Origin: an uncultured Acidiferrobacteraceae bacterium
GTDB lineage: Bacteria > Pseudomonadota > Gammaproteobacteria > Acidiferrobacterales > SZUA-150
Length of the DNA stretch: 64,000 nucleotides
Assembly (NCBI GenBank): GCA_913009895.1
Contig: CAJVXY010000005.1
Span: 2,026-66,025 of the forward strand
Direction: 5' to 3'
In this document: positions 1 through 64,000 of the stretch, piece by piece
Numbering within the stretch: the first letter of the stretch is position 1
Layout of the letters: the number at the start of each line of letters is the position of its first letter
The notes under the pieces: model-generated
Told to the model about the DNA's origin: nothing
The model's input: the letters and a program-made list of their open reading frames with translations, nothing else
Database searches by the model: none
Position numbers and translations under genes: made by a program

Positions 1-1292
1 ATTATGGATTTACTGTCCTCAGGGCTATGCTCTTTTTCAATAAGTGCTGCATCAACAAAAGAATCAAAACCATCAACACCCACTTCCAGGCTTCGTAACG
101 CCTTTTGTAATGATTCCTGGAAGGTCCTGCCGATGGCCATGGCCTCACCGACTGATTTCATTTGCGTCGTTAAAACCGGGTCGGCCTTGGGAAATTTTTC
201 AAATGTAAATCTCGGAATCTTGGTCACCACGTAATCTATGGTTGGCTCAAATGAAGCGGGTGTCACGCCACCAGTAATATCATTTTTTAATTCATCCAGG
301 GTAAAACCCACTGCCAGTTTGGCGGCCACTTTAGCAATCGGAAAACCGGTCGCCTTGGAGGCCAAAGCCGAACTACGAGAAACCCGCGGATTCATTTCGA
401 TAACAATCATACGACCATCTTCAGGGTTGATGGCAAATTGAACATTGGAACCACCGGTGTCGACACCAATCTCGCGCAATACCGCAATACTGGCATTGCG
501 CATTATCTGGTATTCCTTGTCAGTCAGGGTTTGTGCCGGTGCAACAGTAATCGAGTCGCCCGTATGCACGCCCATGGGATCCAGGTTTTCAATTGAACAA
601 ATAATAATGCAGTTGTCCTGGTGATCGCGGACCACTTCCATTTCATACTCTTTCCAGCCCGCGATTGATTCTTCGATCAGTAGCTCGCTGGTAGGCGAAG
701 CATCCAGGCCGCGTTCACAAATTTCTGTGAATTCTTCGCGGTTGTAGGCCGCGCCACCGCCACTACCGCCCATGGTAAACGAGGGCCTGATAATGACCGG
801 GAATCCCAGTGCCGCCTGCACCTGGTGGGCCTCTTCAATACTATGGGCAATGGCACCCCGTGGTGTTTCCAGGCCAATCTTGTGCATCGCTTTGGCAAAC
901 TGCTCGCGATCTTCGGCCTTGTCGATGGCCTCTTTTGTCGCGCCAATTAACTGGACATTAAATTTTTCGAGCACACCATGTCGATCAAGGTCGAGTGCGC
1001 AATTGAGGCCAGTCTGGCCACCCATGGTTGGTAATAACGCATCGGGACGTTCTTTTTCAATAATCTTGCTGACATTACGCCAGTCAACGGGTTCGATGTA
1101 AGTGGCATCAGCCGTTTCCGGGTCGGTCATAATCGTGGCCGGGTTGGAATTGACCAATACCACACGATAACCTTCTTCCTTAAGTGCCTTACAAGCCTGG
1201 GCGCCGGAATAATCAAACTCACAGGCCTGGCCGATGACAATCGGACCGGCACCTATAATAAGTATACTTTTTATGTCAGTACGTTTTGGCAT
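1..1292 (-). CDS. carB: carbamoyl-phosphate synthase large subunit, N-terminal ~430 codons; the 3' end lies beyond the window start
   Basis: Absent from the ORF track because it runs off the edge. The reverse complement from the ATG at 1292 reads [59 protein letters not shown], almost identical to the E. coli CarB N-terminus, and it lies downstream of carA. Confidence 0.93.
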
Positions 1293-1325
1293 AAGAATCT
1301 AAAATTCAAATATAAAAAATCAATG

Positions 1326-1440
1326 GACAGGATTAACAAGATTGTCAGGATTAAAAAAACCAAATAAAAGTTTTTTGATTCCTCTCTTTCCTTTGTCAGA
1401 ATAAAGCATTCATAATCCTGTTAATCCCGTAAATCCTGTC
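1326..1440. repeat. Inverted repeat in the carA-carB spacer; each 27-nt arm is three 9-mers ending in AGGATT or AAGATT
   Basis: Left arm 1326-1352 is gacaggatt aacaagatt gtcaggatt. The reverse complement of right arm 1414-1440 is gacaggatt tacgggatt aacaggatt. Confidence 0.7.
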
Positions 1441-1468
1441 AAAAAATATTTTTGAAAAATATAAATAA

Positions 1469-2626
1469 TCACTTCTTCATCATTTCAATAAACCTGTCAA
1501 ACATGGGGGCAACATCATGGGGTCCGGGACTGGCTTCCGGGTGACCCTGAAAAGAAAAGGCTGGTACATCAGTACGTGAAACCCCCTGAACCGTGCCATC
1601 AAATAAGGAACGATGGGTGACCTCAAGGTTGCCAGGTATCGAGCTTTCATCAACTGCAAATCCATGATTCTGGCTGGTGATCATGACCTTTTTGGTGCTC
1701 AGGTCCTGCACCGGATGGTTGGCGCCATGATGGCCGAATTTCATTTTCAGGGTTCTGGCACCTGAGGCCAGGGACAACAATTGGTGGCCCAGGCAAATAC
1801 CAAATATGGGAATACCTGATGAAATTATTTGTTGTATGGCTTCAATGGCGTAAGAACAAGGCTCTGGATCGCCCGGGCCATTGGAAAGAAAAACACCGTC
1901 AGGTTTTAGGGCCAGCACATCATTGGCACTGGTGGTCGCTGGCACAACAGTTAATTTACAGCCACGTTGGACCAACATGCGCAGGATATTTCTTTTGACA
2001 CCAAAATCATAAGCAACAACGTGAAAGTCATGGTCCTCAACTGACACGTGTTGCTCAGTATGGCCCTGGTCCAACTGCCAGACGCCTTCGGTCCATTCAT
2101 AAGAAGTTTTGGTGGTCACGTCTTTGGCCAGATCAAGACCTGCCAGTCCCTTCGCCGCACTGGCCATTTCAATTGCCTCGCCCTTGCGGATTCGCTCCCC
2201 CTTGGCGGCAGAAATTATACAGCCACGCTGGGCGCCTTTTTCTCTCAGTAATCGCGTCAGACGACGAGTGTCGATATCGGCAATGGCCACCACCTGGTGT
2301 TTCTGGAGAAATTCTGGCAAGGATTCTGTTGCCCGCCAGTTGCTTTGTAACAGTGGCAAGTCCCTGATTACGAGCCCTGCAGCGTGGACTTTTTCCGACT
2401 CCATATCTTCCAGGTTAGTGCCGGTATTACCAATATGCGGGTAAGTCAGGGTCACTATCTGGCGGGCATAGGAGGGATCGGTCAGGATTTCCTGGTAGCC
2501 GGTCATGGCGGTATTGAACACCACCTCGCCTGTCGAATGACCAGAAACGCCAACCGCGGTCCCGGGAAACAGGGAACCATCTTCAAGGGCGAGCAATGCT
2601 GGCTGGGACAACCGGTAAACCCCCAA
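1469..2626 (-). CDS. carA: carbamoyl-phosphate synthase small (glutamine amidotransferase) subunit; the true start is probably the TTG at 2611
   Basis: The 385-aa ORF has CarA motifs ([30 protein letters not shown]). Aligned to E. coli (LIKSALLVLEDG), the start falls at (L)[13 protein letters not shown]. coli carA also uses a UUG start. Confidence 0.95.
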
Positions 2627-2639
2627 TATTCAGACATAC

Positions 2640-2673
2640 AAAAACGGAAGAGGCCCTGGCTTCTCCCGTTTTT
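2640..2673. terminator. Strong hairpin flanked by A5 and T5 (bidirectional terminator-like), about 30 nt upstream of carA
   Basis: aaaaacggaagaggccctggcttctcccgttttt has about 14 pairs (one mismatch, one G-U) around a 4-nt loop. Confidence 0.55.
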
Positions 2674-2888
2674 AGTATATTATTCAATAACTTATGGGCT
2701 ATGATGACAGCCCTGCTGGGGCAGCATATTACGACAGACATCGAGTAAAATCAATTGTAGCTTTGCAGGCTAGCGAGCAAGGAATGAGTTTTATTTATTG
2801 TGGCCTACTACTAAACCTCAGGAAAGTCTTTCCTTGCTAAGCTATAATAGAACCTACATGGAACGAGCATAAATCGAGGTCATAACAG

Positions 2889-3071
2889 ATGGCTACAACC
2901 AAAGAAACTGCCAAACAACTCATCGACCACCTGCCAGACGAGGCTTCCTGGGACGACATTATGTACGAGCTGTATGTGAAGCAAAAAATTGAGTCTGGAC
3001 TGAAGGCTGTTGAAGAGGGCCGCACGATTCCTCACGAAGAAGTAAAAGCCCGAATGCTTGCTAAACGATAA
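2889..3071 (+). CDS. Type II antitoxin partnered with the ParE/RelE-family toxin
   Basis: 60-aa ORF ending 5 nt before the toxin gene. The C-terminal EEGRTIPHEEVKARMLAK segment is typical of small antitoxins found upstream of ParE-like toxins. Confidence 0.7.
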   Translation: MATTKETAKQLIDHLPDEASWDDIMYELYVKQKIESGLKAVEEGRTIPHEEVKARMLAKR

Positions 3072-3076
3072 TCTCG

Positions 3077-3385
3077 ATGAAGATAGAGTGGACGGAACCC
3101 TCTGAAAATGATCTCGGCGAAATTTATGATTACATAGCCCGTGACGCTCCCTATTATGCAGAACAATTTATCGATCGAATTATCGATGCCACAGGTAAAT
3201 TAGAAGACCATCCCAAAATCGGACGCCAGGTACCGGAAGCCAATCTGGACAATGTACGAGAATTAATTTTTCAGAACTACCGGATCATCTACCTCATCAA
3301 ACATAAAGTTATTTATATCATCACTGTTATCCACGACAGCCGGGATCTCAATCTAATGGAGATTAAACCCTGGCATGATAAATAA
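3077..3385 (+). CDS. Type II toxin, RelE/ParE (plasmid stabilisation) family
   Basis: 102 aa. It shows the ParE-like pattern MKIEWTEPSENDLGEIYDYIARDAPYYAEQFIDRI...HPKIGRQVPE...RELIFQNYRIIYLI. Confidence 0.8.
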   Translation: MKIEWTEPSENDLGEIYDYIARDAPYYAEQFIDRIIDATGKLEDHPKIGRQVPEANLDNVRELIFQNYRIIYLIKHKVIYIITVIHDSRDLNLMEIKPWHDK

Positions 3386-3449
3386 AACTTAATTCCGTTA
3401 TCTAACCAGAGCATTAAAAATGGGTCGTATTGAGCACAGATTCTAATAA

Positions 3450-3602
3450 CACTGACTTAAGCCCAATAAGTCTTTTTTTGTAGGTTGGACTGAGGAACGA
3501 AGTCCAACAGTGGCGCTTTATTTAACACTTGCGTTGGACTTCGTTCCTCAGTCCAACCTACGGAAAACCATGTTTAAACCGGATATCAGGCTTAAGTCAG
3601 TG
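3450..3602. mobile_element. Palindromic MITE-like element, copy 1 (153 bp)
   Basis: Outer inverted repeat is cactgacttaagcc/ggcttaagtcagtg. A perfect 29-bp inner inverted repeat (3480-3508 and 3533-3561) encloses a 24-nt loop. A second copy lies at 24573-24724. Confidence 0.8.
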
Positions 3603-3742
3603 CTATTCAGCACAGGCTCCTTTTTTTATAGTTTTTTAGCAGAATTAGAAAAAATGTAACGTGTGCCGTGCGCATAGTGCACGCTACGCTTGCTAATAAT
3701 ATTCTCAGGATTTAATGGTAGAGAGAATCATTTTATTTATTT

Positions 3743-4129
3743 TTAAATATTTCTATTTTTTAATATAATTGGATTCAAATAAAAACTCTGTAACAAAATA
3801 GACCCGGCAAATAAAAAATGAATTAACTCGGGCAAACCAAACCCAATGCTGCTGTTTTCCGGATCCAGGCCAAAATTTAATACAGGCATTAAAACACTAA
3901 GCATTAATAAAAATATATTTATAGAGCTTTCAATTAGTGAAAATAATGCGCCTACTGTAATATTTTTAAAAACTATAAAGCTGGCGATAAAAACTACAAG
4001 GTAATATAAATATAACCAGTAATCGTTTGCGCCGGGAATTGATAACCTTAAATTAATATCGAAAAAATAATACAGGATAAAAAAAACAGGTGTGGCTAAG
4101 TAATAAATCTGTAATAACTTAAAATTCAT
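3743..4129 (-). CDS. Hypothetical polytopic membrane protein, strongly AT-rich
   Basis: 128-aa ORF with about four hydrophobic segments. Its composition differs visibly from the flanking core genes, and no family was recognised. Confidence 0.5.
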   Translation of the reverse strand: MNFKLLQIYYLATPVFFILYYFFDINLRLSIPGANDYWLYLYYLVVFIASFIVFKNITVGALFSLIESSINIFLLMLSVLMPVLNFGLDPENSSIGFGLPELIHFLFAGSILLQSFYLNPIILKNRNI

Positions 4130-4302
4130 TTATATGTTCGCGCCTCCTGATTACATCTGGTCAAAAGAGCCGTGAACAATATAAACTGCTGTTAGCCTGG
4201 CCCCGTTTTTTTAAACTCAAGACAATAATGTATCAGGGTTCTTGTTAAAGACAGTGCCCATAACCTGGGCTGAGCCGCAATATCAAGGCAACAAACCCGG
4301 GC

Positions 4303-5103
<801 letters not shown>

Positions 5104-5303
5104 CTAAATTGCCCAAAACCCGTTATGCCTAAAATATACTATTCAGGATCAACCCACGAATGAAGATTATTCGAAAAACCAAAGAATATGAGGTCTGACA
5201 ACAATAAACAAGCCGGACACCGGGTCGGGTCGCCAAGACCTTTATGCGGGTACCAATTCATGTAAAATGGAATTCTGTTTTATGTATAAGGTGTGGCGAA
5301 ATA

Positions 5304-6023
5304 ATGGATGTACTGACTGCCTATTTTGAATGGAAGCCCTATTACAATGAGATTCTCGTTCATTTGCTGGTCGCTACCCTGGTAGGCGGGCTGATTGGCC
5401 TTGAGCGCACCATGCATGGCAGGCCTGCCGGTTTTCGCACCCATACCCTGGTCTGTCTTTCCTCTAGCCTGCTGATGTTACTGACTATTTATCAGGTGCA
5501 ACTACTGCCCCAAATACCCATTGAGACTATTCGCATTGACCCTACACGCATGGGCCAGGGAATTATGACAGGCATTGGTTTTCTCGGTGCCGGGGTGATT
5601 ATGAAAGAAGGGATAACCGTGAGGGGTTTAACCACTGCCGCCTCTATCTGGATAACCGCTGCGATTGGTATTTTAATTGGTGTCGGTTTTTATTTTGCTG
5701 CGTTTGCCTCAACCATACTGACCCTGGGAGCGCTATCACTATTCCGCGCCATTGAATCTTTCATTCCCTCTACTTGTTACGGGCGGTTAAATGTCAGGAG
5801 TTTAAAAAATGATTCAATTAGTGAAGCCCAATTATGCGACCTGGTGGAAACTCATGCCTTCCACTTTTCAAGTGCCAGCTACAGAATGCTGGATGACGGG
5901 AAGTACCTGGAATACCGGCTAACGTTGCGGACGCGAGACAAGAAAAATTTCGGCTTATTGGCTGGTGACCTGGCGACTACTGATCGAATTGTTGAATTCA
6001 GCTTATCACCAATTGGTGATTAA
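5304..6023 (+). CDS. MgtC/SapB family membrane protein
   Basis: The ORF track starts at 5244, but family-typical sequence begins at M21 (ATG 5304): LVATLVGGLIGLERTMHGRPAGFRTHTLVCL...GIGFLGAGVI. Confidence 0.8.
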   Translation: MDVLTAYFEWKPYYNEILVHLLVATLVGGLIGLERTMHGRPAGFRTHTLVCLSSSLLMLLTIYQVQLLPQIPIETIRIDPTRMGQGIMTGIGFLGAGVIMKEGITVRGLTTAASIWITAAIGILIGVGFYFAAFASTILTLGALSLFRAIESFIPSTCYGRLNVRSLKNDSISEAQLCDLVETHAFHFSSASYRMLDDGKYLEYRLTLRTRDKKNFGLLAGDLATTDRIVEFSLSPIGD

Positions 6024-6036
6024 AAAAATTACCGGG

Positions 6037-7173
6037 TTATTTAAAGAATTGTTTGACCGCACCCAACCATGAGTGTTCCCTGGGGTGATGACGGGAACTA
6101 CCCTCGCGTGTTAACTCGTTAAATTCCTTTAACAGTTCTTTTTGTTTTCCTGTTAATTTAACCGGTGTTTCAATGCTTACCTTGCAGTAAAGGTCACCAA
6201 CATGGCCGTTACGGACATTACGCACACCTTTGCCCTTTAGTCTGAATAATTTTTCACTTTGGGTACCGGCAGGGATTTTTAATTTTGCTTTGCCATCCAG
6301 CGTCGGAATTTCCAGTTCCCCGCCCAGGGCCGCCATTGAAAAATCAATTGGCATATCAAAATGCAAGTCATCGCTATCTCTCTGGAAAATAGCATGTGGC
6401 TTTAGGCCAATCTGAACATACAGGTCACCGGCAGGTCCACCACGTTCACCAGCCTCGCCTTCACCTGCTAACCGAATCTGATCACCCTCATCAACGCCCG
6501 CGGGCACCTTGACTGATAAAGTTTTACTATGCCGTACGCGTCCTTTGCCGAGACAGTCACCACAGGGACTTGAAATGATCTTGCCTGTGCCCTGGCATTT
6601 GGGGCAACTTTGCTGGATTGAGAAAAAGCCCTGTTGCATCCGCACCTGGCCATGGCCGCCACAAGTCTGACAGGTCGTAGGGGAAGTTCCTTTCCTGGCA
6701 CCACTGCCATCGCAAGTTTTGCAGGTTGCCAGGGCTGGCACACGAATCTTTACTTCCGTGCCAAGTACCGCATCTTCCAGGTTCAACTCAAGGTTATATC
6801 GAAGATCGGCACCTCGATATACCTTCTGGCCACCTGCTCGACCACCACCAAACCCATCGCCAAACACATCACCAAAAATGTCGGCGAATCCAGCGCCGTG
6901 AAAACCACCAGCCCCGGCACCGCCTGCACCCATGGATGGATCAACACCTGCATGGCCAAACTGGTCGTAAGCCGCACGTTTTTGCGGATCGCTTAATATT
7001 TCATAGGCTTCTTTGGCCTGTTTAAATTTGCGATCTGCTTCCTTGTTATCAGGATTTCGATCTGGATGCCATTTCATGGCATGCCGCCGATAGGCCTTTT
7101 TAATCTCGGCCTCGGATGCATTGCGCTCAACATCCAGCGCTTGGTAATAATCCTGTTTAGACATAGTATCCAT
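6037..7173 (-). CDS. dnaJ: Molecular chaperone DnaJ (start may be the second in-frame ATG at 7164, MSKQDYY)
   Basis: J-domain with HPDRNP, a G/F-rich linker, and four CxxCxGxG zinc-finger repeats ([32 protein letters not shown]). Confidence 0.97.
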
Positions 7174-7203
7174 TTTAAGTATTTTTTAATTAACGCAAAA
7201 GCA

Positions 7204-7228
7204 CGGCAGGTAAAAAATCTCCCTGCCG
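7204..7228 (-). other. dnaK-dnaJ intergenic hairpin
   Basis: cggcagg(11-nt loop)cctgccg, a 7-bp stem. It could act as a partial attenuator or processing site. Confidence 0.35.
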
Positions 7229-7256
7229 CGCCCTGCTTAACAAATCCTGCTGAATA

Positions 7257-9203
7257 TTACTTCTTGTCCTTTTCGTCCTCGACTTCCTCAAATTCAGCGT
7301 CTACAACATTGTCATCTTTTTTGCTTTCATCAGCGCCTGCTGACTCAGCCTGGGCACCGGCAGTATCGCCACCGGCCTGGGTATTGGACTCGGCATACAT
7401 TTGCTCGGCCATCTTATGACTGGCTTCAGTCAGCGCCTGGGTTTTAGCTTCTATAGCTTCTTTGTCGTCACCCTTAAGCGCTTCTTCAAGCTCCTTGATC
7501 GCGGCATCAATTTTTTCTTTCTCCGCGCTATCAAGTTTATCGCCCATCTCATCCATGGATTTTTTGATGCTATGGATCATGCCATCGGCCTGGTTCCTGG
7601 CATCAATCATCTCACGAACAATGCGATCTTCTTCGGCATGGCTCTCGGCGTCATGGACCATGCTGTTGATCTCGTCGTCAGATAATCCTGAGCTGGACTT
7701 AATAACAATTTTGTTTTCTTTGCCTGTAGCCTTGTCCTTCGCCGAAACATGCATAATACCGTTGGCATCAATATCAAAGCTGACCTCGATCTGGGGTACT
7801 CCCCGGGGCGCAGGTGGAATATCGGATAAATCAAATCGACCAAGAGATTTATTGCCTGATGCTACTTCCCGCTCACCCTGCAACACATGCACGGTAACGG
7901 CAGACTGGTTATCATCCGCTGTTGAAAAAACCTGTGACGCCTTGGTCGGGATAGTCGTATTTTTTTCGATGAGCTTGGTCATGATCCCGCCCATGGTTTC
8001 TATGCCGAGCGATAACGGTGTCACGTCCAGCAATAAAACATCTTTAACGTCGCCACCCAGGACACCGGCCTGAATCGAAGCACCCGCTGCAACCGCTTCA
8101 TCGGGATTGACATCTTTGCGTGACTCTTTGCCAAAGAAATCTTTAACTGCTTCCTGGACCTTCGGCATCCGGGTCTGGCCGCCAACCAGGATAACATCAT
8201 CAATTTCTGATGCTGCTAAACCCGCATCTTTCAATGCAATTTTACATGGCTCAATGGTGCGAGTTATCAGGTCATCGACCAGTGACTCCATTTTGGCACG
8301 GGTTATTTTAAGATTTAAGTGTTTTGGCCCGCTGGCATCAGCAGTAATGTACGGTAAATTCACATCAGTTTGCTGACTTGTTGATAGCTCAATCTTGGCT
8401 TTCTCGGCAGCTTCTTTTAATCGTTGCAATGCGATTGGGTCAGTATGCAAATCCATACTGTTATCTTTCTTGAATTCATCGGCCAGGTAATCAATCAGGC
8501 GCAGATCAAAATCTTCGCCGCCAAGAAATGTGTCGCCATTGGTTGATAACACTTCGAATTGATGCTCGCCATCCACTTCCGCGATTTCAATAATCGAAAT
8601 ATCAAAAGTACCACCGCCCAGGTCATAGACTGCGACTTTGCGATCACCTTCTTTTTTATCCATACCAAAAGCAAGTGCTGCAGCTGTTGGTTCATTAATG
8701 ATTCGTTTTACATCCAGGCCTGCAATTTTACCTGCATCCTTGGTGGCCTGGCGCTGGGAATCATTAAAATAGGCAGGCACGGTAATAACGGCCTCTGTTA
8801 CCTCTTCGCCTAAATAATCTTCAGCGGTTTTCTTCATTTTTTGCAAGACGCGCGCAGAAATTTCTGGTGGTGCCATTTGTTTCCCATTAATTTCCACCCA
8901 GGCATCACCATTTTTGGCTTTGACGATTTTATATGGCATCAACTTAACGTCTCGTTGCACCACTTCTTCGTCAAACTTTCGGCCAATCAATCGTTTGGTG
9001 GCATACACCGTATTGTGGGGATTGGTGACAGCCTGTCTCTTGGCAGATTGGCCAACAAGCACTTCATCGTCTTCTGTGAAGGCAACAATTGAAGGCGTGG
9101 TTCTGTCGCCCTCGCTATTCTCGATAACACGAGTCTTGCCGCCTTCCATGACAGACACGCAGGAGTTGGTTGTGCCCAGATCGATACCAATTATCTTTCC
9201 CAT
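7257..9203 (-). CDS. dnaK: Molecular chaperone DnaK (Hsp70)
   Basis: 648 aa, [16 protein letters not shown]...DLGGGTFD...[11 protein letters not shown]; full-length Hsp70. Confidence 0.99.
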
Positions 9204-9270
9204 TATTCAAATCCTCTTGAAATCTATAAATTTAATTAAAATCGTTAGTTGCCTGATAGTTATGGTTACG

Positions 9271-9297
9271 AATGGGGCTCATTTGAATGTTTTCAAG
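9271..9297 (-). promoter_or_regulatory. Sigma-32-type heat-shock promoter upstream of dnaK
   Basis: The minus strand reads CTTGAAA-13 nt-CCCCATT. This matches the CTTGAAA-N13/14-CCCCATNT consensus and lies about 70 nt upstream of the dnaK ATG. Confidence 0.7.
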
Positions 9298-9323
9298 GCC
9301 TTGGGCATCGATAACCTGGCTGA

Positions 9324-9998
9324 TCAGGGCGAATTTGTCTCATTTTCGGCTGATTTTTGGTCATTTTCTTTATTCTGTCCATTGCCGCGCCCCTTTGAGA
9401 CGGTAACCATGGCGGGTCGTAACAATCGATCGTTGAGGGTAAAACCCTTCTGGATCACGGTAATTACATGATTGGCAGCCACCTCAGGTGATTCAAGCAT
9501 ACTGATGGCCTGATGCAGATCAGGGTTAAATTTTTCACCTTCAGGGTTTACCATGATTATTTGAAATTTCTCGAAAACTGAATCAATTTGCTTGAGTGTT
9601 AAATCCAGGCCTTCGTGCATTTTTTTCAGGGCTTCCTGGTTGTCTTCCTTAAGGTCAACCGCTCTCGCCAATTCCAGACAATCACGGACTGTTAAGATCT
9701 CGGCAGCAAACCTTTCAACGGCAAATTTTCGGGCATTCTGGACATCATTTTCGGCCCGCCGCCGGACATTCTCTGTTTCCGCCGTGGCCCGTAAAAACTT
9801 GTCTTTAATATCTTCAAGCTCTGCGTTTAACGTTTCCATCTCGGCCGGCAGATCATAACCATTTTCAGCGGTTTGTTCGCCAGAAATCTGATCTCCAGCA
9901 GACTGGCCTTCGGTTGCCTGGCCCGTACCAGTAGATTCGGTGGCCTGTTTTTCTTCATGATCTGAATCTGGCTGTGTCTTGTGTTTCTTTTTGGTCAT
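9324..9998 (-). CDS. grpE: Nucleotide exchange factor GrpE
   Basis: 224 aa with an acidic N-terminus, then RATAETENVRRRAENDV...FAVERFAAEIL...GFTLNDRLLRPAMV. Confidence 0.95.
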   Translation of the reverse strand: MTKKKHKTQPDSDHEEKQATESTGTGQATEGQSAGDQISGEQTAENGYDLPAEMETLNAELEDIKDKFLRATAETENVRRRAENDVQNARKFAVERFAAEILTVRDCLELARAVDLKEDNQEALKKMHEGLDLTLKQIDSVFEKFQIIMVNPEGEKFNPDLHQAISMLESPEVAANHVITVIQKGFTLNDRLLRPAMVTVSKGRGNGQNKENDQKSAENETNSP

Positions 9999-10031
9999 TT
10001 ATCCTGGTTCTCCGGTCAAATATTGCCCATA

Positions 10032-10059
10032 GAGTGGGGTTGAATAGTAAAGTTTCAAG
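10032..10059 (-). promoter_or_regulatory. Sigma-32-type promoter upstream of grpE, abutting the hrcA stop codon
   Basis: The minus strand reads CTTGAAA-13 nt-CCCCACTC. Confidence 0.55.
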
Positions 10060-11100
10060 TTAATCATTGTCGCCACTAAGCGCACCACTAATTAATTTTG
10101 CCGTGATATCCACAATCGGGATGACCCGCTCATAGGACATGCGGGTTGGTCCAATTACGCCCAATGTACCCACTATCCTGTTATCCACCTCGTAAGGTGC
10201 CGTCACGACACTGCAATCTTCAAGGGCCTCGTAACCTGATTCGCGGCCAATGAAAATATTCACACCTTCACAGCGCATACTTTGATCCAGTAAATGCAGT
10301 AAATCCCTTTTAGTACCAAACACATCAAATAATCGCCTCAATGTTTTGACGTCGCCCATATCCGGGATATCCATGAGATTGGACTCACCACTGACGACCA
10401 GTCCTTCATCCCGGGATTCTGCGAATACCTGCTGCGCCATTTCCACAGCGACGCGCATGCTCTTTTGCATGCTTTCACTGTCTCTTTCCATTTCTTTAAG
10501 CAACAGGCGCTTGACCTCGCCCAAGGTCCTGCCAGCGAATTCAGCATTAAAGAAATTAGCCGCCTCGACAAGTTCGGCATCACTGTATTGCCGGCCACTA
10601 TTAAATACACGGTTTTGCACCTGGCCGTCTTTGGCAATTAAAATCACCAGAATGCGTTTAGTCGACAAACGCACGAATTCAATTTGTCTAAAAGCCGAGA
10701 TTTCCTCACGCCTGGGCACGGATACAACTGCCGCTAGCCGGGTCAGCTGGGACAACATAGAAGAGGCATTGGCAATCACGTGTTGCTGATCAATGCCATC
10801 TGTCAGCTCGCCCTGAAGCTGGTTTACCGTAGAGAGATCCATGCGCTCAACACTCAATAAACTATCGACAAATAAACGATATCCTGCCTGGGTTGGTACG
10901 CGACCAGATGACGTGTGGGGTGACCGAATCAGCCCCATATCTTCAAGCTCGGCCATGACGTTACGGATGGTTGCCGGACTTAATTCCAGGCCCGCCTGGG
11001 CAGCCAGGGTGCGTGAACCCACGGGTGTCCCGCCTGATATATATTGCTCAATCAGCGTTTTTAACAGAATCTCTGCCCGTGAATTTAGTGGTGCTGTCAT
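10060..11100 (-). CDS. hrcA: Heat-inducible transcription repressor HrcA
   Basis: The ORF track starts at 11178. The family-typical N-terminus LNSRAEILLKTLIEQYISGGTPVGSRTLA begins at M27 (ATG 11100), which also places the CIRCE operator outside the CDS. Confidence 0.93.
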   Translation of the reverse strand: MTAPLNSRAEILLKTLIEQYISGGTPVGSRTLAAQAGLELSPATIRNVMAELEDMGLIRSPHTSSGRVPTQAGYRLFVDSLLSVERMDLSTVNQLQGELTDGIDQQHVIANASSMLSQLTRLAAVVSVPRREEISAFRQIEFVRLSTKRILVILIAKDGQVQNRVFNSGRQYSDAELVEAANFFNAEFAGRTLGEVKRLLLKEMERDSESMQKSMRVAVEMAQQVFAESRDEGLVVSGESNLMDIPDMGDVKTLRRLFDVFGTKRDLLHLLDQSMRCEGVNIFIGRESGYEALEDCSVVTAPYEVDNRIVGTLGVIGPTRMSYERVIPIVDITAKLISGALSGDND

Positions 11101-11113
11101 GATTTCCCCAGTA

Positions 11114-11140
11114 CTGGCACTCTGTATATAAGAGTGCCAA
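11114..11140. promoter_or_regulatory. CIRCE operator (HrcA binding site)
   Basis: The minus strand reads TTGGCACTC-N9-GAGTGCCAG, against the consensus TTAGCACTC-N9-GAGTGCTAA. It lies 14 nt upstream of the proposed hrcA start. Confidence 0.85.
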
Positions 11141-11143
11141 GGG

Positions 11144-11172
11144 AAGCTAACAATCGCCATACGGGCTGTCAA
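11144..11172 (-). promoter_or_regulatory. Sigma-70-like promoter for hrcA
   Basis: The minus strand has TTGACA, a 17-nt spacer, then TAGCTT, immediately followed by CIRCE. Confidence 0.5.
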
Positions 11173-11294
11173 CTGCAATCCCGAACTGCATCCGATAGTT
11201 ATCCATGAATGGCTTTAAATCTTTAAATCACCCCATAAACACCATTTTATGGAAAGGTGGTGTCAGCGGCGGACAAGCACGGCATAATCACCCC

Positions 11295-12173
11295 ATGAAA
11301 TCAAAACTAAAAACCATTGGCCTGATTGGTAAATACGGCCGGGAAGAAATTGGTCCGGATATGTACCAGCTGGCGGAATTTTTACTGGCCAGGAATTTGC
11401 ACGTTATAGCTGAAAATGACACCGCCAAGCTCATTAATCATCCCAGGGTTAAAGGCGAAAAAATAGAAAGCATTGGTGAAAATATTGACCTGGCGATTGT
11501 TATTGGTGGCGATGGCACCATGCTTTATGTGGGCAGGAACCTGGCAGATTTCGAGGTTCCCCTGATTGGCATCAACCAGGGTCGTCTTGGGTTCCTGACA
11601 GATATCGCGCCCGGTAACATGCTGGAAGAAGTGGGTAAAATTCTGGACGGGGATTTTGCAAGTGAAATTCGTTTCATGCTCCATGCAGAAGTCATGCGTG
11701 CCGGCAAAATTGTCCATACCGCGGTTGCCTTGAATGATGTGGTCATAAACAAGGGTGAACTGGCACGACTAATCGAATTTGAAGTTTACCTTGATGGTGA
11801 ATTTGTCAATAACATTCGCGCCGACGGCATGATTGTCGCTACCCCGACTGGTTCTACTGCTTATGCCCTGTCTGCTGGCGGCCCTATTTTGCATCCGACT
11901 TTGCCGGCCATGGCGATTGTGCCTGTCTGCCCCCATACCCTTAGCGACCGGCCAATTGTCGTCAGCTGCGATAGTGTTGTTGAAACAGTTATTCTTGAGC
12001 TTGGTGATCAACGTTCATATTTAACACTGGACGGTCAGGCCAGTGTTTCACTGCAGGATCATGATCATGTTTATGTGCGAAAACTTTCGCACCCACTGGA
12101 GCTCATTCATCCTTCTGGTCGCAGTCATTTTGATGTGTTAAGGGCCAAACTACACTGGGGCGAAAAACTCTAG
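11295..12173 (+). CDS. nadK: NAD(+) kinase
   Basis: The ORF track starts at 11205; the likely start is MKSKLKTIGLIGK (ATG 11295). Motifs IVIGGDGTML and GFLTD are present. Confidence 0.9.
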   Translation: MKSKLKTIGLIGKYGREEIGPDMYQLAEFLLARNLHVIAENDTAKLINHPRVKGEKIESIGENIDLAIVIGGDGTMLYVGRNLADFEVPLIGINQGRLGFLTDIAPGNMLEEVGKILDGDFASEIRFMLHAEVMRAGKIVHTAVALNDVVINKGELARLIEFEVYLDGEFVNNIRADGMIVATPTGSTAYALSAGGPILHPTLPAMAIVPVCPHTLSDRPIVVSCDSVVETVILELGDQRSYLTLDGQASVSLQDHDHVYVRKLSHPLELIHPSGRSHFDVLRAKLHWGEKL

Positions 12174-12176
12174 GCC

Positions 12177-13850
12177 ATGCTCTCACATTTGTTTATCAGA
12201 AATTTTGCCATTGTTGACCAACTGGAACTGACGCTCGAAAAAGGCCTGTCAGTTTTAACCGGTGAAACCGGCGCAGGTAAATCAATACTTATTGACGCCC
12301 TGTCGTTAACCCTGGGTGACCGGGCAAACACCAGCGTTATTCGCCAGGGTGCCGAGAATGCCGAGGTAATTGCCAATTTTGAATTAGCAACAGACCATGA
12401 CGCCCAACTGTGGTTACGTTCCCAGGAACTTGATAGTGATAGTGACTGTATTATTCGACGCGTTATCTACCGGGAAAAATCTTCCCGTGCCTATATCAAT
12501 GGCAGGCCGGTACCGGTTCAACAATTAAAAGAACTGGGCAATCTGCTGGTCGATATTCATGGCCAGCACGAACATCAGTCGCTGCTCAAGCGAGACACAC
12601 AAAGACAAATACTTGACGATTATGCCGGCATCCAGGCACAAGTGGCCTCGTTATCAGGAGTTTATGACGAAATCAGGAAACTGGAAACGCGAATCTCTAC
12701 CCTGAAAACACAATCAAGTGATCAGCAGGCACGGGTGGAATTATTAAAATTCCAGACCAATGAGCTGGAGCTACTGGCCCTGGCACCCGGCGAAATACTA
12801 AAAATTGAACAAGAACATGAGCGCCTGGCCAATGGTGCCGAAATAATTGAAGGTACCCAGGCCGCAAGCTATTCACTTTACCATGATGAAGAAAACTCTA
12901 TAGATCATTCTCTCAACCAAACGATCAATAAACTGGAGCACCTGGCACAACATGATGCGAAGTTAGGGCCCGCCATCACCTTGCTCAGTGATGCCGCGAT
13001 ACAAATCGGGGAAGCGGCTGATTTATTAAGCAAATACAGTGATGACCTGGATCTTGACCCGGAGAGACTGCAATGGCTGGACCAACGTCTTGGCGCTGCC
13101 CATGACCTGGCACGCAAACACCAGGTAAAACCAGGCGAGTTGCCAGAAAAACTTGAGGCGTTGATGCTGGAATTATCTGATATTGAAAATGCCGATATTA
13201 ATCTTGAGAAGCTTGAATCAGAATTGGGACAGCATAAAAAAGAATACTTAACTCATGCAAATGTCATAAGCAAAAAAAGAGATGAAGCGGCCGAAAGCCT
13301 GGGCAAAAAAATATCATCTTACATGGGTGAGCTTGGCATGGAAGGCGGTTTGTTCGAGATCCAGCTTGAAAGCCTTGCCGATAATAGTATTGGTAGCAAA
13401 GGACTCGAGCGTATCAATTTTTATGTCAGCGCCAACCCGGGACAACCGGTGCAACCGATCACGAAGGTTGCCTCGGGTGGTGAGCTTTCAAGGATCAGCC
13501 TGGCCCTCCAGGTCGTCATTGCATCTATCGGTCGCATACCGACCATGATTTTTGATGAAGTAGATGTCGGCGTCGGCGGTCGTGTCGCAGAAATCGTCGG
13601 TAAATTATTGCGCGAACTGGGAAATTCTCGCCAGGTTATTTGTGTGACACACCTGGCCCAGGTAGCGGCGCAAGGCAATCGACATTTTCAGGTGAGTAAA
13701 CGTACTGAATCAGATTCAACCCAGACCCGAATTGAGTCACTACCCGAAAATGATCGCGTCAGGGAAATAGCGCGCATGATTGGCGGCATTGAAATCAGCA
13801 AACAAACCCTCGACCATGCCGAAGATATGCTCAACCGTGCTGCCACATAA
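12177..13850 (+). CDS. recN: DNA repair protein RecN
   Basis: 557 aa, MLSHLFIRNFAIV...GETGAGKSILIDAL, with a coiled-coil middle and C-terminal ASGGELSRISLAL...FDEVDVGVGG. Confidence 0.96.
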   Translation: MLSHLFIRNFAIVDQLELTLEKGLSVLTGETGAGKSILIDALSLTLGDRANTSVIRQGAENAEVIANFELATDHDAQLWLRSQELDSDSDCIIRRVIYREKSSRAYINGRPVPVQQLKELGNLLVDIHGQHEHQSLLKRDTQRQILDDYAGIQAQVASLSGVYDEIRKLETRISTLKTQSSDQQARVELLKFQTNELELLALAPGEILKIEQEHERLANGAEIIEGTQAASYSLYHDEENSIDHSLNQTINKLEHLAQHDAKLGPAITLLSDAAIQIGEAADLLSKYSDDLDLDPERLQWLDQRLGAAHDLARKHQVKPGELPEKLEALMLELSDIENADINLEKLESELGQHKKEYLTHANVISKKRDEAAESLGKKISSYMGELGMEGGLFEIQLESLADNSIGSKGLERINFYVSANPGQPVQPITKVASGGELSRISLALQVVIASIGRIPTMIFDEVDVGVGGRVAEIVGKLLRELGNSRQVICVTHLAQVAAQGNRHFQVSKRTESDSTQTRIESLPENDRVREIARMIGGIEISKQTLDHAEDMLNRAAT

Positions 13851-13858
13851 AATATCCA

Positions 13859-14332
13859 GTGCCTGAAACTAAAACTGCTGTTCTTGTACGGCCTGCCAAC
13901 ATCCATGATGTCATATATATTTATGACCTGGTTGAAAGTTACGCTCATATGGGTAATTTACTACCTCGGCCAATGAGTGAGTTATATCGCCACTTGCGTG
14001 ATTTTTTTGTCGTAGTCAAAAACGATAAAGTCGTCGGCTGTGGTGCATTGGAAATCTTTACTGAAACCCTGGGCGAAGTACGTAGCCTGGTTGTTGCTGA
14101 AGACCAGATAGGACAGGGTTTTGGCAAAAAACTGGTACGGTATATCATCGAAGAAGCAAGTGTAATCGGTTTAAAACAAATCATGGCCCTGACTTACGCG
14201 CCCGAATTTTTTCATACACTTGGTTTCAGGACTGTTAAAAAAGACACCCTGCCAGAAAAAGTATGGGGAATTTGTATAAAATGTTACAAATTTAATAATT
14301 GCGACGAAACAGCAGTTGTGATTGATATATAA
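13859..14332 (+). CDS. GNAT-family N-acetyltransferase (ArgA-C-terminal-like), GTG start
   Basis: 157 aa with the acetyl-CoA binding segment VAEDQIGQGFGKKLVRYI. Confidence 0.75.
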   Translation: MPETKTAVLVRPANIHDVIYIYDLVESYAHMGNLLPRPMSELYRHLRDFFVVVKNDKVVGCGALEIFTETLGEVRSLVVAEDQIGQGFGKKLVRYIIEEASVIGLKQIMALTYAPEFFHTLGFRTVKKDTLPEKVWGICIKCYKFNNCDETAVVIDI

Positions 14333-14387
14333 AGATTGGCAAATATAATATTAAGTGCAAAATATTACGCACCTGATTACGCATTTG

Positions 14388-14417
14388 GAACTATCGAGAA
14401 CTATCGAGAACTATCGT
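14388..14417. repeat. Tandem 10-bp repeat (gaactatcga x3) between the convergent GNAT and fur genes
   Basis: Read directly: gaactatcga gaactatcga gaactatcgt. Confidence 0.8.
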
Positions 14418-14423
14418 TAGGCT

Positions 14424-14855
14424 TTATTCTTCCGAACACTTACCATTTTTCTTCATCCCCACACAAACGCCATAGAAATGCATGGTGTGCTCCTCAATGA
14501 CAAAACCTTTTTCCTTGGCAATATCACGTTGCCGCTGTTCGATCTGCTCATCATAAAATTCAAACACCTTGTGGCACTTCACGCACAACATATGGTCATG
14601 ATGATGACCCTGATTCATTTCGTAAACAGACCGGCCACCTTCAAAATTATGCCGAATCAACAGGCCAGCCTCCTCAAATTGCGTTAACACCCTGTAAACA
14701 GTCGCAAGACCCACATCCTCCCCGGCCTCCACCAGATTTTTATAGACATCATCTGCCCCGAGATGGCCACCTGCCATTTCCAAAATTGACAATATTTTCA
14801 ATCGCGGCAAAGTCGCCTTGAGGCCGGCTTTTTTAAGATCAGTCTTGTCAGTCAT
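14424..14855 (-). CDS. fur: Ferric uptake regulator Fur
   Basis: 143 aa, LKKAGLKATLPRLKIL...HHHDHMLCVKCHKVFEF...EEHTMHFYGVC. Confidence 0.93.
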   Translation of the reverse strand: MTDKTDLKKAGLKATLPRLKILSILEMAGGHLGADDVYKNLVEAGEDVGLATVYRVLTQFEEAGLLIRHNFEGGRSVYEMNQGHHHDHMLCVKCHKVFEFYDEQIEQRQRDIAKEKGFVIEEHTMHFYGVCVGMKKNGKCSEE

Positions 14856-15059
14856 GCTTTATCCTATCTCTTTTTTAGTTGTTAACCTATAGTAATCGCA
14901 CAGGTACCTTAAAATGGCCCAATTGACGATACTGGTGTATTATCCGGGGCGCTGAGTTGCGCCTAAGCGGGCTCCAGAACAACTGATTTAAAATGAAACC
15001 GGTACCAGGCCAGGCAAGTACCAAGCCAGGCAAGTGCTAGTCTAGACAGGAACAATGCT

Positions 15060-15458
15060 GTGTACAAACTTACAATTCTCGTGCTTATCCTGTTCACAAG
15101 CGCCTGCAAAATTCTGTACGTCCCCGATATACAGCAGGGCAATGTTATTTCCAATAAAATGCTGGACCAGCTTAAAATTGGCATGAGCCAAAAACAGGTA
15201 AAATTTATAATGGGCACACCCCTGGTTAAGGATCCATTTCACAAGGATCGCTGGGATTATTTTTATTCCTATAAAGATAACAAGAACAATACTTTCAAAA
15301 AAAGCCGGATTACAGTATTTTTTGAAAATGGAAAAGTGGTAAGCCTTGATGTTGTCCCAAAAAGAACCAGGGAAAATGCATCTGAATATGAAGTTACGAT
15401 CAATCCGGAAGTCTATGACGGCGGAAGCGGAGGCGGTGGTGGTGGCCACGGACATTAA
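15060..15458 (+). CDS. bamE: Outer membrane protein assembly factor BamE (SmpA/OmlA), GTG start
   Basis: Lipobox LFTSAC, then VPDIQQGNVI...IGMSQKQVKFIMGTPLVKDPF...RWDYFY. Its position divergent from fur matches other gammaproteobacteria. Confidence 0.85.
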   Translation: MYKLTILVLILFTSACKILYVPDIQQGNVISNKMLDQLKIGMSQKQVKFIMGTPLVKDPFHKDRWDYFYSYKDNKNNTFKKSRITVFFENGKVVSLDVVPKRTRENASEYEVTINPEVYDGGSGGGGGGHGH

Positions 15459-15533
15459 TTTTGAGATAATGTGCCCGTACAAATAAATTTTTCGTCTATA
15501 TAATTTACCCTGATAATTCGGCTTAATACTCTA

Positions 15534-15821
15534 TCAGGCTCCATCCTTCGCCAAACTTGCACGTAATTTCCTGGCATCCTTTGGCGATATTTTCAGCGGC
15601 CGATATATTTCGACCCGATCCTGATCTTGCAAAATGGTATCGACACTCGCCTTTTTACTAAAAATCCCTACCTGGCAATCGTCCATGTTTATTTCGGGAC
15701 AGGTTTTCAGTAAGCCGCTACTTTTAATCGCTTGCGCAATTGATGTGCCTGGTTCAATCTCTAGCTGGACAAGTTTTTGGCTTGTTTCTCCCGCGTAAAC
15801 GATTTCGATGTTAATTTTCAT
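15534..15821 (-). CDS. RnfH family protein (UPF0125, RatB/YfjF-like)
   Basis: 95 aa with DRVEIYRPLKISPKDARKLRA, as in E. coli YfjF. It overlaps the upstream ratA-like gene. Confidence 0.85.
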   Translation of the reverse strand: MKINIEIVYAGETSQKLVQLEIEPGTSIAQAIKSSGLLKTCPEINMDDCQVGIFSKKASVDTILQDQDRVEIYRPLKISPKDARKLRASLAKDGA

Positions 15822-16263
15822 TCTCTTCTGTTTTCTCGAAAATCTGGTATGCGCGGGTTACGAATTCCTCAACCATGCTATTTGAAATTTTCTCGAATAC
15901 ACCGCCCAGTGCCAGCCGCATCACTGGATGGGAAATTTTAAATCCAATATCCAGCATGACCTTGCAGGACGTTTCATCAAGCGCCTGAAAACTCCAGGTA
16001 CCGTCCAGGTAATGAAATGGGCCATCAGCAAGCTCCATGTGAATGGATTTTCCCGGTACGTTTTCATTGTGCGTGGTAAATTTCTTGTGTAATCCGTGAT
16101 AGGCAATCGTGATTGAAGCCTCAACAACATTATCTTTACTGGAAATAATTGTTGCCTCAGAGCACCAGGACAGGAACTGTGGATACGATTCTATGTCTGC
16201 CACAAGCTCGTACAAGCTCTCGGCTGGAAAAGGAATCAGCGCTGATTTATTTACTCTTTTCAC
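15811..16263 (-). CDS. ratA: RatA/YfjG-like SRPBCC (CoQ-binding/ribosome-association toxin family) protein
   Basis: 150 aa, SALIPFPAESLYELVADIESYPQFLSWC..., collinear with E. coli RatA. Confidence 0.8.
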   Translation of the reverse strand: MKRVNKSALIPFPAESLYELVADIESYPQFLSWCSEATIISSKDNVVEASITIAYHGLHKKFTTHNENVPGKSIHMELADGPFHYLDGTWSFQALDETSCKVMLDIGFKISHPVMRLALGGVFEKISNSMVEEFVTRAYQIFEKTEENEN

Positions 16264-16275
16264 GAAAATATTCTA

Positions 16276-17673
16276 CTACAAAAATAAAGCTGGGACAGAA
16301 AATAGAATTACAAGTAACAATACTGGAATAATAATTCTTATCAGCCATAACCATACTTTGTATAGTCTTGCATCAGGGAAGCCAAAAAATTCTGCAGATA
16401 ATTTTTCATGGATAGACCAGCCAACAAATAATGCAACAAAAATGCCTGTTAATGGTAACAGATAATTGGAAGTCGTGATTTGAATTGCATCAAATAAACC
16501 CAATTGTTTTTCTACGCTAAAATACTGAAAACTGAAGGCCCATTCATTAAAAGATAAAATAACAACAATTCCCAGCAACCAGACACTGACACCGGACCAG
16601 ATAGCTGCCGTAAACCTGGTCATGTGATGCGTTTCACATAACCATAATATCATTGGCTCAATCAGCGCAATGGCCGTCGAAAATGCTGCCAGTGCTAACA
16701 TGATATAAATCATGGTCGTTACCAGGTGGCTATAAGGCAAAATATCCAGTGCCAGTGGTAATGACTTAAACATCAATATTGGACCGGAAGCCATGTCCTG
16801 TCCCGCGGCATTTAAAATACTGAATATTATTACGGTAGCGACAACAGCCACCAATACGTCAAGGCCGACAATACCTGCCGCACTCTTGCTCAGTGAGATC
16901 TCATCGGGCAGATATGAGCCATAAGCGATGTAAACACCATAACCCAGACCCAGGCTAAAAAAAGTTTGTCCCAGCGCCACCAAAACTGACTTAACCCCAA
17001 ATGCTTCCCAGTTTGGTGCCAACAACAGTTGCAGGTTGTCGTTGAATCCCGGTAGTGTGACTGCATAAATAAGTAATAGTAAGACCAGTAAAAAAATCAT
17101 TGGCATCACGTAACGAATGACAGGCTCAATTCCTTTTTTTAGCCCCCGGGCCGATACAACCATGGTCAAAATTATAAACAGGCTGTGCCAGAACATTTGT
17201 CGTTCAGGGTCGCTGACGAATTCACCAAAAACGCTGCCAACACCATCAGCAGTCAAGCCATCAAATAAACCAAGTCCCGCACGGAAACTATAAGCAAATG
17301 TCCAGCCACCAATCACGCTCAAATATGTCAGCACTAAAAACCCGATAAAAGTGGCCATTGAACCCAATAAATGCCAATTGGGATCGCCATCAATTTCATC
17401 AACCAGTGTTTTAACGCTAAGAATTGGTGAGGCCCGACCCAGGCGGCCAATACTAAATTGCGCCAGCAATAAGGGGTAACCGAGTACCAGCAAAAAAAAC
17501 AAATAACTACCCAAAAAAAGGCTGCCACCATACTCAGGCATCAGGTAAGGGAACTGCCAGAAATTATTTAGGCCAATGGCCACACCAGCAGAGGCAAATA
17601 TAAATAGTCTCGTGGTTGACCATCTTGCCGCTTCAGTTTTCTTTTTTGACCTTGATTTAGTTTTTCTGGCCAT
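16276..17673 (-). CDS. Sodium-dependent transporter, NSS/SNF family
   Basis: 465 aa, polytopic, with an N-terminal NFWQFPYLMPEYGGSLFL motif (compare NxWRFPY...GG). Confidence 0.8.
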   Translation of the reverse strand: MARKTKSRSKKKTEAARWSTTRLFIFASAGVAIGLNNFWQFPYLMPEYGGSLFLGSYLFFLLVLGYPLLLAQFSIGRLGRASPILSVKTLVDEIDGDPNWHLLGSMATFIGFLVLTYLSVIGGWTFAYSFRAGLGLFDGLTADGVGSVFGEFVSDPERQMFWHSLFIILTMVVSARGLKKGIEPVIRYVMPMIFLLVLLLLIYAVTLPGFNDNLQLLLAPNWEAFGVKSVLVALGQTFFSLGLGYGVYIAYGSYLPDEISLSKSAAGIVGLDVLVAVVATVIIFSILNAAGQDMASGPILMFKSLPLALDILPYSHLVTTMIYIMLALAAFSTAIALIEPMILWLCETHHMTRFTAAIWSGVSVWLLGIVVILSFNEWAFSFQYFSVEKQLGLFDAIQITTSNYLLPLTGIFVALFVGWSIHEKLSAEFFGFPDARLYKVWLWLIRIIIPVLLLVILFSVPALFL

Positions 17674-17824
17674 AGGTCCTTATCAATTAAAAATTAGCTG
17701 GACTGTCTACGTTAGTGTTGTCACATTTTGACCCCTACCCTGTTATTATAGTCATGACCAGTAAGTTATGCACTCGTGAGCCGGTAACCACAGAATCCAG
17801 GATCAATAATAACAAGACCAGATT

Positions 17825-18298
17825 ATGAGCAAGAAAAAACCCAAAACACCCAGCAGCACTATTGCCCGCAATAAAAAGGCCTGGCACGACTATTTTCTTG
17901 AAGATAAATTCGAGGCCGGCATGGTACTGGAAGGCTGGGAGGTTAAATCCCTGCGCGCCGGTCATGGCCAGTTAACCGAGGCTTATGTTGACGTACGAGA
18001 TGGCGAAGTTTTCCTGGTAGGTGCCCGCATTACCCCTCTGCTCTCGGCGTCCACCCATGTGAATCCTGAGCCCACACGGCGACGAAAATTGCTCTTGAAC
18101 AAGTCTGAAATCAGCAAACTCATTGGCGCCGTTGAGCGCAAGGGTTACACCCTGGCACCGATTGCCATGTACTGGAAAAAGGGTTTCGTCAAAGTTGAAA
18201 TCGCCCTGGCCAAGGGCAAACAGGCCCACGACAAACGGGCAACCATCAAGAAACGGGAAATCGACAGGGAACTACGCCGCGCCTTGAAAGAACGCTAA
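17825..18298 (+). CDS. smpB: SsrA-binding protein SmpB
   Basis: 157 aa, [32 protein letters not shown]...[15 protein letters not shown]. Confidence 0.97.
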
Positions 18299-18339
18299 AT
18301 TATCCCCATAAATTCACTGAAAGCGTTATACTTGGCAGT

Positions 18340-18368
18340 AACCAGTTACTAGTCTCTAGTTACTGGTT
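18340..18368 (+). terminator. Hairpin between smpB and ssrA
   Basis: aaccagttactag tct ctagttactggtt forms 12 of 13 pairs. The T-tract is weak, so it may be a terminator or a processing structure. Confidence 0.4.
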
Positions 18369-18372
18369 CTTT

Positions 18373-18730
18373 GGGGGCGACCTGGCTTCGACGTGGGTCA
18401 CAAAACCTAAGGGGCATGCCGAGGCGCAGTTACCTCGTAAATACAGCTGCAAACTTTATAGTTGCCAACGACGACAACTACGCTCTAGCTGCGTAAAGCA
18501 GGCTAGACCTTTCACTGATACTTGCTTGTGGGTTCAGGTTCGAAAGGTCATTTCACACAAGATCGTGTTGAAGCCCACCCGGGGCCGATTCATTAAACTC
18601 TAATCGGGATCGCTTGTAGTCTACCCTGCCCGTCGGGTAGCTGCCGGTTAAATTTAAAGACACGGCTAAGCATGTAGAACCGAAGGCGGAGTATTTGCGG
18701 ACGCGGGTTCGATTCCCGCCGCCTCCACCA
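18373..18730 (+). ncRNA. ssrA: tmRNA (transfer-messenger RNA, one-piece)
   Basis: 5' GGGGGCGACCTGGCTTCGACG pairs with 3' ...GGACGCGGGTTCGATTCCCGCCGCCTCCACCA (tRNA-Ala-like acceptor and T-arm). There is an internal tag ORF, and the gene lies directly after smpB. Confidence 0.97.
18464..18496 (+). other. tmRNA tag reading frame encoding ANDDNYALAA-stop
   Basis: GCC AAC GAC GAC AAC TAC GCT CTA GCT GCG TAA; compare E. coli ANDENYALAA. Confidence 0.9.
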
Positions 18731-18733
18731 CAC

Positions 18734-18770
18734 AAAGAAAAGCCACCTGATTTTTAGGTGGTTTTTCTTT
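18734..18770 (+). terminator. Rho-independent terminator of ssrA
   Basis: aaagaaaagccacct-gattttt-aggtggtttttcttt, a 15-bp stem with one G-U pair. Confidence 0.8.
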
Positions 18771-19039
18771 GTATGTGTCTGTGCTGAAAAGAAACCGCGT
18801 AGCGGGAGAGATTCCAATGTGCATGGCAAGGATTGTTCCAGACAATCCCCTTGCATTCCCGCCATCCCTGGCGGTCAGATGCACAGGTGCCGCGAAGGCC
18901 AGGGATGGCCGAGAGCGCCCCGCCGCCGCCATACAACAAAGCAAACTCAGCGAGATAATAACCAACTGGAAATTATCGCCGACCTTTTTATCATTTATTT
19001 ATCCAAGCAAGCGCAATATTTCAAAACTGGTCAGCCTGT

Positions 19040-19405
19040 TTATTGATTCCCGACTTCTAACATATTTGTCAAAGCGACTATTGCCACCTGGTTTTTGAGT
19101 TTTTTAGCCAGATCTAATGCTGTTTCTCCTTGTCGATTTCGTTCATTAACATCGGCACCACGTTCAATCAAGGCAGTTATAATATTTGGGTCTGAAACCG
19201 CAGTTGCGGCCCACATCAAGACGCTTCCATTCTTGTTACCATATTTTAGCGCTTCCTGGGGAACTTCTTTCACCGAAGATAATGTTGCTTCTTGCCAAAA
19301 ATTCCTTCTGCTGTATTTCTTGTGAGGATTCATAACAAGCATTGCTATAGCAAACGAAATTACAATCACAAGCGCAATTATATATTTTCTATTTACTGAT
19401 CCCAT
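19040..19405 (-). CDS. Membrane-anchored ankyrin-repeat protein
   Basis: 121 aa with an N-terminal TM helix, then GSVLMWAATAVSDPNIITALIERGADVNERNRQGETALDLA. Confidence 0.7.
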   Translation of the reverse strand: MGSVNRKYIIALVIVISFAIAMLVMNPHKKYSRRNFWQEATLSSVKEVPQEALKYGNKNGSVLMWAATAVSDPNIITALIERGADVNERNRQGETALDLAKKLKNQVAIVALTNMLEVGNQ

Positions 19406-19436
19406 AATTCACACCTTGATAGTTTTTACTCTGACA

Positions 19437-19595
19437 CTAATACGTGGTTTTACCTAAATCGGGCACATCTTCTATTAAGAACTGTCCACGACACAGCGGG
19501 GATATCAGGGCGAGTTTTATGGATGTTTGTTTGCCAACGATAACCGTTTCGATGTTGGCACTGAGGCGTTTTAATTCATCTATTGCGGTGGCCAT
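19437..19595 (-). pseudogene. N-terminal fragment (52 codons) of a MoxR-like AAA+ ATPase
   Basis: The minus strand reads MATAIDELKRLSANIETVIVGKQTSIKLALISPLCRGQFLIEDVPDLGKTTY-stop. The frame ends inside the Walker A motif (GxGKT). Confidence 0.5.
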
Positions 19596-19788
19596 AAATT
19601 CCCTTTTTTGTCATTTTTAAAATCCTGGTTAAGCAGATTTTTTGAAGAAATACCCGCCTATAGTATAGATTTATAATGCGAATATTAAGTATGATTATGT
19701 TGTCGATTGCTCATTATATTAGCAAAACATTATTTACTGCTTATACAATATAGAATCATTCTAAAAAATATCACAAGGAATATAAATT

Positions 19789-20553
19789 ATGGGTACGTTG
19801 TTCATGGTGGGAATCGCAATCGCAGCCATAGGCGGTATTTGGCTGTTAATACTTGCATTTAAAGAAAGTTTTATTTGGGGAATAGGCTTTATTATTGTTC
19901 CCTTTGTGAGCCTCATATTTGTGGTTTTGAACTGGGGCAAAACATGGAAACCATTTCTTATTAATGTGATCGGTGGCGCACTGATATTTGCCGGGTACAC
20001 AACAACTATGCCGGATTTATATGAACTGGAAATGCTCACACAGGCGCAGGAAGAAATAACAAGACAGCTGAAAAATGGTGAGATAACACAGCAACAAGCA
20101 CAAACAGAACAGTTAAAAATAGTACAGGCCATGGCGGGAGGCGAAAAATACGTAAGTAGTTTCGACAGGCAAGAAATCGCCCCGGAACGACCTCTTGGTT
20201 ATACCCTCAGATCTGCTGAACCTGAAAAAGAAACACTTTCTGATTCGGAAAAAAAAGCGATCCAGAAAGAAAGAATAGAACAAGCCATCAGGAATGAATC
20301 AAAATACAAGAAAATTGTTAAGGCTAATGATCGAAAAAAAGGTTTCGTAGTAATTCATGCGGATGACGCATCGAAATATGTTGGCGAAGAAATAAAAGTC
20401 ACCATGAAAAAAGGCCAGGTAAGAAGCGGCGTACTTGTGGACACTGGCAAAAATACATTGCTGGTAGAAAGAAGAACGAGAAGTGGAAGGTATTCATTCA
20501 ACCTGGAGACTAAAAAAATAAAGAAGATAGAAGTCAATACGTGGTTGAACTAG
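19789..20553 (+). CDS. Hypothetical membrane protein (3 TM, Q/E-rich linker, small C-terminal beta-rich domain)
   Basis: 254-aa ORF preceded by an AT-rich upstream region; no family recognised. Confidence 0.55.
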   Translation: MGTLFMVGIAIAAIGGIWLLILAFKESFIWGIGFIIVPFVSLIFVVLNWGKTWKPFLINVIGGALIFAGYTTTMPDLYELEMLTQAQEEITRQLKNGEITQQQAQTEQLKIVQAMAGGEKYVSSFDRQEIAPERPLGYTLRSAEPEKETLSDSEKKAIQKERIEQAIRNESKYKKIVKANDRKKGFVVIHADDASKYVGEEIKVTMKKGQVRSGVLVDTGKNTLLVERRTRSGRYSFNLETKKIKKIEVNTWLN

Positions 20554-20622
20554 GGGAGTTCGAATTTACCCCCCCTTTTTTTTCCTTTTTTATTTTATCC
20601 GAATCGATTTTATTGTTGGCAT

Positions 20623-20910
20623 TTACTTTCTTAATGCTTTTAATACTGCACTAGGTTCTTTTGCAACAACATTAAGTAGGACCAGGGCTGGGCCATGAGG
20701 TGTACGGTCGCCGCGCTCCCAGTGTCGCAATGTACTGACACTAATACCAAATGCAGATGCAAATTCGTTTTGTGACATACCGACCTTGGCGCGAATCTTT
20801 TTCACGTCTACAGGTGTAAATTTATGTACGATGGCTTTTTGTTTTTTGCCTTTTGAAAATTCCAGGGCTTCATCCATGCCCTGTTTGATACTATCGAATG
20901 CACTACTCAT
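20623..20910 (-). CDS. HTH (XRE/COG2944-like) antitoxin of a HigBA-type module
   Basis: MSSAFDSIKQGMDEALEF...VGMSQNEFASAFGISVSTLRHWERGDRTPHGPALVLL. Its ATG overlaps the toxin stop (ATGAGTAG). Confidence 0.8.
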   Translation of the reverse strand: MSSAFDSIKQGMDEALEFSKGKKQKAIVHKFTPVDVKKIRAKVGMSQNEFASAFGISVSTLRHWERGDRTPHGPALVLLNVVAKEPSAVLKALRK

Positions 20911-21244
20911 TATGGCCTCCATAATTCTTAACAAGGAGAGACGTAAATTTTGCTAATTTATTACGCTCACTTTTTGAAATGTTAGCCTTTTCGCTTTTAC
21001 CGAAAATAGTTAACAGGAATAAAGGCATAGATCCATGATGGTAATAATAAATAACACGAACTCCACCACTTTTACCTTTGCCGTGTGCCGACCATCGTAA
21101 CTTGCGAATGCCCCCAGTGCCTTGCATTATGTCGCCAGATGCAGGATGAGATGCTAAGTACTTGATAATACTTGCTCTTTCCAGCTCACTGAGTAATTTA
21201 TCTGGTTTTTTCAGAAATTCAGGGAGTTCTACGATAGTTTGCAT
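20903..21244 (-). CDS. RelE/HigB-like toxin (COG4737-like)
   Basis: MQTIVELPEFLKK...GTGGIRKLRWSAHGKGKSGGVRVIYYYHHGSMPLFLLTIFGKSEKANIS. The track ORF (to 21394) over-extends into the repeat region. Confidence 0.8.
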   Translation of the reverse strand: MQTIVELPEFLKKPDKLLSELERASIIKYLASHPASGDIMQGTGGIRKLRWSAHGKGKSGGVRVIYYYHHGSMPLFLLTIFGKSEKANISKSERNKLAKFTSLLVKNYGGHNE

Positions 21245-21311
21245 CTCTAGATGCATAATCCATTGGATTATAGCTGTCAATGTGAGTTTATGAGAAGAGG
21301 AAAGGGGTGGC

Positions 21312-22055
21312 TCACTCTGACCTGGTTTTTTTGGGTGGCGTGGTATTGTCAAACAAGTGACTTGACCCCCCTCTCTGACCCCCCTCTCTCCCAAACAAGT
21401 GACTTGACCCCCCTCTCTCCATTTTTGAACACCAAATTAGGTAATTTGTCATACATAAATCTATTCTAACTTTATATATTTTCTCATCTAGCAATTCAAT
21501 TAGAATTGGATAAGAATATTTTTTAAATAGTATATTATTATTTTTATAAATTTCTATTCCTTCTAATGTGGCATAGTTATAATTAACCCATTTTTTAATT
21601 TCATCTAAATCATTCAATATAATTTTTTTTATTTCGTTATTATTTTCTCCTTCAATTTCTAGTGATCCAAGGATAGTTTTTTCTTCTAGAATGATTGTTA
21701 TAGAAAGACTGCTATCTGGAAAATATTTAATTACGAAAGCAGGAATTAATATTTCAATTTTACTTCCGTTAAAATAAATACTTGCACTAGTAATTTGGCT
21801 CTGAATATCATTTATAGATATTAATTTTCTGGGTTCATAACTTACATCTGTAAAACACTGATATAAATAGTCTGATTCCATTAAACTTATTATTTTCGAT
21901 ATATTCTTTTTTCCTTTATTGTTATATTTACTACATATTGTTGCATCGCTTACTTTTGGGATTAATATTTTATGAATAGTACATGTGCAATTACCAGCAT
22001 TACTTATGAGAAAGAATTCACAATTTTTACAATTTTCATTATTAACAATCATCAT
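21312..22055 (-). CDS. Hypothetical protein, very AT-rich, with an N-terminal Cys cluster
   Basis: 247 aa. The N-terminus reads CKNCEFF...NCTCTIH...ICSKY. The last ~35 codons (ERGGSSHLFGREGGQRGGSSHLF...) are read from the 26-bp repeats. Confidence 0.5.
   Translation of the reverse strand: MMIVNNENCKNCEFFLISNAGNCTCTIHKILIPKVSDATICSKYNNKGKKNISKIISLMESDYLYQCFTDVSYEPRKLISINDIQSQITSASIYFNGSKIEILIPAFVIKYFPDSSLSITIILEEKTILGSLEIEGENNNEIKKIILNDLDEIKKWVNYNYATLEGIEIYKNNNILFKKYSYPILIELLDEKIYKVRIDLCMTNYLIWCSKMERGGSSHLFGREGGQRGGSSHLFDNTTPPKKTRSE
21351..21418. repeat. 26-bp direct repeat x2 (aaacaagtgacttgacccccctctct) with an internal 13-bp partial copy
   Basis: Full copies at 21351-21376 and 21393-21418; partial copy gacccccctctct at 21377-21389. 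Confidence 0.85.
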
Positions 22056-22168
22056 AGGATCTCTCTATTACCACTGCACCATGACCAAACCAAATAAATG
22101 GCATCATTATTATTGTCTCAATAAATCCTCTACTGTTCTTTCTCTTCTTCATTAGCCTATCCCAATAT

Positions 22169-22306
22169 CCAGCTCTTGTTATTCAATCCAAGATGGCGAT
22201 TGTGGGTGCTGCCATGCGTAAACTGGTGCATTTAATCTACGGCGTACTTAAAAGTGGTGTACTGTTTGATGCTGATTACGTGATGAAGCAAACTAAAAAT
22301 GCTTGA
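22169..22306 (+). pseudogene. C-terminal remnant of an IS110-family transposase
   Basis: Translation PALVIQSKMAIVGAAMRKLVHLIYGVLKSGVLFDADYVMKQTKNA-stop matches the conserved IS110 C-terminal tail (…MRKLLHIIFGVLKSGKPFD…). No upstream catalytic part is present. Confidence 0.6.
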
Positions 22307-22377
22307 CGGTCAAGACGGTATCTGACCCGGGTTTTCTCGTCCCCTATTGCGTTCTCTGACCCGGGGTTTTTTTGGTT

Positions 22378-22692
22378 TTAAATATTCAGAAACCATATGG
22401 CAGCAACCATCAACATAATCCCGCTTCCTATCAACCCAATCATGTGAGACAAATTTTTCTTACTAGGCTTATTGATGATAACCGATTTTGTGGGGTGAAG
22501 TGGATTCACAAAAATCTGTATCGTTTTATTCTCAAACCAATTCAACCAAAATCTTCTATCGCTCTCAATAACATTACCCAATTCATCTACCTCGGGCACC
22601 CAATAGTCTTTTATGCTAAAACCTACCTTGCCTGATATAAACTCTCTACCATTATACTGGTATCTATAATTTATTTTGGGGTAATGAATCAA
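22378..22692 (-). CDS. Hypothetical protein with a C-terminal TM helix (possibly DUF3592-like)
   Basis: 104-aa AT-rich ORF; the family assignment is from memory only. Confidence 0.45.
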   Translation of the reverse strand: MIHYPKINYRYQYNGREFISGKVGFSIKDYWVPEVDELGNVIESDRRFWLNWFENKTIQIFVNPLHPTKSVIINKPSKKNLSHMIGLIGSGIMLMVAAIWFLNI

Positions 22693-22695
22693 TTT

Positions 22696-22712
22696 AAGGG
22701 GTCAGTACCCTT
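22696..22712. repeat. REP hairpin, form A (aaggggtcagtaccctt)
   Basis: 5-bp stem around a 7-nt loop. It contains the stop codon and last codons of the adjacent Y1 transposase. Inverted copies lie at 23465-23481 and 25661-25677, with a partial copy at 26211-26220. Confidence 0.75.
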
Positions 22713-23400
22713 TAATTACACGTACTGGCCGACCGCGACGTGACTGCCCTACTTTACAGCCCAATGTCTGCTCTATCTGCTGACGAAAATAATCATTCCC
22801 CAGCGGTGTGCCTGTCTGTACTGTAGTCCGAATAGTATGCACCTGATCAGGCGCCAGCGCATTACAAAATAATTCCCGATAAGCGTGTTGGCGAAGCGCA
22901 GCACTTTTACCCAGCGCCAGGTATTGTTCATGAGGCGCAATAAGCCGATTGAATTTACCTGTGGCATTCGACCCGTAGCTTGACCAGGGGTAGTCAATGG
23001 GTTGGTTAACCATCCCTGCCCTTACCGGGTTGAGCTCTATGTAACGCATACAGGCCAATAAATAATACTCGCTATCAATAAGACACCCCTTGTGTCGCCC
23101 CTCCCAGAGTGTGCCGCTTTTTCCATAGCTGTGGTTAATATAGGGCACATAGTGACGACCAGTATGTTGAATGGTGAGGCTGATTGCTTCGGGGCTACGG
23201 GGTGTCATTAGTAAATGCACATGGTTTGTCATTAAGACATAAGCATGAATGACGCACCCATGTTTATTAGCGCCTTCGTATAACCAGTTAAGGTAAGCAG
23301 TGTAATTATCATTTTCAAAAAAGACTGCCTGCCGACAGTTGCCTCTTTGAATAATATGGGCCGGAATATCCGGAAGATAAAATCGGGGTTTACGTGGCAT
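22702..23400 (-). CDS. IS200/IS605-like Y1 (HUH) transposase of the REP-associated (RAYT) type
   Basis: 232 aa, MPRKPRF...HAYVLMTNHVHLLMTP (HUH)...GTLWEGRHKGCLIDSEYYLLACMRYIELNPVRAGMV...YPWSSY. It is bracketed by inverted REP hairpins. Confidence 0.8.
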   Translation of the reverse strand: MPRKPRFYLPDIPAHIIQRGNCRQAVFFENDNYTAYLNWLYEGANKHGCVIHAYVLMTNHVHLLMTPRSPEAISLTIQHTGRHYVPYINHSYGKSGTLWEGRHKGCLIDSEYYLLACMRYIELNPVRAGMVNQPIDYPWSSYGSNATGKFNRLIAPHEQYLALGKSAALRQHAYRELFCNALAPDQVHTIRTTVQTGTPLGNDYFRQQIEQTLGCKVGQSRRGRPVRVIKGY

Positions 23401-23464
23401 ATGAACATCCTTGTTCAGTTAATGACGTTTAAATTTTAACGGGTTTTTGTATTTAAGGGTACTG

Positions 23465-23481
23465 ACCCCTTTGTTACTTAA
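23465..23481. repeat. REP hairpin, form B (aagggtactgacccctt)
   Basis: Exact reverse complement of the 22696-22712 copy, on the other side of the Y1 transposase gene. Confidence 0.75.
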
Positions 23482-23623
23482 CCCTCTGGGCCAAATACGC
23501 CGGGTTAGCGGCACCGGCCAGGGCATCAAAACGATAACTGCCATGGCTTGCCAGTTTCACATAAGGGGTATTAAACAAACCGGCCTGACGGAAATGTTTT
23601 TTCCTGAGTTTGGGTTTGTTTTT

Positions 23624-24523
23624 TTAATATAGTTCTAGCGGGAATCTTACGCTGTGTGGATTTTCAATCCAAATAAAAAAAAGTTCCTGCAAACTAAAAT
23701 TACGCCCCCACAAACCCCAATAACTCAGCGCACTTTCCCTGATTGATTCTTCCAATTTCGTATTACGCATTGATTTTATAGCGACAAGATACGATTCCTG
23801 AATGTTTTTAATCTCCCCCCAGCCAGGATAGTTTCTAAATTCAAATGGAAAATATACTTTTGGTGCAAAAAACTTCGTACCAGAATCTGAATATGGAAGA
23901 ATAAAATACTTTTTCATGGTATTGATGACCTTAAAATCAATATCCTGATGAGCGATATAGGCTCTAAACTCTACCGCTTCTTTTCCAAGTATATGAACAA
24001 TATTTTTCGAGCTCATCGCTCTATCGAATAAGCCCATAATATTTTTACTTGTATAGTGCGATAAGGAAATTAATGCAAACCAAATATCCAATTGATATTC
24101 ATCTTTATCTAGTAACTTAGAAAATGTATAGATTGTTTCTTCTATTGCGCTCTCTTCACCAAACATAGTTTTAATAAACCTTACTGCCGCTTGACTTCGG
24201 ATATTTTTTGATGGTCCATGCAGTTCTTCATGTTCTTTTATGCAACTAAAAACAGTTCCCCGATCTAATGTCAGCAAGACATCTGACGGATACATTACGT
24301 ACATATCTTCATCATCAATGAATAATAACGAGACGGCTTTTTTTATAATTGCAGTATTTTTTTCAAAGTTATAATCAAGCTTAATTATTTCCTGTGTTGC
24401 ACGAAATGATGCATCTGATTTGGTTGAATCCAGGAATTCGAGTAATGTTAAAACAATTTTTTCCTTCTCGTAATCCTCGGTCGAATCACGAAATTCTCTT
24501 AAAATATCTTGAATTGGTCGCAT
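23624..24523 (-). CDS. Hypothetical protein, AT-rich, predicted alpha-helical
   Basis: The ORF track extends to 24634 through the MITE; the likely start is MRPIQDILREF (ATG 24523). No family recognised. Confidence 0.5.
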   Translation of the reverse strand: MRPIQDILREFRDSTEDYEKEKIVLTLLEFLDSTKSDASFRATQEIIKLDYNFEKNTAIIKKAVSLLFIDDEDMYVMYPSDVLLTLDRGTVFSCIKEHEELHGPSKNIRSQAAVRFIKTMFGEESAIEETIYTFSKLLDKDEYQLDIWFALISLSHYTSKNIMGLFDRAMSSKNIVHILGKEAVEFRAYIAHQDIDFKVINTMKKYFILPYSDSGTKFFAPKVYFPFEFRNYPGWGEIKNIQESYLVAIKSMRNTKLEESIRESALSYWGLWGRNFSLQELFFIWIENPHSVRFPLELY

Positions 24524-24572
24524 AATTATATTTTTTATCAAAACCCGAAAAACCCGGGTCAGAGAATAATGG

Positions 24573-24724
24573 CACTGACTTAAGCCCAATAAGTCTTTTG
24601 TGTAGGTTGGACTGAGGAACGAAGTCCAACGCAAGTGCTAAATAAAGCGCCGCTGTTGGACTTCGTTCCTCAGTCCAACCTACGGAGAACTATGTTTAAA
24701 CCAGATATTAGGCTTAAGTCAATG
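24573..24724. mobile_element. Palindromic MITE-like element, copy 2
   Basis: Same outer ends and the same perfect 29-bp arms (24602-24630 and 24655-24683) as copy 1. The 24-nt loop is the reverse complement of the copy-1 loop (22 of 24 positions). Confidence 0.8.
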
Positions 24725-24766
24725 CCATTAGGGTCTGCCATTAGGGTCAGTGCCATTAGGGTCAGA
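24724..24766. repeat. Tandem repeat gccattagggtc(n) x3
   Basis: gccattagggtct gccattagggtcagt gccattagggtcaga, abutting the MITE. Confidence 0.8.
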
Positions 24767-24786
24767 GAACAATTATTACTAATATA

Positions 24787-25526
24787 CTAATCAATGTAAT
24801 ACACACCCAAGCTTTCTTCAATACAGGGCCGTCCAGCCTGCCCTTTTCTTGTTTGTCTTTTGGTCATTTGTTCTATTTTATCTTTAAAATCATCTCGTCC
24901 TAACACCAATTCCTGATTCAGTGCTTCACGAATATCATGCAACAGGGTGCCATCCATATGATGGTGAAACAATTCCCGGTATGCGTGTTGTCTTGCGGCT
25001 GTTGTATTCGCTATTGCTAAATACAGGGGGTGGGGTGTTATCAATGTATCTGACCTGCTCTGGGCATGAAAGGCGTAACGGACCAACGATACTCGCCGGT
25101 ATGTTTAACCATGTTGGCACGAACAGGGTTGAGTTCAATGTAGCGCATACAAGTCAGCAGGTACGCTTCGCTATCAATCAGGCTGGCCTTAAACCGACCT
25201 TCCCAGAGCGTGCCAGAACGTTTGTATTCATGGTTAATATAACGGACATAACGCCTGCCCAGTGATTGCATGACTTCTGAAATACCGAATTCTGTTAAGG
25301 GCGTGATGAGCAGGTGTACATGGTTAGTCATCAAGACATAAGCATGGATATGACAATGAAACTTGTCACAGGCTGATTTCAGATCTTGTTTGTAGCGAAC
25401 ATAATCCTGTTCTGAAAAGAAACAAGGCTCACGATTGTGACCTCTTTGGATGATGTGTTGGGGTACGCCGGGCAGAGTAAAACGGGGTTTTCTTGGCATA
25501 TTCACCTCCTTGTGAATGGTTACCAT
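24787..25526 (-). pseudogene. Second Y1/RAYT-type transposase paralog, split by a frameshift near 25040-25090
   Basis: ORF 25041-25526 carries MPRKPRF...NHVHLLITP...GTLWEGRFKASLIDSEAYLLTCMRYIELNPVRANMV...YRWS. ORF 24787-25086 continues in another frame with YAFHAQ...ARQHAYRELF..., collinear with the intact paralog. Confidence 0.7.
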
Positions 25527-25590
25527 TTAAAATTATTATATGATTTTATTTTAAAATATTAGCAGTTATGTATATTAGAAGATATTGTTC

Positions 25591-25620
25591 TCTGACCCGG
25601 GTTTTTCTGACCCGGGTTTT
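25591..25620. repeat. 15-bp tandem repeat tctgacccgggtttt x2
   Basis: Read directly. Related single copies lie at about 22321-22336 and 22349-22366 and, in reverse orientation, at 24547-24564 and 24758-24770. Confidence 0.8.
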
Positions 25621-25657
25621 TCAGTTAATGACAGTTTAAATATTAACGCGTTATGAA

Positions 25658-25996
25658 TTAAAGGGTACTGACCCCTTTGTTGCCGCCTTTGTTGCCGCTA
25701 GTTTTTGGCTTGCCAATCTTATCGATTTTTAGCTGGATTATAAAAGGCGATATAAAAAATACTAAAGCAAAATAGCTTATTAAAATCTTTAACCATCTTG
25801 TCGACATCCCTGTACTGTAATAAGTCATTCCAAACAAAAAACCTAAGACAACCACAATTATTGCAAAAGGAAGCATTTTGAGTATATTGATGCTTAACAC
25901 TGAGCCACACTGTTTGCATATTAATCTTTTATAACGATTTAGAAATAGTAAATCTCTATATCGTATTTTTTCATTGCATTTTGGACATTTTTTCAT
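25658..25996 (-). CDS. Zinc-ribbon (CxxC...CxxC) membrane protein
   Basis: 112 aa, MKKCPKCNEK...ICKQCGS, then 2-3 TM helices. The C-terminal GNKGGNKGVSTL is encoded by a 12-bp duplication plus the REP. Confidence 0.5.
   Translation of the reverse strand: MKKCPKCNEKIRYRDLLFLNRYKRLICKQCGSVLSINILKMLPFAIIVVVLGFLFGMTYYSTGMSTRWLKILISYFALVFFISPFIIQLKIDKIGKPKTSGNKGGNKGVSTL
25661..25677. repeat. REP hairpin, form B
   Basis: aagggtactgacccctt. It supplies the last codons and stop of ORF 25658-25996. Confidence 0.75.
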
Positions 25997-26216
25997 TTTA
26001 CAAGTCTCTGTGGTTTAATAAAAAACTACTGTTGACAGTTCGCCTTTTCAAACTCGTCAGTGTACTGAATAAAAACATAACCAACTAAAGCGGCAACAAG
26101 AGCACCAATAAGCAGGCTCCTAGTAACTAATGAAAATGCTATGCCAACCAATATTGTCACTGCCGAGAAGGCAGCTATCAAAAATGCGAGGCTTTCACCT
26201 CCTGAATGTTAAGGGG

Positions 26217-26440
26217 TCAGGTTGCTTGCTTCACAATACTCTCAATCGCTTCATTTAGCCGATGTAAAAATACCTTGTTTTCCCGTTTCTTCTTTCTGAT
26301 CTGGTGGGTGATAAAACTCACCGAGCCAGCATGGCTGAGTTTAAAGCGCTCTGCAATGTCTTTGAGTGTTGCCCCAATTCCTGACACAAATTCATCGCAA
26401 TTTTACGTGTATCATTGCCTTTTTGAGAGCCATTAATCAC
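26217..26440 (-). pseudogene. Remnant encoding a DnaA-C-like HTH (possibly the 3' end of a third transposase-like gene)
   Basis: The minus strand reads ...GATLKDIAERFKLSHAGSVSFITHQIRKKKRENKVFLHRLNEAIESIVKQAT-stop. The upstream part (RKIAMNLCQELG) is in a different frame, and there is no intact start. Confidence 0.4.
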
Positions 26441-26803
26441 CGTTGTCAGCCGAGCAGGCGTGGTGTGCCGGGCGGGCCACCCCTTTAACAATCGCTGCCA
26501 TCAAGATGCCTGGCAGGTTAGCCCGACTTTTTCTGCCGCATCGAGCTAATGATATAATTCTATATTATATTTCAGGTTATTGACGATTATATCAATTTCT
26601 AACAATCCCGGATAACACAAAGCAACTAAAACAAGGCCTTACCAACACCCGCTCAACCAAAACGACCCCTTGCAACCACCTGTTATGGATCCCAAACAAG
26701 CTGTCAGCGGCAATGGTTTTGGTGTAGTCTTGGCCCTCATTTTGGGGGCGGCAGGCATTTTATGCTGTAATTCTCCTGTATAATCACACTATTAATTTTA
26801 AAA

Positions 26804-27331
26804 ATGCTAATGACTTCAGAAAAAAAACATAGTTTCACGCGTGATGAGTTACTCGATTGCGGGCATGGTAAATTATTTGGCCCGGATAACGCCCGTTTAC
26901 CACTGCCAAACATGCTCATGTTTGACCGAATTACCCGTATATCCGACCAGGGCGGCAGCAAGGGCAAGGGCGAGATTATTGCCGAATTGGATGTAACGTC
27001 TGATTTGTGGTTTTTTGGCTGCCATTTTGAGTCTGATGCGGTGATGCCTGGCTGTCTTGGGCTGGATGCCATGTGGCAACTGATTGGTTTTTACCTCGGC
27101 TGGGCCGGTGGTCTCGGTCGCGGGCGGGCACTGGGTGCCGGCGAGGTTAAATTTTCCGGGCAAGTCACGCCTGCTAATAAACTTGTGACATATCATGTGA
27201 ATTTGCGTCGCGTGATTATGAGACAATTGACCATGGGAATTGCCGATGCGACCATGAGCGTGGATGGCCGTGAAATATATTTTGCCAAAGACCTGCGAGT
27301 CGGTCTGTTTACGTCTACAGAAGATTTTTAG
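26804..27331 (+). CDS. fabA: 3-hydroxydecanoyl-ACP dehydratase/isomerase
   Basis: 175 aa, near-collinear with E. coli FabA ([12 protein letters not shown]...[27 protein letters not shown]...GEVKFSGQV). Confidence 0.96.
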
Positions 27332-27341
27332 GGGGCAAGTA

Positions 27342-28559
27342 GTGAAACGAGTTGTTGTCACCGGTATGGGAATCGTCTCCAGTATCGGAAATAATAAAGA
27401 AACCGTAACCCGATCTTTGCGTGAAGGCAAATCAGGTATTGAGTTTTCACAAGAGTATGCAGACCACGGCATGCGCAGCCATGTCCATGGCGCGGTCCAT
27501 ATCGATATTGAAACATTGATTGATCGTAAAATTCGTCGTTTTATGGGTGATGCGGCAGCTTTCAATTATATCGCCATGCAAGAAGCCATAACCCACGCCG
27601 GTCTCGCGCCTGAGCAGGTTTCAAATCCTCGTAGTGGCATTATCGTCGGATCAGGCGGTTCCTCTCACGGCAATATCGTGATCGCGGCGGATTTGCTGCG
27701 CAATCGAGGTGTCAGAAAAGTTGGGCCTTACATGGTGCCGCGCACCATGGGTAGTACGACTTCGGCCAACCTGGCGACCGCATTTAAAATAAAGGGTGTG
27801 AATTATTCAATCAGCTCGGCCTGTTCAACCAGCGCCCATTGTATTGGTAACGCAGCTGAGATTATCCAGCTAGGCAAACAGGATATTATTTTTGCCGGTG
27901 GCGGTGAAGAATGCGGCTGGGCCTCCTCTTTAATGTTTGATGCCATGGGTGCACTGTCATCCAAATACAATGACCAGCCACACTCAGCTTCGCGCGCATT
28001 TGATGTCGACCGTGATGGTTTCGTTATTGCAGGGGGTGGTGGTGTATTAGTGATAGAAGAACTGGAACACGCACGTGCTCGGGGTGCAAAGATTATTGCA
28101 GAGCTTGTGGGTTATGGGGCCACTTCCGATGGACATGACATGGTGCAACCTTCAGGTGAAGGCGCAATCCGTTGCATGCAACAAGCAATGGCAACCACCA
28201 GCACCGCAATTGACTACATTAATGCCCACGGCACCAGCACTCCGGTTGGCGACGCGCAAGAACTAAAAGCAATAAACGAACTATTCAAGGACAAGCTACC
28301 ATATCTTAGTTCAACTAAATCCCTGACTGGTCACGCCCTGGGTGCGGCAGGTGTTAATGAGGCAATTTTTACTTTATTGATGATGGAGGGCGAATTCCTC
28401 GCGGCTTCTGCCAATATTGAAAACCTGGATCCGGAGGCAGGCGATATACCCGTGGTTCGTGAACTAATGGAAAATGTTAAAATCAACACTGCCATGTCCA
28501 ATAGTTTTGGGTTCGGTGGTACGAATGCCTGTTTGATATTTCAGCGTTACCAAGATTAG
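27342..28559 (+). CDS. fabB: 3-oxoacyl-ACP synthase I
   Basis: The likely GTG start at 27342 ([14 protein letters not shown]) follows an AGGGGG RBS; the track ORF start at 27264 overlaps fabA. It has the active-site [16 protein letters not shown] and the GHALGAAG box. Confidence 0.93.
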
Positions 28560-28580
28560 ATTTTTCCAGGGTCGTTGAAC

Positions 28581-28607
28581 AAAAGGGCCAGCAATGCTAG
28601 CCCTTTT
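28581..28607. terminator. Bidirectional terminator hairpin between fabB and the convergent lipoprotein gene
   Basis: aaaagggc-cagcaatgcta-gccctttt. Confidence 0.7.
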
Positions 28608-28643
28608 AATGTTCGGAGTTTACAATTTTTGAACAATCCAAAG

Positions 28644-30356
28644 TTACGGTTCGTAGGCCCCCTTTGACCACGGCGCGCCAGCGGGTGGCCTGACTTTTCC
28701 GGCCAGATCACTTGTAATGCCCCAGCCTAGATCATTTCCATTGAGGCCACCAGTTTTAATACTGGCGGGTGCTGAAGACCGTAATCGCCAACTATTATCG
28801 CCCATAGTTAAAATATTATTATCCGGGCCATCGATATCAACAAAAATTGACGTTTCTAGATCAGCAGTATTACTGCTTCCTTGTACGCCGATAAAAGCTT
28901 CCATTTCAGCCAAAGCACAGGTGGCAGGATTATTATCCCCGTCAGCATTTCCGGGACAAATATTACTTTGACCCCAGTAAATTGCTTTGGGACATGAAGA
29001 AAAATTATTATTCCTCACTGATGCAGGTTTCGCGGCGTTAGGATATTCACCAATACATACCGCATCGCCACTAACAAAAGTAGTAAAGATTATATTATTT
29101 TCAATTCTGGGCGCAGGTAACGGCGTACCCGTACCGGCGCTCTGAATCAAAACTGCATTCACCGCAACTGTCCCATTGCCGCCATTGATAGTGTTGTTTT
29201 GAATTACGGGTGAAGATGAACTGATAACAATACCACTTGTATATGAGGCATCACCTGCGCTAAGTACATTGTTATGAATTAATGCCGTCGAAGCAGTATC
29301 GGTATATACTGCTATTGACCAGTTTACGCCTGTACCGCCACTAATTTTATTGTGACTGATTGTGGGATTTGAGTTGTCAAAGCTATAAACACCATAAGAG
29401 TTTGAAGAGGCAATACCACCATAAACTTTGTTCTTATAGATGGTAGGCGAGGCATTTCTTGCGCTTAAAATGCCATAAGGATAGTTTCCAGTACCTGCAT
29501 TCAATATATTATTCTGAATCGTGGGTGAACCACCATCTCTTACTAAAATTACCGAAGTGAACCACAGTCCTGGTGCAGCTGTTGCATTAACCGTAAAGCC
29601 GTCCACAATTGTGTTTGCTGTGACGCCATTACCCATTTCTATTGCTGTATTGGCGGAATACCTGTCGCCTACAAATACAGTACTGTTATTGGTAATTGTT
29701 GACGTATAAATCTCGATATCACGTTCGGTAAATTCAGTATTATAACCACCATAAAGCGATATGCCATCAGTCAGGATCACATGTGACGCATTACCAGCAG
29801 CGCCATAGGTGACGGGATAGTTTCCGCCATCAACCGCAATCCAGGCAGGGGTACTGGTTGATGCCAGTGCAATGGCAGCAGATATGGTTTTAGTGGCGGT
29901 GGCTGGTGTTCGACCATCTGCGGCATCATCACCAGTATCATTGCTCACAAAAAAACCGGTCCCGGCATAAACGTCATAAACAAGATTCAGGATAATCTGA
30001 CCGGCACCACCAAGTTCAGTGGCGCTAACATTAATTGTTCGGCTGCTGCCCAGGGTCCAGCTTGATCCAGGAGAGATTACCAGTGTGTCATTAGATGCAC
30101 GATTGTTATTCCAGTTAGCCATATAGGCATCATTTGTGATGGAACCAGTCAGGCTCAGGGTGCCAATGTCCATGGTTTTGCCAAACGAAATAATAATATT
30201 GGCGTTATTACCAAGAATTCGTACCGAAGGATTAGCCGTCGCCCCGGGACTGGTTCCTGGAGCTGCGCCGGGGACACTGCTGCCACCGCCGCCACAGGCA
30301 GTTACTGCTGCCAACAAAAAAATAACAAATGATTGTCTATATATTCCCGTAAACAT
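28644..30356 (-). CDS. Lipoprotein with right-handed parallel beta-helix (PbH1) repeats
   Basis: Lipobox LLAAVTAC followed by GGGGS. Repeated turns include IQNNILNAGTGN, IYKNKVYGGIAS, ISHNKISGGTG, IHNNVLSAGDAS, IQNNTINGGNG and IENNIIF. Confidence 0.75.
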   Translation of the reverse strand: MFTGIYRQSFVIFLLAAVTACGGGGSSVPGAAPGTSPGATANPSVRILGNNANIIISFGKTMDIGTLSLTGSITNDAYMANWNNNRASNDTLVISPGSSWTLGSSRTINVSATELGGAGQIILNLVYDVYAGTGFFVSNDTGDDAADGRTPATATKTISAAIALASTSTPAWIAVDGGNYPVTYGAAGNASHVILTDGISLYGGYNTEFTERDIEIYTSTITNNSTVFVGDRYSANTAIEMGNGVTANTIVDGFTVNATAAPGLWFTSVILVRDGGSPTIQNNILNAGTGNYPYGILSARNASPTIYKNKVYGGIASSNSYGVYSFDNSNPTISHNKISGGTGVNWSIAVYTDTASTALIHNNVLSAGDASYTSGIVISSSSPVIQNNTINGGNGTVAVNAVLIQSAGTGTPLPAPRIENNIIFTTFVSGDAVCIGEYPNAAKPASVRNNNFSSCPKAIYWGQSNICPGNADGDNNPATCALAEMEAFIGVQGSSNTADLETSIFVDIDGPDNNILTMGDNSWRLRSSAPASIKTGGLNGNDLGWGITSDLAGKVRPPAGAPWSKGAYEP

Positions 30357-30627
30357 GATGTCCCTCGTGAGTTGTGCTGCGTCTTTAAATTACCTGCGCA
30401 GCACTAACCAGATAAATAATATGCGTGTTAATTAAGAAGTCGGCAAGAGTAATCTGCCGGCTGGCATGTGTCCACATGTGACAGGTGTTTTTCGCGCGTA
30501 ATTATTCCACTAACTTTTTAGTGAAATCAGTGACAAGTACCGGAAAAATTTCTGTAATCTGGATTATTCGACTGCTTTTCCAACTGCATCAATTAGTTAG
30601 GAATGGATATTCAAGTATGCCCTGATT

Positions 30628-30897
30628 TTATTTCAACAGGGGGTGGTCTTTGGGTAGGGTTTTGGCATGCCACAGGGCCAGCCTGTGGCGTATGGTCTTT
30701 TGTGATACCTGTTCTTCAGGTAAAGGCTGAATGACTTTGTCATGAACCAGTAAACGGTAGATGTATTCAAATCGTTCGGCCTGGGAATCAGTCGGCTCAA
30801 ATACGACTGCACCTCTCTTCTCTCCGTACTCCATTCCCGCAAGCAGTGCTGCTTTTTCCAGTTCATGCTCGTGTTTAAGTTTTTTTGTTTTGCCCAT
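30628..30897 (-). CDS. Hypothetical 89-aa protein, 36 nt downstream of the membrane-anchor gene
   Basis: Clean ORF on the same strand as the molybdoenzyme operon; no family recognised. Confidence 0.5.
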   Translation of the reverse strand: MGKTKKLKHEHELEKAALLAGMEYGEKRGAVVFEPTDSQAERFEYIYRLLVHDKVIQPLPEEQVSQKTIRHRLALWHAKTLPKDHPLLK

Positions 30898-30933
30898 ATC
30901 CCATTGTATCGCGAAAGTTAAAAATCGTGCTTT

Positions 30934-31911
30934 TTAGCCTACTGTTTGATAATAAAGATTTTGCGGGTGATTAGCCTGAGCGAAGAAAAACCAGCGCTCG
31001 GCAATGAGTCCAATATATTGTGTTACAAAAGCGACGACAAGTATTAAAAACCCACTATTGCCCATGGCAAGACTGATGAGTATTACCGGCACAACAAATA
31101 CCAGTACCAGGAATACCCATTTGATATTGCGGAAGAACCAGTCAGGGGCGCCATGAAAAAACTCGCGCGTGTTGAATGACCCGCCCATCTGGCCCTGGGA
31201 GCGCTGCTGAATTTTACCGTGGCGAATACCAATAGCGGTTTTGAGATTGGACTGCGGTTTCAACCGGGCATTCCGTACCAGGCTTGCAATACGTGTGACC
31301 AGGCCGCTGATTGTAATAATAATCGTCCAGACCACATAAAACTGTACCAACGCTGGTGCCAGTATGGCCGCCAGCGCCGCCGCCAGCAAGAATCCGGACG
31401 CCAGTCCCAGTAAAGTGTAGTTAATAACCGTTAAGGGTGATGCCCATTCCTTCAGGAATTTTATACAGGCGTATATCATGCCAGTGCACAGGAACAATAA
31501 AAATGTTACCAGGGTGCCGCCAGAACCGAGAATCAATGACAGGTCATTATCCAGACCAGTATTGAAACCGAACAGGGTCAGTTTTAATCCCAGTAAATGC
31601 ACCAAACCATAAACTAAAATCGCGCCGATCACTGCGGGCAACACAATCACTTCCCGGGATAACCACGAGGTTCGCCATTGACTGGCAGATCGCCATGCCC
31701 GTTCCGGGTGGCCCAGGTGAAAAAACGAGGCAACTAACCCGGCTACCAGAAAAATAAGCGCCAGCATGCTGCCTGTGACGTAAAAGTTATGGGACTGTGC
31801 CGGCAATAAATCGAGTGTGCCATATACCTCGCCGGTATAAATTGCCAGGAACAATCCCTGGCCAACACCAATTAACGTGGTTAAGAAAATTACTGAAAAA
31901 GCTGGGTGCAT
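30934..31911 (-). CDS. soeC: DmsC/NrfD-like membrane anchor subunit (SoeC-like)
   Basis: 325 aa, about 8 TM helices, third gene of the A-B-C arrangement. Confidence 0.6.
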   Translation of the reverse strand: MHPAFSVIFLTTLIGVGQGLFLAIYTGEVYGTLDLLPAQSHNFYVTGSMLALIFLVAGLVASFFHLGHPERAWRSASQWRTSWLSREVIVLPAVIGAILVYGLVHLLGLKLTLFGFNTGLDNDLSLILGSGGTLVTFLLFLCTGMIYACIKFLKEWASPLTVINYTLLGLASGFLLAAALAAILAPALVQFYVVWTIIITISGLVTRIASLVRNARLKPQSNLKTAIGIRHGKIQQRSQGQMGGSFNTREFFHGAPDWFFRNIKWVFLVLVFVVPVILISLAMGNSGFLILVVAFVTQYIGLIAERWFFFAQANHPQNLYYQTVG

Positions 31912-31924
31912 GTTTTGTTTCCTA

Positions 31925-32656
31925 TTACCAGGAAGTGACGTCGTCCAGGGACGGTTCGTCCAGCCCCGGCTTGACGGTTGGGCCTTCTTTTTTCAAAGGA
32001 TTATCGGCACGAACCAGTTCATCCATGTGTATCTGGATACGGGTCTTACGGCGCGGTAAATAATGGTTGGCCGGCTGTGTGCCCCATTCAGGCATGAGCT
32101 GGTATCCACCCTCTTCACGAATGGCTTTTGATACCACCGATTCAGGATCGTGGACATCACCAAACAGCCGGGCACTGGTAGGACAAGCCAGGACACAAGC
32201 TGGTTTGCGTTCCGCCTCGGGTAAATTCTGATCATAGATTCGATCCACACACAAGGTACATTTTTTCATCACCTTCTGGTGTTCATCGATTTCGCGGGCG
32301 CCATAAGGACATGCCCACGAACAATACTTGCAGCCAATACATTTATCGTAATCTACCAGTACAATACCATCTTCCTCACGCTTGTAACTGGCGCCGGTTG
32401 GGCACACGGGTACACAGGGCGGATCTTCACAGTGTAAACAGGACTTGGGAAAATGCACCGTCTCTGTATTCGGGTATTCCCCCACTTCAAAGGTTTGTAC
32501 TCTATTAAAAAAAGTGCCGGTAGGTTGTTCGCCATAGGGCCTGTCATCTGATAATGCGCCCGCAACACCGGAAGTATTCCATTCCTTGCAACTGGTAACG
32601 CAGGCATGGCAACCCACGCATACATTCAGATCAATGACCAATGCCAATTGCGACAT
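31925..32656 (-). CDS. soeB: 4Fe-4S ferredoxin-type subunit (DmsB family, SoeB-like)
   Basis: The likely start MSQLALVIDLNVCVGCHACVTSCK (ATG 32656) lies 2 nt from the upstream stop. It has four Cys clusters (CxxCxxCxxxC types). Confidence 0.7.
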   Translation of the reverse strand: MSQLALVIDLNVCVGCHACVTSCKEWNTSGVAGALSDDRPYGEQPTGTFFNRVQTFEVGEYPNTETVHFPKSCLHCEDPPCVPVCPTGASYKREEDGIVLVDYDKCIGCKYCSWACPYGAREIDEHQKVMKKCTLCVDRIYDQNLPEAERKPACVLACPTSARLFGDVHDPESVVSKAIREEGGYQLMPEWGTQPANHYLPRRKTRIQIHMDELVRADNPLKKEGPTVKPGLDEPSLDDVTSW

Positions 32657-32657
32657 A

Positions 32658-35555
32658 TCAGGCTCCCTTTTTGCGACCGGCAAAATAAGCCTGCCACTTA
32701 ACGCGTTTGTTTTGCTGACCCGGGACAGGCGCGATGGCATCAAACTGTGGCAGGCTGACATCATCACCTTTTTTTTCGGCTTTATAGACGCGCACCCGCA
32801 CGTCATACCAGCCGGCCTGGCCAGTGACCGGATCCGAATTGGAAAAGCGAAAACCACTGGCATCGGCCGGCAACTCTTCGGAAATTAAATGATTCAACAA
32901 AAAACCTTTGCGAGATTCATCCGCTTTTGGTTCCAGGCTCCAGGCACCCGATGCTTTACCAATGGCATTCCAGGTCCAGACTGTGCCCGGTTCAACGGCC
33001 TCGGAAAAACGACACATACATTTTACCTTGCCCCATTGTGATTCGACCCAGACCCAGTCGCCATCATTAAATCCACCCTGCTTGCCCAGTGTTGGGCTCA
33101 TATATAGATGGTTGTAGGTATGAATCTGGCGCAGCCAGGCATTTTGAGAATCCCAGGAATGGTACATGGCCATGGGACGCTGGGTCACTGCGCTTAGTGG
33201 ATACTTATTTTTGTCAGTGGTCTGCACTTCCAGCGGCTCATAATAAAATGGCAAGGGATCAAAATAGGTTTCGATACGTTTGCGTAAATGGTCCGGTGGT
33301 TGTTTGCCAGTCGTTTTACCCTGGGCCGCCAGTCGAAAATGTTGTAACACCTCGGAATAAATATGAATGTTAATGGGCTCGGCATAACGGGTCAGTCGGT
33401 GGCGCTGGGCCCATTCAAGATATCCCTTGTTCCAGTTACGCATGTACTGAAATGACTTGGGCAACTCGTAGTGATAAACACAATTATTCTCTTCATACAT
33501 TTTCCACTGGTTCGGATTCGGTTCACCGCGCATGAATTTCTCACCGCCCTTGCCGCGCCAGCCTGCAAGAAAACCAATGCCAGAACCGGGCTCGGTTTCG
33601 TAGTTGGTGACAAAATCAGGATAGTCACGGAATTTGCGCACGCCTTCTTTATCGACAAACGCCGGCAACTTCAGGCGTGAACCCATTTCAATTAATACTT
33701 CCTGGAATGGTTTACATTCACCGGTAGGCGGCAAGACCGGAATACGAACCGCATCCACCGGCCCGTCAAATTCGGAAATAGGTCGATCCAGCATGGACAT
33801 GACATCGTGGCGCTCAAGATAAGTGGTATCGGGCAGTACCAGGTCGGCGTAAGCCACCATCTCGGACTGGAAGGCATCGCATACTATTATATAAGGTATC
33901 TTGAATTCACCGTTTTCATCCTTGTCGTTGAGCATTTTGCGTACTTCCGACGTGTTCATGGACGAATTCCAGGCCATGTTGGCCATAAAAATTAACAAGG
34001 TATCGATTTTGTAAGGATCGCCACGCCAGGCATTGGTAATGACGTTATGCATCAGTCCGTGAACTGATAACGGATACTCCCAGGAAAAGGCCTTATCAAT
34101 ACGAACGGGTTTGTTGTCGTCATCAACAAAAAGATCATCAGGCTCCGCGGGCCAGCCCAGGGCCATACCATCCAGTGGTGTATTGGGCTGGATGGCGCTT
34201 GGGTGGTCCGGGGTCTTGGCACACGGGGGAATTGGTCGTGGAAACGGCGCCTTGTGTCGAAAACCACCGGGTCGATCAATAGTACCCAGCAAGGTCATTA
34301 ATATAGACAGTGCCCGAATACTATGAAAACCATTGGAGTGTGCCGCCAGTCCGCGCATGGCATGAAACGCCACGGGATTACCGGTAATGGTTTCATGGTC
34401 CTTGCCCCAGATGTCGGTCCAGGCAATCGGTAACTCAATTTTCTGGTCGCGGGCGGTGACGCCCATTTCATGGGCAAGCCGGCGGATGGTCTCGGCCGGG
34501 ATACCGGTAATGCCCTCGGCCCATTCCGGTGTATATTCCTTGAGCCTGTCGACCAGCATCTGGAATGAAGGTTTTACCGGTGTACCATCTTCCAGCTCGA
34601 ATTCACCCATTAAGCGGGGATCGCAACCAGCCGTATGGGTGACTACCGCCTTGTTTTGATTGCGGTCCCACCACAGTTTGTTTTCAGGATCAAAACAACC
34701 TTCTTCAATGGGCACTTCGGCACGGACAAACATGCCGAATTCGGAATTCTTTTCGTCCAGGTTCACCAGTTCGGCGCCATTACTATACTGCACAACAAAA
34801 TCACGATCGTACAATCCCTGTTTGATGATCTCGTTATTCAACGCCAGTAACAGGGCGCCGTCTGTACCCGGGCGAATCGGAATCCACTCATCGGCAATAG
34901 CGGAATAACCAGTGCGCACCGGATTAATAGAAATAAATTTACCGCCATTTCGTTTAAATTTTGCAATGGCGATTTTCATGGGATTGGAATGGTGGTCTTC
35001 AGCCGTGCCCAACATGACAAACAGCTTGGCCCGATCCAGATCCGGGCCGCCGAATTCCCAGAACGAACCGCCAATGGTGTAAATCATGCCAGCGGCCATA
35101 TTGACTGAACAAAAACCACCATGGGCGGCATAGTTTGGCGTACCAAATTGTTTAGCAAATAAACCGGTCAATGCCTGCATTTGATCACGGCCGGTAAACA
35201 GTGCAAATTTTTTCGGATCCGTCCCACGAATTTTTGCCAGTCGTTTTTCCATGATGGCGAAGGCCTCGTCCCAGGAGATGGACTCGAAGGCATTATCACC
35301 CCGCTCGGCACCCGCCTTGCGCTTCAAGGGCTGGGTCAGGCGCGCGGGCGAATACTGTTTCATAATACCGGAGGCCCCCTTGGCGCAAATAACACCCTTG
35401 TTTAAAGGATGATCAGGGTTGCCTTCGATATAACGGACTTCGCCATCGCGCAAGGTGACGCGAATACCACAACGACACGCACACATATAACAGGTGGTGT
35501 TTTTGGTCTCAATCCGGCCGGAACGGTCCTCCTGATCTTTACCAGGTGCGGTCAT
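32658..35555 (-). CDS. soeA: Molybdopterin (bis-MGD) oxidoreductase catalytic subunit without a Tat signal; SoeA-like cytoplasmic sulfite dehydrogenase candidate
   Basis: 965 aa. An N-terminal CYMCACRCG...C FeS motif begins within 25 residues of the start, and there is no twin-arginine leader. Size and A-B-C gene order match SoeABC of purple sulfur bacteria. Confidence 0.6.
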   Translation of the reverse strand: MTAPGKDQEDRSGRIETKNTTCYMCACRCGIRVTLRDGEVRYIEGNPDHPLNKGVICAKGASGIMKQYSPARLTQPLKRKAGAERGDNAFESISWDEAFAIMEKRLAKIRGTDPKKFALFTGRDQMQALTGLFAKQFGTPNYAAHGGFCSVNMAAGMIYTIGGSFWEFGGPDLDRAKLFVMLGTAEDHHSNPMKIAIAKFKRNGGKFISINPVRTGYSAIADEWIPIRPGTDGALLLALNNEIIKQGLYDRDFVVQYSNGAELVNLDEKNSEFGMFVRAEVPIEEGCFDPENKLWWDRNQNKAVVTHTAGCDPRLMGEFELEDGTPVKPSFQMLVDRLKEYTPEWAEGITGIPAETIRRLAHEMGVTARDQKIELPIAWTDIWGKDHETITGNPVAFHAMRGLAAHSNGFHSIRALSILMTLLGTIDRPGGFRHKAPFPRPIPPCAKTPDHPSAIQPNTPLDGMALGWPAEPDDLFVDDDNKPVRIDKAFSWEYPLSVHGLMHNVITNAWRGDPYKIDTLLIFMANMAWNSSMNTSEVRKMLNDKDENGEFKIPYIIVCDAFQSEMVAYADLVLPDTTYLERHDVMSMLDRPISEFDGPVDAVRIPVLPPTGECKPFQEVLIEMGSRLKLPAFVDKEGVRKFRDYPDFVTNYETEPGSGIGFLAGWRGKGGEKFMRGEPNPNQWKMYEENNCVYHYELPKSFQYMRNWNKGYLEWAQRHRLTRYAEPINIHIYSEVLQHFRLAAQGKTTGKQPPDHLRKRIETYFDPLPFYYEPLEVQTTDKNKYPLSAVTQRPMAMYHSWDSQNAWLRQIHTYNHLYMSPTLGKQGGFNDGDWVWVESQWGKVKCMCRFSEAVEPGTVWTWNAIGKASGAWSLEPKADESRKGFLLNHLISEELPADASGFRFSNSDPVTGQAGWYDVRVRVYKAEKKGDDVSLPQFDAIAPVPGQQNKRVKWQAYFAGRKKGA

Positions 35556-35789
35556 AATCTGGTCCCTATGCTAAATCTACTGACATGAAACCATGTTTTA
35601 CCATGTCCTGAATAGTCGCCATTAATCATTTTATAGAATATCAGTGTTTGCTAATATTCATTATGGCTGCTTGTCAGTCAGAAATGAACCAAAGCGTCTT
35701 CGTATTTTTTTATGAGGGGGTTAACAATTTAAGGGGCAAAAAAATACTGCCCATGTTTTAAGCAACACACATGAATATATGAGTGTATA

Positions 35790-37493
35790 TTAATTGATCT
35801 TCAGGGGAGACGGCCCCTCAATCCCGTAACCCTGCGCGTAATCTACACCAATATCGCGAAGTTTCTCAATTGTTTCCGGTGTTTCTACGTATTCGGCGAT
35901 GGTACGGAGACCAGCAACATGACCAATTTTATTAATTGCTTCGACAATGGCGGTATCCATTGGATCAAGCAACATGTCGCGCACAAATTCACCGTCAATT
36001 TTCAGGAAGTCGGCAGGTATGGTTTTAAGGTAGGAGAATGAGCTCATGCCTGAACCGAAATCGTCCAGGGCAAACAGGCAACCCGCATCTTTTATCTCAT
36101 TTATAAATTTTACCGCAGATTTTAGATTGGCAATCGTTGCCGTCTCGGTAATCTCAAAACAAATTACACCTTGGGGTATTTCGTATTCAATCAATTTTTC
36201 ACTAATATAGGTGAAAAATTTCTCGTCACTTAAAGACGCGCCAGAGAGGTTGATAAATGAAAGAGCAGGTTTGGTAGCAGTGCCGGACTTTCTGAATTGT
36301 TTTGATAAAATTCCAAATGCGGCATTAATCACCCAGCGATCAAGCTCGGGCATCAAGTCGTATCTTTCTGCTGCCGGAATAAATGCGCCCGGCAAAATTA
36401 ATTCGCCATTTTCACCGACCATACGAACTAAAAATTCAGAATATTTTTCACCAATACCGTTGTTACTCAATGGATGGATAAATTGCTTATGGAGCTCAAA
36501 ACGATTGTCTCGCAATGCCTGGCTGGTGAGGTTTAGCCACTGCATCTCACCCTGTCGTTGCAGTACCTCAGAATCATCGTCGCGGTAAATTTGAATACGG
36601 TTGCGCCCTTTATCCTTGGCTGCATAACAGGCCAGGTCAGCAGCACTCAGAACATCGGCCATTGTTTTACCATCATCACCAATCATGACCATTCCTATGC
36701 TAACGCCCAGGGAAAAGGTTTTCTTTTGCCAGCTAAAACGAAATTCCCTGACAGTTTGCAGTAATTTTTCAGCTATTTCTTTGGCCTTTTCATGGGGGCA
36801 ATTCTCCATCAAAACACCAAACTCATCTCCGCCGATGCGGGCCAGGGTATCCCGTTCTCGAACTGGTCCATGGAGCACAATTGATAATTGTTTTAATAAT
36901 TCATCGCCTGCCACATGGCCGCAGGTATCATTAACAATCTTGAATTGATCAAGGTCCAGGTACAGTAATGCATGTTCAATCTGTTGCTCCCTGGCCGAAA
37001 AAATAGCGCGACTTAATCGAATTTCGAAATCATGTCGATTCGTCAGGCCAGTAAGCGCATCATGGTAGGCCATGTGGCGTATGGTTGCTTCAGCAGTACG
37101 GTGGGCACGACGTATTTCCACTTCGCGCAGTTCCCGTTCAATTGCCGGGACTAAACGCGCCATGTTGTCTTTCATAATATAATCATGGGCGCCGGTTTTC
37201 ATGGCAGCCACGGCAATCTCTTCACCGATACTGCCAGATACAATAATGATTGGCGTGTCCAGTTCAAGTTCCCTCATTACCTCAATGGCTGCTGTTGAAT
37301 TAAAACCAGGCATGTTGTGATCAGTGAGAACCAAATCCCAGGGCTCACTAATTAACGCGTCAAACATGGATTTCTGTGTCTCAACGCGTTTGCAGTGTGG
37401 CGTGAATCCACCACAATGTAGCTCACGGATAAGAAGAATCATGTCGTCTTCTGAATCCTCAACGACCAGAATTCGGATATCCTTGTCCATCAC
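35790..37493 (-). CDS. Response regulator with REC-GGDEF-EAL domains
   Basis: The REC domain (LVLTDHNMPG), the GGDEF motif (RIGGDEFGVL) and an EAL-type domain (EFLVRM...EITET...DDFGSG) are all present. Confidence 0.9.
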   Translation of the reverse strand: MMDKDIRILVVEDSEDDMILLIRELHCGGFTPHCKRVETQKSMFDALISEPWDLVLTDHNMPGFNSTAAIEVMRELELDTPIIIVSGSIGEEIAVAAMKTGAHDYIMKDNMARLVPAIERELREVEIRRAHRTAEATIRHMAYHDALTGLTNRHDFEIRLSRAIFSAREQQIEHALLYLDLDQFKIVNDTCGHVAGDELLKQLSIVLHGPVRERDTLARIGGDEFGVLMENCPHEKAKEIAEKLLQTVREFRFSWQKKTFSLGVSIGMVMIGDDGKTMADVLSAADLACYAAKDKGRNRIQIYRDDDSEVLQRQGEMQWLNLTSQALRDNRFELHKQFIHPLSNNGIGEKYSEFLVRMVGENGELILPGAFIPAAERYDLMPELDRWVINAAFGILSKQFRKSGTATKPALSFINLSGASLSDEKFFTYISEKLIEYEIPQGVICFEITETATIANLKSAVKFINEIKDAGCLFALDDFGSGMSSFSYLKTIPADFLKIDGEFVRDMLLDPMDTAIVEAINKIGHVAGLRTIAEYVETPETIEKLRDIGVDYAQGYGIEGPSPLKIN

Positions 37494-37497
37494 CAGT

Positions 37498-37944
37498 TTA
37501 CTTGTTCACTCGTGGTGGGCCCTGGTTTAACACGAGCCAGTAAAGCCCCATGTGGCCTACTGCTTCAATAAACTGTTTAAAATCGACAGGTTTGCGTATG
37601 TAACTATTGGCGCCAAGCTCATAACTGGAAAGCATATCCTGCTCTTCACTGGAGGTAGTCAAAACAACAACGGGCTGCAGGGCAGTACGTTCATCGGCAC
37701 GCAATCGCTTTAATACTTCCAGGCCATCAATTTTTGGCAGTTTAAGATCAAGCAAAATTAATTCGGGTTGTTTTGATGTATCACGTCCATCGTACTGGCC
37801 AGTACCAAATAAGTAATCCAACGCTTCAACCCCGTCACGGACCACAATGACCTCATTAAGAATATTATTTTTTTTTAATGCGCGAAGCGTTAAAGCCTCA
37901 TCATCGGTACTATCCTCAATAAGGAGGATAATTTTTTCTTCCAT
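37498..37944 (-). CDS. Single-domain CheY-like response regulator
   Basis: 148 aa, LLIEDSTDD...LILLDLKLPKIDG...SYIRKP. Confidence 0.9.
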   Translation of the reverse strand: MEEKIILLIEDSTDDEALTLRALKKNNILNEVIVVRDGVEALDYLFGTGQYDGRDTSKQPELILLDLKLPKIDGLEVLKRLRADERTALQPVVVLTTSSEEQDMLSSYELGANSYIRKPVDFKQFIEAVGHMGLYWLVLNQGPPRVNK

Positions 37945-38049
37945 ACATCTTCTCCTTAATCCTGTACTTTCAGACTATATCCCGGGATTAATGGTTAGAC
38001 TCAATAAATTCAGGTGCTATTGAATTAACAGTATACGACATGGAGAGTA

Positions 38050-40446
38050 TTAATTAGTAGTTATTTTTCCCACCTTATCAGTTACCTGGCTTGTATTCCC
38101 TGTAAATGCCATAGCAGATTCCAGAGAAAAATAGAAAGTAGCGCCATGATCAACTTCTGCCTCAGCCCAAACGGCTCCACCGTGTCGATGAACTATGCGT
38201 TGCACGGTTGCCAGGCCAATCCCGGTGCCCTCAAATTCCTCATCGCTGTGCAACCGTTGAAAAGCACCGAATAATTTACCTGCATACTGCATGTCAAAAC
38301 CAGCGCCGTTATCCTCTACGTAAAATATTGTCTTGCCTGCTCGCACTATTTTGCCAACTGTGACCTTGGCCGAGGATCTTTTGCGAGTATATTTCCATGC
38401 GTTGGTCAACAGATTATCCATTAAAATAACCAGCAGGTGTTGATCGCCATTAGTTCTCATGCCAGTTGCTATGTCAAACTGTACCTTGCGTCCGGGTTCT
38501 TGTTCATTCAGGTTATTAATAATATCACGGGCAATTTTGCTAATGTTGACTTGCCCGCGCATTAATCTACCGCGGCTAATGCGAGATAGCTGTAAAAGAT
38601 CGTCAATTAATAACGCCATGCGCCCTGCACCATTTCGTACCCGATGCAAGTAATCTCGCCCTTCATCATCCAGCTTTTCACCATAGTCTTCCAATAATGC
38701 CAGGCTAAATCCATCAATTGCCCGCAGCGGTGCACGCAAATCATGTGATACTGAGTAAGAGAATGCCTCAAGTTCTTTGTTGACCGTTTTGAGTTTGGCG
38801 GTGCGGTCTTCAACCAATTCCTCCAGTTTCTCCTGATGTTCTTTAAGTTCTTCTTCTACTTTTAAAGTTTCGGTTATATCCTCCACTAATGAAGTAACGC
38901 CAATCACTTTTCCAGTGCCATCGACTAAAGGTGTGTTATGCCACCTGCAATGAATTATAACCCCGCTTTTGGTTAGATTTTCGTTAGTACTATGAAATCC
39001 TCCGGTATTTTTTATAAGATCATTCCAGAGACTATTAACGTGTTCTTTAGCAGCATTCGGTATAATAAAACTGGCGTGGCGACCTATGGCGGCTTGCTTC
39101 GAATATCCAAATATTTTTTCTATTGCAGGATTCCAGTCAACAACATTAAAATCCAGGTCCCACTCAATCACACCTAAAGGTGTTTGCATAAAATGAAGGC
39201 CAAGTCTTTGTTGAAATCGATGCAACGTTTCTTCAGTCTGCTTTTTCTGAGTAATATCGCGGATTATCTCCAGCAACCCTATTACATTTCTATTGCTGTC
39301 AGTAACCTTTGTCTCATATGTCTTTCCAAAAAAGCATGACTGGTCCTTTCTTCGGTACTGCATCTCATATAAAGTCTGGCTGTCTTCTGCATCAGAACGA
39401 AATCGTAGTTTTTCCCGATCTTCATGATCTTTTGTATCGGCATATAACTTTGCTGTCACCTTGCCTTTCAATTCTTGAGCCGAGTACCCGAACATTTCAG
39501 TGATTGCAGGATTAACTAAAATAATTTTTCTTTCTATATCGGAATAAATAACGCCATCGCTTATAGAATTGAATACGGCTTCAAATTCTGCTTTACTTTT
39601 AGACAACTCCATATTCGAGTACCTCTGCATGTCCAGCAGACGTTGGTAGCTGCCCGAGATTACGCCCAGTTCATCAGTCGATTTTGATTGTAATAACGAG
39701 AAATCCATTGTGGATAAATCTTCAGTATGATTAAGGACTGTTTGTAGCGGAGCCAGTGACTGACCAAAACTGCGCATAAATATCAGGCTACCGCCAATTG
39801 CCAATAACTCCAGCATTAACCAGACAACAAATGTTTCAGTGGTAAAATACCCGGTCCGGGTCCAGTAATACTGAACCAGCATGCTATCAATGAGTAGTGG
39901 TATAAGGGCCCCTATTAGAAACACCTTTGTCCTGATGGTAACAATGGGGCGTTTGACCACCAGACCACCCATGGCTTTGCCAAATAAATCCATAATCAGA
40001 AAAAAAATTGGCAGGCCAACAATAATAGAAACAATGAGGGCCACTAAAGCAAACCGAAATAATATCAATGGCGTGATTACAAAATCAGTATGCAGCACTG
40101 CTGCTGCAACCACTGAAATTACTGCCAGAGACTGGTAGAGTAAAAATAAGCCCCAATACCATAACGGGAACTGTCGGATAGCAGATAATACTAACGACGA
40201 ATCGGTAGCACCCCTGGTCTTCAGCCAATCAGTAAGGGGACGTAACTTTTTTGGAAAAAACCAGATAATGAAGACTTGCCAACCCAAAATGTAAATTGGT
40301 TCGACTGGCATGGTGAGTATCTCGATTATTTGTTGTGTCGTAAGCACGCCAAACAACATGATAAATCCAAAACCAATCAAAGGTGGCAAGTTCCAGGTCA
40401 GGAGAATAAATAATAAAAAGCGCCTTTTAAAGCCAGCAGGTTCCAT
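38050..40446 (-). CDS. Sensor histidine kinase (multi-TM N-terminus, two PAS-like domains, HisKA, HATPase)
   Basis: 798 aa with H-box SHDLRAPL, N-box NLLTNAWKY and G-boxes EDNGAGF and GTGIGLATV. Confidence 0.9.
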   Translation of the reverse strand: MEPAGFKRRFLLFILLTWNLPPLIGFGFIMLFGVLTTQQIIEILTMPVEPIYILGWQVFIIWFFPKKLRPLTDWLKTRGATDSSLVLSAIRQFPLWYWGLFLLYQSLAVISVVAAAVLHTDFVITPLILFRFALVALIVSIIVGLPIFFLIMDLFGKAMGGLVVKRPIVTIRTKVFLIGALIPLLIDSMLVQYYWTRTGYFTTETFVVWLMLELLAIGGSLIFMRSFGQSLAPLQTVLNHTEDLSTMDFSLLQSKSTDELGVISGSYQRLLDMQRYSNMELSKSKAEFEAVFNSISDGVIYSDIERKIILVNPAITEMFGYSAQELKGKVTAKLYADTKDHEDREKLRFRSDAEDSQTLYEMQYRRKDQSCFFGKTYETKVTDSNRNVIGLLEIIRDITQKKQTEETLHRFQQRLGLHFMQTPLGVIEWDLDFNVVDWNPAIEKIFGYSKQAAIGRHASFIIPNAAKEHVNSLWNDLIKNTGGFHSTNENLTKSGVIIHCRWHNTPLVDGTGKVIGVTSLVEDITETLKVEEELKEHQEKLEELVEDRTAKLKTVNKELEAFSYSVSHDLRAPLRAIDGFSLALLEDYGEKLDDEGRDYLHRVRNGAGRMALLIDDLLQLSRISRGRLMRGQVNISKIARDIINNLNEQEPGRKVQFDIATGMRTNGDQHLLVILMDNLLTNAWKYTRKRSSAKVTVGKIVRAGKTIFYVEDNGAGFDMQYAGKLFGAFQRLHSDEEFEGTGIGLATVQRIVHRHGGAVWAEAEVDHGATFYFSLESAMAFTGNTSQVTDKVGKITTN

Positions 40447-40622
40447 GGCTAATACAAGTATCCGGGCTGCTTCCCAACCTTCATAATTATTTCCTTATAG
40501 TGGATAGACTATATATTAAAGCATACATAGTTAGGCATATACAAAATCGGAAGGTGGTGCTATCAATACCCGGTAAATACAGTCCGGGAAACTACGAGGA
40601 AATCTAACTTATAATCTAAAAA

Positions 40623-41234
40623 CTAGGCTGCTTGCTTATAACCGGTTGCCGCCAGAAACAAATCCACCATTTGCTTGAGCAGACTGTCCAGCGGCATGCC
40701 CTTGTATCGTTCATTGCCCTGGATACACTTTACATACAATACTTCACGAATCATGCCCTGGAACATGAGGCTGGCAGCTTTGGGGTTAACGTGACTGGCG
40801 CGACCCTCTGCAGCCAGTTCTTTCAAGCCTACTTCGATATAATCGGCAAAGGATCGCCAGCGATTTTCAAAAAAATGCTGGGCGGCAGGCGCGTCTTCCA
40901 GGGCGCTCATGAGCTCCATGCGCAAATAATCGGGATCACGGGATATACTATTAGCGAACAACTGGGTCATGCCCAGCAATACGCTTTTAAAATCAGATGG
41001 CTCTGTGAGTATGGTATCTACGTAACTTTCCCGTTTTTCGGAAATCTCATTCAGTACCGACTCATACAGCGCTTCTTTAGAGGGGAAATGCTGATATAAA
41101 ACGGCCGGGCTTACGCCCAGCCGTTTTGCGATCTCGTCTACCGACACGCCATGATAGCCCTTGTCGGCGAACAACACCTTGGCCACCGCAAGTATGGTGG
41201 CCCGTCGTTCTGCGGCTTTTAGTCGTTTGGTCAT
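40623..41234 (-). CDS. TetR family transcriptional regulator
   Basis: N-terminal HTH ILAVAKVLFADKGYHGVSVDEIAKRLGVSPAVLYQHFPSKEALY. Confidence 0.9.
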   Translation of the reverse strand: MTKRLKAAERRATILAVAKVLFADKGYHGVSVDEIAKRLGVSPAVLYQHFPSKEALYESVLNEISEKRESYVDTILTEPSDFKSVLLGMTQLFANSISRDPDYLRMELMSALEDAPAAQHFFENRWRSFADYIEVGLKELAAEGRASHVNPKAASLMFQGMIREVLYVKCIQGNERYKGMPLDSLLKQMVDLFLAATGYKQAA

Positions 41235-41261
41235 AAATGTTGCCTGACCAGGTATAAAAAA

Positions 41262-41486
41262 CTAGGCCTTGCGAATATCGAAAACAAATTCACCGTTGTT
41301 TTCGCCAGAAGACATCAGCTCGTTACCTGTTTGCTTGCAAAATGCCTCGAAGTCTTTTACAGAACCCGGGTCAGTAGCAATAATGTGCAATACCTGTCCA
41401 GATTCAAGGTCATTAATGCTCTTTTTCGCACGTAAAATCGGTAGTGGGCAATTTAATCCCCGTGCATCCAGTTCCATATCAGCCAT
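41262..41486 (-). CDS. tusA: TusA/SirA-family sulfur carrier protein
   Basis: 74 aa, LDARGLNCPLPILRAKK, with the conserved Cys-Pro motif. Confidence 0.8.
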   Translation of the reverse strand: MADMELDARGLNCPLPILRAKKSINDLESGQVLHIIATDPGSVKDFEAFCKQTGNELMSSGENNGEFVFDIRKA

Positions 41487-41798
41487 ATTTCATCTCCAGT
41501 TAAGTTAGTGAACGTTCATTTATTTACACCTCTGGGCAGTTATTGTCAAATAGTTATTTAACCTAATAATTTCAATAAGTTATGAATTTATTTTTTGTGT
41601 TTTGTATCACATGGAGACAAACAGGTGTTGTATTGGCCCAGTATAAGGCTATTTTGACAATATTTACGCCATTCGACTGGGTGTGCGCACAAATAGAATT
41701 ATTTAAACATTTATTTTGAATTATTTTTGTTTGCAGGGGAATAAATTGGTCATCCATGTATCTAAGGTATCTCAATAATTATAATAATTTAGATATCC

Positions 41799-42353
41799 AT
41801 GTTTTTATCCAATTTGGGGAACCGCCATCTAAGACCAAGGGTTACCGCAATGGCCCCAAGACTAAGGGCTATTGCGTTTTCCTGGGGATGTAAACCCGAT
41901 GTCTGTGATGACCTGGTACAGGAAACAGTCGCGACTGCCATTGATAAGCTCGGGCAATTGCGTAGTCCGGACGCCCTGGAATCCTGGATCATCAGCATTT
42001 TCACCAATTGTCATAATCTTTACTTGCGTCGAGCGCGTTATCTCACCGACATGGAAAACGTCGAGCTGGTTGACGACAACACGCCACTCACACAACTGGA
42101 TAGTTCGCGCACAGTTGAAATGGTGCGCGCAGCCATCGCCAAACTAAGCGATGAACACCGTAAGGTCCTGACCCTCGTTGACATGGAAGGCATGACATAT
42201 AGCGAAGTGGCTGCCGTCCTGAATATTAAAATCGGTACTGTTATGAGTCGACTTTGCCGTGCCCGGGCACGACTACGAATAATTCTTAAAACATTATTGC
42301 AAAAAGAAACATCCGACCATGACAAAAATAAACATTTACGGAGGGTAAAATGA
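41799..42353 (+). CDS. ECF-type RNA polymerase sigma factor
   Basis: Region 2 is DDLVQETVATAI...; region 4 is EHRKVLTLVDMEGMTYSEVAAVLNIKIGTVMSRLCRARARL. The N-terminal boundary is uncertain. Confidence 0.85.
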   Translation: MFLSNLGNRHLRPRVTAMAPRLRAIAFSWGCKPDVCDDLVQETVATAIDKLGQLRSPDALESWIISIFTNCHNLYLRRARYLTDMENVELVDDNTPLTQLDSSRTVEMVRAAIAKLSDEHRKVLTLVDMEGMTYSEVAAVLNIKIGTVMSRLCRARARLRIILKTLLQKETSDHDKNKHLRRVK

Positions 42354-43102
42354 AGAAACCTCTGCCAGTCTCTGAAGAGATGCTTAATATTTTCGCCGAT
42401 GACGAACTTGATGCCAAAGAACGTGAACAAGTACTTGTCGAGCAAATGCACAACGAGGATGTTGCCCGGGCTATTTGTGAAATACGCCTGCTCAAGGATC
42501 TTGTGAAATCGGCCCGACCACAGGTTGATAATACCTATACTTCTGGCAAAACCTATAAACAGCGCCATTTAAATAAATGGATGATGGTGGCGTCAGTTGT
42601 GCTTGTCATCACTGCAGTCATGGTAACCCTGCTTCCCGAAAAAACGAATAATGCGGGCCAGGTAAAATCTACTACTGCAACGGAACAAACTTACTCAGAT
42701 GTCAATAGCTTTCTCAGTGCCCAGTCAAACAACCCGGATCTAAAAATCGTATTACATATCAAGAAAAATAATCCTGAAGCTTATGCTCGCTTGATCAGGC
42801 AGCTGGAATACCTGTTAAAGACAACCAGGGAAAATAGTCAGCCACTTCGTGTCGATGTCGTCGCCAGTGGTCCCGGTCTGGCTTTTGTCGGCAGGCAAAC
42901 ATCGCCTTATGCAAGAAAGATTCACCTGCTCAGGCAGGAGTATGACAACCTTATTTTTTTCGCCTGTCAGTCGACCCTGGAAAAACTAAATAGTAAGAAT
43001 AATACAAATTTTAAAATTCTCCCTGATGTCGTTCTGACTGCATCCGGTACAGAATTGATTCAACTGCGTAAAAAACAGGGCTGGTCACATATCGTTATCT
43101 GA
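42350..43102 (+). CDS. Anti-sigma factor (single TM helix) fused to a periplasmic DsrE/DsrF-like (COG1416-type) domain
   Basis: ATGA overlap with the sigma gene. A short N-terminal cytoplasmic segment is followed by TM helix WMMVASVVLVITAVMVTLL. The C-terminal LKIVLHIKKNN...LRVDVVASGPGLAFV...IFFACQSTLEKL...VLTASGTELIQLRKKQGWSHIVI fits the COG1416 pattern. Confidence 0.65.
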   Translation: MKKPLPVSEEMLNIFADDELDAKEREQVLVEQMHNEDVARAICEIRLLKDLVKSARPQVDNTYTSGKTYKQRHLNKWMMVASVVLVITAVMVTLLPEKTNNAGQVKSTTATEQTYSDVNSFLSAQSNNPDLKIVLHIKKNNPEAYARLIRQLEYLLKTTRENSQPLRVDVVASGPGLAFVGRQTSPYARKIHLLRQEYDNLIFFACQSTLEKLNSKNNTNFKILPDVVLTASGTELIQLRKKQGWSHIVI

Positions 43103-43194
43103 TTTTTTGTTTCACATGAGTACTAAGGGTTATCGCCAATATTTGTCCGGGGTTGGCGGTGATTAACAACAACACAAATGGAGGAAATATCAAA

Positions 43195-44406
43195 ATGTCA
43201 TACAATTTAAAAATAAATAAAACCTTATGGGGCGCGCTGTTACTGGTGATCACCCTTGGCACCAGTGGCGCCTTACTGGCTCACGATAAAGACAACATCG
43301 TGGCTGGTATTATCAGTGCACCTGTGGTCATGAACGGCACAGTGGCCAATGAACCAACGGAATTTAACTTAATCTTTAATGCCCAGGGCAAGGGTCTAAA
43401 ACATGCGCTGGATCCCAAATTATTTGGTTATCAAATTCCAGCAGGCGGTCGCATGGAGATCGAGCTAAGCGATGAGTTCACGCGTAATACCCGTATCAAC
43501 CCGGCTACCAATGCGGTTGAGCCGGTACCCATTAAACCCAATGCCAATATTATTCTAACCACTGGCCCGCAGAACCCGATTATTTTTGCCGGTGGTACAA
43601 CCGTGGCCCGTGGTAACTGGAGTGTCAGTGACAATGGTGAAAACCTGATTACGCTTACGCCGAACGGTGGCAGTGGTGCCAATGGCCTGGAAAATGCCCG
43701 CGCCAATGAAATTGGTATGAAAGTAATCCATGTACGACCTAACCCGCGCACCAGGGATAATACGCCTTTTATCAATGGTGATGTGGGTGAGACGGGCAAG
43801 ATAATGGTTCGTATCTACGGTGCTGATGGTATGCTAAAACAGTCCGGTTACGGTAAAGTTAAATTTAAAGCACGCGTTGGTCGCCAGATACACAATACAA
43901 ATGCAGGCCTGCGTACCACACCAGGTGGCTCACCACTGGTTGAAACGATTGAACTGATCGACTTCCAAAGAGTGGCGCCAAATACTGCGTTGACCAACGA
44001 TACACAGTACAGCCCATTTTCTGCCGGTTATCCTTATGCGCCACGGTTCCTGCTGTTTGAAGAACTTGATCAATCTGTTCGTGGTTTATTTACCCCGGCA
44101 TCTTATATCGCCCAACCCGGTATCGAGAATGTTACTTACGAGGTCAACGCCCATAAGCCCTGGAAGGCAAAATTGGTCCAGGTAACGGAAACCGGTCGCA
44201 ACATGATTGGTAAAATTGAGATCAAGGGGCATCACGGTACCATATTGCCCAGTCCTGGCCTGACAACCATTGGCGGTAATGGCAGTTACCTGACTGTGCC
44301 AGTACGGGTCGGAGATGAAGATGGTGAGTATAAAGTGACGGTGTCACTGTCTCATGGTGGTTCGGCAACAACCACAATTATTGTTGAAGAAGAGGATCAC
44401 GATTAA
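43195..44406 (+). CDS. Secreted protein of unknown function
   Basis: The likely start is MSYNLKINKTLWGALLLVITLGTSGALLA|HDK (signal peptide); the track ORF starts at 43153. It is about 400 aa with no recognised family. Confidence 0.6.
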   Translation: MSYNLKINKTLWGALLLVITLGTSGALLAHDKDNIVAGIISAPVVMNGTVANEPTEFNLIFNAQGKGLKHALDPKLFGYQIPAGGRMEIELSDEFTRNTRINPATNAVEPVPIKPNANIILTTGPQNPIIFAGGTTVARGNWSVSDNGENLITLTPNGGSGANGLENARANEIGMKVIHVRPNPRTRDNTPFINGDVGETGKIMVRIYGADGMLKQSGYGKVKFKARVGRQIHNTNAGLRTTPGGSPLVETIELIDFQRVAPNTALTNDTQYSPFSAGYPYAPRFLLFEELDQSVRGLFTPASYIAQPGIENVTYEVNAHKPWKAKLVQVTETGRNMIGKIEIKGHHGTILPSPGLTTIGGNGSYLTVPVRVGDEDGEYKVTVSLSHGGSATTTIIVEEEDHD

Positions 44407-44424
44407 ATCCTGGTCTTGTTAGTC

Positions 44425-44456
44425 AAAAGGCCGCTTTTAAAGCGGCCTTTTTTTAT
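44425..44456 (+). terminator. Rho-independent terminator
   Basis: aaaaggccgct-tttaa-agcggcc followed by T8. Confidence 0.85.
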
Positions 44457-44477
44457 TCATAAAAAATTGGTTTTATA

Positions 44478-44678
44478 TTATACCTTGTTCACAAAATCCC
44501 TGCCACCCGCCTCGCGCAGCATATTTGCTATTTCTTCCTGAAACCTGGTAATTGCAAAACGCACGGGTGAAAAACCGTTGTGATTGGGGACATTGGGGTC
44601 AGCGCCATATTTCAGTAATACCTTAACAACCTCAGCATGGGCACTGGTCACTGCGCCCCATAATGGTGTCGTGCACAT
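44478..44678 (-). pseudogene. 3' fragment of an ankyrin-repeat gene (a duplicate of the 3' end of 47027-47647)
   Basis: It encodes ...TTPLWGAVTSAHAEVVKVLLKYGADPNVPNHNGFSPVRFAITRFQEEIANMLREAGGRDFV. By eye the DNA is about 90 percent identical to 47037-47232. Confidence 0.7.
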
Positions 44679-44783
44679 AATGAAGGCCGGTCAAACACGG
44701 GCTTTACCCGCCATTGTTTTGTTCTTAATCGCTTATACTATATATACGGTTAGTGACAGGTCACTAAATAATTAACCCAGCCA

Positions 44784-45830
44784 TTATTTTTTCTCTGCTG
44801 GACAACCCTCCAGATTCTCGTCCAAAAAACGTTGGTAGTTTTCCGCGCTGACAATATGGGTACCATCACAATTAAATTGCATACGTATAGCGTCCTGGAC
44901 AATACCAATACTGACATTACGAACATAAAAATTTGGTATTGCCCTGAGATCAGTTAGTTTTGAAATAACGTTTGTTAATTCACTTTCTGGAGTGGGTTGC
45001 CATCGTTGCTGAGAAACCGCAAACAGTTCTCGCCAGTTGTCAGGCAGTTTTTCCAGGCTATTGTGACTCGCAATGTAACCGTACAAACCTTTTATCAGGC
45101 CCGTTTTTTCCCGGTATGAAATTTTTGGAAAATGGCGATCAATATACGCCCGGTCTGCCAGTTTCCGGGCAATATGAATTTCTGTCGACAGGGGATCAAA
45201 AACAGAATTAACTCTTACTTCGCCATTATTAAAACCAACATAAAGCCGATAAATACACCGGTTAAGCAATAATTCTTCCATGCTCTCCTGTAATTGCGGC
45301 AATATGGGATCAACAACACTGGTATAGCGTTCACGGCTATAAGTCGTTTCCCTGAGCGAGGGGTCGCCCTTAATGCTGACATGTAAATTATCAACACAAA
45401 TGCCCATGGCGTTAAGTATTTGCTCCTTCAGGGACAGCTCTTGATTACGTATTGAAAACTTGTGATAAATTTTTTCGGCAACATCTGGCCTTGCCTGCAC
45501 AATTTCCAGGAATTTGTCCTTGTCTACGCCCAGCATAGTAGTCTCTTCCAGGGCTGTGACCGAGGCATTACGTGTGCTGGTACTGAGAATAGCCATCTCA
45601 CCAAAATAATCTCCGGCCTTGAGTACTGATATCTGTTCAGCTACCCCGTTTTTATCAATGGTGACGGAAACAGACCCCTTCTCGATGTAATAAAACGAAT
45701 CGGCAGAATCACCCTCAGAAAAAATAAGCTGGTCTTTTTTAAAGCACTGGGCATGGGCATACTTTTTAATATCCGCCAGCTCAATATCGGAGAACGGTGC
45801 TGTAATAGATGTCGTACGTGCAGGTTTCAT
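44784..45830 (-). CDS. Cyclic-nucleotide-binding (CAP_ED) domain protein with an uncharacterised ~210-aa C-terminal domain
   Basis: N-terminal FSEGDSADSFYYIEKGSVSVTI...LKAGDYFGEMAILSTSTRNASVTA; the C-terminal half is unrecognised. Confidence 0.7.
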   Translation of the reverse strand: MKPARTTSITAPFSDIELADIKKYAHAQCFKKDQLIFSEGDSADSFYYIEKGSVSVTIDKNGVAEQISVLKAGDYFGEMAILSTSTRNASVTALEETTMLGVDKDKFLEIVQARPDVAEKIYHKFSIRNQELSLKEQILNAMGICVDNLHVSIKGDPSLRETTYSRERYTSVVDPILPQLQESMEELLLNRCIYRLYVGFNNGEVRVNSVFDPLSTEIHIARKLADRAYIDRHFPKISYREKTGLIKGLYGYIASHNSLEKLPDNWRELFAVSQQRWQPTPESELTNVISKLTDLRAIPNFYVRNVSIGIVQDAIRMQFNCDGTHIVSAENYQRFLDENLEGCPAEKK

Positions 45831-45994
45831 AATTTCTCCAGCGAGTCATGGAGTAGTCGCTGTAATAGCAAACAATAGAGGCTAGATCAAGCATTTATTA
45901 TCGTACTAAGATTTATACATAGAAACCCCGGGTCAGCATCATCTGAAAATAGCTACAAGTCCGTTAGCGTACTAAAAAGGGCAGGACTTCCCCC

Positions 45995-46585
45995 GCTGCT
46001 GTCCCTCAATTTGTGATAAATATCAAAGCCTGACCTCAAGTTGTTACAATGTGTGTGCGAACAAACATCTGCAATAACGTGAGATCAGGCTTTGTCACGT
46101 AATAACACTGCTTTTCATCAGTCGCTAAAACCTTTATCGAGACATAACTTTGAGGCTTTGGCGAAAACACATCATTCTGGTCAAAAATTACAATCGGCCA
46201 GCCATTGGAATCAATTTATTGCGATGGCAATGTCGCAACGATCTGGCAGGCGAAATCTGCGAGATATAGCGTCGAATGTGCTAACGCAGCAGCAAAAACT
46301 TTATCATCACGGTACCAAGCCCGTTGCCAAAACGACGCTGGCACGTCTAGAAATGCGATTTTAACCCAGATATGGATAGCAATGATTACATATTTACTAC
46401 TGGCCTATGCACGGCATCGCGCCAAAGCGGGCTGGACGGTACAACGTATTATGCGAGTCATTCAGTTGAATTTATTCGAGCGTAGAACGTTAGAAGAGAT
46501 ACTTGATCCTGATCCGTCAAGGCATAAAAAAAGCGAACCTCAAATGAAGTTCGCTTTGTGATTTTCAACTGTGGGACAGTAGTGG
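45995..46585. mobile_element. Internally deleted IS4-family element (MITE-like derivative) with terminal inverted repeats
   Basis: ORF 46092-46364 reads like the DUF4372-type N-terminus of an IS4 transposase (FHQSLKPLSRHNFEALAKTHH...). ORF 46205-46561 carries a C-terminal tail (IWIAMITYLLLAY...). The ends gctgctgtccctcaatt and aactgtgggacagtagtg form imperfect inverted repeats. Confidence 0.6.
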
Positions 46586-46717
46586 GTTAATCCGGCTTTT
46601 TTATATTAAGCAAATAAATAACTTAAGTGACATCACTACTGACGACTGTACCCCGTCACCACCCCCTGATTGCATAAGGGGCAGTTTTAGCTCATCGTCA
46701 AGTTAAATAAGGAAACG

Positions 46718-46833
46718 ATGATGACAAGAAACCAGGGCACAGAAAAACCATTCGCGAGTTACGATGACGAACCCGCAAGCATTACTCCTCGGAAGAAAAG
46801 ATTCGCATAATATTAGATGGGCTTCGTGGAGAT
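46718..46833 (+). pseudogene. Possible debris of an IS3-like OrfA (HTH_Tnp_1-like)
   Basis: A frame-shifted reading gives RKHYSSEEKIRIILDGLRGD, reminiscent of transposase OrfA N-termini; no intact ORF remains. Confidence 0.3.
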
Positions 46834-47026
46834 ATGTTTTATGGTCGGGGACAGGCAATTATGGCCCAGAGAGTTATCATTAAATCAAGCACAATGGCGA
46901 CACGAGAACAAATACATTGCGATAGACAAGCTGAACCACTAGCCCGGACGAGCTAATGTGTCTTTTAAATCAGGAAGGTTTGTGTCGAAAAGGTTTTGAC
47001 GGGGCATAAATAACTTTAGCGTGAGA

Positions 47027-47647
47027 TTACTCTCTCTGTACCTTAATCACAAAATCCCTGCCACCCGCCTCGCGCAACATATTTGCTATTTCTTCCTGAA
47101 ACCTGGTAACTGCAAAACGCACGGGTGAAAAACCGTTGTGATTGGGAACATTGGGATCGGCGCCATATTTCAGTAATAGCTTAACGACATCAGCATGGGC
47201 GCTGGTCACGGCCCCCCAGAATGGTGTTGTGCCAATATTATTCTTTGCATGAATATCTGCCCCTTTAGAAATCAGCAACTCTATAGTTGCAAGGTTATCT
47301 GTCCAGGTAGCGTGTTCCAATGGTGTGTTACCCAGATCGTCCCGGGTGTTTATTTTTGCACCCTTTTCCAGTAACAACTTTACAACATCAGTATGGCCGG
47401 CAGTGGCCGCGGTCATTAGTGGTGTATTACCTTTATAATCCCTGGCATCAACAGCCATACCAGCTGCCAGGAGTTTTTTAACGTCTGCTATATTTCCAGC
47501 TTTGGTAGCTGTGTGTAGCGCATCCCCATTGCTGATAGCCATAACAGGCTGCAAGATCATAAAAAGTATTGCCGGAAATATAAATGATCTGGGAATTGTC
47601 ATAATCGTTACGCCTTGTTTCTGTTGGATAATAATCATAATACGCAA
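47027..47647 (-). CDS. Secreted ankyrin-repeat protein
   Basis: The probable start is MTIPRSFIFPAILFMILQPVMA (ATG 47602). It has four to five ANK repeats (GNTPLMTAATAGHTDVVKLLLEKGAKIN...). Confidence 0.8.
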   Translation of the reverse strand: MRIMIIIQQKQGVTIMTIPRSFIFPAILFMILQPVMAISNGDALHTATKAGNIADVKKLLAAGMAVDARDYKGNTPLMTAATAGHTDVVKLLLEKGAKINTRDDLGNTPLEHATWTDNLATIELLISKGADIHAKNNIGTTPFWGAVTSAHADVVKLLLKYGADPNVPNHNGFSPVRFAVTRFQEEIANMLREAGGRDFVIKVQRE

Positions 47648-47715
47648 TATTACTGATGTTTCATACTATATATATGTATACTTCCCAGTCCAAACATTAA
47701 ACTTCGAGTTTCCCA

Positions 47716-48666
47716 ATGCGCATAATCTTCCTCGGAATTGTATTGATAACCCTGGCGGCTTGTACTGACAAATCAACGCCCAGCAACACAAAAGCTATCA
47801 ACCACAGCGCTACCCGGATTACCGAGGGCGTATTTGTTATCCATGGACCGCTCGATTTACCGAATAAAACCAATAAAGGTTTCATGAACAACCCTGGTTT
47901 TGTCATTACCAATAAAGGTGTTGTGGTTATTGACCCAGGCAGTAGCAGAGGCACAGGTGAAATGGTGCTCAGGGAAATTAAAAAGCTTAGCGGCCAACCA
48001 GTCGTTGCTGTTTTTAATTCCCACGAACATGGTGATCACTGGCTGGGCAATGAAGCAATAAAACTCGCTTACCCAAATGTTATTATCTATGGCCATAAGA
48101 ATATGAAACAAGCTGCGGAGTCAGATGGTGACAGCTGGGTTAAAATATTCAAAAATGCGACTGAAGGCACCATAACACCAACTAAAGCAGTACCGCCAAA
48201 CAAGTCTGTTAAACAGAATGAAATTATAAAAGTTGGTGAGATAAGTTTTCGTATTCTCAATTACGGCCAGGCCCATACAAATGGTGATATCATGGTTGAA
48301 GTTGTTGAGAAAAAAGTTCTTTTTGTTGGTGATAATGCCCTCTATAAACGCATGCCAAGACTAAACGATGCCAGTTTTAAAGGAAATATAAACTCGTTGA
48401 ATAAAATCCTTGCACTGGATATAAAATATTATGTGCCTGGTCATGGTATTACCGGCGGCAAAGAAGTGATTATACCTTTTCGGGATTACCTGAGCCTGAT
48501 GAGAAAAAGCATTGTCAGGCTTTACGAAGACAACCTGCTCGACTACGAAATGAAAACAAAAATGAGTCCGGACTTTTCTGCCTGGCGCGACTGGGTTGAT
48601 TTCCCGGAAGAATTTGGCAGACATATTAGTGTGGCGTATCTGGAAGTTGAGAAAGAAGCATTTTAA
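47716..48666 (+). CDS. MBL-fold metallo-hydrolase, lipoprotein
   Basis: Lipobox ITLAAC and the HxHxDH motif (NSHEHGDHWLG). Confidence 0.8.
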   Translation: MRIIFLGIVLITLAACTDKSTPSNTKAINHSATRITEGVFVIHGPLDLPNKTNKGFMNNPGFVITNKGVVVIDPGSSRGTGEMVLREIKKLSGQPVVAVFNSHEHGDHWLGNEAIKLAYPNVIIYGHKNMKQAAESDGDSWVKIFKNATEGTITPTKAVPPNKSVKQNEIIKVGEISFRILNYGQAHTNGDIMVEVVEKKVLFVGDNALYKRMPRLNDASFKGNINSLNKILALDIKYYVPGHGITGGKEVIIPFRDYLSLMRKSIVRLYEDNLLDYEMKTKMSPDFSAWRDWVDFPEEFGRHISVAYLEVEKEAF

Positions 48667-48681
48667 CCGGCTGGATGCTTC

Positions 48682-49305
48682 ATGATAAAAATATACGGGT
48701 TTAAGACTTTTAATCTTGATAAAGTATTATTAACGGCTGAAGAGTTGAAGCTTGATTACGATTATATTCAGTTGAGTCCTGCCAACGGTGAACATAAAAG
48801 CCCTGAACATTTACAGCGACACCCACTAGGAAAGATCCCTGCCATTGAACATAACGGGAAAATGTTGTTTGAAAGCAATGCCATTTGCCGATACCTGGCC
48901 GTTCTCAAAGAATCAAGCCTGCACACTGGTGATGCCTGGCAAAAAGCAGAAATAGATCAATGGATAGATTTTATGACCCAGCACATTGGACGCTGGCTGG
49001 CTGTTTTTTATTTCCAGAGAGTCATCAAACCGAGATTCACAAAAATTCCGGAAAATAAAGAAGCTCTGGATGAAGCAACCGGATTTCTGGCACAACAAAT
49101 ACCGGTGATAGAAAAGCAACTGGGAGACAGCGAATTCCTCGCAACCGACCAGTTTACACTGGCTGATATTATTGCCTTTAGTTATATTCACACCCACGAA
49201 GATACAAACTTTGACCTGTCTGCATATTCGAATCTAATGAAATGGTACCGGACGATAAAACAACGCCCCTCGTACGAAAAAGCGATGGGTAACTATTTAA
49301 CTTAG
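48682..49305 (+). CDS. Glutathione S-transferase family protein
   Basis: 207 aa with an N-terminal thioredoxin-like fold (PLGKIPAIEHNGKMLFESNAICRYL) and a C-terminal alpha domain. Confidence 0.8.
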   Translation: MIKIYGFKTFNLDKVLLTAEELKLDYDYIQLSPANGEHKSPEHLQRHPLGKIPAIEHNGKMLFESNAICRYLAVLKESSLHTGDAWQKAEIDQWIDFMTQHIGRWLAVFYFQRVIKPRFTKIPENKEALDEATGFLAQQIPVIEKQLGDSEFLATDQFTLADIIAFSYIHTHEDTNFDLSAYSNLMKWYRTIKQRPSYEKAMGNYLT

Positions 49306-49441
49306 CGAATTAATAAAAAAATAAAGATTGGGGGCATGCGGCAGGCATCATCCAAACAACCGGAGTTTACAGTTGTTTCTTTTACAGACGTTGCACTTGT
49401 CGTCCTTTAATGCACCCCGGTTTGTTTTGATGCGGAAGTCA

Positions 49442-49458
49442 TAACAACCAGGTTGTTA
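49442..49458. other. Perfect 17-bp palindrome TAACAACC-A-GGTTGTTA
   Basis: Read directly. The 1-nt centre makes an RNA hairpin implausible, so a dimeric protein-binding site is possible. Confidence 0.4.
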
Positions 49459-49695
49459 CAGCCTCTCATTATCATCTCTACTTTCCGAGCTGCGCCGTGT
49501 GTTTCCAGACACGGCGAGAACCGTCACAAGCTAACTGGAGCAGCGTCTGTCATGCTTACCACCCCCAATCACCCAAACCTCCCGCAATGGGAGTAGAAAA
49601 ATTATCTCAGCTAAACTTTAATATTTCATTGATATGTGTCAATAAACTGTTTTTTTTATCTGTCTACAGCCCCGGGAATCATGCCAACAGGCGAT

Positions 49696-50217
49696 TTACC
49701 TGATTTTTATGAAGGCAAAACCCTTTTCCTGTAATTCGGCAATACGAACGACACCCGATTTGACCAGCTCTATGCCTGGCAACAGCTTTTCCTTGTCCAG
49801 ATTAAGTGCGACCCGGGTAATATCACAAAGCTCCAACTTGACATCCTGTGCTTCCTTTATACTAATAACTCGCTCTAATATCTCGGTTTTTCGTTTCAGG
49901 AATTCCTTGTTTTCCTCAAAAGGCGTTCCTTTCATTGGATCCTCTGTTGTATAACGGATCCCCGCTCCCAGGAAAACGATGCGCACGTCATATTCCTGTA
50001 ATGATTCCTGGTACACATTAACCATATTATTGACACTGGTTAGAGTGGCGCTGACCCGGTCCGTGTCATAAAAATCGATGAGATAAACGACCTTTTTTAC
50101 ATCCTCGACCACTGCTTCTGGTTCTGGCGCTTCTTTTGGCGTGCACCCGGAAACCGACAGGACAACGCCCATAAGAGCCAAAAGTACATATAAATTCGCG
50201 ATGTTATTGAACTTCAT
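49696..50217 (-). CDS. DsrE/DsrF-like (COG1416-type) lipoprotein
   Basis: Lipobox VSGC, then KKVVYLIDFYD...VRIVFLGAGIRY...LELCDITRVALNL...VKSGVVRIAELQEKGFAFIKI. Confidence 0.65.
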   Translation of the reverse strand: MKFNNIANLYVLLALMGVVLSVSGCTPKEAPEPEAVVEDVKKVVYLIDFYDTDRVSATLTSVNNMVNVYQESLQEYDVRIVFLGAGIRYTTEDPMKGTPFEENKEFLKRKTEILERVISIKEAQDVKLELCDITRVALNLDKEKLLPGIELVKSGVVRIAELQEKGFAFIKIR

Positions 50218-50368
50218 TTGCCACCTCCTCTTTAAACTTGCTGTTAGTGAATGAAAAACGACAAAAACCTACATTGATTGCGGCCAATATATGCTGTTAT
50301 CAATTGTTAGTCATTAAAAATCGGGGATTTGATCTGACAAATAAAATTGCCGGTGCTATCTTGTTGGT

Positions 50369-51115
50369 ATGAAAATTGCCATTTTATCTGATATCCACAG
50401 CAACCTGGAAGCCCTAAAAGCTTGCTGTCGTAAGGCAGCAAGCATCGGTGTTGAAAAATACTTCTGCCTGGGAGATATGATTGGCTACGCAGCAGATCCG
50501 GTAGCTACCCTCGATATAATAATGAATCTACCAGGTCTTATCGCAGTTAGAGGAAACCATGACAATGCCGCCCTGAATGGTGACTATGCTGGACTAGGTA
50601 AATTCATACAGGAATCTGCTAACTGGACACATCGGCAATTGAGCGCAGAGCATAAGGCCTTCATTCGAAGCCTGCCCTATGTCCAAACTATTGATAACAT
50701 AACTTTAGCCCATGCCTCCGTCTACGAACCAGAACAGTGGCAATATTTATATGATGAACCCCAGATAATAAATTGCCTGGATGCTGCCGGTACCCCGCTT
50801 GTTTTCCTGGGACACACCCATCACCCCAAACTGTATTACGAAAATACGAAATCAGAAATTAGTGAGCTCCATCCGAACGAAAGTACCAGTATTCCTATTT
50901 ACCAGAATCGGCGATATGTGGCGAATGTCGGATCAGTTGGCCAGCCTCGTGACCAGAACAGTGCTGCCAGCTTTGTTATTTATGATACAGGTACCGCTGA
51001 AATTACTTACTACAGGGTAGCCTATGATTTTACAGAAACAGCAGCAAAAATACTTGCTGCGAACCTGCCGCCTGGATTTGCCAAACGTCTGGACAGGCAC
51101 AAGTGGCATCAATGA
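50369..51115 (+). CDS. Metallophosphoesterase (calcineurin-like; candidate protein phosphatase partner)
   Basis: MKIAILSDIHSN...GDMIGYAADP...VRGNHD...GHTHHP. Confidence 0.8.
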   Translation: MKIAILSDIHSNLEALKACCRKAASIGVEKYFCLGDMIGYAADPVATLDIIMNLPGLIAVRGNHDNAALNGDYAGLGKFIQESANWTHRQLSAEHKAFIRSLPYVQTIDNITLAHASVYEPEQWQYLYDEPQIINCLDAAGTPLVFLGHTHHPKLYYENTKSEISELHPNESTSIPIYQNRRYVANVGSVGQPRDQNSAASFVIYDTGTAEITYYRVAYDFTETAAKILAANLPPGFAKRLDRHKWHQ

Positions 51116-52584
51116 ATCACTCTGACTCAATCAAGAAAAATAATGAGCAAGACAGCTCTTTCCATCAGCCAAAACTTGGTGATACTGTTGATGGATTTTA
51201 CATCAAGGAGGCTTTATTCGAAGGAATTTTTAACAACATTTATCGCGTAACGCACCCTGATCACGACCAGGCCCTTATTATGAAGGTACCCAGTCTGAAT
51301 ATCGGCGTCCCGCCCAGCGCCTTCTCGGCGTTTGAGACTGAGGTTCGCATACTGTCCCAACTCCATGGTGTTTATACCCCCAGGGTTATTGCCAAGGGTG
51401 ATATGGCTACCTGCCCTTATGTCGTATTAGAAAATATTGAGCATAACGCCCTGACAAAAGCAATCAAGCGGGCACCCGTCTCGACAGAAGAATTATGTGA
51501 ACTTATGATACCGGTTTGTAAGGCTGTTCACGAATTGCATAAACATAATGTCATTCACCTGGATATAAAACCCGGTAACATTCGTAATCGCAAAAATGGC
51601 CATGTTGTCATTCTCGATTTCGGTAGTTCTCACCATACCCATATTCCGGATATGTATGAGCATCACCATGATGAAGCGCCACGGACACTGGACTATGTCG
51701 CCCCAGAGCAATTACATAATATTCGCCATGAATCCCGTAGCGATATTTATGCGCTCGGTGTAATTCTATACCAGCTGGCTACTGGTAAATTACCTTTTGG
51801 TGAAGCCAATGTCCTAACGGTTAAAAAAAGACTTTACATGCCACCAACTCCGCCCCTGTATTACAATAAAACTTTACCACCCTGGCTACAGGAAATTATC
51901 CTGACTTGCCTGCAGCGTCGCCCGAAAAATCGCTTTGCTACCGCGAAACAAATTGCCCATTCACTTGCCCACCCCAATATAGTCAAGCTAACCCGGAAAG
52001 CAAAACGAACAAAAAAACCCGGTTTCCTGACTATAGTTCGTACATGGCTACACTCAAAACGTGACGATTATCTAAAAACTGCCGGGCTTTATCCCAATAC
52101 CAGGGCCACCAGGACACCACATATCCTGGTTGCACTTGACCTTAGTCATTCTTCTGATGATTTAAAAAAGGCATTGCGAACAACTTTGTGGCGTCTTGCA
52201 AACAGTGACAAGCAGAGTTTCTTTACTATTTTAACGGTACTGGAAAAGAATGACCTGAGCGGAACTGAAGATTTTACTGAGATTATCAAAAATAAACATC
52301 CAACTCATGTCCATCTACAAATAGAATTGCGTCAATGGATGCAACCATTAAATTTACCTGAAAGTCGCGTTAATTATCAGGTTATTGAGGGAAATGTCAG
52401 CGATGAAATATTATATTACGCAAAACACAACATGCTGGACCAAATTGTGATCGGTGCCCGGGGCAGCTCAACACTACGACGATTTTTGGGTAGCGTCTCC
52501 AGCAAGATTGCTGCAGAAGCACCCTGCACCGTAACTGTGGTGCGCAGTCACCTTGACGAGTATATTCAACAAACTGAAGCGTAA
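51112..52584 (+). CDS. Ser/Thr protein kinase fused to a C-terminal universal stress protein (USP) domain
   Basis: Catalytic loop HLDIKPGNI, DFGSS and APE are present. The C-terminal HILVALDLSHSS...IVIGARGSSTLRRFLGSVSSKIAAEAPCTVTVV is USP-like. There is an ATGA start/stop overlap with the phosphoesterase gene (the track start is 51103). Confidence 0.8.
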   Translation: MNHSDSIKKNNEQDSSFHQPKLGDTVDGFYIKEALFEGIFNNIYRVTHPDHDQALIMKVPSLNIGVPPSAFSAFETEVRILSQLHGVYTPRVIAKGDMATCPYVVLENIEHNALTKAIKRAPVSTEELCELMIPVCKAVHELHKHNVIHLDIKPGNIRNRKNGHVVILDFGSSHHTHIPDMYEHHHDEAPRTLDYVAPEQLHNIRHESRSDIYALGVILYQLATGKLPFGEANVLTVKKRLYMPPTPPLYYNKTLPPWLQEIILTCLQRRPKNRFATAKQIAHSLAHPNIVKLTRKAKRTKKPGFLTIVRTWLHSKRDDYLKTAGLYPNTRATRTPHILVALDLSHSSDDLKKALRTTLWRLANSDKQSFFTILTVLEKNDLSGTEDFTEIIKNKHPTHVHLQIELRQWMQPLNLPESRVNYQVIEGNVSDEILYYAKHNMLDQIVIGARGSSTLRRFLGSVSSKIAAEAPCTVTVVRSHLDEYIQQTEA

Positions 52585-52595
52585 CTTTTTGTCAC

Positions 52596-53072
52596 TCACT
52601 GTCTCGCTTTCGCAAAATCACTATGGGTGACATTTGACATTAACTGTGTGAATTGCATTCCGCTCATATGAATAAGATGCGTGTGATCACCTGCTTCAAA
52701 ATATACATCGGAGCAATTCTCCAGGCTTTTGTCCATAATGACATCTATCCCATAGGCATTACCAATAGGCGGAATCGCACCCAGTTCGCAGTCTGCAAAT
52801 AAATGGCCAACTTCATTTTCTGGTGCCAGGACCAAATGCTTGTGATATTGATTATGAAGTTTATCCAGGTTCACCTGGTAATTTGCCGGGATAACCGCCA
52901 ATAAATATCTGCCGTTTTCATCCTCCAACATGACACTTTTTACCATGTGTTTGCCCGGAATATGGGCAACCTGGGCCGTCTCTGAACTGGCATAGGTATG
53001 GGAATGTATAAGAACCGTATAATCTATATTTTTATCTGTCAGGTATGATTTTAAAGTGATTGCAATAGCCAC
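52596..53072 (-). CDS. YbaK/ProX-like aminoacyl-tRNA deacylase domain protein
   Basis: 158 aa, ...KSVMLEDENGRYLLAVIPANYQVNLDKL...GAIPPIGNAYG... Confidence 0.65.
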   Translation of the reverse strand: MAIAITLKSYLTDKNIDYTVLIHSHTYASSETAQVAHIPGKHMVKSVMLEDENGRYLLAVIPANYQVNLDKLHNQYHKHLVLAPENEVGHLFADCELGAIPPIGNAYGIDVIMDKSLENCSDVYFEAGDHTHLIHMSGMQFTQLMSNVTHSDFAKARQ

Positions 53073-53208
53073 GATTGCACCTCCTTGTCGATGAGACTAA
53101 TTTTCTCATATTCTGTCCCGGTTAGCACGTATTATTTGTCTACCTATTGTTGACATATAATAATATAAAATAAATTAATAATCATTCATAAATATTTTTT
53201 GTGCCTGA

Positions 53209-54180
53209 CTAATTATACTGAGGCAATTCCTTTACTTTGATGTAAACCTCCATTTCAACAAATCCTTCGGCTCTAGAGTCATTGAGGTAATGGGCAACAG
53301 GCGGATAATCATCGGGCTCAAAACCGCTACCTGGAAGCCAGGCTGAATACAACTCCATATAAAAGTTGCTAACCTTATCTCCATCCCCTTTATAATAGGC
53401 TACCGCATACTTGCCACCGGGAATAATGGATAACTGGTACGGTTCACTTATATCTACACCATGATTTTTACCAATCTCAATGGTTGCATCGTATCGACAT
53501 TGTTCGGTCGGGGTAATCATAGGATTATCATGGCAAATAGCAAAACGTTTTTTTTCCACATCCGCAATACCAAGCGACCTGCCCCATTCGGTAATCTTGT
53601 CCCAGGTTTTGAAAATTGCATCAAGCTCATAACCTTTAGGTGCCGTAAGGTATGCAATATTTTTTTCAGCCATTTTTTTTATTTTTACATTCATCAACAT
53701 TTCCTCGAGTTTCTCCGGTTTAAATACCACCACATTCGTGATTAACTGAGAATAGAGCTTCTTTGGATCGAATTCCTTTCCATACTTGCTATGAATTTTT
53801 CCAATCTTGCTGTTTTTAGTGCTTTTTTTAATATTGGCTGGATTTCTGATCTGGCTTGGGCTGATACCAAAATATTGCTTAAAGGATTTTGAAAAATTTG
53901 CACCAGAAGAATAACCACACTTGTCGGCAACACTGGTAATTGTCAATGCCGGTTTCCAAATTAGCATACTGGCAGCCATTTCGAGTTTCTTGCGTGTTAC
54001 ATAATCATTAACCGTCTCACCGACAATGCCATGGAAAATTCGATGGAAATGATAGGGTGAAAAATGGCTCGCTTTGGCAATACCATCGAGATTGACCGGT
54101 TTATTAAGGTTTTCGTGTATATAGGCCAATGACAGATTGATACGACGAATATACTCAGCCTGTGTATTTCTTTTTTTCAT
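53209..54180 (-). CDS. AraC-family regulator with a GyrI-like effector-binding domain
   Basis: The likely start is MKKRNTQAEYIRRIN. The HTH_18 region reads SHFSPYHFHRIFHGIVGETVNDYVTRKKLE...GYSSGANFSKSFKQYFGISPSQ. The C-terminal half is GyrI-like. Confidence 0.8.
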   Translation of the reverse strand: MKKRNTQAEYIRRINLSLAYIHENLNKPVNLDGIAKASHFSPYHFHRIFHGIVGETVNDYVTRKKLEMAASMLIWKPALTITSVADKCGYSSGANFSKSFKQYFGISPSQIRNPANIKKSTKNSKIGKIHSKYGKEFDPKKLYSQLITNVVVFKPEKLEEMLMNVKIKKMAEKNIAYLTAPKGYELDAIFKTWDKITEWGRSLGIADVEKKRFAICHDNPMITPTEQCRYDATIEIGKNHGVDISEPYQLSIIPGGKYAVAYYKGDGDKVSNFYMELYSAWLPGSGFEPDDYPPVAHYLNDSRAEGFVEMEVYIKVKELPQYN

Positions 54181-54364
54181 AAATGACTTTTTACAGTTAT
54201 TGGAAATAATAGTAAAGATGCTATTAATTAATGACGAATTCTTCATTAATTAATATACTTGGCCTGCCAGGTTATAATTCTTGTCTTTGATTATTACCTT
54301 TAATAATGACCAACATTGAACTAATAATATAATATCAGCTCAAATATAATAATAAGGAATCCAC

Positions 54365-55426
54365 ATGCGCATCGGTATACCAAAAGAAATCAAGATCCAG
54401 GAAACGCGTGTTGCGCTGGTTCCAGCTGCTGCTACGGAGCTGATCAAACAGGGCCACGAGGTTTATATTGAGGCAAATGCCGGCCTGTTAAGCGGTTATG
54501 CTGATGTAGACTATCGTGACTGTGGTGCAAAAATCAGCCCATCGGCAGAAGCATTGTATGATAGCGCCGAAATGATAGTGAAAGTCAAGGAACCAATAGC
54601 CAAAGATCTGGCACTGTTAAAATCTCATCACATTTTATTTTCCTACTTACACCTGGCAGCAGCACCAGTCCTGCTAAAATCTCTTTGTGATATAGGCTTA
54701 ACAAGCATTGCTTTTGAAACCGTCGCCACTACCGATAACCAACTTCCCTTATTGGCACCAATGAGTAATATCGCTGGTCGCGTCTCAGTTCATATTGGTA
54801 CCACACTGCTGCATCACACCCATGGCGGGCGTGGCATTCTTTTAGGTGGTATACCCGGTGCCGAACGGGGCCATGTCGTCATTCTTGGTGCTGGCATGGC
54901 GGGTGGTAATGCCGCCAGTGTCGCAGCAGCACTGGGATGCGAAGTAACAGTTTTTGATCGTAACCAGATTCAACTCCAGGCAATGTCTGCCCTGGGAAAT
55001 AATGTTACGGCCCTGGATGCCTCTGCTGACAATATTCAGGAAGCCGTTATCCAGGCAGATTTGTTAATTGGCGCAGTACTGGTAACAGGTGCGAAGGCGC
55101 CACATTTAGTTTCGTCCGAAACGGTCAAGGCCATGAAGGCTGGCAGCGTTATTATTGATATCTCGGTCGACCAGGGCGGTTGTATCGAAACAACGCGGCC
55201 CACGGATTGGGAAAATCCTACCTTCATCCACGAACAGGTTGTGCATTTTGGTGTCACCAATATGCCCGCAGTGGTACCAAGAAGTGCATCACAAACACTT
55301 TCTGCAGCGCTTGTCCCCTACCTGCTGCGCCTGGCCGATGAAGACTGGGAAAACCAGCCCGACCTTGCCGGCGCAATTAATACAAAAGCAGGCACAGTGA
55401 TTCATCCCGCCTTGTTAGATATTTAA
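54365..55426 (+). CDS. ald: Alanine dehydrogenase
   Basis: MRIGIPKEIKIQETRVALVPAA...KVKEP...VILGAGMAGGNAA...IDISVDQGGC... Confidence 0.85.
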   Translation: MRIGIPKEIKIQETRVALVPAAATELIKQGHEVYIEANAGLLSGYADVDYRDCGAKISPSAEALYDSAEMIVKVKEPIAKDLALLKSHHILFSYLHLAAAPVLLKSLCDIGLTSIAFETVATTDNQLPLLAPMSNIAGRVSVHIGTTLLHHTHGGRGILLGGIPGAERGHVVILGAGMAGGNAASVAAALGCEVTVFDRNQIQLQAMSALGNNVTALDASADNIQEAVIQADLLIGAVLVTGAKAPHLVSSETVKAMKAGSVIIDISVDQGGCIETTRPTDWENPTFIHEQVVHFGVTNMPAVVPRSASQTLSAALVPYLLRLADEDWENQPDLAGAINTKAGTVIHPALLDI

Positions 55427-55460
55427 TAACCTGTTACTTATCATTATATATAGCTATAAC

Positions 55461-56117
55461 CTAATCATCGCTCTTAAAGCCTGCTGCTGTGTGGCTGCCA
55501 TCACAAAAGGGCTTGTTTTTGGAAGCACCACAACGGCACAATGCTACCTGCTTTCCAGTCCAGGCTACCCGGCCACTGCCGTTGCTCATGGTTAGATTTC
55601 CTGAGACTAACAATGGGCCATCTGTCAGGGGCTTGATTTTTAACTTGCCACCGGTATTCTCCAAACCCTCTCCCGAATCACCAACAGCACCATAGTCCTT
55701 AAAATTACCGTCCTCATGGGAATTGTCACAGAATGGTTTATTTTTCGACAAACCACAACGGCATAATGCTGCCCGGTATTTAACACCGGTAAAATCGTCT
55801 GACACAGACTCAATTTCGAGGTCGCCTCGAACGAAATACGGGCCGTTATAACTGACGGTAACGGTATTACCAGTCTCAGGCTTTTCTTCAGCAGACTGAT
55901 CCTTGAGTGTGTAAGTCAAAGCGCCACTGGGACAACGCTCTACTACACTGATTGTTTCATCACCTGCTACCAGATCTGGTTGGCACCAGGGCTTGCGACC
56001 ACCGATGAAAAGCTCTCCCCTGGCACGACCGCACTCCGCGATATGGATACATAATACTCCATCCCATGTCACATCAATTTTTTCACCCGTAAATACGATT
56101 TTTTCATTGTTAGCCAT
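55461..56117 (-). CDS. CDGSH iron-sulfur domain protein (two CDGSH-type motifs plus an N-terminal divergent Fe-S region)
   Basis: CRCGLSKNKPFCDNSH and CRCGASKNKPFCDGSH. Confidence 0.8.
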   Translation of the reverse strand: MANNEKIVFTGEKIDVTWDGVLCIHIAECGRARGELFIGGRKPWCQPDLVAGDETISVVERCPSGALTYTLKDQSAEEKPETGNTVTVSYNGPYFVRGDLEIESVSDDFTGVKYRAALCRCGLSKNKPFCDNSHEDGNFKDYGAVGDSGEGLENTGGKLKIKPLTDGPLLVSGNLTMSNGSGRVAWTGKQVALCRCGASKNKPFCDGSHTAAGFKSDD

Positions 56118-56187
56118 AAAACACTCCTCCCGTGATTAATAAAATAACAAGAATCCAGTTAACCAGTTATAAAGAAAATTATAGCAA

Positions 56188-57150
56188 TCACAACCAGTTC
56201 GTAGTCAGAAAGCCCACACCAAAACGGGTGCTGGAATAATTATAATCAATCAGGCTCTCGCCATAACCATGGAATGCCTGAATATAAAACTGGAACCTGG
56301 GCACATACCAAACAGGAAAACCAAAGTCAATTTGTACCGCGCCTCGATTCTCTTTGGTAATTTCCAGGTTATTTCGTAATAGCATACTGGCCTGGTATTT
56401 ACCGTTACTATAGGCAAATATAATATCACCCCTGCCCATATAATCGAGGATATGGCGATTATCATCACTGCTCTTGCTCTCCGGTATACGATACCAGGGC
56501 CGTAAACTTAACGCGTAATTTCCCCTGGCAAAAACGGTGTTCAGGTAAATACGGTTCCAACTTCGTGATTTTGGTTCGGTCTGGCCATTGGATTGATGGT
56601 TAAAAGCCAGGGTCATCACGGGCACCTCTATATCCCAAAATACTTTTCTCATGGGTAAATAGTTCAACATTATTTCAGGCTCATAATTTGATTCACGAAA
56701 AGGTGCCGAGTTTCTTTTATTGTATAACTGCCAGAAAGATTTCTGTGTATAGCCGATAAAAGCGGAGAAATGATCTTGGGATTTATTTTCCTGGATCCAG
56801 ATGGGATATTTAAAACTGACCTGAAAAATCACTTCCTGGTTATTTGGCTCTCCTTCATAACCGATCCAGGTATCCAGGTTTGGTTCTTGCTCATAGGCAT
56901 ATAACAGGATGTAGTTCTGCTTGTGGGGGATAAGCGTATTACTTTCTGCCAGGGCGCGGCCCTCTTTATTGATCCGGCAATCTACCCGGGTAACTTCGTC
57001 AGGTAATGACCGATTTTTACAAATGTTCTTAACGCGTCTATATTCTTCTCTGTTCCTCTTTTTTTCATCTGTTGGCTCTGCATTTATTTCAGCGAATACA
57101 CTTGTCATAAAAAATACTGAAAAAAGAAAAATCAATAATCGCATACTCAT
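56188..57150 (-). CDS. pldA: Outer-membrane phospholipase A
   Basis: Signal peptide, YEPEI, and the catalytic motif FNHQSNGQTEPKSRSWNRIY (His-Ser...Asn as in E. coli PldA). Confidence 0.85.
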   Translation of the reverse strand: MSMRLLIFLFSVFFMTSVFAEINAEPTDEKKRNREEYRRVKNICKNRSLPDEVTRVDCRINKEGRALAESNTLIPHKQNYILLYAYEQEPNLDTWIGYEGEPNNQEVIFQVSFKYPIWIQENKSQDHFSAFIGYTQKSFWQLYNKRNSAPFRESNYEPEIMLNYLPMRKVFWDIEVPVMTLAFNHQSNGQTEPKSRSWNRIYLNTVFARGNYALSLRPWYRIPESKSSDDNRHILDYMGRGDIIFAYSNGKYQASMLLRNNLEITKENRGAVQIDFGFPVWYVPRFQFYIQAFHGYGESLIDYNYSSTRFGVGFLTTNWL

Positions 57151-57389
57151 TTTAACTATAAGCTCCCTTTTTTATTTTTTTGACCGTAAACAAGGATTTA
57201 TTATTACACTAAAACTTTCGATATGCCCCCTGTTATCTGCAGTTGGCCTGCATTGTAGCGTGGTCGCAAATAATAAAAAACTGTAACAGCAATCAACAAC
57301 ACCAACTTCATGCTAAAAAATGATGGAAAGCAAAATATTCATATTTTTTTCCGGAGAATTGGTTGTCCAGGTTTCTATTTGGTACAGGA

Positions 57390-57878
57390 TTATCGACCGC
57401 CCGGATAATATTTACCACGACGATTTAATGATCTGCCAGAAACGTTACCCCCTGGCCTACTACTTTGACCCGCCCTTGCGTTCAATACTGACACCGGCAC
57501 CAGTTGGCCACTATCCTGCTTGCCTTTTGGTAATAACCTCAATCCACTGACCACGGCTCTTTGTTCAGCATTAGTTTTGTATTCAATGACATAACTCAGG
57601 CCCTTGACTACTTTTTGCAGGGCCTGTTGTAGTGATTGCGGTGGCAACTGAAAATTAACAGTTTTTTCAACCGCAGGATCAACGCGTATGGTGATATTCG
57701 TTTTTTGGGCCACTTCTGATAGCACAGAAGTTAACGAGGCGTTCTGAGCCTGGATGCTTATTTTATCGCGCTGTTGATCGTATTCAATCGCAATATATGG
57801 GTTGCTGGCAAAAAGCGATGCTGGTAAACCCAGCACCAACGCAAGCATAGTAGCCAAATAACCGGATAGATAAGGCAT
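57390..57878 (-). CDS. Hypothetical secreted protein (STN-like segment possible)
   Basis: 162 aa with a signal-like N-terminus; LTSVLSEVAQKTNITIRVDPAV resembles secretin/TonB N-terminal short domains. Confidence 0.45.
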   Translation of the reverse strand: MPYLSGYLATMLALVLGLPASLFASNPYIAIEYDQQRDKISIQAQNASLTSVLSEVAQKTNITIRVDPAVEKTVNFQLPPQSLQQALQKVVKGLSYVIEYKTNAEQRAVVSGLRLLPKGKQDSGQLVPVSVLNARAGQSSRPGGNVSGRSLNRRGKYYPGGR

Positions 57879-58015
57879 AGTAATCTCAAAAAATTCAATC
57901 CAGAGTCCTCATAATACGCCCGCAGTGCAGGTTTTTCCACAAACTGGTGTACCAATTGTTATGCTATCGCTCCATTAGTTTCCAGGAAAACTTAAATCAC
58001 GATATAATCCCGCCA

Positions 58016-58786
58016 ATGAACACAAGCACCCGCCAGCAACTTACATTCAAAAATAAAACAGGCCATGCCCTGTCGGCAATACTGGAAAAACCCGAATCAG
58101 ATATAAAGGGTTATGTCTTATTCGCTCACTGTTTCACCTGTGGTAAAAATATCGGCACCGCAACACAAGTTAGCCGTGCACTGGCAAAAAGAGGTTTTGC
58201 GGTATTGCGTTTTGATTTTACCGGGCTCGGTGGTAGCGAGGGTGATTTCTCCCATACCAACTTTAGCTCTAACATTGACGACCTGGTAGCTGCGGCAGAT
58301 TATATGCGTGATCATTTGCAGGCACCGGACATACTGCTCGGTCATAGTCTGGGTGGTGCTGCTGCTATTATTGCTGCCAATCGTATACCCGAAGTACGCG
58401 CCATAGCCACGATTGCCGCCCCCAGTGATCCGGCCCACCTGGAACAACTGCTAACTGAAACAATGTCCACTATTCGTAAACAGGGCTGGGCCCACGTGAA
58501 CATTGGTGGTCAGAGATTTACCCTGCGCCAGCAGTTCCTGGATGATATTAGCGAACATTCATTGGCCGATGCCCTGAGGTCACTGAACCGCCCCTACCTG
58601 GTGCTGCACTCCCCCGATGACAAACTGGTGGAGTTTGAACATGGCCGCCATTTATTTGATATGGCCCTGGAGCCCAAGAGTTTTATCTCCCTGGATGGTG
58701 CCGATCATTTGTTAAGTAAAACTGCGGATGCCGACTTAGCCGCGGAAAAAATTGCTAACTGGAGTAGTCGTTACCTTGAGAACTAA
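58016..58786 (+). CDS. Alpha/beta hydrolase
   Basis: The likely start is MNTSTRQQLTF (the track ORF starts at 57947). It has the nucleophile elbow GHSLGG and a C-terminal SPDDKLV...DGADH. Confidence 0.8.
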   Translation: MNTSTRQQLTFKNKTGHALSAILEKPESDIKGYVLFAHCFTCGKNIGTATQVSRALAKRGFAVLRFDFTGLGGSEGDFSHTNFSSNIDDLVAAADYMRDHLQAPDILLGHSLGGAAAIIAANRIPEVRAIATIAAPSDPAHLEQLLTETMSTIRKQGWAHVNIGGQRFTLRQQFLDDISEHSLADALRSLNRPYLVLHSPDDKLVEFEHGRHLFDMALEPKSFISLDGADHLLSKTADADLAAEKIANWSSRYLEN

Positions 58787-59010
58787 ATATTGCAAATTGG
58801 CATTATCTGTCCCTGACAAATTACTCGCTGGTTTTCTATCAAATAATCATATTTAGTGCGGTATCTCAATTTATTATCCAGAAATACCTGCAAGTAGTCT
58901 CCTAACCTTGAGGTTAATCAATACAATTCTTGTGGCACTACCTATACTGGCCGTGCAGGGATTGTAATTCTACGGGGTTGACGTGGAATCTGTTTCTTCG
59001 GGGGTTTGGA

Positions 59011-62000
59011 ATGACTGCCACACAAAAAAAAATAAAACCGGCCAAGCTAAGCATCCCCAGGTTGCGTTCTGTTTTTCGCCGCGATCGGTTGCATGCACTT
59101 TGGGACAAGGCACGGTCCGAGGGCTGCCAGGTTCTGTGGCTATCGGCGCCGGGTGGTTCCGGTAAAACCCTGGCGGTTGCCGACTACCTGCGACAGAAAA
59201 AACTCCCTACTACCTGGTATCAATTTGACGAAGCCGATACCGATCCAGCATCGTTCTTTCATCACCTGACCCAGGCATCGGAGACCAGGAAACCTGCTTC
59301 CCTGCCTTCTTTAACCGCAGAATACAGCTTTGGCCTGGAGACTTTCGCACGCAACTATTTTCGTGAACTCGGCCAACACCTCAAGACACCGGGTTTACTG
59401 GTATTTGATAATTACCAGGACCTGCCTGGGCAATCCATAATAAATACCTTGCTGCCTGTGGGTATCACAGCACTTCCGGCAGATATCACAGTCGTAATCA
59501 TTAGCCGCATAGAACCACCGGAAAGTTTTATACGATTACGGGCCCATGGTGATTTACGCTTGTATGACTGGGAAACATTAAAACTTACTCACGATGAAAC
59601 CGGGGAAGTGTGTAAATTTCTCGAGGGTAGTGACGTGGCCCCTGATCATATTGAACGACTCTATGAATCAACCCATGGCTGGATTACCGGGCTTGTGCTG
59701 ATGCTGGAAAGCAAGCAAGAACCCAGGGCAGAAGCGGATCAACAGGAACTGATATTCAGTTATTTTGCCAGAGAAATTTTTGCCCGTGCGGACCAGGATG
59801 TCCAGGAGTTATTATTAAAAACGGCGATGCTCCCGGAAATGACCATTGAAACCATTATTGCAGTCACCGGACAACCCAATGCCCGGGAAATCATAGAAGA
59901 CTTACACCGACGCAACTTTTTTATTGTTGAGCTGGGTCATGATCCCGTTTATTACCGATACCATCCCCTGTTTCAACAATATCTTATTGGCGCTGCCCAG
60001 GCCAGGTATCCGGAAGTCGAGTATAAAAGCCTGGTGGAAAAGTCAGCCAATGCCCTGCGCCTGACAAAAAAACCGGAACTGGCCATCCCATTATATCTTG
60101 CCTCGGAAAACTATGCAGTGGCTTGTAATTTGTTATTACAGATTGTCGAGCCCTTACATAAGCAGGGACGTGATGCGACTTTACGAGAATGGATAAATAA
60201 ACTGCCTGGCGAACTGGCTATGAACAATGGCTGGATACAATACTGGCTGGGTCAGACCATGATAGCCTTTGATCCGTTACAGGCCCACGATTGTTTTGAG
60301 AGGGCCTATCAAATTTTTTCAGAATCAAATGAAGTAAATGGCCAGTACCGCGCTATCAGTGGCGGATGCCGATCTCTATATGTATCCCAGCGCGAGCAAA
60401 CCGGACAGGATGTCTGGATTAACAGAATTGTCGAGCTGGATAAGATTTGCCCACTCACATCTGTTAATACGGATACTGCGGATATTTTAGCTAACGTATT
60501 ACTGGTTATGCACTGGCGGGACCCCACAAACAAATACATGCTCAAATATTTGGTGGAAGCAGAAAAAATATGGAGCGAGACCAATGATGTCGACAAGCGC
60601 CTTAATCTTGGTGTCACAATTGTGTGTTTATGGGGTGGTTTGGGTAATGTACGGGAGGGCATCGCCTTACTGCAACAACAACAACAATTGGCAGAACGGC
60701 TCCCCCGGGTATCATTATCGGTGTTATGGCATTACATGTATGTGGGGTTTTCTAATTGTTTCGCCGGACAACTGGACAAGAGCCAGGCAGCGATCGATCG
60801 CGCCCTGGGACTGGCAGAATCATCCGGTATCCATGTTGCAGACCTGCTTTTACTGGGGGTTGGGGCTCACAATCCATTGTTAACGGGAAGGTTATCTTTG
60901 GCCGATCACTACCTTGACCGTATGCAGCCCATCCTGGCGTCAATGCCCCTGAACCTTGATGCGGCCCACTATCATATCCTGCGGGGCTGGCGAAACTTGT
61001 GGGGAAAAGACTATCAAGCAGCGTTAATGGAGAGCCAAAAAGCGGTTGCTATCGCCGAAACAATTGGCGCGAAATATCCCTTGTCTCTATGTAAATATGG
61101 TTTGGCCCATGCGCATATTGCCAACGGTGACTTCGACCAGGCCCAAACCTTGTTGCATCTGGCCCATAGCCCATTCGGAGAAGGAACCTATCGTCGTTTG
61201 GATTATGAGATTGCCCTGGCCGAAGTCTATATCGATATATTGACGGGCAATCGCCAAGGCGCCATAGAAAAAATTAAACAAGGAATGCAGATCGCTGTCG
61301 CAGACGGTTATGGTCCGCCACTATGGGGCTATCCGGATTTCCTGTTGGCTGTTTTCGGGCTTGCACTGGAAGAACAAATCGAAGTGCCCTATATTCAAAA
61401 ATTGATTCAGATCGCCTGCCTGGTTCCCGATTCCCCACCATTGCATCTATACAACTGGCCCTATCCGATCAAGATTTACACCCTGGGGCGTTTCAGTTTG
61501 TTGAGAGGTGATGCGCCATTACAAATGGCCAACAAGGAACAATCCAGGCCACTGGAAATGCTAAAAATGCTGATTGCATTTGGTGGCAGAGGAATCAGCG
61601 AAGAGTTATTTAACGAACATATGTGGCCCGATGCAGAAGGTGATGCGGCCCACAGTTCTTTTGCTACTACCCTGTCGAGATTACGCAAACTCCTGGGCCA
61701 GGACACCCTGTTACTCAGTGGCGGCAAATTGAGCCTGGATGACCGACGCTGCTGGATCGATGTCTGGGCTTGCGAACGTTTATTAGGTCAGCTGGATCAC
61801 TTATTCGAAACAGATGAGCCACCAGAAGTTATTAAAAATTTACTTGCTAAAGCCATTGAATTGCATCGTGGCCCGTTTCTACAGGCAGAAAACGGGGGTT
61901 GGGCAATCACACTGCGTGAAAAAATACGTACCCGCTTGCTGAGAAACATTAAAAAACTCATTCTTTTAAGCCATGATTGTCAGCAGGTAATTGAACTCCA

Positions 62001-62253
62001 TGAACAGGCATTACAACTTGATGATTTGTCAGAGGATAGCTATAGAGGGCTGATGGCCTGCCTGGCGGCGCAGGGTAATGTCGCAAAGGCTTGTGCGGTC
62101 TACCACCGCTGCCAAAATATTTTACACACGACCTTTGGCATAGAACCGAGCGCCCAAACACGGCAGACCTATGATGCAATTAAGAACGAGAATCAAGCCG
62201 AAATTATGAACGCCTGCAAAACCTGTAAGCGGGAAAATAACGCTTTACCATAA
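59011..62253 (+). CDS. STAND-type regulator: MalT-like N-terminal ATPase, helical/TPR-like middle, C-terminal SARP (winged-helix plus BTAD) domain
   Basis: The likely start is MTATQKKIKPAKLSIPRL. Walker A is LSAPGGSGKT and Walker B is LLVFDNYQD. The C-terminus reads IKIYTLGRFSLLRGDAPL...RPLEMLKMLIAFGGRGISEELFNEHMWPD...YRGLMACLAAQGNVAKACAVYHRCQNILHTTFGIEPSAQTRQTYDAI. Confidence 0.75.
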   Translation: MTATQKKIKPAKLSIPRLRSVFRRDRLHALWDKARSEGCQVLWLSAPGGSGKTLAVADYLRQKKLPTTWYQFDEADTDPASFFHHLTQASETRKPASLPSLTAEYSFGLETFARNYFRELGQHLKTPGLLVFDNYQDLPGQSIINTLLPVGITALPADITVVIISRIEPPESFIRLRAHGDLRLYDWETLKLTHDETGEVCKFLEGSDVAPDHIERLYESTHGWITGLVLMLESKQEPRAEADQQELIFSYFAREIFARADQDVQELLLKTAMLPEMTIETIIAVTGQPNAREIIEDLHRRNFFIVELGHDPVYYRYHPLFQQYLIGAAQARYPEVEYKSLVEKSANALRLTKKPELAIPLYLASENYAVACNLLLQIVEPLHKQGRDATLREWINKLPGELAMNNGWIQYWLGQTMIAFDPLQAHDCFERAYQIFSESNEVNGQYRAISGGCRSLYVSQREQTGQDVWINRIVELDKICPLTSVNTDTADILANVLLVMHWRDPTNKYMLKYLVEAEKIWSETNDVDKRLNLGVTIVCLWGGLGNVREGIALLQQQQQLAERLPRVSLSVLWHYMYVGFSNCFAGQLDKSQAAIDRALGLAESSGIHVADLLLLGVGAHNPLLTGRLSLADHYLDRMQPILASMPLNLDAAHYHILRGWRNLWGKDYQAALMESQKAVAIAETIGAKYPLSLCKYGLAHAHIANGDFDQAQTLLHLAHSPFGEGTYRRLDYEIALAEVYIDILTGNRQGAIEKIKQGMQIAVADGYGPPLWGYPDFLLAVFGLALEEQIEVPYIQKLIQIACLVPDSPPLHLYNWPYPIKIYTLGRFSLLRGDAPLQMANKEQSRPLEMLKMLIAFGGRGISEELFNEHMWPDAEGDAAHSSFATTLSRLRKLLGQDTLLLSGGKLSLDDRRCWIDVWACERLLGQLDHLFETDEPPEVIKNLLAKAIELHRGPFLQAENGGWAITLREKIRTRLLRNIKKLILLSHDCQQVIELHEQALQLDDLSEDSYRGLMACLAAQGNVAKACAVYHRCQNILHTTFGIEPSAQTRQTYDAIKNENQAEIMNACKTCKRENNALP

Positions 62254-62413
62254 ATTGACATAAACCTGCCAGCCTGGTTAAAGGCCGGCCACACCCCCTT
62301 CCCCCTTATGAATAATAACTTGATTTTTATCAAGCCAGCTTTCCTGTTCCAACCAATTCTATATATAATTTTTTGTGACCTGCATGTGACCCCGGCGGGT
62401 GTAGCTTGGTGTC

Positions 62414-62611
62414 ATGGAAAAACAGCATACAAACAGCGTGGCTAACCGGAATGTGGAAAATTATGTATTACGTCTTTACCGGCAAAGTGGGGCATCAGAT
62501 CACCAGGAGCTGGTGGGGATACTCGAAGAGCCAGCCTCCGGTGAGCGCTGGCCTTTCAAGTCATTGCGGGAACTTAACCACCTGCTTAAGGCACGCCAGG
62601 ATATTGAATAA
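62414..62611 (+). CDS. Small hypothetical protein (65 aa)
   Basis: ORF with YVLRLYRQSG...LVGILEEPASGERWPFKSLRELNHLL; the RBS is weak. Confidence 0.45.
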   Translation: MEKQHTNSVANRNVENYVLRLYRQSGASDHQELVGILEEPASGERWPFKSLRELNHLLKARQDIE

Positions 62612-62649
62612 TTAGAGACTAAGGCAAGATTGTATAAAAGGAGGCAATC

Positions 62650-62808
62650 ATGAAACGTTTAATCACAATACTGGTTTTTATTACAGCCATTGTCACACTG
62701 ACTGCCTGTGGTAACAGTAGTAGCGGCGGTGGTGGTGGATCACCCCCGGCAAATCCAGGCTCCAGTAACTGGGATGAATTGGTCTGGGATCAGGATGACT
62801 GGGCCTGA
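62650..62808 (+). CDS. Small lipoprotein (52 aa); below the ORF-track size cut-off
   Basis: AAAGGAGG RBS, then MKRLITILVFITAIVTLTAC|GNSSSGGGGGSPPANPGSSNWDELVWDQDDWA-stop. Confidence 0.6.
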   Translation: MKRLITILVFITAIVTLTACGNSSSGGGGGSPPANPGSSNWDELVWDQDDWA

Positions 62809-62833
62809 TGATTTAAAAGTTGGAGGATGTGAT

Positions 62834-64000
62834 ATGAAGACATTTAATAAATATTTTGTATTCGCATTGTGCAGCTTGTTTTATGCAACTGCCTGGGCTA
62901 GCAACGTTACTATCCCCAACAATTTTACCTCTGGCACACCTGCAGTAGCGGCTGATGTGAATGCCAACTTCGGTGCAGTGGAAACCGCGGTGGATGAAAA
63001 TGATGGCCGCATTACAATTAATGCCAGTGACATGGCGGCACTGCAATCAACTGTTAGTACTTTGCAGTTAACCATTTCCAGTTTGCAATCTGACCTGGAG
63101 AATGCCAACAATGCCATTAACGCATTACAAACCACAATGACAGGTAAAGCGGATGTCAGTCACAACCACGATGCCAGTTACTCGGCCCTGGGTCATAATC
63201 ATGCCGGAACCTATTCGTTAATTTCACACGATCATGCTGGTGTTTACGCCCCATTGAAACACGGTCACGTGTTAGGCGAAATCAAAGGCTTGGTTCCTGC
63301 GCTTAATACCCACACCAGCCAGATCGGCACCCACACCAGCCAGATCAGCGCCATTAACAGCAGTGAGATCATGGCACTGTCTCCATATGTGACCGTAGCC
63401 AACGACAGTCGCGGACCCATCGCCACCTTCAGCGGTCTCAACCTGCAACTTGTCAACGGGACAGGTACAACCGACGGTGTCCCCAATCGATTGGGTAACT
63501 TTATTATTGGCTATGACGTGGCCCGCAATGACAATTCCTACTTTTGCTCCTCGGGAAATTACACAAGCCTGACAAGCTGTGGGAATGCTGGTTATACCTG
63601 GGCCGTGTCACACAAGACCGGTTCCCATTACTTGATAATCGGCGACCAAAATAACTATAGCCAATACGGCGGTCTCGTAGTAGGCAGGAGAAATACCAGC
63701 AACCGTGATTATGCGAGTGTTAGTGGTGGCCAATTCAATATTGCCAGCGGTAGTTATTCCAGCATCAGCGGCGGTAGTGCCAACAAGGCAAGCGGAGGTG
63801 TTGCTAGCATCAGCGGTGGTAGTGGCAACATTGCAAGCTTTGACTTTACCAGTATCAGCGGCGGTCTCGGCAACACTGCCAGTGGCGTCAATGCCAGCAT
63901 CAGCGGCGGTGGCGGTAATATCGCCAGCCACAACAATTCCAGCATTCTCGGTGGTGTCGGCCAGACAACAAGCAACCCGAGCCAGACCATCCCGGCGCTG
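62834..64000 (+). CDS. Secreted tail-fibre-like / YadA-head-like repeat protein, 5' partial (continues past the window end)
   Basis: Absent from the ORF track (no stop codon). GGAGGA RBS and signal peptide MKTFNKYFVFALCSLFYATAWA. It then has a coiled-coil segment, HxH repeats (SHNHDASYSALGHNHAGTYSLISHDHAGVYAPLKHGH) and SGGxxNxAS repeats. Confidence 0.75.
   Translation, partial: MKTFNKYFVFALCSLFYATAWASNVTIPNNFTSGTPAVAADVNANFGAVETAVDENDGRITINASDMAALQSTVSTLQLTISSLQSDLENANNAINALQTTMTGKADVSHNHDASYSALGHNHAGTYSLISHDHAGVYAPLKHGHVLGEIKGLVPALNTHTSQIGTHTSQISAINSSEIMALSPYVTVANDSRGPIATFSGLNLQLVNGTGTTDGVPNRLGNFIIGYDVARNDNSYFCSSGNYTSLTSCGNAGYTWAVSHKTGSHYLIIGDQNNYSQYGGLVVGRRNTSNRDYASVSGGQFNIASGSYSSISGGSANKASGGVASISGGSGNIASFDFTSISGGLGNTASGVNASISGGGGNIASHNNSSILGGVGQTTSNPSQTIPAL

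Follow-up and report, generated by a model that had tools for sequence, protein, structure and literature searches.

A nested palindromic GTAG-tagged REP dimer with a centre inverted between its two copies

Two copies of a nested palindromic element lie in the window, the whole stretch of 64 kb of DNA that was analysed. Judged from its sequence, the element is less a plain MITE than a head-to-head dimer of GTAG-tagged REP units (REPIN/BIME-like) enclosed in an outer palindromic shell, and the 24-nt centre of this dimer has opposite orientations in the two copies. The two copies appear to owe this difference to one strand switch or recombination in the past, and not to a genetic switch in working order. 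Overall, we consider it probable that the element is a non-coding, selfish nested palindrome that has spread through Y1-mediated transfer, and in which a past template switch has left the flip as a neutral by-product.

Both copies are built from the same modules, and their coordinates are given below. Orientation F is defined as that of the centre in copy 1, and S and L designate the short and long halves of the shell, respectively.

3450..3602, unstranded: copy 1 of the nested palindromic element, 153 bp, configuration S-F-L
3450..3463, + strand: left outer terminal inverted repeat of copy 1, CACTGACTTAAGCC, pairing exactly with 3589-3602 (-)
3464..3479, + strand: short (S) shell spacer of copy 1, CAATAAGTCTTTTTTT, 16 nt
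3480..3508, + strand: REP unit forming the left arm of copy 1, with GTAG, an 8-bp stem (GTTGGACT/AGTCCAAC) and a 9-nt loop (GAGGAACGA)
3509..3532, + strand: 24-nt centre (dimer spacer) of copy 1, AGTGGCGCTTTATTTAACACTTGC, orientation F
3533..3561, - strand: inverted REP unit forming the right arm of copy 1, which makes a head-to-head dimer with the GTAG tags outermost
3562..3588, + strand: long (L) shell spacer of copy 1, 27 nt, with an extra segment of 11-13 nt (...CCATGTTTAAACCGG...) compared with S
3589..3602, - strand: right outer terminal inverted repeat of copy 1, 14 nt
24573..24724, unstranded: copy 2 of the element, 152 bp, configuration S-R-L, which is L-F-S when reverse-complemented
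24602..24630, + strand: REP unit forming the left arm of copy 2, exact GTAGGTTGGACTGAGGAACGAAGTCCAAC
24631..24654, + strand: 24-nt centre of copy 2, orientation R, with a reverse complement equal to the centre of a further family member, L013 (24/24)
24655..24683, - strand: inverted REP unit forming the right arm of copy 2, exact GTAGGTTGGACTGAGGAACGAAGTCCAAC

A first-pass annotation of this DNA had placed copies at 3450-3602 and 24573-24724, with their outer ends and asymmetric spacers in the same orientation. Direct reading and a script agree with this, and the layout of copy 2 is that of copy 1 except for a left spacer of 15 nt as opposed to 16 nt. The identical, perfect 29-bp arms that had also been reported are indeed present, with GTAGGTTGGACTGAGGAACGAAGTCCAAC occurring exactly four times in the 64-kb window (3480-3508 +, 3533-3561 -, 24602-24630 + and 24655-24683 -); a search for this arm allowing up to three mismatches returned no matches in 100 shuffles. 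When the centres AGTGGCGCTTTATTTAACACTTGC (copy 1) and GCAAGTGCTAAATAAAGCGCCGCT (copy 2) are compared by script, they agree at only 9/24 positions directly and at 22/24 positions as reverse complements, precisely the relationship that the annotation had proposed for the two loops. Since both copies have S to the left and L to the right, it is indeed the centre that is inverted with respect to the shell.

Mismatches between copies 1 and 2 fall at about 7/71 positions of the shell, at 2/24 of the centre and at none of the 58 arm positions, and divergence outside the arms amounts to about 8-10%. The S halves of the two copies show identity across 27 nt, and the L halves have in common both the extra segment of 11-13 nt and a set of substitutions relative to S. 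Both ends of copy 1 have the 14-nt terminal repeat CACTGACTTAAGCC without mismatch, copy 2 has it with one, and the repeat can be extended to approximately 19 nt as TAATGGCACTGACTTAAGCC; the likeness of copy 1 to the other copies reaches approximately 3444-3608. As single-stranded DNA, each copy is predicted to fold into one long hairpin (-53.2 kcal/mol, z = -12.5 for copy 1; -57.9 kcal/mol, z = -16.8 for copy 2), in which the extra segment of the L spacer forms a bulge. No further copies or fragments of the element were found in the 64-kb window.

GTAG-tagged REPs carry a 5′ GTAG followed by a short stem-loop, and can form head-to-head dimers with conserved spacers (Di Nocera et al., 2013, PMC3733652). 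Each arm of the element has this organisation: an unpaired GTAG is followed by GTTGGACT, GAGGAACGA and AGTCCAAC, within the 5-13-bp stem and 2-20-nt loop taken to define a REP unit, and a single arm folds as a hairpin at -6.9 kcal/mol. The units are also repeated and extragenic, with four units present as two intergenic dimers in the window, and with singletons and dimers at 12 other loci. A tolerant scan of the window and all retrieved loci yielded 25 REP units, and the tag is GTAG in all of them but two, which have GGAA (L008) and GTCA (L004). MAGs of the Beggiatoaceae type (Thiomargarita, Candidatus Parabeggiatoa) and of other Gammaproteobacteria hold an exact 23-mer of the arm at eight loci, mostly as singletons and in other contexts. 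Since the arm unit is found across genera, the perfection of the four arms reflects the REP family and is not in itself evidence of recent homogenisation. The term 'MITE-like', under which the element was initially annotated, does justice to its terminal inverted repeats but is incomplete, because the GTAG-tagged REP units that form the arms are also found singly and in other dimers elsewhere.

One more dimer was recovered by scanning metagenomes for an arm-gap-arm arrangement, as a single locus present in two samples (L009/L010). Its arms are identical, its 26-nt spacer is unrelated, an outer shell is lacking, and the spacer has the same orientation in the two independent assemblies. Compensatory stem changes are seen in the REP family, albeit in few examples: the units L009:11105 and L010:5685 read GTTGGGGT...ACCCCAAC, with two compensatory stem pairs and an unchanged loop, and the stem of a plasmid REP variant reads GTTGGGTT...AACCCAAC. 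The pairing of the dimer as a whole can be followed in a further family member, L014, where the same A-to-G change is present in both arms, so that arm-arm pairing is kept and the stem of each individual unit is weakened. The two inverted REPs and their spacer fold as one hairpin, as in REPINs, and the paired change in L014 is what one would expect if maintenance or copying acts on the long hairpin.

A wider distribution of the unit was seen in a plasmid search with CGTAGGTTGGGTTGAGGAACGAAACCCAACAT, which we take to be its cyanobacterial relative. The matches comprise 41 records, including plasmids of Dolichospermum, Cylindrospermopsis and Oscillatoria; identity to CGTAGGTTGGGTTGAGGAACGAAACCCAACAT, a close variant of the unit, is 100% in Desulforapulum autotrophicum and Calothrix sp. 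PCC 7716 plasmids, and about 94-97% in those of Nostoc, an Aphanizomenonaceae cyanobacterium and Moraxella bovis. In Calothrix, the unit again forms a head-to-head dimer, itself nested in a longer palindrome that is asymmetric, an arrangement from which we do not generalise because copies in the plasmid collection are too few.

The frame that runs straight through the element is open, and further copies were therefore accessible to a protein search with this frame, which returned three spurious ORFs, two of them yielding the elements L013 and L014. Protein searches with the other frames gave no further copies, and the whole element had no match in plasmid and phage BLAST searches or in viral-contig scans. 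Both L013 and L014 come from the same metagenome project, PRJDB5792, which consists of short-read metagenomes from deep-sea massive sulfide deposits of the Southern Mariana Trough (PMC11427306). The source organism of the window is also present, at 99.98% identity, in ENA assemblies of PRJDB5792. The comparison of modules thus covers the four retrievable elements, which are composed as follows.

Copy 1: left S, centre F, right L
Copy 2: left S, centre R, right L
L013: left S, centre F, right S
L014: left L, centre F, right S

With S-R-L of copy 2 counted as its equivalent L-F-S, shell halves and centre form three combinations among these four elements. Their centres are only 0-2 substitutions apart, and that of L013 matches the reverse-complemented centre of copy 2 at every position, even though the two shells differ. 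Because the S halves are homologous by descent and the L halves likewise, independent indels on opposite sides cannot explain the pattern. S and L are old, distinct modules, and the orientation of the centre with respect to the shell has therefore changed through breakpoints inside the arms. The rearranged segment has the hallmarks of a micro-inversion, as it is bounded exactly by perfect inverted repeats with the rest of the element colinear. The symmetric S-F-S arrangement of L013 needs a further event of this kind in trans, or fold-back copying. At the level of sequence comparison, the four elements demonstrate an arm-bounded inversion or exchange on at least one occasion, and a reshuffling of modules on more than one.

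Copy 1 had been annotated in the gap between dapB and carA, past a toxin-antitoxin (TA) module, and the following genes were found in its vicinity.

1469-2626, - strand: carA
3077-3385, + strand: ParE toxin gene
4303-5100, - strand: dapB

The annotated position holds, with a gene order of carA, ParE toxin gene, element, a 128-aa ORF and dapB, and with copy 1 sitting between the 3′ ends of convergent genes. A family scan of the neighbours of the elements identified ParE, DapB and the Y1 transposases, and gave no family for the 128-aa ORF and none above cut-off for a 299-aa ORF. Protein searches matched DapB, DnaK and the intact Y1 gene on other contigs; translations of ParE, carA and the 299-aa ORF had no matching record in these searches. 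Among the scanned neighbours of both elements, Pfam named no site-specific recombinase, and no promoter-like or terminator-like sites were found in the centre, in the shell or beside the elements. A recombinase-driven invertible switch was accordingly rejected, as the neighbours are without such an enzyme and the centre is without a promoter-like site. Membership of a known RNA family was also considered and dismissed: at gathering thresholds, Rfam reports only a tmRNA elsewhere in the window, and relaxing the E-value to 1 yields, for the elements, nothing but generic eukaryotic miRNA-precursor hairpin models with scores well under their thresholds.

Copy 2 lies between two RAYT-like Y1/HUH genes (Pfam Y1_Tnp), and the following features were found around it.

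22702..23400, - strand: intact RAYT-like Y1 transposase gene, 232 aa, with inverted AAGGGGTCAGTACCCTT at 22696-22712 and 23455-23471
24547..24570, + strand: solo Y1-type end repeat GAAAAACCCGGGTCAGAGAATAAT, adjoining the S end of copy 2 and 96% complementary to 25584-25607
24724..24769, + strand: three tandem units of 13-18 nt, GCCATTAGGGTC(T/AGT/AGAGAA), each joining element-end sequence to a GGGTCAG motif
24787..25499, - strand: RAYT-like Y1 (HUH) transposase gene, frameshifted once near 25078 and 237 aa long after reconstruction

For both Y1 genes, the best NCBIfam match is 'REP-associated tyrosine transposase', with scores of 65.8 and 76.5 bits that are below the cut-off of 80. The stop codon of the frameshifted gene is 63 bp from the end of copy 2, and the gene is flanked by inverted repeats at 24744-24787 and 25570-25613. 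It has more than 100 homologues of 237-240 aa; among the matches listed, most are exactly 237 aa long, identities range from 66 to 86%, and the closest homologue (86%, at L015) has no such element adjoining it. In three other assemblies (GC 43-58%), homologues have on both sides inverted end-repeats that terminate in CTAATAT (AACCCGGGTCAGAGA...CTAATAT), which read AACCGGGTCAGAGAGGAA... in L017 and L018 and a shorter AGAGAACAATT... in L015. A GTAG REP of the type found in the element is absent from beside the Y1 homologues at these three loci. These three loci therefore do not support the Y1 genes as the cognate RAYT of the GTAG REP, and since the homologues have conserved end-repeats of their own and go without the GTAG REP, the Y1 genes beside copy 2 are at most candidates for the enzyme that moves the GTAG core.

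End-repeats of the type that flanks the frameshifted Y1 gene also occur away from it. Their motif TCTGACCCGGGTTTT has 9 matches in the window against 0.18 expected, solo Y1-type end-repeats are scattered through the window, and another one adjoins one end of L013. The likeness between the element shell and the Y1 end-repeats is partial (GGGTCAGAGAAYAAT). Taken together, the shell is linked to the Y1 end-repeats physically and, in part, by sequence, a link that consists of adjacency and partial similarity only.

Three other explanations for the inverted centre need to be weighed against an inversion in the past. Each copy could keep inverting its centre in living cells through a hairpin or cruciform, and both orientations would then exist at one locus. 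Perfect 29-bp arms and very stable hairpins make a suitable substrate for such a process, and three module combinations in just four elements, together with the match between the reverse-complemented centre of copy 2 and that of the differently shelled L013, would fit it as well. However, the copies are 8-10% diverged outside the arms and one old event suffices; the dimer at L009/L010 is oriented equally in two independent assemblies; and the REP family is conserved across genera, which accounts for the perfect arms without necessarily calling for recent homogenisation. We therefore regard continued flipping as unlikely. It is also very hard to attribute the pattern to an error of assembly or sequencing, with the assembler, or chimeric reads induced by the hairpin, having turned one of the two centres the wrong way round. 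The window does come from a bin of short-read metagenome data (PRJDB5792; PMC11427306), and independent short-read assemblies break near these repeats: when a second assembly spanning either locus was sought, none was found, and the overlapping contigs stop short (L011 ends at 4300, L012 ends in Illumina adapter and L016 is 770 bp long). Against such an artefact, 29-bp arms are far below the read length and the final k-mers (ENA contigs are labelled k127), so that reads span shell, arm and centre unambiguously; the separately assembled L013 and L014 show similar module combinations; and the two substitutions between the centres speak for distinct loci and not for a collapsed repeat. An artefact is thus extremely improbable.

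Alternatively, the REP dimer could itself be a mobile unit that entered a pre-existing shell at least two times, in either orientation, with no inversion in place. REP dimers with identical arms also occur shell-free (L009/L010), dimers 'inserted within long palindromic sequences' have been reported (PMC3733652), and the ends of a dimer are symmetric, so that its junctions look alike in either orientation. This scenario would nevertheless demand repeated entry at exactly one point as well as a separate S-S shell family for L013. The F-type spacer was moreover seen in this shell alone (4/4 elements), with no shell-free copy of the F-spacer dimer, and the sole shell-free dimer has an unrelated spacer. 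No empty shell was seen in the window or at any retrieved locus. In the literature, no empty target palindromes were found in Anabaena variabilis and Halothiobacillus neapolitanus, and many are present for the GTAG-23 family in Thermomicrobium roseum (PMC3733652). On balance, we consider independent insertion decidedly improbable.

For the favoured past inversion, template switching is the likelier route when compared with classical recombination, by analogy with other hairpin-forming sequences. Template switching across hairpins has been documented at quasipalindromes in Escherichia coli by Ripley and by the Lovett laboratory, and a cross-fork strand switch was reportedly shown by Rosche, Trinh and Sinden (1997) to invert an asymmetric centre. 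A length of 29 bp barely exceeds the minimal segment for RecA-dependent exchange in E. coli, and classical recombination appears sterically implausible because the 29-bp duplex arms are just 24 bp apart. The original suggestion of an inversion between the arms by recombination or template switching can thus be kept in part: an arm-bounded rearrangement is the simplest account of homologous shell halves in three combinations among four elements, and the recombination route and the suggested activity of the hairpin in vivo are the parts that find no such support.

During replication, a nascent strand would switch templates within the perfectly complementary arms: it may cross to the complementary arm, copy the centre backwards and then switch back, so that the centre would end up reversed with respect to its asymmetric shell. 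Were such switching to take place between copies or sister strands, or through fold-back copying, it could give rise to the symmetric S-F-S configuration. By analogy with REP/RAYT and IS200/IS605 systems, the family itself has probably spread through single-stranded hairpin intermediates, with a Y1 transposase acting in trans. The flip is then most likely neutral, a mutational side effect of having a long perfect hairpin, and not a regulated switch.

The closest known relatives of the element are the GTAG REP dimers, REPINs and BIMEs, with which it shares outer GTAG tags, an inverted pair of units, a conserved spacer of 20-100 nt and a hairpin formed by the whole doublet. As in GTAG REP dimers and REPINs, it is extragenic and downstream of genes, has a Y1/HUH gene nearby and shows compensatory changes across the hairpin. 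The cyanobacterial GTAG-15 family has 'large loops (9-15 bp)', and its dimers in A. variabilis are nested in long palindromes (PMC3733652). The 9-nt loop of the present element fits this published description of GTAG-15. The element differs from GTAG REP families in that no cognate RAYT flanked by this REP was found, and in having four units in a 64-kb window. Neither Di Nocera et al. (2013, PMC3733652) nor Bertels and Rainey (2011, PMC3116915) mention a spacer that is inverted with respect to an asymmetric outer shell, and an inverted spacer in REP dimers appears to be new relative to these two accounts.

The neighbouring genes, in turn, resemble TIRYTs or TIRtrons, which are RAYT-like Y1 genes flanked by long inverted repeats with GGGGWSAS (Di Nocera et al., 2013, PMC3733652). 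The AAGGGGTCAGTACCCTT repeats of the intact Y1 gene (22702-23400) fit GGGGWSAS, and AACCCGGGTCAGAGA...CTAATAT borders the frameshifted Y1 gene as well as its homologues in three other assemblies. The element differs from such systems in that its shell is tied to the end-repeats through adjacency and partial similarity.

Small inversions of hairpin loops are also among the changes described in plastid genomes (PMC6824564). These inversions and the quasipalindromes of E. coli resemble the present case in that perfect inverted repeats exactly delimit a short segment that occurs both ways round, with no recombinase involved; they are attributed to hairpin-mediated recombination or template switching. 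Whereas those cases compare one locus between relatives or clones, here two paralogous repeat copies are compared, and the timing and recurrence of flips can therefore not be read from them.

In overall architecture, the element is similar to bacterial MITEs such as Correia/NEMIS, ERIC and Nezha, being about 150 bp long, non-coding and intergenic, with terminal inverted repeats and a hairpin formed by the whole element. Correia elements have subtypes that differ in which end variant occupies which side. The element departs from MITEs in having no clear target-site duplication and no DDE-type parent IS, and in having a core made of a REP pair with Y1/HUH proteins as candidate enzymes. In the flanks of copy 1, a 7-bp AGCACAG is repeated 10 nt and 6 nt off the two ends. 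An 11-bp GGGTCAGAGAA surrounds copy 2 together with its tandem array, and one of these two occurrences is a Y1-gene end-repeat. No target-site duplication was seen at L013 or L014, and no DDE element sharing the ends of the element was found, the sole related ends being those of the Y1 genes with their partial match. Finally, invertons of the fim/hin type likewise have a segment between inverted repeats in both orientations; here, by contrast, the segment is 24 nt long, is free of promoter-like sites and adjacent recombinases, and has members of a repeat family as its arms.

The flipped spacer is a real but modest curiosity. Nesting of a GTAG REP dimer in a palindromic shell is already described for cyanobacterial REPs, and the mutational process is known elsewhere. 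A bolder proposal, that REP-dimer hairpins flip their centres and reshuffle their shell halves often in living cells, enzyme-free and reversibly, we hold to be rather improbable. If it were true, the flipping rate would serve as a readout of hairpin extrusion or template switching at replication forks in this uncultivated sulfur oxidiser from the deep sea, and this would extend to the many phyla that carry this REP family. Recurrent flips would turn these elements into natural reporters, in wild bacteria, of hairpin-templated strand switching, which is known mainly from engineered E. coli constructs and plastid genomes. Models of REPIN populations would also be affected, since changes of orientation and reshuffling of shells would generate variants without point mutation. 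For annotation, the value of the element is that its arms belong to a GTAG REP family kept almost base for base across distant phyla, that dimers of this family tend toward asymmetric palindromic shells, and that the neighbouring 'transposases' are Y1 genes of the RAYT/TIRYT type with conserved end-repeats of their own.

The Y1 transposase gene beside copy 2 of the palindromic element is split by a frameshift that falls directly after the conserved Y-x-W-S motif; after reconstruction, the protein is 237 aa long, exactly the length of most of the listed homologues.

24787-25499, minus strand: Y1 transposase gene adjoining copy 2, one frameshift near 25078

The conserved ends of this 237-aa transposase family consist of a short repeat, AAAACCCGGGTCAGAG(A). 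At two loci from other assemblies, L017 and L018 (GC 49-58%), near-identical inverted copies of this end-repeat are found on both sides of the Y1 gene, around position 10000. At a third such locus, L015 (GC 43%), the end-repeat is represented by its inner part only, AGAGAACAATT...CTAATATA, at positions ~60-160 and ~870-910. Solo copies are also present within the window, with 9 matches against 0.18 expected.

22321, 22355, 24549, 25591, 25606, 41361, 45923 and others: end-repeat AAAACCCGGGTCAGAG(A)

At the right edge of copy 2 there are short tandem units, in each of which the element's end sequence is linked to a GGGTCAG motif, and it looks as if the junction between element and flank has been duplicated repeatedly.

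24724-24769: three tandem 13-18-nt units, GCCATTAGGGTC...

Copy 2 and its transposase gene lie in an island-like stretch that runs downstream of a tmRNA gene (18373-18730, 233.5 bits) to about 26000. It holds many short repeats and two RAYT-like Y1 transposase genes, together with a small ankyrin ORF and an ORF for a RelE-like toxin, and it possibly represents an island that integrated at ssrA. A perfect direct repeat is located within or beside the region of the RelE-like ORF.

21350-21376 and 21392-21418: 27-nt direct repeat CAAACAAGTGACTTGACCCCCCTCTCT, copies 42 nt apart

Elsewhere in the window, a 199-nt direct repeat (44481-44679 and 47039-47237) has 91% identity between its copies; one makes up the 3′ portion of an ankyrin-repeat gene on the minus strand (47027-47647), and the other seems to be a stray piece in intergenic DNA. 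In L012 (ENA ERZ1742236 NODE_12133), a public contig considered as a second assembly of a window locus, the tail at contig positions 1585-1782 was rejected as biological sequence: it begins with an Illumina adapter (AGATCGGAAGAGCGTCGTGTAGGGAAAGAGTGT), continues as low-complexity junk and reflects contamination of the assembly.

In L014, a diverged element of the family from the same metagenome project (210-291), both arms carry an identical A-to-G change (GTTGGGCT), which preserves pairing in the long hairpin and introduces a G-T mismatch into each unit's own stem.

The partner sequences of the REP unit differ between genomes, since in the gammaproteobacterial MAG loci L002 and L005 the unit is followed by another conserved module, AGCTTT.AA...GATCAAAGTCAAAGGCG.CGGTGGCTGACC... 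In the Parabeggiatoa contigs L003 and L006, the motif GGGGACAGACCAC, which fits the GGGGWSAS motif of the Y1-gene end-repeats, is found about 20-27 nt from the REP; in L007, also from Parabeggiatoa, it precedes a degraded RAYT-like gene.

L002 2742-2810: REP unit and AGCTTT.AA...-type module
L002 3900-3967: the same combination
L005 5250-5339: the same combination
L003 ~180-265: REP and GGGGACAGACCAC region
L006 ~5866-5950: REP and GGGGACAGACCAC region
L007 ~888-960: GGGGACAGACCAC ahead of the degraded RAYT-like gene

A 32-nt variant of the REP, CGTAGGTTGGGTTGAGGAACGAAACCCAACAT, is carried by plasmids.

L020, NC_012109.1 27931-27962: 32-nt variant
L021, AP025021.1 16906-16937: 32-nt variant
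L022, Moraxella bovis pMBO-1: 32-nt variant

On the Calothrix plasmid, the variant forms a dimer that lies within an asymmetric palindrome with the shell CAATACTGCTCGGTTAAG... One plasmid from Desulforapulum and one from Calothrix share the variant at 100% identity, and Moraxella bovis plasmids (n=25) show about 97% identity to it. Cross-phylum conservation at such a level is unusual for a REP.

Follow-up and report, generated by a model that had tools for sequence, protein, structure and literature searches.

Does the run of AT-rich, minus-strand genes lying between the tmRNA gene and fabA represent an array of mobile cassettes whose repeats rewrite gene ends, as a sequence-only reading had proposed, or a locus with a different history? 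Within the window (the whole stretch of DNA analyzed, 64,000 nucleotides), the left anchor of this run is ssrA (18373–18730, plus strand; ARAGORN; Rfam RF00023, 233.5 bits), and matches to the related contigs L084, L085 and L088 end exactly at its 3′ end, position 18730 (blastn). On the right, synteny with relatives resumes at the fabA promoter region and fabA itself (26548–27331, plus strand, with fabA at 26804–27331; blastn and gene tables). Between the conserved flanks, which comprise positions up to 18730 and from 26548 onwards, blastn against the relatives found only the 3′ remnant of a lysR-type gene to be shared (18921–19048, plus strand; 82–86% identity to L081:13051–13178 and L084:5713–5833). 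In relatives, this gene follows ssrA and lactamase_B, and the window retains only its 3′ remnant. Four relatives keep smpB–ssrA and fabA–fabB and differ in gene content in between: L084 and L085 carry lactamase_B and LysR only, L081 additionally has an HTH/toxin pair, a truncated Y1_Tnp, an Aas-like gene and LpxD, and L088 carries a P-type ATPase and LpxD. The comparison with related genomes, proposed earlier as a check, therefore revealed a variable block, missing from relatives that are about 86% and 75% identical to the window at the nucleotide level on both sides. It is a strain-specific segment of ~7.5 kb (about 19049–26547), situated between the lysR remnant just 3′ of ssrA and fabA and consisting of foreign AT-rich genes, a toxin–antitoxin pair and gene wreckage, colonized by two RAYT elements and short repeats. 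Judged from the sequences compared, the locus between the lysR-type gene 3′ of ssrA and fabA appears to be a permissive hotspot.

All eight coding units previously listed were recovered on the minus strand, which holds about 60% of the long ORFs in the window, although some required correction. The unit at 24787–25526 is not a single ORF but two (25041–25526 and 24787–25086) belonging to a frameshifted Y1 transposase gene, and the unit at 26217–26440 is likewise frameshifted rather than intact. The same-strand run holds for the listed units but encloses a plus-strand fragment at 22178–22305, the C-terminal part of an IS110-family transposase (translation; tblastn against plasmids, E 5e-7, with targets annotated as IS110 family transposase), which abuts a REP-2 doublet. 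Just to the left lies the plus-strand gene of a 254-aa membrane protein (19789–20553; ORF list), with 99.8% identical copies on the short contigs L091 and L092. The AT-richness of the orphans was borne out, with 23–35% GC against 45.6% in the rest of the window (as fractions, 0.230 in the orphan-247 core, 0.322 in the 112-aa gene, 0.339 in orphan-299 and 0.352 in the 104-aa gene versus 0.456); the label "orphan" does not strictly apply to the 112-aa protein (TIGR04104) or the 104-aa ORF (DUF3592-like).

The window-specific segment opens with a gene for a 121-aa ankyrin-repeat protein (19040–19405, minus strand; Pfam Ank PF00023, 23.4 bits, cut-off 21.1) with no counterpart in relatives by blastn. 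A 52-codon gene remnant (19437–19595, minus strand) resembles, by eye, the N-terminal part of a MoxR-type AAA ATPase, through a GKQ...PGLGKT-like motif, and had no match in a Pfam search. An HTH antitoxin (NadS/MqsA-like; 20623–20934, minus strand; NCBIfam NF041265, 67.8 bits, cut-off 60; Pfam HTH_3 and MqsA_antitoxin) is paired with a RelE-superfamily toxin (20903–21244, minus strand; Pfam PF06296, 36.9 bits, cut-off 27; phrog_5869, E 3e-28), the toxin gene lying upstream of its antitoxin gene in HigBA-like order. At the right end, a putative 51-aa hydrophobic ORF (26026–26181, minus strand; ORF list, weak Pfam matches only) neighbors the 3′ part of a frameshifted gene with a DnaA_C-like HTH (26217–26500, minus strand; merged translation PF08299, E 0.0012, 19.3 bits, below cut-off).

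The location and content of the segment raise the possibility of one decayed integrative island, inserted at the ssrA 3′ end via a tyrosine integrase, with repeats and RAYTs as passengers and the rearrangements as later decay. Such islands classically target ssrA, and the block begins 0.3 kb downstream of it; the ssrA 3′ end recurs in degenerate form 3′ of ssrA in L084 and in the window at 18919–18935 (alignment), and both AT-rich cargo and a toxin–antitoxin module, typical island content, are present. However, the integrase is absent, the far boundary carries no direct repeat of the ssrA 3′ end, and window-specific DNA begins after the lysR remnant, not at ssrA. The GC content of the components spans 23–49%, and homologues occur independently in unrelated contexts (L094 and L095), which argues for piecemeal acquisition, and we consider the single island unlikely. 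We instead regard it as probable that a hotspot received AT-rich cargo and a toxin–antitoxin pair piecemeal and was colonized by two RAYT elements, with solo repeats, a MITE and an IS110 element scattered among the genes.

The hairpins earlier noted as REPs between genes belong to two RAYT-type Y1 transposase units, whose inverted flanks they form, or are solo copies. The RAYT-1 unit (22696–23471, minus strand) contains an intact 232-aa Y1/HUH transposase gene (22702–23400; Pfam Y1_Tnp; NF047646, 65.8 bits) bracketed by inverted copies of REP-1 (AAGGGTACTGACCCCTT) at 22696–22712 and 23455–23471. Its HUH and Tyr motifs are intact and invariant in the homologue alignment, and contig L083 reproduces 22690–23459 at 99.87%, spanning the gene from REP to REP. 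The RAYT-2 unit (24744–25613, minus strand) is a pseudogene (24787–25526; Pfam Y1_Tnp, 64.4 bits) frameshifted near 25077–25080 (tblastn frames −3 to −2) and flanked on both sides by 44-nt inverted repeats that terminate in REP-2 (24744–24787 and 25570–25613); the same gene-plus-flank architecture recurs in L170. Scores against the NCBIfam RAYT model were 65.8 and 76.5, both under the cut-off of 80. The coding end of RAYT-1 (AAA GGG TAC TGA) lies inside REP-1, so the transposase does take its stop codon from the 3′ REP, but not as a recent rewriting, since the arrangement recurs across this RAYT clade: among 77 homologous loci, 49 carry the inverted core at most 110 nt upstream and 40 carry the core within −21 to +33 of the stop, where it provides the stop or codons in 20 of the 40. 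The REP over the RAYT-1 stop codon belongs to the conserved end structure of the transposase itself.

REP-1 occurs in three copies (0.01 expected), all within the block, and REP-2 (TCTGACCCGGGTTTT) gives nine matches at up to two mismatches (0.18 expected), six of them in the block and four of those exact. Over the remaining 56 kb REP-1 is absent and REP-2 is found as degenerate copies only, which argues that, on the scale of the window, both are low-copy flanking repeats. The two share a GGGTCAG core, and 12 of the 26 copies of this core (CTGACCC) in the window are concentrated in 12% of its length (P = 2e-5). Solo REP-2 copies were located by repeat search at 22321–22370 (two, plus strand) and at 24547–24566 (minus strand), the latter 24 nt upstream of the start codon of orphan-299 and 8 nt past the 24538 breakpoint. 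A MITE-like element (24560–24737, no strand assigned; second copy at 3437–3600) forms a near-perfect hairpin of roughly 175 nt with a 29-nt perfect inverted repeat (four arms, 0 expected; DNA folding −61.1 kcal/mol, z −15.6) and is followed by tandem 13–15-bp GCCATTAGGGTC repeats (24718–24763). The RAYT-1 5′ leader with REP-1 occurs a second time with no RAYT-1 gene attached (25617–25681, plus strand; 78% identity to 23411–23475), fused to a REP-2 doublet. REP-3 consists of 27-nt direct repeats (21350–21376 and 21392–21418) and a further, partial copy, and a degenerate REP-2 lies nearby at 21316. Repeat DNA, previously placed at every junction, occupies seven of nine, 20554–20622 and 25997–26025 being the exceptions. 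It forms no uniform cassette boundary, comprising RAYT inverted flanks, solo copies, the MITE-like hairpin and one local tandem repeat.

By reading of the sequence, several ORFs do terminate inside repeats, namely orphan-247, the 112-aa ORF, RAYT-1 and the HTH remnant, which takes its stop from the TGA of a REP-1 half-site (CCTGACCCCTTAA, 26214). A foreign end is shown for orphan-247, whose 212-codon core (21421–22055, minus strand, 23% GC) has a sole homologue, P0024 (44% identity), among 1.8 billion representatives, no family match in Pfam, NCBIfam or PADLOC, and an AF2 model with pLDDT 33. From there the 247-aa ORF runs about 35 codons through the repeats at 21350–21420, giving a tail (21312–21420, minus strand; 54% GC, 0.541) that contains REP-3 and the degenerate REP-2. 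Metagenome contig L093 matches the window at 100% over 1396 nt before diverging, its ORF ending at codon 212, and P0024 stops four codons later (WCAKKYSE, then stop); the tail is therefore junction-derived, missing from both and distinct in GC from the core, and does not belong to the ancestral protein. The TIGR04104 zinc-ribbon membrane protein of 112 aa (25658–25996, minus strand; NCBIfam, 48 bits, cut-off 45), whose residues 2–90 align to profile positions 1–91 of 93, ends in ...GNKGGNKGVSTL and a stop, crossing a 12-bp tandem duplication (25674–25685 and 25686–25697) and REP-1; its last five codons and stop lie inside REP-1, preceded by the duplication (25674–25697).

Other ends behave differently, and the general proposal that repeat insertion reshapes C-termini holds for the orphan-247 tail but not for the RAYT-1 stop or the end of orphan-299. 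The latter (23624–24523, minus strand) is a lineage-restricted conserved protein, predicted to be all-alpha (AF2 pLDDT 60.8; PDB fold search without a match at E ≤ 0.001), whose C-terminus is shared at the protein level by homologues of 87% and 71% identity. An open frame of ~48 codons (23480–23623, minus strand; translation; 49% GC), which ends 4 nt before REP-1, is a candidate C-terminal gene remnant, with no match in Pfam and none by tblastn against plasmids. The 104-aa DUF3592-like ORF (22378–22692, minus strand; Pfam PF12158, E 3.7e-5, 24.8 bits, just under the cut-off of 25.3) covers profile positions 25–81 of 84 only, and its frame begins right at the stop codon of RAYT-1 within REP-1; it is probably a 5′-truncated copy.

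Near-identical populations carry alternative junctions. Past 21420, the REP-3 and HigB of the window are replaced in L093 by three REP-2 copies and a RAYT-2-like gene, and past 24538, the place of REP-2, the MITE-like element and RAYT-2 is taken in L090 by AT-rich sequence. Contigs from another sample match 19200–20701 and 21420–24538 at 99.7% or above, giving the assembly independent support. The window version of the junctions at 21420 and 24538 is known from this contig alone.

Different neighbors at these module boundaries, together with the intact HUH and Tyr motifs of RAYT-1 and REP copies bracketing several genes, could suggest RAYT-driven mobilization, in which REP-flanked gene-sized modules are excised and re-inserted as composite single-strand transposons. 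Yet the REPs around a given gene differ in type and are not consistently inverted, and the L093 breakpoint falls in unique sequence outside any shared repeat. The orphan-299 homologue in L094 adjoins sucCD and the orphan-247 homologue in L095 sits between IS3 and IS256 transposases, both without REPs; nothing therefore shows the repeats mobilizing genes, and of the module shuffling proposed earlier only the changed neighbors at two junctions stand. We accordingly give such mobilization a slim chance. An assembly chimera, in which short repeats joined reads of co-existing strains, is very improbable: the 131-kb contig may derive from a metagenome assembly and two junctions disagree with contigs of another sample, but four junction-spanning stretches are reproduced at 99.7–100% by independent contigs (L083, L090, L091 and L093), and both discordant breakpoints lie outside repeats common to both versions, which a de Bruijn chimera would need. 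An integron-like array of promoterless same-strand cassettes, including a toxin–antitoxin module, captured singly at attC by an integron integrase can be practically dismissed and was rejected, its superficial likeness (co-oriented AT-rich ORFs, the HigBA-like pair, repeats between units) being outweighed by the lack of an integrase in the block or roughly 4–7 kb either side (syntenic core genes in relatives) and of any RYYYAAC...GTTRRRY attC-like site at the junctions, by heterogeneous junction repeats (REP-1, REP-2, REP-3, MITE), and by two "cassettes" that are in fact transposase units, each with inverted ends of its own.

Under the favored reading of a hotspot filled piecemeal, AT-rich accessory genes and the RelE/HTH pair would have been gained horizontally, and two different RAYT (Y1/HUH) elements would have settled in the segment, each with its own inverted short hairpin repeats. 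An IS110 element may have landed beside a REP, with solo repeats and the MITE-like hairpin coming to lie between genes. The events and their order are inferred from the sequences: repeat or RAYT insertion, plus repeat-anchored deletion or recombination, would have created the junctions. The 3′ end of orphan-247 would have lost a few codons and hence read through 35 codons of repeat DNA, the TIGR04104 gene may have been extended by a repeat at its 3′ end, and the DUF3592 gene may have lost its 5′ end; the lysR, MoxR-like, IS110 and HTH fragments would have been left behind by the same events.

Colonization by repeats that clip or extend gene ends is a well-documented, already known kind of genome plasticity. 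IS110-family elements targeting REP or MITE copies have precedent (PMC8450116, PMC5896051), and repeat-derived C-termini comparable with the orphan-247 tail are known, as in EnhC, which acquires 33 aa from QMITE2 (PMC5896051; see also PMC2759123).

The variable block, spanning approximately 19049–26547, lies between ssrA (18373–18730) and fabA (26804) and is preceded by a remnant of the lysR 3' end detected by blastn (18921–19048). It was compared with four related loci (L081, L084, L085 and L088), reached via members of the same 90% SmpB cluster. All four retain smpB–ssrA on the left and fabA–fabB on the right; blastn delimited the conserved flanks at ≤18730 and ≥26548–26591, with identities of 82–87% in L081, L084 and L085 and 74–77% in L088. 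The interval holds only a lactamase_B gene and a LysR regulator in L084 and L085 (3.3 kb), to which L081 adds an HTH/toxin pair (toxin 33% identical), an Aas-like gene, LpxD and a truncated transposase gene, 60% identical to RAYT-1 of the window, while L088 carries a P-type ATPase and LpxD. Apart from RAYT cross-matches, none of the content of 19049–26547 was found in the four relatives, which also lack the REP-1, REP-2 and MITE-like repeats described below. The whole block is thus absent from the relatives, with other genes in its place.

Two further features were observed in the surroundings of ssrA. The T-arm of the L081 tmRNA gene (ENA ERZ1742238 NODE_116_length_86205, 10880–11201) is interrupted by an insert of ~310 nt that matches RF00028 (group I intron; 44.8 bits against a gathering score of 50, E 5.6e-10), after which the acceptor 3' end (TCCCGCCGCCTCCACCA) resumes; the tmRNA gene of the window is uninterrupted. 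A 42-nt segment with a hairpin (GGCAAGG...CCTTGC), occurring once in the window (18822–18863), has an inverted match of 93–95% identity in the intergenic DNA that follows the RnfH gene in L084 and L085 and may be another small dispersed repeat.

All eight coding units originally listed are present on the minus strand; the exception to a uniform orientation is a C-terminal fragment of an IS110 transposase on the plus strand (22178–22305). The first unit comprises a NadS/MqsA-like HTH antitoxin (20623–20934; NF041265, 67.8 bits, cut-off 60) and a RelE-superfamily toxin (20903–21244; PF06296, 36.9 bits, cut-off 27), which both exceed their family cut-offs, adjoin at 20903–20934 with the toxin upstream in HigBA-like order, and constitute a type II toxin–antitoxin pair. 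It is followed by a 247-aa orphan ORF (orphan-247, 21312–22055, core 21421–22055), a 104-aa DUF3592-like ORF (22378–22692) covering only profile positions 25–81 of 84, just under the Pfam cut-off, an intact Y1/HUH transposase of 232 aa (22702–23400), a 299-aa orphan (orphan-299, 23624–24523), a second Y1 transposase gene (24787–25526) split by a frameshift near 25077–25080 and best treated as a pseudogene in annotation, a 112-aa TIGR04104 zinc-ribbon membrane protein (25658–25996), and a frameshifted gene remnant with a weak DnaA_C-like HTH (26217–26500). The 247- and 299-aa products had no curated-family match in Pfam or NCBIfam, and a search of PADLOC and PHROGs returned nothing beyond a single weak PADLOC match for the former. 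The orphans are as AT-rich as had been claimed, with a GC content of 0.23 for the orphan-247 core, 0.34 for orphan-299, 0.32 for the 112-aa and 0.35 for the 104-aa gene, compared with 0.456 in the rest of the window. An additional open frame of ~48 codons (23480–23623, minus strand, 49% GC), ending 4 nt before REP-1, looks like the C-terminal remnant of some gene; it had no Pfam match and no tblastn match against plasmids.

Repeats had been reported at every junction; we found them at seven of nine, in four kinds, all far above chance, and the remaining two junctions do not follow the rule. REP-1 (AAGGGTACTGACCCCTT) is present in three copies, all inside the block (0.01 expected in the 64-kb window), and REP-2 (TCTGACCCGGGTTTT) has nine window matches (0.18 expected), six in the block, four of them exact, and three degenerate ones outside it. 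Degenerate REP-2-like sites outside the islet are located at 41361–41375 and 45923–45937 (ACTGACCCGGGTTCT and GCTGACCCGGGGTTT). REP-3 is a 27-nt direct repeat (21350–21376 and 21392–21418) with a partial third copy. The fourth kind is a MITE-like element (24560–24737) forming a hairpin of ~175 nt (-61 kcal/mol, z -15.6), with a second window copy at ~3437–3600; both copies have 29-nt perfect inner arms and ~32-nt outer arms. That second copy lies in another small AT-rich islet (2889–4129, 37% GC), which encodes a ParE toxin (3077–3385; PF05016, E 2e-20), its partner of 60 aa on the upstream side and a hydrophobic orphan ORF of 128 aa (3743–4129). The heptamer CTGACCC is present in REP-1 and REP-2, REP-3 has TTGACCC and one CTGACCC, and the MITE termini have only CTGAC. 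Of the 26 window copies of the heptamer, 12 fall within this block, which makes up 12% of the window (P = 2e-5). Neither REP-1 nor REP-2 forms a strong hairpin on its own.

The repeats of the block belong to two RAYT units. RAYT-1 (22696–23471) is bracketed by inverted REP-1 copies (22696–22712, minus; 23455–23471, plus) and RAYT-2 (24744–25613) by 44-nt inverted arms ending in REP-2 (24744–24787 and 25570–25613). Contig L083 (770 bp), which comes from an unrelated marine metagenome, matches window positions 22690–23459 end to end at 99.87% identity and therefore runs from REP to REP. Both products carry the Y1/HUH domain PF01797 (37.1 bits for RAYT-1 and 64.4 for RAYT-2, cut-off 23), and the HUH histidines H60 and H62 and the tyrosine Y120 are invariant in an alignment of 14 RAYT-1 homologues. 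The NCBIfam RayT equivalog NF047646 is the best-scoring model, with 65.8 and 76.5 bits, respectively, below its cut-off of 80. An assignment to IS200/IS605 was rejected, the IS200 model NF033573 giving 16.7 and 32.1 bits against a cut-off of 55. The two transposases are paralogous types within 2.8 kb (54–61% amino-acid identity); tblastn found no further copy in the window, and a third, RAYT-2-like copy with 85% nucleotide identity to RAYT-2 is located on metagenome contig L093.

RAYT-1 has thousands of homologues in Gammaproteobacteria, 65–76% identical and 227–243 aa long. Of 80 metagenomic RAYT-homologue loci that were fetched, the 77 with a complete ORF were counted. An inverted core (GGGTCRG) occurred ≤110 nt upstream of the start in 49 of the 77 loci, and a core lay within -21 to +33 nt of the stop in 40. 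In 20 loci, the ORF took its stop or its final codons from the 3' core, which was read in three different frames: 10 ORFs ended at the TGA of CTGACCC (tail KGY* or KGL*), and 10 ran through the core in another frame (e.g., KGTDPF* and KRALTP*). In a further 20 loci, the core followed the stop by 5–26 nt. One locus (L170) was of the RAYT-2 type with REP-2-type flanks. The flanking hairpins fall into conserved subtypes (AAAGGGTACTGACCCCTTT, AAAGGGCTCTGACCCCTTT and the long AAAGGGGTCGGTGACAAATGA...TCATTTGTCACCGACCCCTTT) that have a GGGGTC/GACCCC core in common. The sequence-only reading was therefore right that RAYT-1 takes its stop codon from a REP; this arrangement recurs across the clade, conserved at the DNA level, and is not a recent rewriting. 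This large clade of ~230-aa RAYTs, found in sulfur-oxidising and other Gammaproteobacteria and marked by a conserved GGGGTCRG hairpin core that often overlaps the stop codon, is apparently uncharacterised and perhaps a lead worth following.

Reshaping of C-termini by repeats holds for orphan-247, and fails for RAYT-1 and for orphan-299, whose C-terminus is common to homologues of 87% and 71% identity. Contig L093 is 100% identical to window positions 22815–21420, a stretch comprising the RAYT-1 3' end, REP-1, the DUF3592 ORF, a REP-2 doublet, the IS110 fragment and orphan-247. It diverges directly after codon 212 of orphan-247, and its ORF ends at that point (…WCSKM*); the contig then continues with ~75 nt of unique sequence, followed by three tandem REP-2 units and the RAYT-2-like gene. 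The only orphan-247 homologue among 1.8 billion representatives (44% identity) ends WCAKKYSE*, four residues beyond the codon-212 end. Since the last 35 codons in the window have a GC content of 54%, these three observations identify the tail as foreign, junction and repeat DNA read in frame. One ORF thus has three 3' ends: ~4 native codons in the homologue, an immediate stop in the sister population and 35 repeat-derived codons in the window. For the TIGR04104 gene, repeat-driven rewriting of the 3' end is plausible but unproven: its profile is exhausted by residue 90 of 112, and its last five codons and stop lie in REP-1, preceded by a 12-bp tandem duplication. The reading frame of the DUF3592 ORF begins at the stop codon of RAYT-1, so that the RAYT-1 unit appears to have truncated the 5' end of this ORF; the stop of the HTH remnant coincides with a REP-1 half-site. 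The 247-, 104- and 112-aa products are best annotated as chimeric or truncated.

The proposed shuffling of gene-sized modules is partly upheld, as two junctions exist in alternative versions on contigs otherwise 99.7–100% identical to the window. At 21420, the L093 version differs from that of the window; at 24538, which is 15 nt upstream of the orphan-299 start codon, contig L090 continues into AT-rich sequence in place of the REP-2, MITE-like element and RAYT-2 of the window. Both breakpoints lie outside repeats common to the two versions, which argues against assembly chimeras, and window stretches 19200–20701 and 21420–24538 are reproduced independently by other contigs. REP-2 also varies in copy number, the sister population having a tandem array of three 22-nt units (AAAACCCGAAAACCCGGGTCAG) immediately 5' of its RAYT-2-like gene (L093:1465–1535) and the window two. 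Elsewhere, the orphans occur without REP flanks: the orphan-299 homologue beside sucCD and the orphan-247 homologue between IS3- and IS256-type transposases. This indicates that the genes move or were acquired by other means, and nothing in these sequences shows RAYT/REP elements to be gene carriers; the elements mark breakpoints and probably help to create them. The last 43 nt of another matching public metagenome contig (L092:1364–1406) are Illumina adapter (GATCGGAAGAGCGTCGTGTAGGGAAAGAGTGT...) and not genomic.

We consider it likely that the locus is a permissive lysR–fabA hotspot next to ssrA, remodelled by RAYT–REP elements. Such a hotspot would have accumulated foreign accessory genes and a stabilising toxin–antitoxin pair; two RAYT–REP elements would have colonised it, leaving solo repeats, and an IS110 element would have inserted next to a REP, as is known for IS110-family elements at REP/MITE copies (PMC8450116, PMC5896051). 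These insertions, together with repeat-anchored deletions or recombination, could have produced the clipped or chimeric ORF ends and gene fragments. We infer that the repeats caused these changes, and likewise the sequence in which they took place. A bolder reading, which we regard as improbable, holds that the RAYT–REP units are still autonomously mobile and IS-like, with REP copies as preferred breakpoints, and, separately, that the overlap of the 3' REP with the stop might couple RAYT termination to the REP hairpin. If so, module exchange at REP copies in accessory hotspots would give rise to 'cassette' polymorphism within populations and to novel C-terminal peptides, the RAYT system would drive the shuffling of accessory genes locally instead of being a domesticated single-copy gene, and the stop-codon/hairpin coupling would amount to RAYT autoregulation.

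An alternative is an integrative island targeting ssrA. Like tmRNA-associated islands, the block is strain-specific DNA of foreign composition lying just downstream of ssrA, with a toxin–antitoxin module, mobile-element debris and scars resembling ssrA 3'-end duplications. Unlike them, it lacks an integrase or att direct repeats, its content looks piecemeal, and the variable DNA starts after the lysR remnant, not at the ssrA 3' end. This candidate is unlikely: no integrase, tyrosine-type or other, was matched among the block's ORFs in Pfam or NCBIfam, the flanks are syntenic core genes in the relatives, and the only other match to the ssrA 3' end (CCCGCCGCCTCCACCA, ≤3 mismatches) falls outside the region, at 14719, the degenerate copy at 18919–18935 being proximal, not distal. 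Two partial ssrA 3'-end copies were also seen downstream of ssrA in L084 (3560–3960), and the homologous stretch of the window (18780–18935) ends in the degenerate copy (CCCGCCGCCGCCA), to which the lysR remnant is joined; these copies look like scars of past integrations or of microhomology deletion. An integron cassette array, which the block resembles in its co-oriented small ORFs of unknown function, toxin–antitoxin modules and intervening repeats, was dismissed given no intI match among its ORFs, syntenic core flanks, no attI/attC structure (a regex scan for RYYYAAC ... GTTRRRY found no site at any junction and a sole match at 20496–20550, within the gene for the 254-aa protein), a mixture of repeat kinds and the presence of transposase genes in the array.

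The RAYT–REP system of the block is closest to the REP/RAYT systems of Bertels & Rainey 2011 (PMC3116915) and Bertels et al. 2017 (PMC5581495), both of which cite Nunvar et al. 2010. It has in common with them the domain and catalytic motifs, a transposase gene inside inverted short palindromic repeats, extra solo repeat copies nearby and the pairing of each RAYT type with its own repeat type. It differs in that its RAYTs are ~230 aa and below the NCBIfam RayT cut-off, its repeats are low-copy in the available 64 kb (REP-1 having none outside the islet), two RAYT types lie 1.4 kb apart, one of them dead, and the 3' REP overlaps the stop codon. Unlike single-copy, vertically inherited RAYT groups, it has a related RAYT-2 copy at another junction in a near-identical population; this more IS-like behaviour resembles the Group 1 RAYTs of PMC5581495, which have few flanking-repeat copies and signs of horizontal transfer.

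As in the Coxiella QMITE1/2 and enterobacterial RU elements, the latter known for repeat-derived C-terminal extensions (PMC2759123), short repeats run over stop codons and lengthen protein C-termini. In one Coxiella strain, QMITE2 adds 33 aa to EnhC, which in another strain stops just before the element (PMC5896051); this is a direct parallel to orphan-247, which has 35 additional aa in the window and ends at the junction in L093. IS110-family elements adjoin the repeats in both cases. Unlike those elements, the repeats here are RAYT flanks and a tandem repeat confined to one site, not a single dispersed MITE family, and the comparison concerns a single islet, not a whole genome. Together, our results confirm the observation made in the sequence-only reading and support its interpretation in part. 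Through natural variants, the case documents the remodelling of gene ends in an accessory hotspot, probably by short transposase-associated repeats and recombination at their copies; it is ordinary, nicely documented accessory-hotspot mosaicism that leaves current concepts unchanged.

Follow-up and report, generated by a model that had tools for sequence, protein, structure and literature searches.

A probable sulfur-responsive ECF sigma/anti-sigma operon with a DsrE-like candidate sensor domain in an uncultured Acidiferrobacteraceae bacterium

Can an anti-sigma factor take its signal through a DsrE-like domain, and does the operon encoding such a protein form a sulfur-sensing unit with the sulfur genes around it? 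The question is raised by a 64,000-nucleotide stretch of contig CAJVXY010000005.1 (the window) from an uncultured Acidiferrobacteraceae bacterium, in which a sequence-only reading had proposed a sulfur-sensing ECF module made up of TusA, a sigma factor, an anti-sigma/DsrE-like fusion of a kind not known elsewhere and a secreted protein, with SoeABC close by. All of these features were found at or close to where that reading had placed them (Table 1). The DsrE-like domain and the sulfur-oxidation context stood up in the present analysis; the parts assigned to TusA and Soe, and the rarity of the fusion, did not. The module is probably a periplasmic sulfur-responsive ECF switch, the signal of which we infer.

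Table 1 Features of the module and of its surroundings, in positions of the window
Feature	Positions	Strand	Basis or details
Mo-oxidoreductase A/B/DmsC-type trio, Soe-like architecture	30934-35555		Pfam architecture
TusA-family gene, divergent from the operon, outside the module	41262-41486	-	Pfam TusA E=1.3e-23
ECF-type autoregulatory promoter, predicted	41738-41763	+	-35 GGAATAAA, 13-nt spacer, -10 TATCT
ECF sigma factor gene, 184 aa	41799-42353	+	Pfam Sigma70_r2 and r4_2; NCBIfam sigma70-ECF above cutoff
Anti-sigma gene, 250 aa, single-pass, translationally coupled to sigma	42350-43102	+	ATGA; AF2 model
Cytoplasmic anti-sigma domain, residues 1-57	42350-42520	+	RseA-like L-N-x-F-x-D-x-E-L motif
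Transmembrane helix, residues about 76-95, N-in/C-out	42575-42634	+	AF2 model (helix 75-93); K+R counts
Periplasmic DsrE-like (COG1416-type) candidate sensor domain, residues 127-250	42728-43099	+	Profile; Foldseek; Pfam
Codon of Cys206, the sole periplasmic Cys	42965-42967	+	Invariant in the family
Secreted protein gene, 403 aa	43195-44406	+	SD GGAGG and ATG; signal peptide
Intrinsic terminator, operon end	44425-44451	+	12-bp stem (6 of its pairs GC), 3-nt loop, T-run
Stand-alone periplasmic DsrE-like lipoprotein gene, paralog of the sensor domain	49696-50217	-	Pfam DsrE 29.6 bits, above cutoff

The core of the locus is a three-gene operon, in which the ECF sigma gene is followed by the genes of a single-pass anti-sigma factor and of a secreted 403-aa protein. 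It is closed by the strong terminator already recognised from the sequence, the only strong one found; none was found between the operon genes. The ATGA overlap of the sigma stop and anti-sigma start codons was also confirmed (42350-42353, with GGAGGG upstream). In essentially all of the 84 surveyed loci where the sequence allows, sigma lies directly upstream of anti-sigma and the two reading frames overlap or abut, a recurrence beyond chance. The sigma product contains only sigma2 and sigma4 domains (Sigma70_r2 9e-7 and Sigma70_r4_2 5e-16 in Pfam), reaches 71.6 bits with TIGR02937 (NCBIfam sigma70-ECF superfamily; cutoff 42.9), and falls within the about 170-200 aa that mark ECF (group IV) sigma factors. 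An alternative start at ATG 41850 would give a protein of 167 aa; both the N-terminal extension and this ATG are conserved in relatives.

The search for an ECF-type promoter upstream of 41799, which had been suggested together with the first description of the locus, identified the predicted element of Table 1, the only strict match within the window. The consensus of the promoter family is GGAATAAA-N13/14-CGTCT, also derived as TGGAATAAA-N14-CGTCT, with YATCT as the -10 element in the window clade, where this variant is conserved in loci L001, L003, L004 and L008-L011. An exact GGAAT-N17-CGTC core occurs 5' of sigma in 44 of 78 loci, against at most 4 in shuffled sequences, and about 75 of the 84 loci have an ECF promoter ahead of the sigma gene. 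Strict matches numbered 123 over 0.96 Mb, where about 11 would be expected; 68 of them precede annotated sigma ORFs and 7 more lie at the equivalent position. At least 24 matches stand before stand-alone DsrE-like genes encoding exported paralogs, divergent from the sigma gene, and the other targets in other genomes are soxY and SoxX-, SoxB-, DsbC/G-, DsbD- and YeeE-like genes. The computational evidence indicates that the conserved promoter would drive the sigma operon, which is thus predicted to be autoregulated.

The second gene encodes a protein with helices at residues 9-55 in the AF2 model, followed by one transmembrane helix, as had been read from the sequence; the positive-inside rule is obeyed across the family (K+R of 3.4 on the N-side versus 0.95 on the C-side, 129 members). 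Homology of its N-terminal domain to known anti-sigma domains is weak. No anti-sigma match was obtained in Pfam for the window protein itself, and among the 129 members zf-HC2 was matched by 24 and RseA_N by 4 (E<=0.01; 28 with either). The family profile gave weak PDB matches to the N-terminal domains of MucA and RseA (E 0.03-0.04), the RseA-like motif is present in 85 of 129 members, and the zinc motif HxxxCxxC was found in the first 70 residues of none of them. The anti-sigma role is suggested mainly by context.

The periplasmic part had been described as following the COG1416 DsrE-like pattern. The pattern was not detectable with the window sequence alone, which as a single sequence matched no DsrE model in Pfam or NCBIfam; the assignment rests on the family profile and the predicted structure. 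A profile built from 129 relatives matched the PDB entries 1L1S (MTH1491, COG1416) at E=2.3e-21 and 2PD2 at 5e-11, and 45 of the 129 members matched Pfam DsrE (PF02635). The AF2 model, with pLDDT > 90 over residues 131-249, superimposed on 1L1S with a TM-score of 0.90 and an rmsd of 2.7 Å in Foldseek and on 2PD2 with a TM-score of 0.84, followed by the DsrE/F-family structures 2QS7, 3PNX, 2HY5 and 2FB6. At the family level, both the HMM searches and the structure comparison of the C-terminal domain returned DsrE/COG1416. The domain keeps the COG1416 signature residues H, G, F-x-A-C and R-x-x-x-G-W-x-Y-I; Cys206 is aligned with the Cys of 'FCAC' in MTH1491 and is invariant in the 129 sequences; in all but one of them, a single Cys is present after residue 100. 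By profile and model, the anti-sigma factor carries a COG1416-type DsrE-like domain, predicted to be periplasmic.

The fusion turned out not to be a rarity: a search of representatives at 50% identity gave 736 matches, of which the best 150 were nearly all full length. The pair recurs in many sulfur oxidisers, often beside sox genes. Genome matches came nearly all from sulfur- or iron-oxidising Beta/Gammaproteobacteria, and true SoxY, Z, B and A, identified by NCBIfam equivalogs, lie near the module, within 6 kb in 19 of 85 loci. Comparison across genomes shows the sigma/anti-sigma pair to be a module widespread among Beta- and Gammaproteobacteria that oxidise sulfur or iron, and it is the taxonomy, the sox neighbours and the promoter targets that tie the module to periplasmic sulfur oxidation. 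The exported stand-alone DsrE-like paralogs keep the motif Cys in 40 of 41 cases. In the searchable literature, we found no description of the anti-sigma/DsrE architecture.

The protein encoded by the third gene has a signal peptide and is, as first noted, of no recognisable family, with no sequence relative in Pfam, NCBIfam or PDB. It is Cys-free and almost all-beta (AF2 pLDDT 93.4), and fold comparison gave generic Ig-like matches only. The gene is operonic with anti-sigma in all 11 non-redundant loci of the window clade. A survey centred on the 403-aa family itself found 8 of 20 genes operonic with anti-sigma and 12 stand-alone, one of the latter with the clade promoter and eleven without it. 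This protein accompanies the fusion in one clade only, that of the window. Neither a sox gene nor a DsrE paralog was found behind the promoter in the window clade, where the Cys-free protein is the sole output; we infer that it is the main product of sigma activity there.

These features can be combined in the following scheme. Without a signal, the anti-sigma factor would keep sigma at the membrane. Periplasmic reduced or sulfane sulfur (thiosulfate, polysulfide or a carrier persulfide, with SoxY or a DsrE-like paralog envisaged as the carrier) would bind or modify Cys206, whereupon the DsrE-like domain would change in conformation or oligomeric state and the anti-sigma factor would be inactivated, most likely, by analogy with RseA, the best-understood model of such inactivation, through regulated proteolysis; the freed sigma would then transcribe its own operon. 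Taken jointly, the autoregulated three-gene operon and its sulfur-sensing mechanism form the best explanation of the locus as a whole, and one that we hold to be moderately likely; against it, no COG1416 protein is known to have a demonstrated ligand. More specific, and tentative with the balance somewhat against it, is the proposal that the DsrE-like domain itself is the receptor that directly takes up sulfane sulfur or thiosulfate in the periplasm, and that the anti-sigma factor is destroyed once its single invariant Cys becomes persulfidated or thiosulfonated. If this proposal were true, the family would be the main switch of sox/periplasmic sulfur genes in chemolithotrophic Beta-/Gammaproteobacteria, and it would give a first function to COG1416 proteins and their exported paralogs, as well as to the new 403-aa secreted family of the window clade.

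Several other readings have to be weighed against the best explanation. In cytoplasmic sulfur relays, TusA works together with proteins of the DsrE family, and the physical closeness of the genes in the window would suit a single sulfur-relay unit of TusA, the module, the DsrE-like lipoprotein and SoeABC, in which TusA would feed the sensor or read it. The TusA-family gene is indeed present and divergent, as claimed (83 bits in Pfam; 60.7 bits, below the cutoff of 78, with the NCBIfam TusA equivalog), but we do not count it as belonging to the module. Of the 104 loci holding the pair, only 3 have TusA nearby (the window, L087 at 2.2 kb and L077 at 1.4 kb), and it is absent in the 82% relative; the motif scan found no ECF promoter on its strand; conservation of DNA between relatives starts at the ECF promoter, the upstream DNA being unrelated; and its product, having no signal peptide, would be cytoplasmic, whereas the sensor domain is placed in the periplasm. 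A Soe-like trio is also there, its architecture fitting a molybdopterin A subunit, a 4Fe-4S B subunit and a DmsC/NrfD-type anchor by Pfam models that are general rather than Soe-specific, but it shows no linkage to the module, from which it is separated by about 6 kb and by signalling genes unrelated to it. The second DsrE-like lipoprotein was correctly recognised: it matches the anti-sigma profile at 2e-8, has a VSGC lipobox and a single motif Cys, and its gene is syntenic in close relatives (L001, L007 and L087). Its tie to the module is uncertain because no ECF motif was detected upstream of it in the motif scan. A single relay unit of all these genes is hardly credible. The weak N-terminal homology and the missing Pfam anti-sigma match of the window protein would in turn suit a periplasmic sulfurtransferase anchored in the membrane, which has only its operon in common with the ECF sigma factor and is not an anti-sigma factor; this is very unlikely in view of the nearly constant +1 position with overlapping or abutting frames, the zf-HC2, RseA_N and RseA-like motif matches in the family, and a model with the expected helical N-domain and one transmembrane helix.

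Proteins of the DsrE fold typically form homo- or hetero-oligomers, and the sensor domain, rather than bind a small sulfur compound, might dock a protein by hetero-oligomerisation, either the exported paralogs or, in the window clade, the 403-aa protein, with titration or partner switching as for RseB on RseA and with feedback from the co-regulated partner. The loci in which a divergent paralog shares the promoter, the export of these paralogs to the compartment of the sensor and the constant co-transcription of the 403-aa protein in the window clade all speak for such docking; at the same time, the single invariant Cys and full COG1416 signature suggest retained chemistry rather than a scaffold, the partner varies by clade while the sensor domain is conserved, and the 403-aa family is mostly found without the module. 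Partner sensing of this kind is unlikely, but it is compatible with the sulfur-sensing operon, and both could coexist. A general sensor of periplasmic thiol/disulfide or oxidant stress, in which the lone Cys would read envelope redox (oxidants, copper, disulfide stress) and the regulon would serve thiol repair, appears quite improbable. It would account for the DsbC/G-like (L057, L059) and DsbD-like (five loci) genes behind the motif and for the one reactive-type Cys, but DsbD- and thioredoxin-like proteins (SoxV, SoxS) belong to Sox systems, and the restriction to sulfur/iron oxidisers, the sox adjacency and the soxY and SoxX-like targets would be unexpected. The related group ECF12, for which the ECF reclassification supplement gives disulfide stress as the signal, is a further point in favour of the redox reading.

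The predicted sulfur-sensing operon resembles RpoE-RseA of E. coli (ECF02) in having an ECF sigma factor with a translationally coupled single-pass anti-sigma factor, an RseA-type N-terminal motif and a periplasmic C-terminal domain as the input. It differs in that this domain is DsrE-like and not RseA_C, no RseB gene is present, the promoter specificity is other, and the presumed signal is sulfur chemistry instead of misfolded porins. In both sequence and fold, the sensor domain is nearest to MTH1491 (1L1S) and ST0148 (2PD2). These are small, soluble proteins of archaea, entered in the PDB as hypothetical or of unknown function, whereas the domain studied here is predicted to be exported, is fused to an anti-sigma factor and has exported bacterial paralogs beside it. 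DsrEFH, TusBCD and DsrE3 share the fold superfamily (2HY5, 2QS7 and 3PNX in the Foldseek results) and carry sulfane sulfur or thiosulfonate on Cys, the chemistry proposed for Cys206, but they are cytoplasmic, work with TusA and DsrC, have no signalling role and are much less similar than COG1416. In Alphaproteobacteria, sox genes are repressed by SoxR, a cytoplasmic one-component protein of the ArsR type that is unrelated in sequence, mechanism and compartment, although the module, if its role is right, would likewise make sox expression depend on whether reduced sulfur is available.

Among the ECF groups, ECF207 and ECF26 come nearest (Casas-Pastor et al. 2021). The comparison is one of group descriptions, which do not mention DsrE, and no family member was found among the partial sequences in the ECF reclassification supplement. 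The anti-sigma factors of these groups differ from the present family in the zinc motif, found here in 0 of 129 members, and in a C-terminal domain that is RskA-like and not DsrE-like; the -10 element of the window clade contains ATC, not GTC or GTT. At the same time, both groups comprise proteobacterial ECF sigma factors with a one-TM anti-sigma factor at +1, their -35 element GGAATAAA is identical to that found here, and the GTC of the family -10 matches ECF207 (GTT in ECF26). Two sigma features described for ECF207 are also seen here: a Cys in sigma2 and an N-terminal extension of ~20 aa, the latter in some subgroups. Additionally, ECF26 includes S. meliloti RpoE1/RpoE4, which are activated by sulfite and control sorT (PMC3511301); members of this group control the periplasmic oxidation of a sulfur compound.

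The ORF map reproduced the gene layout of the sequence-only reading, including the ATGA coupling of the sigma and anti-sigma genes with GGAGGG ahead of the overlap. The third product, then described as a signal-peptide protein of about 400 aa followed by a strong terminator, is read as 403 aa from ATG 43195, and the hairpin lies where expected (see the table). No terminators were detected between the three operon genes in a sequence scan of the trio, and the region 40500-45000 gave no Rfam matches to RNA elements. The N-terminal extension of the sigma factor and its ATG at 41799 are kept among relatives, so the 184-aa reading was preferred to the 167-aa version annotated for some of them.

Features of the window, with coordinates
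Feature	Position	Strand	Remarks
Soe-like trio	30934-35555		
798-aa ORF	38050-40446		sensor-kinase look, judged from sequence
TusA-family gene	41262-41486	minus	Pfam TusA E=1.3e-23
67-aa ORF	41572-41775	minus	rejected as spurious; no conservation against the 68-aa ORF called in relatives
ECF promoter copy	41738-41763	+	36 nt before ATG 41799
ECF sigma gene	41799-42353	+	Sigma70_r2 and r4_2 domains; NCBIfam sigma70-ECF superfamily score above cutoff
Anti-sigma gene	42350-43102	+	250 codons; ATGA overlap with sigma stop; GGAGGG 5' of ATG
403-aa protein gene	ATG 43195 as real start	+	GGAGG 5' of ATG; typical signal peptide
Terminator	44425-44451		12-bp GC-rich hairpin and T-run; closes operon
66-aa ORF	44478-44678	minus	just past the operon terminator
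cNMP-binding-domain gene and two overlapping transposase-remnant-like ORFs	44784-45830 and 46092-46561		
206-aa ORF	47027-47647	minus	ankyrin-repeat look from sequence
DsrE lipoprotein gene	49696-50217	minus	
Metallophos phosphoesterase gene	50369-51115	+	overlaps start of the next gene
Ser/Thr kinase-Usp fusion gene	51103-52584	+	

In the AlphaFold2 model, the anti-sigma protein has N-terminal helices at residues 9-55, and its TM helix spans residues 75-93. Across the family, the K+R content flanking this helix averages 3.4 on the N-side vs 0.95 on the C-side, which places the DsrE-like domain in the periplasm. Homology of the N-terminal part to known anti-sigma domains is weak, yet consistent: among the 129 diverse members of the family alignment, Pfam zf-HC2 was matched in 24 and RseA_N in 4, an RseA-like L-N-A-F-V-D-x-E-L motif is present in 85, and the N-domains of MucA and RseA matched the family profile weakly (E about 0.03). 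The strongest argument for anti-sigma identity comes from the genomic context, since an ECF sigma gene lies immediately upstream wherever sequence is available (84 non-redundant loci). That the two genes encode a sigma factor and its anti-sigma factor, the latter with its DsrE-like domain in the periplasm, is considered highly probable.

The window anti-sigma protein alone gave no Pfam or NCBIfam match, and its DsrE likeness surfaced only with a family profile. A word-indexed homolog search returned seven close relatives and created a false impression that the architecture is rare; this was overturned by an exhaustive HMMER search of 50%-identity cluster representatives, queried with a profile of these seven, which gave 736 matches with E up to 1e-3, of which 466 reached 1e-10 or better. 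Among the best 150, almost every one is full length (228-266 aa). The profile of the 129-member alignment matched PDB 1L1S (MTH1491, which we take to be a COG1416 member) with E=2.3e-21 over positions 127-245 and 2PD2 with 5e-11, and 45 of the 129 members individually matched Pfam DsrE. The AlphaFold2 model (mean pLDDT 87.9, and >90 over the DsrE-like domain) superimposed on 1L1S with a target-normalised TM of 0.90 and an rmsd of 2.7 A, and on 2PD2 with 0.84; the Foldseek matches that followed were of the DsrE/DsrF family as well, including 2QS7, 3PNX and a DsrEFH chain. The DsrE/COG1416 pattern that had been read from motifs in the sequence is therefore correct by profile, Pfam and fold. D17, G176, C206 and W245 are invariant in the alignment, and H136, A205, R240, G244 and Y247 nearly so. 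C206 pairs with the Cys of the MTH1491 "FCAC" in the profile alignment, and exactly one Cys is located past residue 100 in 128 of the 129 members.

One genome per species was scanned, which yielded 108 relatives. The 80 that were retrieved belong almost all to sulfur- or iron-oxidising Beta-/Gammaproteobacteria, with Acidiferrobacteraceae, Sulfuriferula, Thiobacillus, Thiogranum, Thiohalobacter, Sedimenticola, Sulfuritalea, Sulfuricella, Sulfurisoma, Sideroxydans, Gallionellaceae and Woeseiaceae among the hosts; the window's closest relatives are Acidiferrobacterales MAGs. SoxY (GGCGG type), SoxZ, SoxB and SoxA, identified as NCBIfam equivalogs above cutoff, are encoded within 6 kb of the module in 19 of 85 loci. 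Clustering of the neighbouring ORFs into families showed that most loci outside the window's clade carry one or two stand-alone DsrE-like ORFs (140-175 aa), mostly oriented divergently to the sigma gene. Signal peptides are present in all 41 of these ORFs, and the Cys within F-x-A-C-x-N-T is kept in 40.

Two different exported DsrE-like paralogs adjoin the module in some genomes (loci L018, 4186-5313(-), L032, L046 and L086), and L013 carries two, at 4859-5317 and 6745-7185. At least three or four subtypes can be distinguished, e.g., ...FSACGNTM...QGYSYIRP, ...F(K/R)VCNNTLK...EGYVYLKP and ...VACENTM...EGWAYIRP, and their sequences point to a diversified periplasmic COG1416 family. Additionally, about 11 loci (cluster C18; e.g., L003 9478-12596 and L018 6835-7755) have a phosphogluconate dehydrogenase gene directly 3' of the module, followed in Sulfuriflexus by a glucose-6-phosphate dehydrogenase gene; this adjacency may be functional or may stem from synteny kept among Sulfuriferula-like genomes.

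Dyad enumeration detected GGAAT-N17-CGTC 5' of the sigma genes in 44 of 78 loci vs at most 4 in shuffles, with the consensus TGGAATAAA-N14-CGTCT; loci without the exact dyad have one-base spacing or -10 variants instead. Members of the window's clade share GGAATAAA-N13-(T/C)ATCTA near position -110 relative to the start, kept across relatives whose anti-sigma identity is only 33-39%. A PWM anchored on exact CGTC found no match to the window's own promoter, the clade variant being YATCT. The regions upstream of 41799 and 43195 had been singled out as possible sites of an ECF-type promoter; a copy was found ahead of the former, but none before the latter, so that the trio makes up a single autoregulated unit. 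The -10 switch from CGTCT to YATCT co-varies with a difference in sigma region 2 (residues 28-36, window 41799-41900), which reads S-W-G-C-x-x-x-x-C-D-D-L-V-Q, with two Cys, in the window's clade and S-W-(C/S)-H-x-x-x-x-x-D-D-L-V-Q in the others, and this change may be a sign of altered -10 recognition.

A strict motif scan of 0.96 Mb gave 123 matches; shuffles of the window, at 0.73 per 64 kb, would predict about 11. Annotated sigma ORFs are preceded by 68 of these matches, with 7 more at the equivalent position, and at least 24 are located ahead of a divergent DsrE-like paralog, on the opposite strand. Besides the exported paralogs, the predicted regulon, with target identities judged from their sequences, comprises soxY (L037, L058, L066), a gene for a SoxX-like cytochrome c that is itself ahead of soxYZ (L065), and genes for SoxB-like (L056), CPYC DsbC/G-like (L057, L059), DsbD-like (five loci) and YeeE-like transporter (L017) proteins. 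Weaker window copies of the motif, e.g., GGAATATGGGCAACCTGGGCCGTCT with an off-consensus spacer, occur at 52957-52981(+), 15269-15245(-) and 29014-28990(-) and are probably chance matches; the first is antisense inside ORF 52596-53072, and the plus strand has no gene in its vicinity.

Computationally, the module is an ECF sigma/anti-sigma pair whose periplasmic DsrE-like domain has one invariant Cys; it has an autoregulatory promoter and is linked to genes of periplasmic sulfur oxidation and thiol handling. In the proposed mechanism, a periplasmic sulfur species would be sensed by the DsrE-like domain via Cys206, and the sigma factor would be freed through RseA-like proteolysis. We somewhat favour a sulfur-responsive switch, a general thiol-redox signal being the alternative; the predicted targets include both sox and Dsb-like genes. 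Direct Cys-based sensing is a more tentative proposal and seems rather less probable than not. Another alternative is sensing through protein partners, either the DsrE-like paralogs or the 403-aa protein.

The 403-aa protein is, however, more probably an output of the module than a co-sensor dedicated to it, since the majority of its family is found where the module is not: the sigma/anti-sigma pair accompanies the family gene in 8 of 20 metagenomic loci with enough upstream sequence, and the gene is stand-alone in 12. The sequence-only reading had raised the co-occurrence of the fusion and this protein in other sulfur oxidisers; the fusion is indeed widespread in them, but only in the window's clade (window, L001, L003, L004, L007-L011) does the 403-aa gene come next after the anti-sigma gene. 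The protein is free of cysteine, its model, of very high confidence (pLDDT 93.4, pTM 0.88), is almost all-beta, Foldseek returned only generic multi-Ig-like proteins with TM <0.25, and there were no sequence relatives in the PDB. The most conserved stretch is G-L-E-N-A-R-A...K-V-I-H-x-R-P-N-P-R. The protein is secreted and co-transcribed.

Among 17 stand-alone 403-aa family genes, only that of L112 was preceded by the promoter, in its clade-specific form, 56 nt upstream, and their neighbours included no recurrent informative partner. In L006 (5026-10782), the stand-alone gene is flanked by a molybdopterin oxidoreductase gene on one side and two rhodanese genes on the other, and a thioredoxin-like gene is also close. 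This setting gives a weak independent hint of a tie to sulfur metabolism, but does not recur at other stand-alone loci. A Caldilineaceae (Chloroflexota) MAG, far beyond the proteobacterial range of the module, encodes three paralogs (P0081, P0084, P0088), two of them apparently adjacent, as their locus tags are consecutive.

Two neighbours mentioned in the sequence-only reading were separated from the module. TusA is close to the module only in the window, L087 (2.2 kb) and L077 (1.4 kb), and in the 82% relative (L001) no copy lies within 9 kb. In the window, the ECF promoter was found neither ahead of tusA nor ahead of the genes for the 403-aa protein and the DsrE lipoprotein. In a DNA alignment of three relatives, the sequences are unrelated until some 60 nt ahead of the promoter and strongly conserved beyond, setting the left edge of the module just upstream of 41738. 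The SoeABC-like genes are likewise cut off from the module, by genes for a GGDEF/EAL response regulator and a receiver protein, the 798-aa ORF and a TetR gene.

In the literature searched on anti-sigma factors or ECF together with DsrE, soxY, COG1416 or Sulfuriferula, this architecture is described nowhere, and DsrE, PF02635, COG1416 and SoxY have zero mentions in the ECF reclassification paper and 1.3 M characters of its supplements. According to these supplements, ECF207 was split from the original ECF26, and the ECF26 promoter is GGAATAAA/GTT; the window sigma is therefore probably a member, or a neighbour, of the ECF26/ECF207 clade. RpoE1 and RpoE4 of S. meliloti, members of ECF26, are sulfite-responsive and govern SorT, the periplasmic sulfite dehydrogenase (PMC3511301). 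However, the anti-sigma feature that defines these groups in their descriptions, the HX3CX2C zinc motif, was found in 0 of the 129 family members. Public records name the family "hypothetical protein" and never an anti-sigma factor; a single label, generated automatically in UniRef, is "DsrE/DsrF family protein", so the architecture is currently invisible to annotation.

To our knowledge, little has been described of the sensing of reduced sulfur and the switching-on of sox and related periplasmic genes in chemolithotrophic sulfur oxidisers outside Alphaproteobacteria, and we know of no demonstrated function for COG1416 DsrE-like proteins, whose structures date back to 2002. The anti-sigma family provides a concrete, testable sensor, with Cys206 as the proposed sensory residue, the promoter GGAATAAA-N13/14-CGTCT and cultured hosts (Sulfuriflexus mobilis, Sulfuriferula spp., Sulfurisoma sediminicola). 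All three genes of the operon are present in S. mobilis. It adds the DsrE-like domain to the ECF anti-sigma repertoire as a new input domain and places DsrE-fold proteins at work in the periplasm, which is relevant to both sulfur-oxidation and ECF-signalling research.

The Metallophos and kinase-Usp genes of the window, with domain calls taken from syntenic genes in L001 and L002, keep the same order in these loci and are syntenic there with the DsrE lipoprotein. A calcineurin-like phosphoesterase is a conserved neighbour in the ECF207 description, which makes a link of this pair to the module conceivable. Close behind the operon terminator, the 66-aa ORF shares 89% identity with the last third, at the C-terminus, of the 206-aa ankyrin-like product encoded 2.3 kb away, and these duplicated pieces flank the cNMP-binding-domain gene and the transposase-remnant-like ORFs. 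In L001, the cNMP gene is located on the other side of the module, and this arrangement suggests a recent rearrangement or insertion.

Follow-up and report, generated by a model that had tools for sequence, protein, structure and literature searches.

A MalT-type STAND regulator with a C-terminal SARP module recurs with a predicted operator and a small-protein gene in Gram-negative bacteria

Near the end of the window (the whole 64-kb stretch of DNA analysed here) a large regulator gene is followed on the same strand by genes for a 65-aa protein, a 52-aa lipoprotein and a secreted fibre-like protein (Table 1), which raises the question of what kind of regulator this is, where it would act and which of the genes behind it belong to it. 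SARP regulators (Streptomyces antibiotic regulatory proteins) are known chiefly from Actinobacteria, where they control antibiotic production. The regulator of the window is a member of a large uncharacterised family in which a SARP reading module is fused, in reverse order, to a MalT-type ATP switch. What is new here is a conserved cassette consisting of the regulator, a predicted operator and a small-protein family without a database model, and this cassette recurs in many Gram-negative lineages and appears to switch on variable secreted or surface proteins.

Table 1. Features of the regulator locus, with positions counted from the first nucleotide of the window
Feature	Nucleotides	Strand	Remarks
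STAND/SARP regulator gene	59011..62253	+	1080 aa from ATG at 59011
P-loop NOD	59068-59730	+	residues 20-240; approximate
Walker motifs of the P-loop NOD			Walker A G49-G51-K52-T53; Walker B D133-N134
Winged-helix/arm	59740-60006	+	residues 244-332; approximate
Helical TPR-like solenoid	60013-61416	+	residues 335-802; approximate
OmpR-type wHTH	61468-61758	+	residues 820-916; recognition helix TTLS889RLRK; approximate
BTAD	61759-62232	+	residues 917-1074; approximate
Predicted SARP operator	62371..62392	+	two tandem 11-bp direct repeats
Operator repeat 1	62371-62381	+	TTTTGTGACCT; TGTGACC core 62374-62380
Operator repeat 2	62382-62392	+	GCATGTGACCC; TGTGACC core 62385-62391
Predicted -10 hexamer	62402..62407	+	TAGCTT (TAnnnT); 9 bp past the downstream repeat
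65-aa cytoplasmic protein	62414..62611	+	'YIVRIYR...LVGVVEE...F...ELW' family
52-aa mini-lipoprotein	62650..62808	+	lipobox LTAC, Gly-rich tether, C-terminus NWDELVWDQDDWA
Secreted fibre-like protein	62834..64000	+	390 aa in full; window ends one codon early

The first-pass annotation had proposed a reversed order of domains for the regulator, with a MalT-like ATPase, a helical sensor region and then wHTH and BTAD, and this order was borne out by HMM, profile, AF2 and fold searches. The reading frame spans 58930-62253 (+), and its 1080-aa product is identical to the protein annotated in the MAG. Residues 10-440 match NCBIfam MalT (E 7e-50), residues 916-1057 match Pfam BTAD (E 2e-18) and residues 823-1058 match NCBIfam AfsR, aligned to AfsR 32-266 (E 5e-10); the MalT winged-helix model PF25873 (WHD_MalT) is also present. 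Among PDB sequences, the single sequence matched MalT 8BOB over residues 9-404 (E 1e-22), and the family profile matched 8BOB (E 1e-57), AfsR 29-265 (E 5e-14) and EmbR (E 4e-7). The AF2 model (pLDDT 89.6) passes from an alpha/beta P-loop domain through a winged helix to the solenoid, and its C-terminal part consists of strands and a wHTH followed by an all-helical region, with the limits given for wHTH and BTAD in Table 1. Foldseek matches of the model comprised MalT (target-normalised TM-score 0.77), the STAND-TPR protein PH0952, the AfsR SARP domain (0.69) and EmbR. Of the two C-terminal Pfam models expected, BTAD was found, but Trans_reg_C had no match in this protein, although several homologues do match it. 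Taken together, the regulator carries the OmpR-type wHTH followed by BTAD that marks the SARP family, but in the order NOD, helical repeats, SARP, and not with the N-terminal SARP module of large SARPs. Likewise, it has the N-terminal MalT-type NOD and MalT winged helix of the MalT/LAL group, but its C-terminus is wHTH plus BTAD and no GerE/LuxR HTH was matched in it at E<=1. Its source is a gammaproteobacterial MAG and no biosynthetic enzymes are encoded downstream, and it is thus not an actinobacterial secondary-metabolite activator.

The best 80 of 506 matches in species-representative genomes are full-length and come from several Gram-negative phyla, and members of the family were identified in Gammaproteobacteria, Burkholderiales, Desulfobacterota, Nitrospirota and other phyla. 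Since the family is widespread and has already been flagged by automatic annotation, the reversed architecture is not rare. A literature search on this architecture and on its NCBI product name returned nothing relevant and no characterised member; GSU1771 of Geobacter was considered as one and rejected, being a receiver-SARP protein. Two alignments (A2 and A4) had diverged too far to serve in scanning loci.

Where would such a regulator act? Behind the regulator gene and ahead of the 65-aa gene lies a tandem repeat which we predict to be its operator, the sole exact copy in the 64-kb window. In 30 of the 31 regions upstream of small genes, the family consensus ATCTGTAACCn occurs twice and is followed by 9 nt and TAnnnT, and the 11-bp-phased direct repeats next to a -10 element and overlapping the -35 that characterise SARP promoters were thus recovered computationally at these 30 loci; as far as sequence can tell, the repeat geometry is that of published SARP sites. 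The window operator scores 12 bits on the family position weight matrix (PWM), a low value due to its TGTGACC core, and the spacing from repeat to -10 is the same in the nearest relative (L087). The ATG of the 65-aa gene stands 6 nt past the predicted -10, therefore the transcript may be leaderless. In 48 of 78 loci a predicted operator follows the regulator, with the same orientation, at a distance of no more than 2.5 kb (within 500 bp in 38 of them), and in three more it lies divergently upstream. The closest orthologous locus (L003) carries three copies, of which one precedes the small gene and the others a lipoprotein gene each. In Thiothrix fructosivorans (L005), a cultured relative, the gene pair is present but no operator could be recognised. 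Rfam returned nothing in 56000-64000.

The 65-aa gene with its conserved motif, which the first-pass annotation placed downstream on the same strand, is indeed there, and its divergence from a 57%-identical homologue is biased to third codon positions, which argues for a real coding sequence. The family comprises at least 869 clusters, and the protein has no match in Pfam, NCBIfam or PHROGs. Searches with the single sequence returned only itself or 5 true relatives, so that a profile search was needed. A beta-beta-beta-alpha fold is predicted, for which fold search gave no informative match. The suggested co-occurrence with the regulator family was found: a gene of the 65-aa family lies downstream of the regulator in 28 of 73 loci (~38%), and the regulator is directly upstream in all five long contigs seeded from the small protein. 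In a metagenome scan, 8 short loci with the small gene were confirmed and the regulator was visible upstream in two of the seven that could be judged; in the remaining judgeable loci, where the sequence reached 0.6-2.7 kb upstream, it contained toxin-antitoxin or receiver-domain genes. Because regulator, 65-aa gene and promoter recur together across phyla, the gene pair is not due to chance. On the other hand, about 60% of regulators are without the small gene and their predicted operators directly precede genes for exported proteins, thus activation does not depend on the small protein. No regulator column separated loci with the small gene from those without it (best p=0.0014 over ~1000 columns, not significant after correction).

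The genes further downstream are less constant. The 52-aa Gly-rich lipoprotein is a real gene, as judged from its strong ribosome-binding site, a lipobox followed by a Gly run, and conservation in L087, where the acidic, Trp-rich C-terminus keeps the motif NWDxxVWDxDxW with a coding-type substitution pattern; its product has no database record. The full length of the fibre protein was read from the same locus in another assembly (L002). It consists of a signal peptide (AWA/SN), an N-terminal module common to the product of the next gene, a coiled coil, four HxH motifs and UspA1-type head repeats, and these C-terminal SxSGGxxNxASG repeats match the head of the UspA1 adhesin (E 2e-8), its sole significant similarity. 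It has no membrane anchor, and the YadA-type barrel of trimeric autotransporters was absent in a Pfam search of the full L002 protein. Its description as a tail-fibre-like secreted protein holds for secretion, but the phage likeness is weak: phrog_1219 (E 5e-4) and P22 gp26 (E 0.012) match the coiled coil only, Pfam PTR stays below cut-off, and tblastn gave no match in 50,697 phage genomes, so that the homology expected of a phage tail fibre was not detected. As anticipated, the locus continues beyond the window, with at least one more secreted protein, a 279-aa paralogue of the fibre protein encoded by the next gene in L002; retrievable copies of the window locus were 4.1 kb and 6.4 kb. The four-gene order is entire in L087, and the mini-lipoprotein and fibre protein are conserved in that nearest relative only. 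The proposed linkage of the downstream genes to the regulator therefore stands for the 65-aa gene and the predicted operator, but not for lipoprotein and fibre beyond L087. Across the family the downstream genes are heterogeneous and mostly encode exported proteins, including lipoproteins, adhesin-like fibres, beta-propellers and Ig-fold proteins, without biosynthetic enzymes. Judged from these sequence comparisons, the conserved unit is regulator, operator and small gene only, and the surface-protein cargo varies.

We consider it probable that the locus is a transcriptional switch cassette in which the regulator acts via the predicted operator, with the 65-aa protein as a possible partner. 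The helical repeat region of the MalT-type STAND ATPase would sense a signal, and the activated regulator would oligomerise, by analogy with MalT and AfsR. Two C-terminal SARP modules would then bind the two 11-bp repeats just downstream of the regulator's own gene, and since the repeats overlap the -35 region, SARP binding would substitute for a -35 element. Transcription would start at the promoter 9 bp downstream of the repeats and putatively run through the 65-aa gene, the mini-lipoprotein, the fibre protein and the 279-aa secreted paralogue, co-transcription being suggested by spacings of 25-61 nt between the genes and by a lack of terminators. The 65-aa protein would be the conserved first product of this predicted promoter, and the exported cargo would be interchangeable among lineages. 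By analogy with AfsS and AfsR, the 65-aa protein may also act back on the regulator and tune its DNA binding or activation, a proposal we hold tentatively and somewhat short of an even chance. More doubtful is the idea that MalT-SARP regulator and 'YIVRIYR' protein are a widespread Gram-negative counterpart of AfsR/AfsS, a feedback switch in which the regulator would induce the small protein from the operator and would in turn be bound by it at the repeat or SARP region, so that cells are committed to lineage-specific surface lipoproteins and fibres; if true, a STAND-plus-small-protein circuit would have arisen twice, with unrelated small proteins.

Among the alternatives, the one that survives best, albeit unlikely in our judgement, leaves regulator and operator working as proposed and makes the 65-aa protein an accessory of the cargo, either binding nucleic acid on the downstream mRNA or at other promoters, or serving as a production factor for Cys-polyGly lipoproteins. 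In favour of such a role are the Lys/Arg-rich C-terminal tail of many 65-aa homologues, the residues R20, Y22 and R23 that are invariant on the first strand across the family, and the best, non-significant fold matches, which are the small DNA-binding beta-sheet domains MBD and Cren7; however, the window protein lacks such a basic tail and is itself slightly acidic. Cys-polyGly lipoproteins were also found downstream in 5 of 19 loci with the small gene vs 1 of 29 without (p=0.03), but this enrichment is weak, uncorrected and phylogenetically non-independent. In addition, a single conserved small protein would hardly be expected to serve as a cargo-specific helper, given how heterogeneous the cargo is.

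It is very improbable that the tandem repeat serves another factor, or belongs to some generic kind of promoter or repeat element, and lies near the regulator by coincidence. Such a reading might draw on the training of the PWM, for which sites ahead of small genes had been selected, but a scan at >=18 bits gave 58 matches in 2.2 Mb of related loci vs 0 in shuffles, 30 of them the training sites and the rest new predictions, and nearly all adjoin a regulator gene, loci outside the training set included. Moreover, the bases after xxxxGT (repeat positions 7-8) covary with residue X of the recognition helix TTL[X]RLRK (Fisher p=1.4e-4): of 29 loci with His, 23 have A[A/C/T], and of 21 with another residue, 16 have other bases, and Ser goes with TGTGAC repeats in the window, L016 and L087 alike. 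The 11-bp phasing and fixed distance to the -10 are themselves a SARP signature.

A shade less probable still is RRNPP-like quorum sensing, in which the small ORF would be an exported and processed pro-peptide sensed by the TPR region. The gene order, regulator then small ORF, resembles PlcR-PapR and Rap-Phr, and the family profile weakly matches Rap TPR domains (E 2e-4), but the 65-aa protein has neither the signal peptide nor a hydrophobic segment that an exported pro-peptide would call for, its core is predicted to be folded (pLDDT 84-91), conservation lies in that core and not in a C-terminal peptide, and the hosts are Gram-negative. Least probable of all is a phage-derived or anti-phage locus combining an Avs-like STAND sensor with a tail-fibre or tailocin remnant. 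In its favour, defence systems often include STAND NTPases, these loci frequently carry inserted toxin-antitoxin pairs, and the fibre has HxH motifs, a coiled coil and weak tail-needle similarity. However, PADLOC matched none of the four proteins, tblastn matched the fibre in none of the phage genomes searched, other phage genes are absent nearby, and the regulator has a DNA-binding activator as its effector domain in place of a nuclease or protease.

Three elements of the switch cassette we favour are directly testable, namely the consensus of its operator, the residue predicted to determine specificity and the small-protein family, and the 11-bp repeat motif gives a simple route to predicting regulons from sequence. 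Because the outputs are exported or surface proteins, the cassette may govern conditional cell-surface remodelling in many uncultured environmental bacteria.

How does this locus compare with known systems? The four HxH motifs and coiled coil of the 390-aa protein recall trimeric phage fibres by inspection, but it has no significant phage homologue; with UspA1/YadA adhesins it shares the head repeats but not the anchor. The N-terminal 400 residues of the regulator align with E. coli MalT, and a winged helix and helical repeat sensor follow as in MalT/LAL proteins, whereas the C-terminus is SARP instead of LuxR/GerE HTH, Walker B reads D-N (LVFDNYQ) vs D-D in MalT, and the predicted operator consists of 11-bp direct repeats instead of MalT boxes. 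A C-terminal SARP behind an N-terminal signal-input domain is known from a Gram-negative bacterium in the REC-SARP protein GSU1771 (COG3947) of Geobacter (PMC10599522). There, however, a phosphoreceiver takes the place of the STAND ATPase and its repeat sensor, and the two proteins have no homology outside the SARP module. The closest parallel is with AfsR and AfsS of Streptomyces: AfsR directly activates afsS, whose product in turn binds to AfsR and increases its affinity for DNA (PMC10832544), while the afsS promoter has a 22-bp box of two 11-bp direct repeats that overlap the -35 and are bound by a SARP dimer (PMC10936776). In both systems a regulator of ~1000 aa joins a SARP module, a P-loop NOD and TPR-like repeats, and the next gene on the same strand is a small one (afsS ~63 aa) with a SARP-box promoter, a predicted one in the window. 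The NOD of AfsR is of the NB-ARC/AP-ATPase type and that of the window regulator of the MalT type. The SARP module is N-terminal in AfsR and C-terminal here, the afs box is ~3 bp nearer to its -10 than the predicted operator here, and the 65-aa protein has an unrelated predicted beta3-alpha fold, a single domain without visible internal repeats by inspection and thus without those of AfsS. Finally, the hosts here are Gram-negative, and the predicted targets are exported or surface proteins instead of antibiotic clusters.

The four-gene, plus-strand locus described in the first-pass annotation, a regulator followed by a small ORF, a mini-lipoprotein and a secreted protein, is present at 59011-64000, and our results support its interpretation. 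A gammaproteobacterial MAG (GCA_011040135.1, L001) and a contig from a marine metagenome (L002) carry the locus too. The latter gives the fibre protein a full length of 390 aa and adds, past the window end as had been supposed, the gene of a 279-aa secreted protein 3' of the fibre gene, with an N-terminal module NVTIPNNFTSGTPAVAADVNANF common to both proteins. Elsewhere in the window, a tmRNA gene with the tag peptide ANDDNYALAA (18373-18730) precedes a low-GC stretch at 20000-26000 (0.36-0.41 vs about 0.45-0.49 elsewhere), perhaps a genomic island that integrated at ssrA.

Genes and predicted operator elements of the locus, in window coordinates
Feature	Position	Strand	Remark
STAND/SARP regulator	59011-62253	+	1080 aa
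Predicted operator repeats	62371-62392	+	TTTTGTGACCT + GCATGTGACCC
Predicted hexamer	62402-62407	+	TAGCTT
Small protein	62414-62611	+	65-aa ORF
Mini-lipoprotein	62650-62808	+	52-aa ORF; strong ribosome-binding site; lipobox LTAC, then Gly run
Signal-peptide (fibre) protein	62834 to past window end	+	

The reversed SARP order proposed for the regulator proved right, since HMM, profile, AF2 and Foldseek results agree on the order of domains. BTAD was located by Pfam at residues 916-1057 (E 2e-18), and NCBIfam alignments placed residues 10-440 on MalT (E 7e-50) and 823-1058 on AfsR 32-266 (E 5e-10). Against PDB sequences, the N-terminus matched MalT 8BOB, and the family profile matched the AfsR SARP region (E 5e-14) and also EmbR. 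The AF2 model (pLDDT 89.6, pTM 0.83) runs from a P-loop alpha/beta domain through a winged helix, a helical solenoid (335-802) and a strand-rich wHTH (820-916) to an all-helical region (917-1074), with Foldseek matches to MalT, the STAND-TPR protein PH0952, the AfsR SARP domain and EmbR. Walker A is intact, whereas Walker B reads D-N in place of the D-D of MalT. This D133-N134 pair (59407-59412) lies in a family motif hhhhDN (LVFDNYQ) whose Asn is near-invariant in 33 homologues, and it may mean that ATP hydrolysis is slow or absent. The regulator is a variant, itself new, of two known kinds of protein, MalT and SARP.

In a word-indexed search, 228 clusters of 1000-1100 aa shared the Pfam content of the regulator, and scanning one genome per species gave at least 506 relatives, the best 80 of which are all full-length. 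They come from Gammaproteobacteria, Burkholderiales, Desulfobacterota, Nitrospirota, Planctomycetota, Chloroflexota and Methylomirabilia, and are named by pipelines 'BTAD domain-containing putative transcriptional regulator' or MalT/SARP. Our literature search found no characterised member of this MalT-SARP family; GSU1771 of Geobacter was considered and rejected as a receiver-SARP protein of a different family. Among cultured strains, Thiothrix fructosivorans ATCC 49748 (L005) and Steroidobacter sp. S1-65 carry the regulator.

As a sole query the 65-aa sequence gave almost no matches. The closest orthologous locus, L003 (regulator 56% identical), carries a 70-aa homologue at the same position. 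Of the 73 loci with enough sequence, 28 proved to have a same-strand small ORF 3' of the regulator when searched with an HMM built from the first relatives, usually 70-330 bp and at times up to 2 kb away. Co-occurrence with SARP-type regulators, proposed earlier as a check, is seen in these loci and in all five long contigs found by a small-protein seed, where the regulator is directly upstream; among short metagenome contigs it is visible upstream in 2/7, toxin-antitoxin or receiver-domain genes lying between in the others. Presence of the small gene is scattered over the regulator tree. A 34-member profile recovered at least 869 clusters, all of 53-100 aa, all 'hypothetical' and none with a Pfam domain, and neither Pfam nor NCBIfam holds a model for the family. 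Eight positions are invariant (Y17, R20, Y22, R23, G35, F48, E53, L54), and many members end in a Lys/Arg-rich tail that the window copy does not have. The fold predicted by AF2 combines three strands with one helix (pLDDT 77 over the whole chain, 84-91 in the core), with no significant neighbour in PDB. Differences from a 57%-identical homologue fall preferentially at third codon positions, which marks the small ORF as a real coding sequence.

Several loci differ in layout. At L005 of Thiothrix fructosivorans, where no recognisable operator was found, a DUF2278 + lamin-tail-domain protein (12357-13751) has a partial second small-protein domain (LVGTVQTAESGVRLNFSGMNGLWQAMIRL) in its N-terminal reading frame. 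In L097 and L098 the operator is followed by a receiver-domain (CheY-like) gene and then the small gene, with a second receiver-domain gene downstream; the same small protein is wired differently there. L093 holds two paralogous MalT-SARP regulators (3354-6623 and 10191-13394) 3.5 kb apart with one operator each; after the first come the small gene and a gene for a periplasmic solute-binding protein. Insertions of toxin-antitoxin pairs (RelE/ParE-like, HEPN-nucleotidyltransferase, MazE-PIN) next to the regulator gene recur, in most cases between it and the operator or small gene (L011 3939-4531; L024 11218-11955; L086 7198-7829; L096 1830-2473), the L084 pair (3888-4452) being just upstream of the regulator.

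Alignment of regions upstream of small genes revealed one arrangement shared by 30 of 31 loci: a tandem pair of 11-bp direct repeats (consensus ATCTGTAACCn), 9 nt and TAnnnT. This predicted operator matches the published SARP site geometry of direct repeats phased at 11 bp and adjoining the -10 (PMC10936776). The exact string TGTGACC-N4-TGTGACC occurs once in the 64-kb window, at the predicted operator. Scanned with a PWM, 2.2 Mb of related loci yielded 58 sites vs 0 in shuffled sequence; many were outside the training set, and these stand directly before signal-peptide or lipoprotein genes. The predicted operator is at most 2.5 kb downstream of the regulator in 48/78 loci and divergently upstream in 3 more. 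In the recognition helix (TTL[X]RLRK), residue X (S889 in the window) and the bases at repeat positions 7-8 covary (Fisher p=1.4e-4): His pairs with A[A/C/T] in 23/29 loci and non-His residues with other bases in 16/21. Ser is combined with TGTGAC in the window, in L016 and in L087, the closest relative judged by small protein. This computational covariation is the strongest evidence here that the regulator would read the predicted operator. So far, neither the family of small proteins nor the operator appears to have been described. L003 has three operator copies: the small gene has one in front of it, and so does each of two lipoprotein genes. The two copies at the lipoprotein genes (7393-7436 and 9943-9986) are near-identical, flanks included, and the genes behind them are Cys-polyGly lipoprotein paralogues; the promoter appears duplicated along with the lipoprotein gene.

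The hexamer ends 6 nt before the small-gene ATG in the window and in L087 (TACGGT-atagcc-ATG), thus the small gene may be leaderless in this clade; in other clades it has a leader and a ribosome-binding site. Gaps of 38, 25 and 61 nt between successive genes, and the absence of predicted terminators, suggest one operon through the 279-aa gene. Directly 3' of the regulator stop, an imperfect GC-rich hairpin (62268-62289; GCCAGCCTGG...GGCCGGC), without a T-run on the plus strand, may form a boundary between transcription of the regulator and the operator promoter.

Conservation of the downstream genes with the regulator, on which the first-pass annotation had made its reading depend, is seen in L087, which keeps the full order of regulator, operator, small gene, mini-lipoprotein (51 aa, C-terminal end SSNWDSMVWDKDKWS) and fibre protein; beyond the window/L087 clade neither cargo gene recurs. 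The mini-lipoprotein Gly run (62719-62742) has 5 Gly in the window, 4 in L001/L002 and 7 in L087; tether length thus varies in frame, with a one-codon difference between assemblies of the same locus. The phage-tail-fibre likeness noted for the fibre protein is weak: it has four HxH motifs and a coiled coil weakly resembling the P22 tail needle, but no homologue was found in 50,697 phage genomes. Its C-terminal repeats match the UspA1 adhesin head (E 2e-8), and no membrane anchor was found. Cargo across loci is heterogeneous, including beta-propellers, fn3/Big/PKD domains, PPIases, S8 peptidase, CsgG, Lcl_C and PEP-CTERM proteins, and by a crude test 58/82 cargo ORFs have a hydrophobic, signal-like segment at the N-terminus. 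Recurrent among the cargo are lipoproteins starting with Cys-polyGly, somewhat enriched with the small gene (5/19 loci vs 1/29 without; p=0.03, uncorrected).

The conserved unit consists of the regulator with the operator, joined in about 40% of loci by the small gene, ahead of interchangeable exported proteins; concrete predictions and a large family raise the interest of the locus. The main rival to the role that we favour for the 65-aa protein is that of an accessory, either cargo-related or nucleic-acid-binding; to read the locus as a quorum-peptide, defence or phage system is poorly supported. The closest known system to this unit is AfsR/AfsS, in which AfsR acts through a 22-bp two-repeat box to activate afsS, the small gene just downstream (PMC10936776), and AfsS binds AfsR and raises its DNA affinity (PMC10832544). 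Because of this analogy we favour the 65-aa protein as a putative feedback partner of the regulator, as AfsS is of AfsR.
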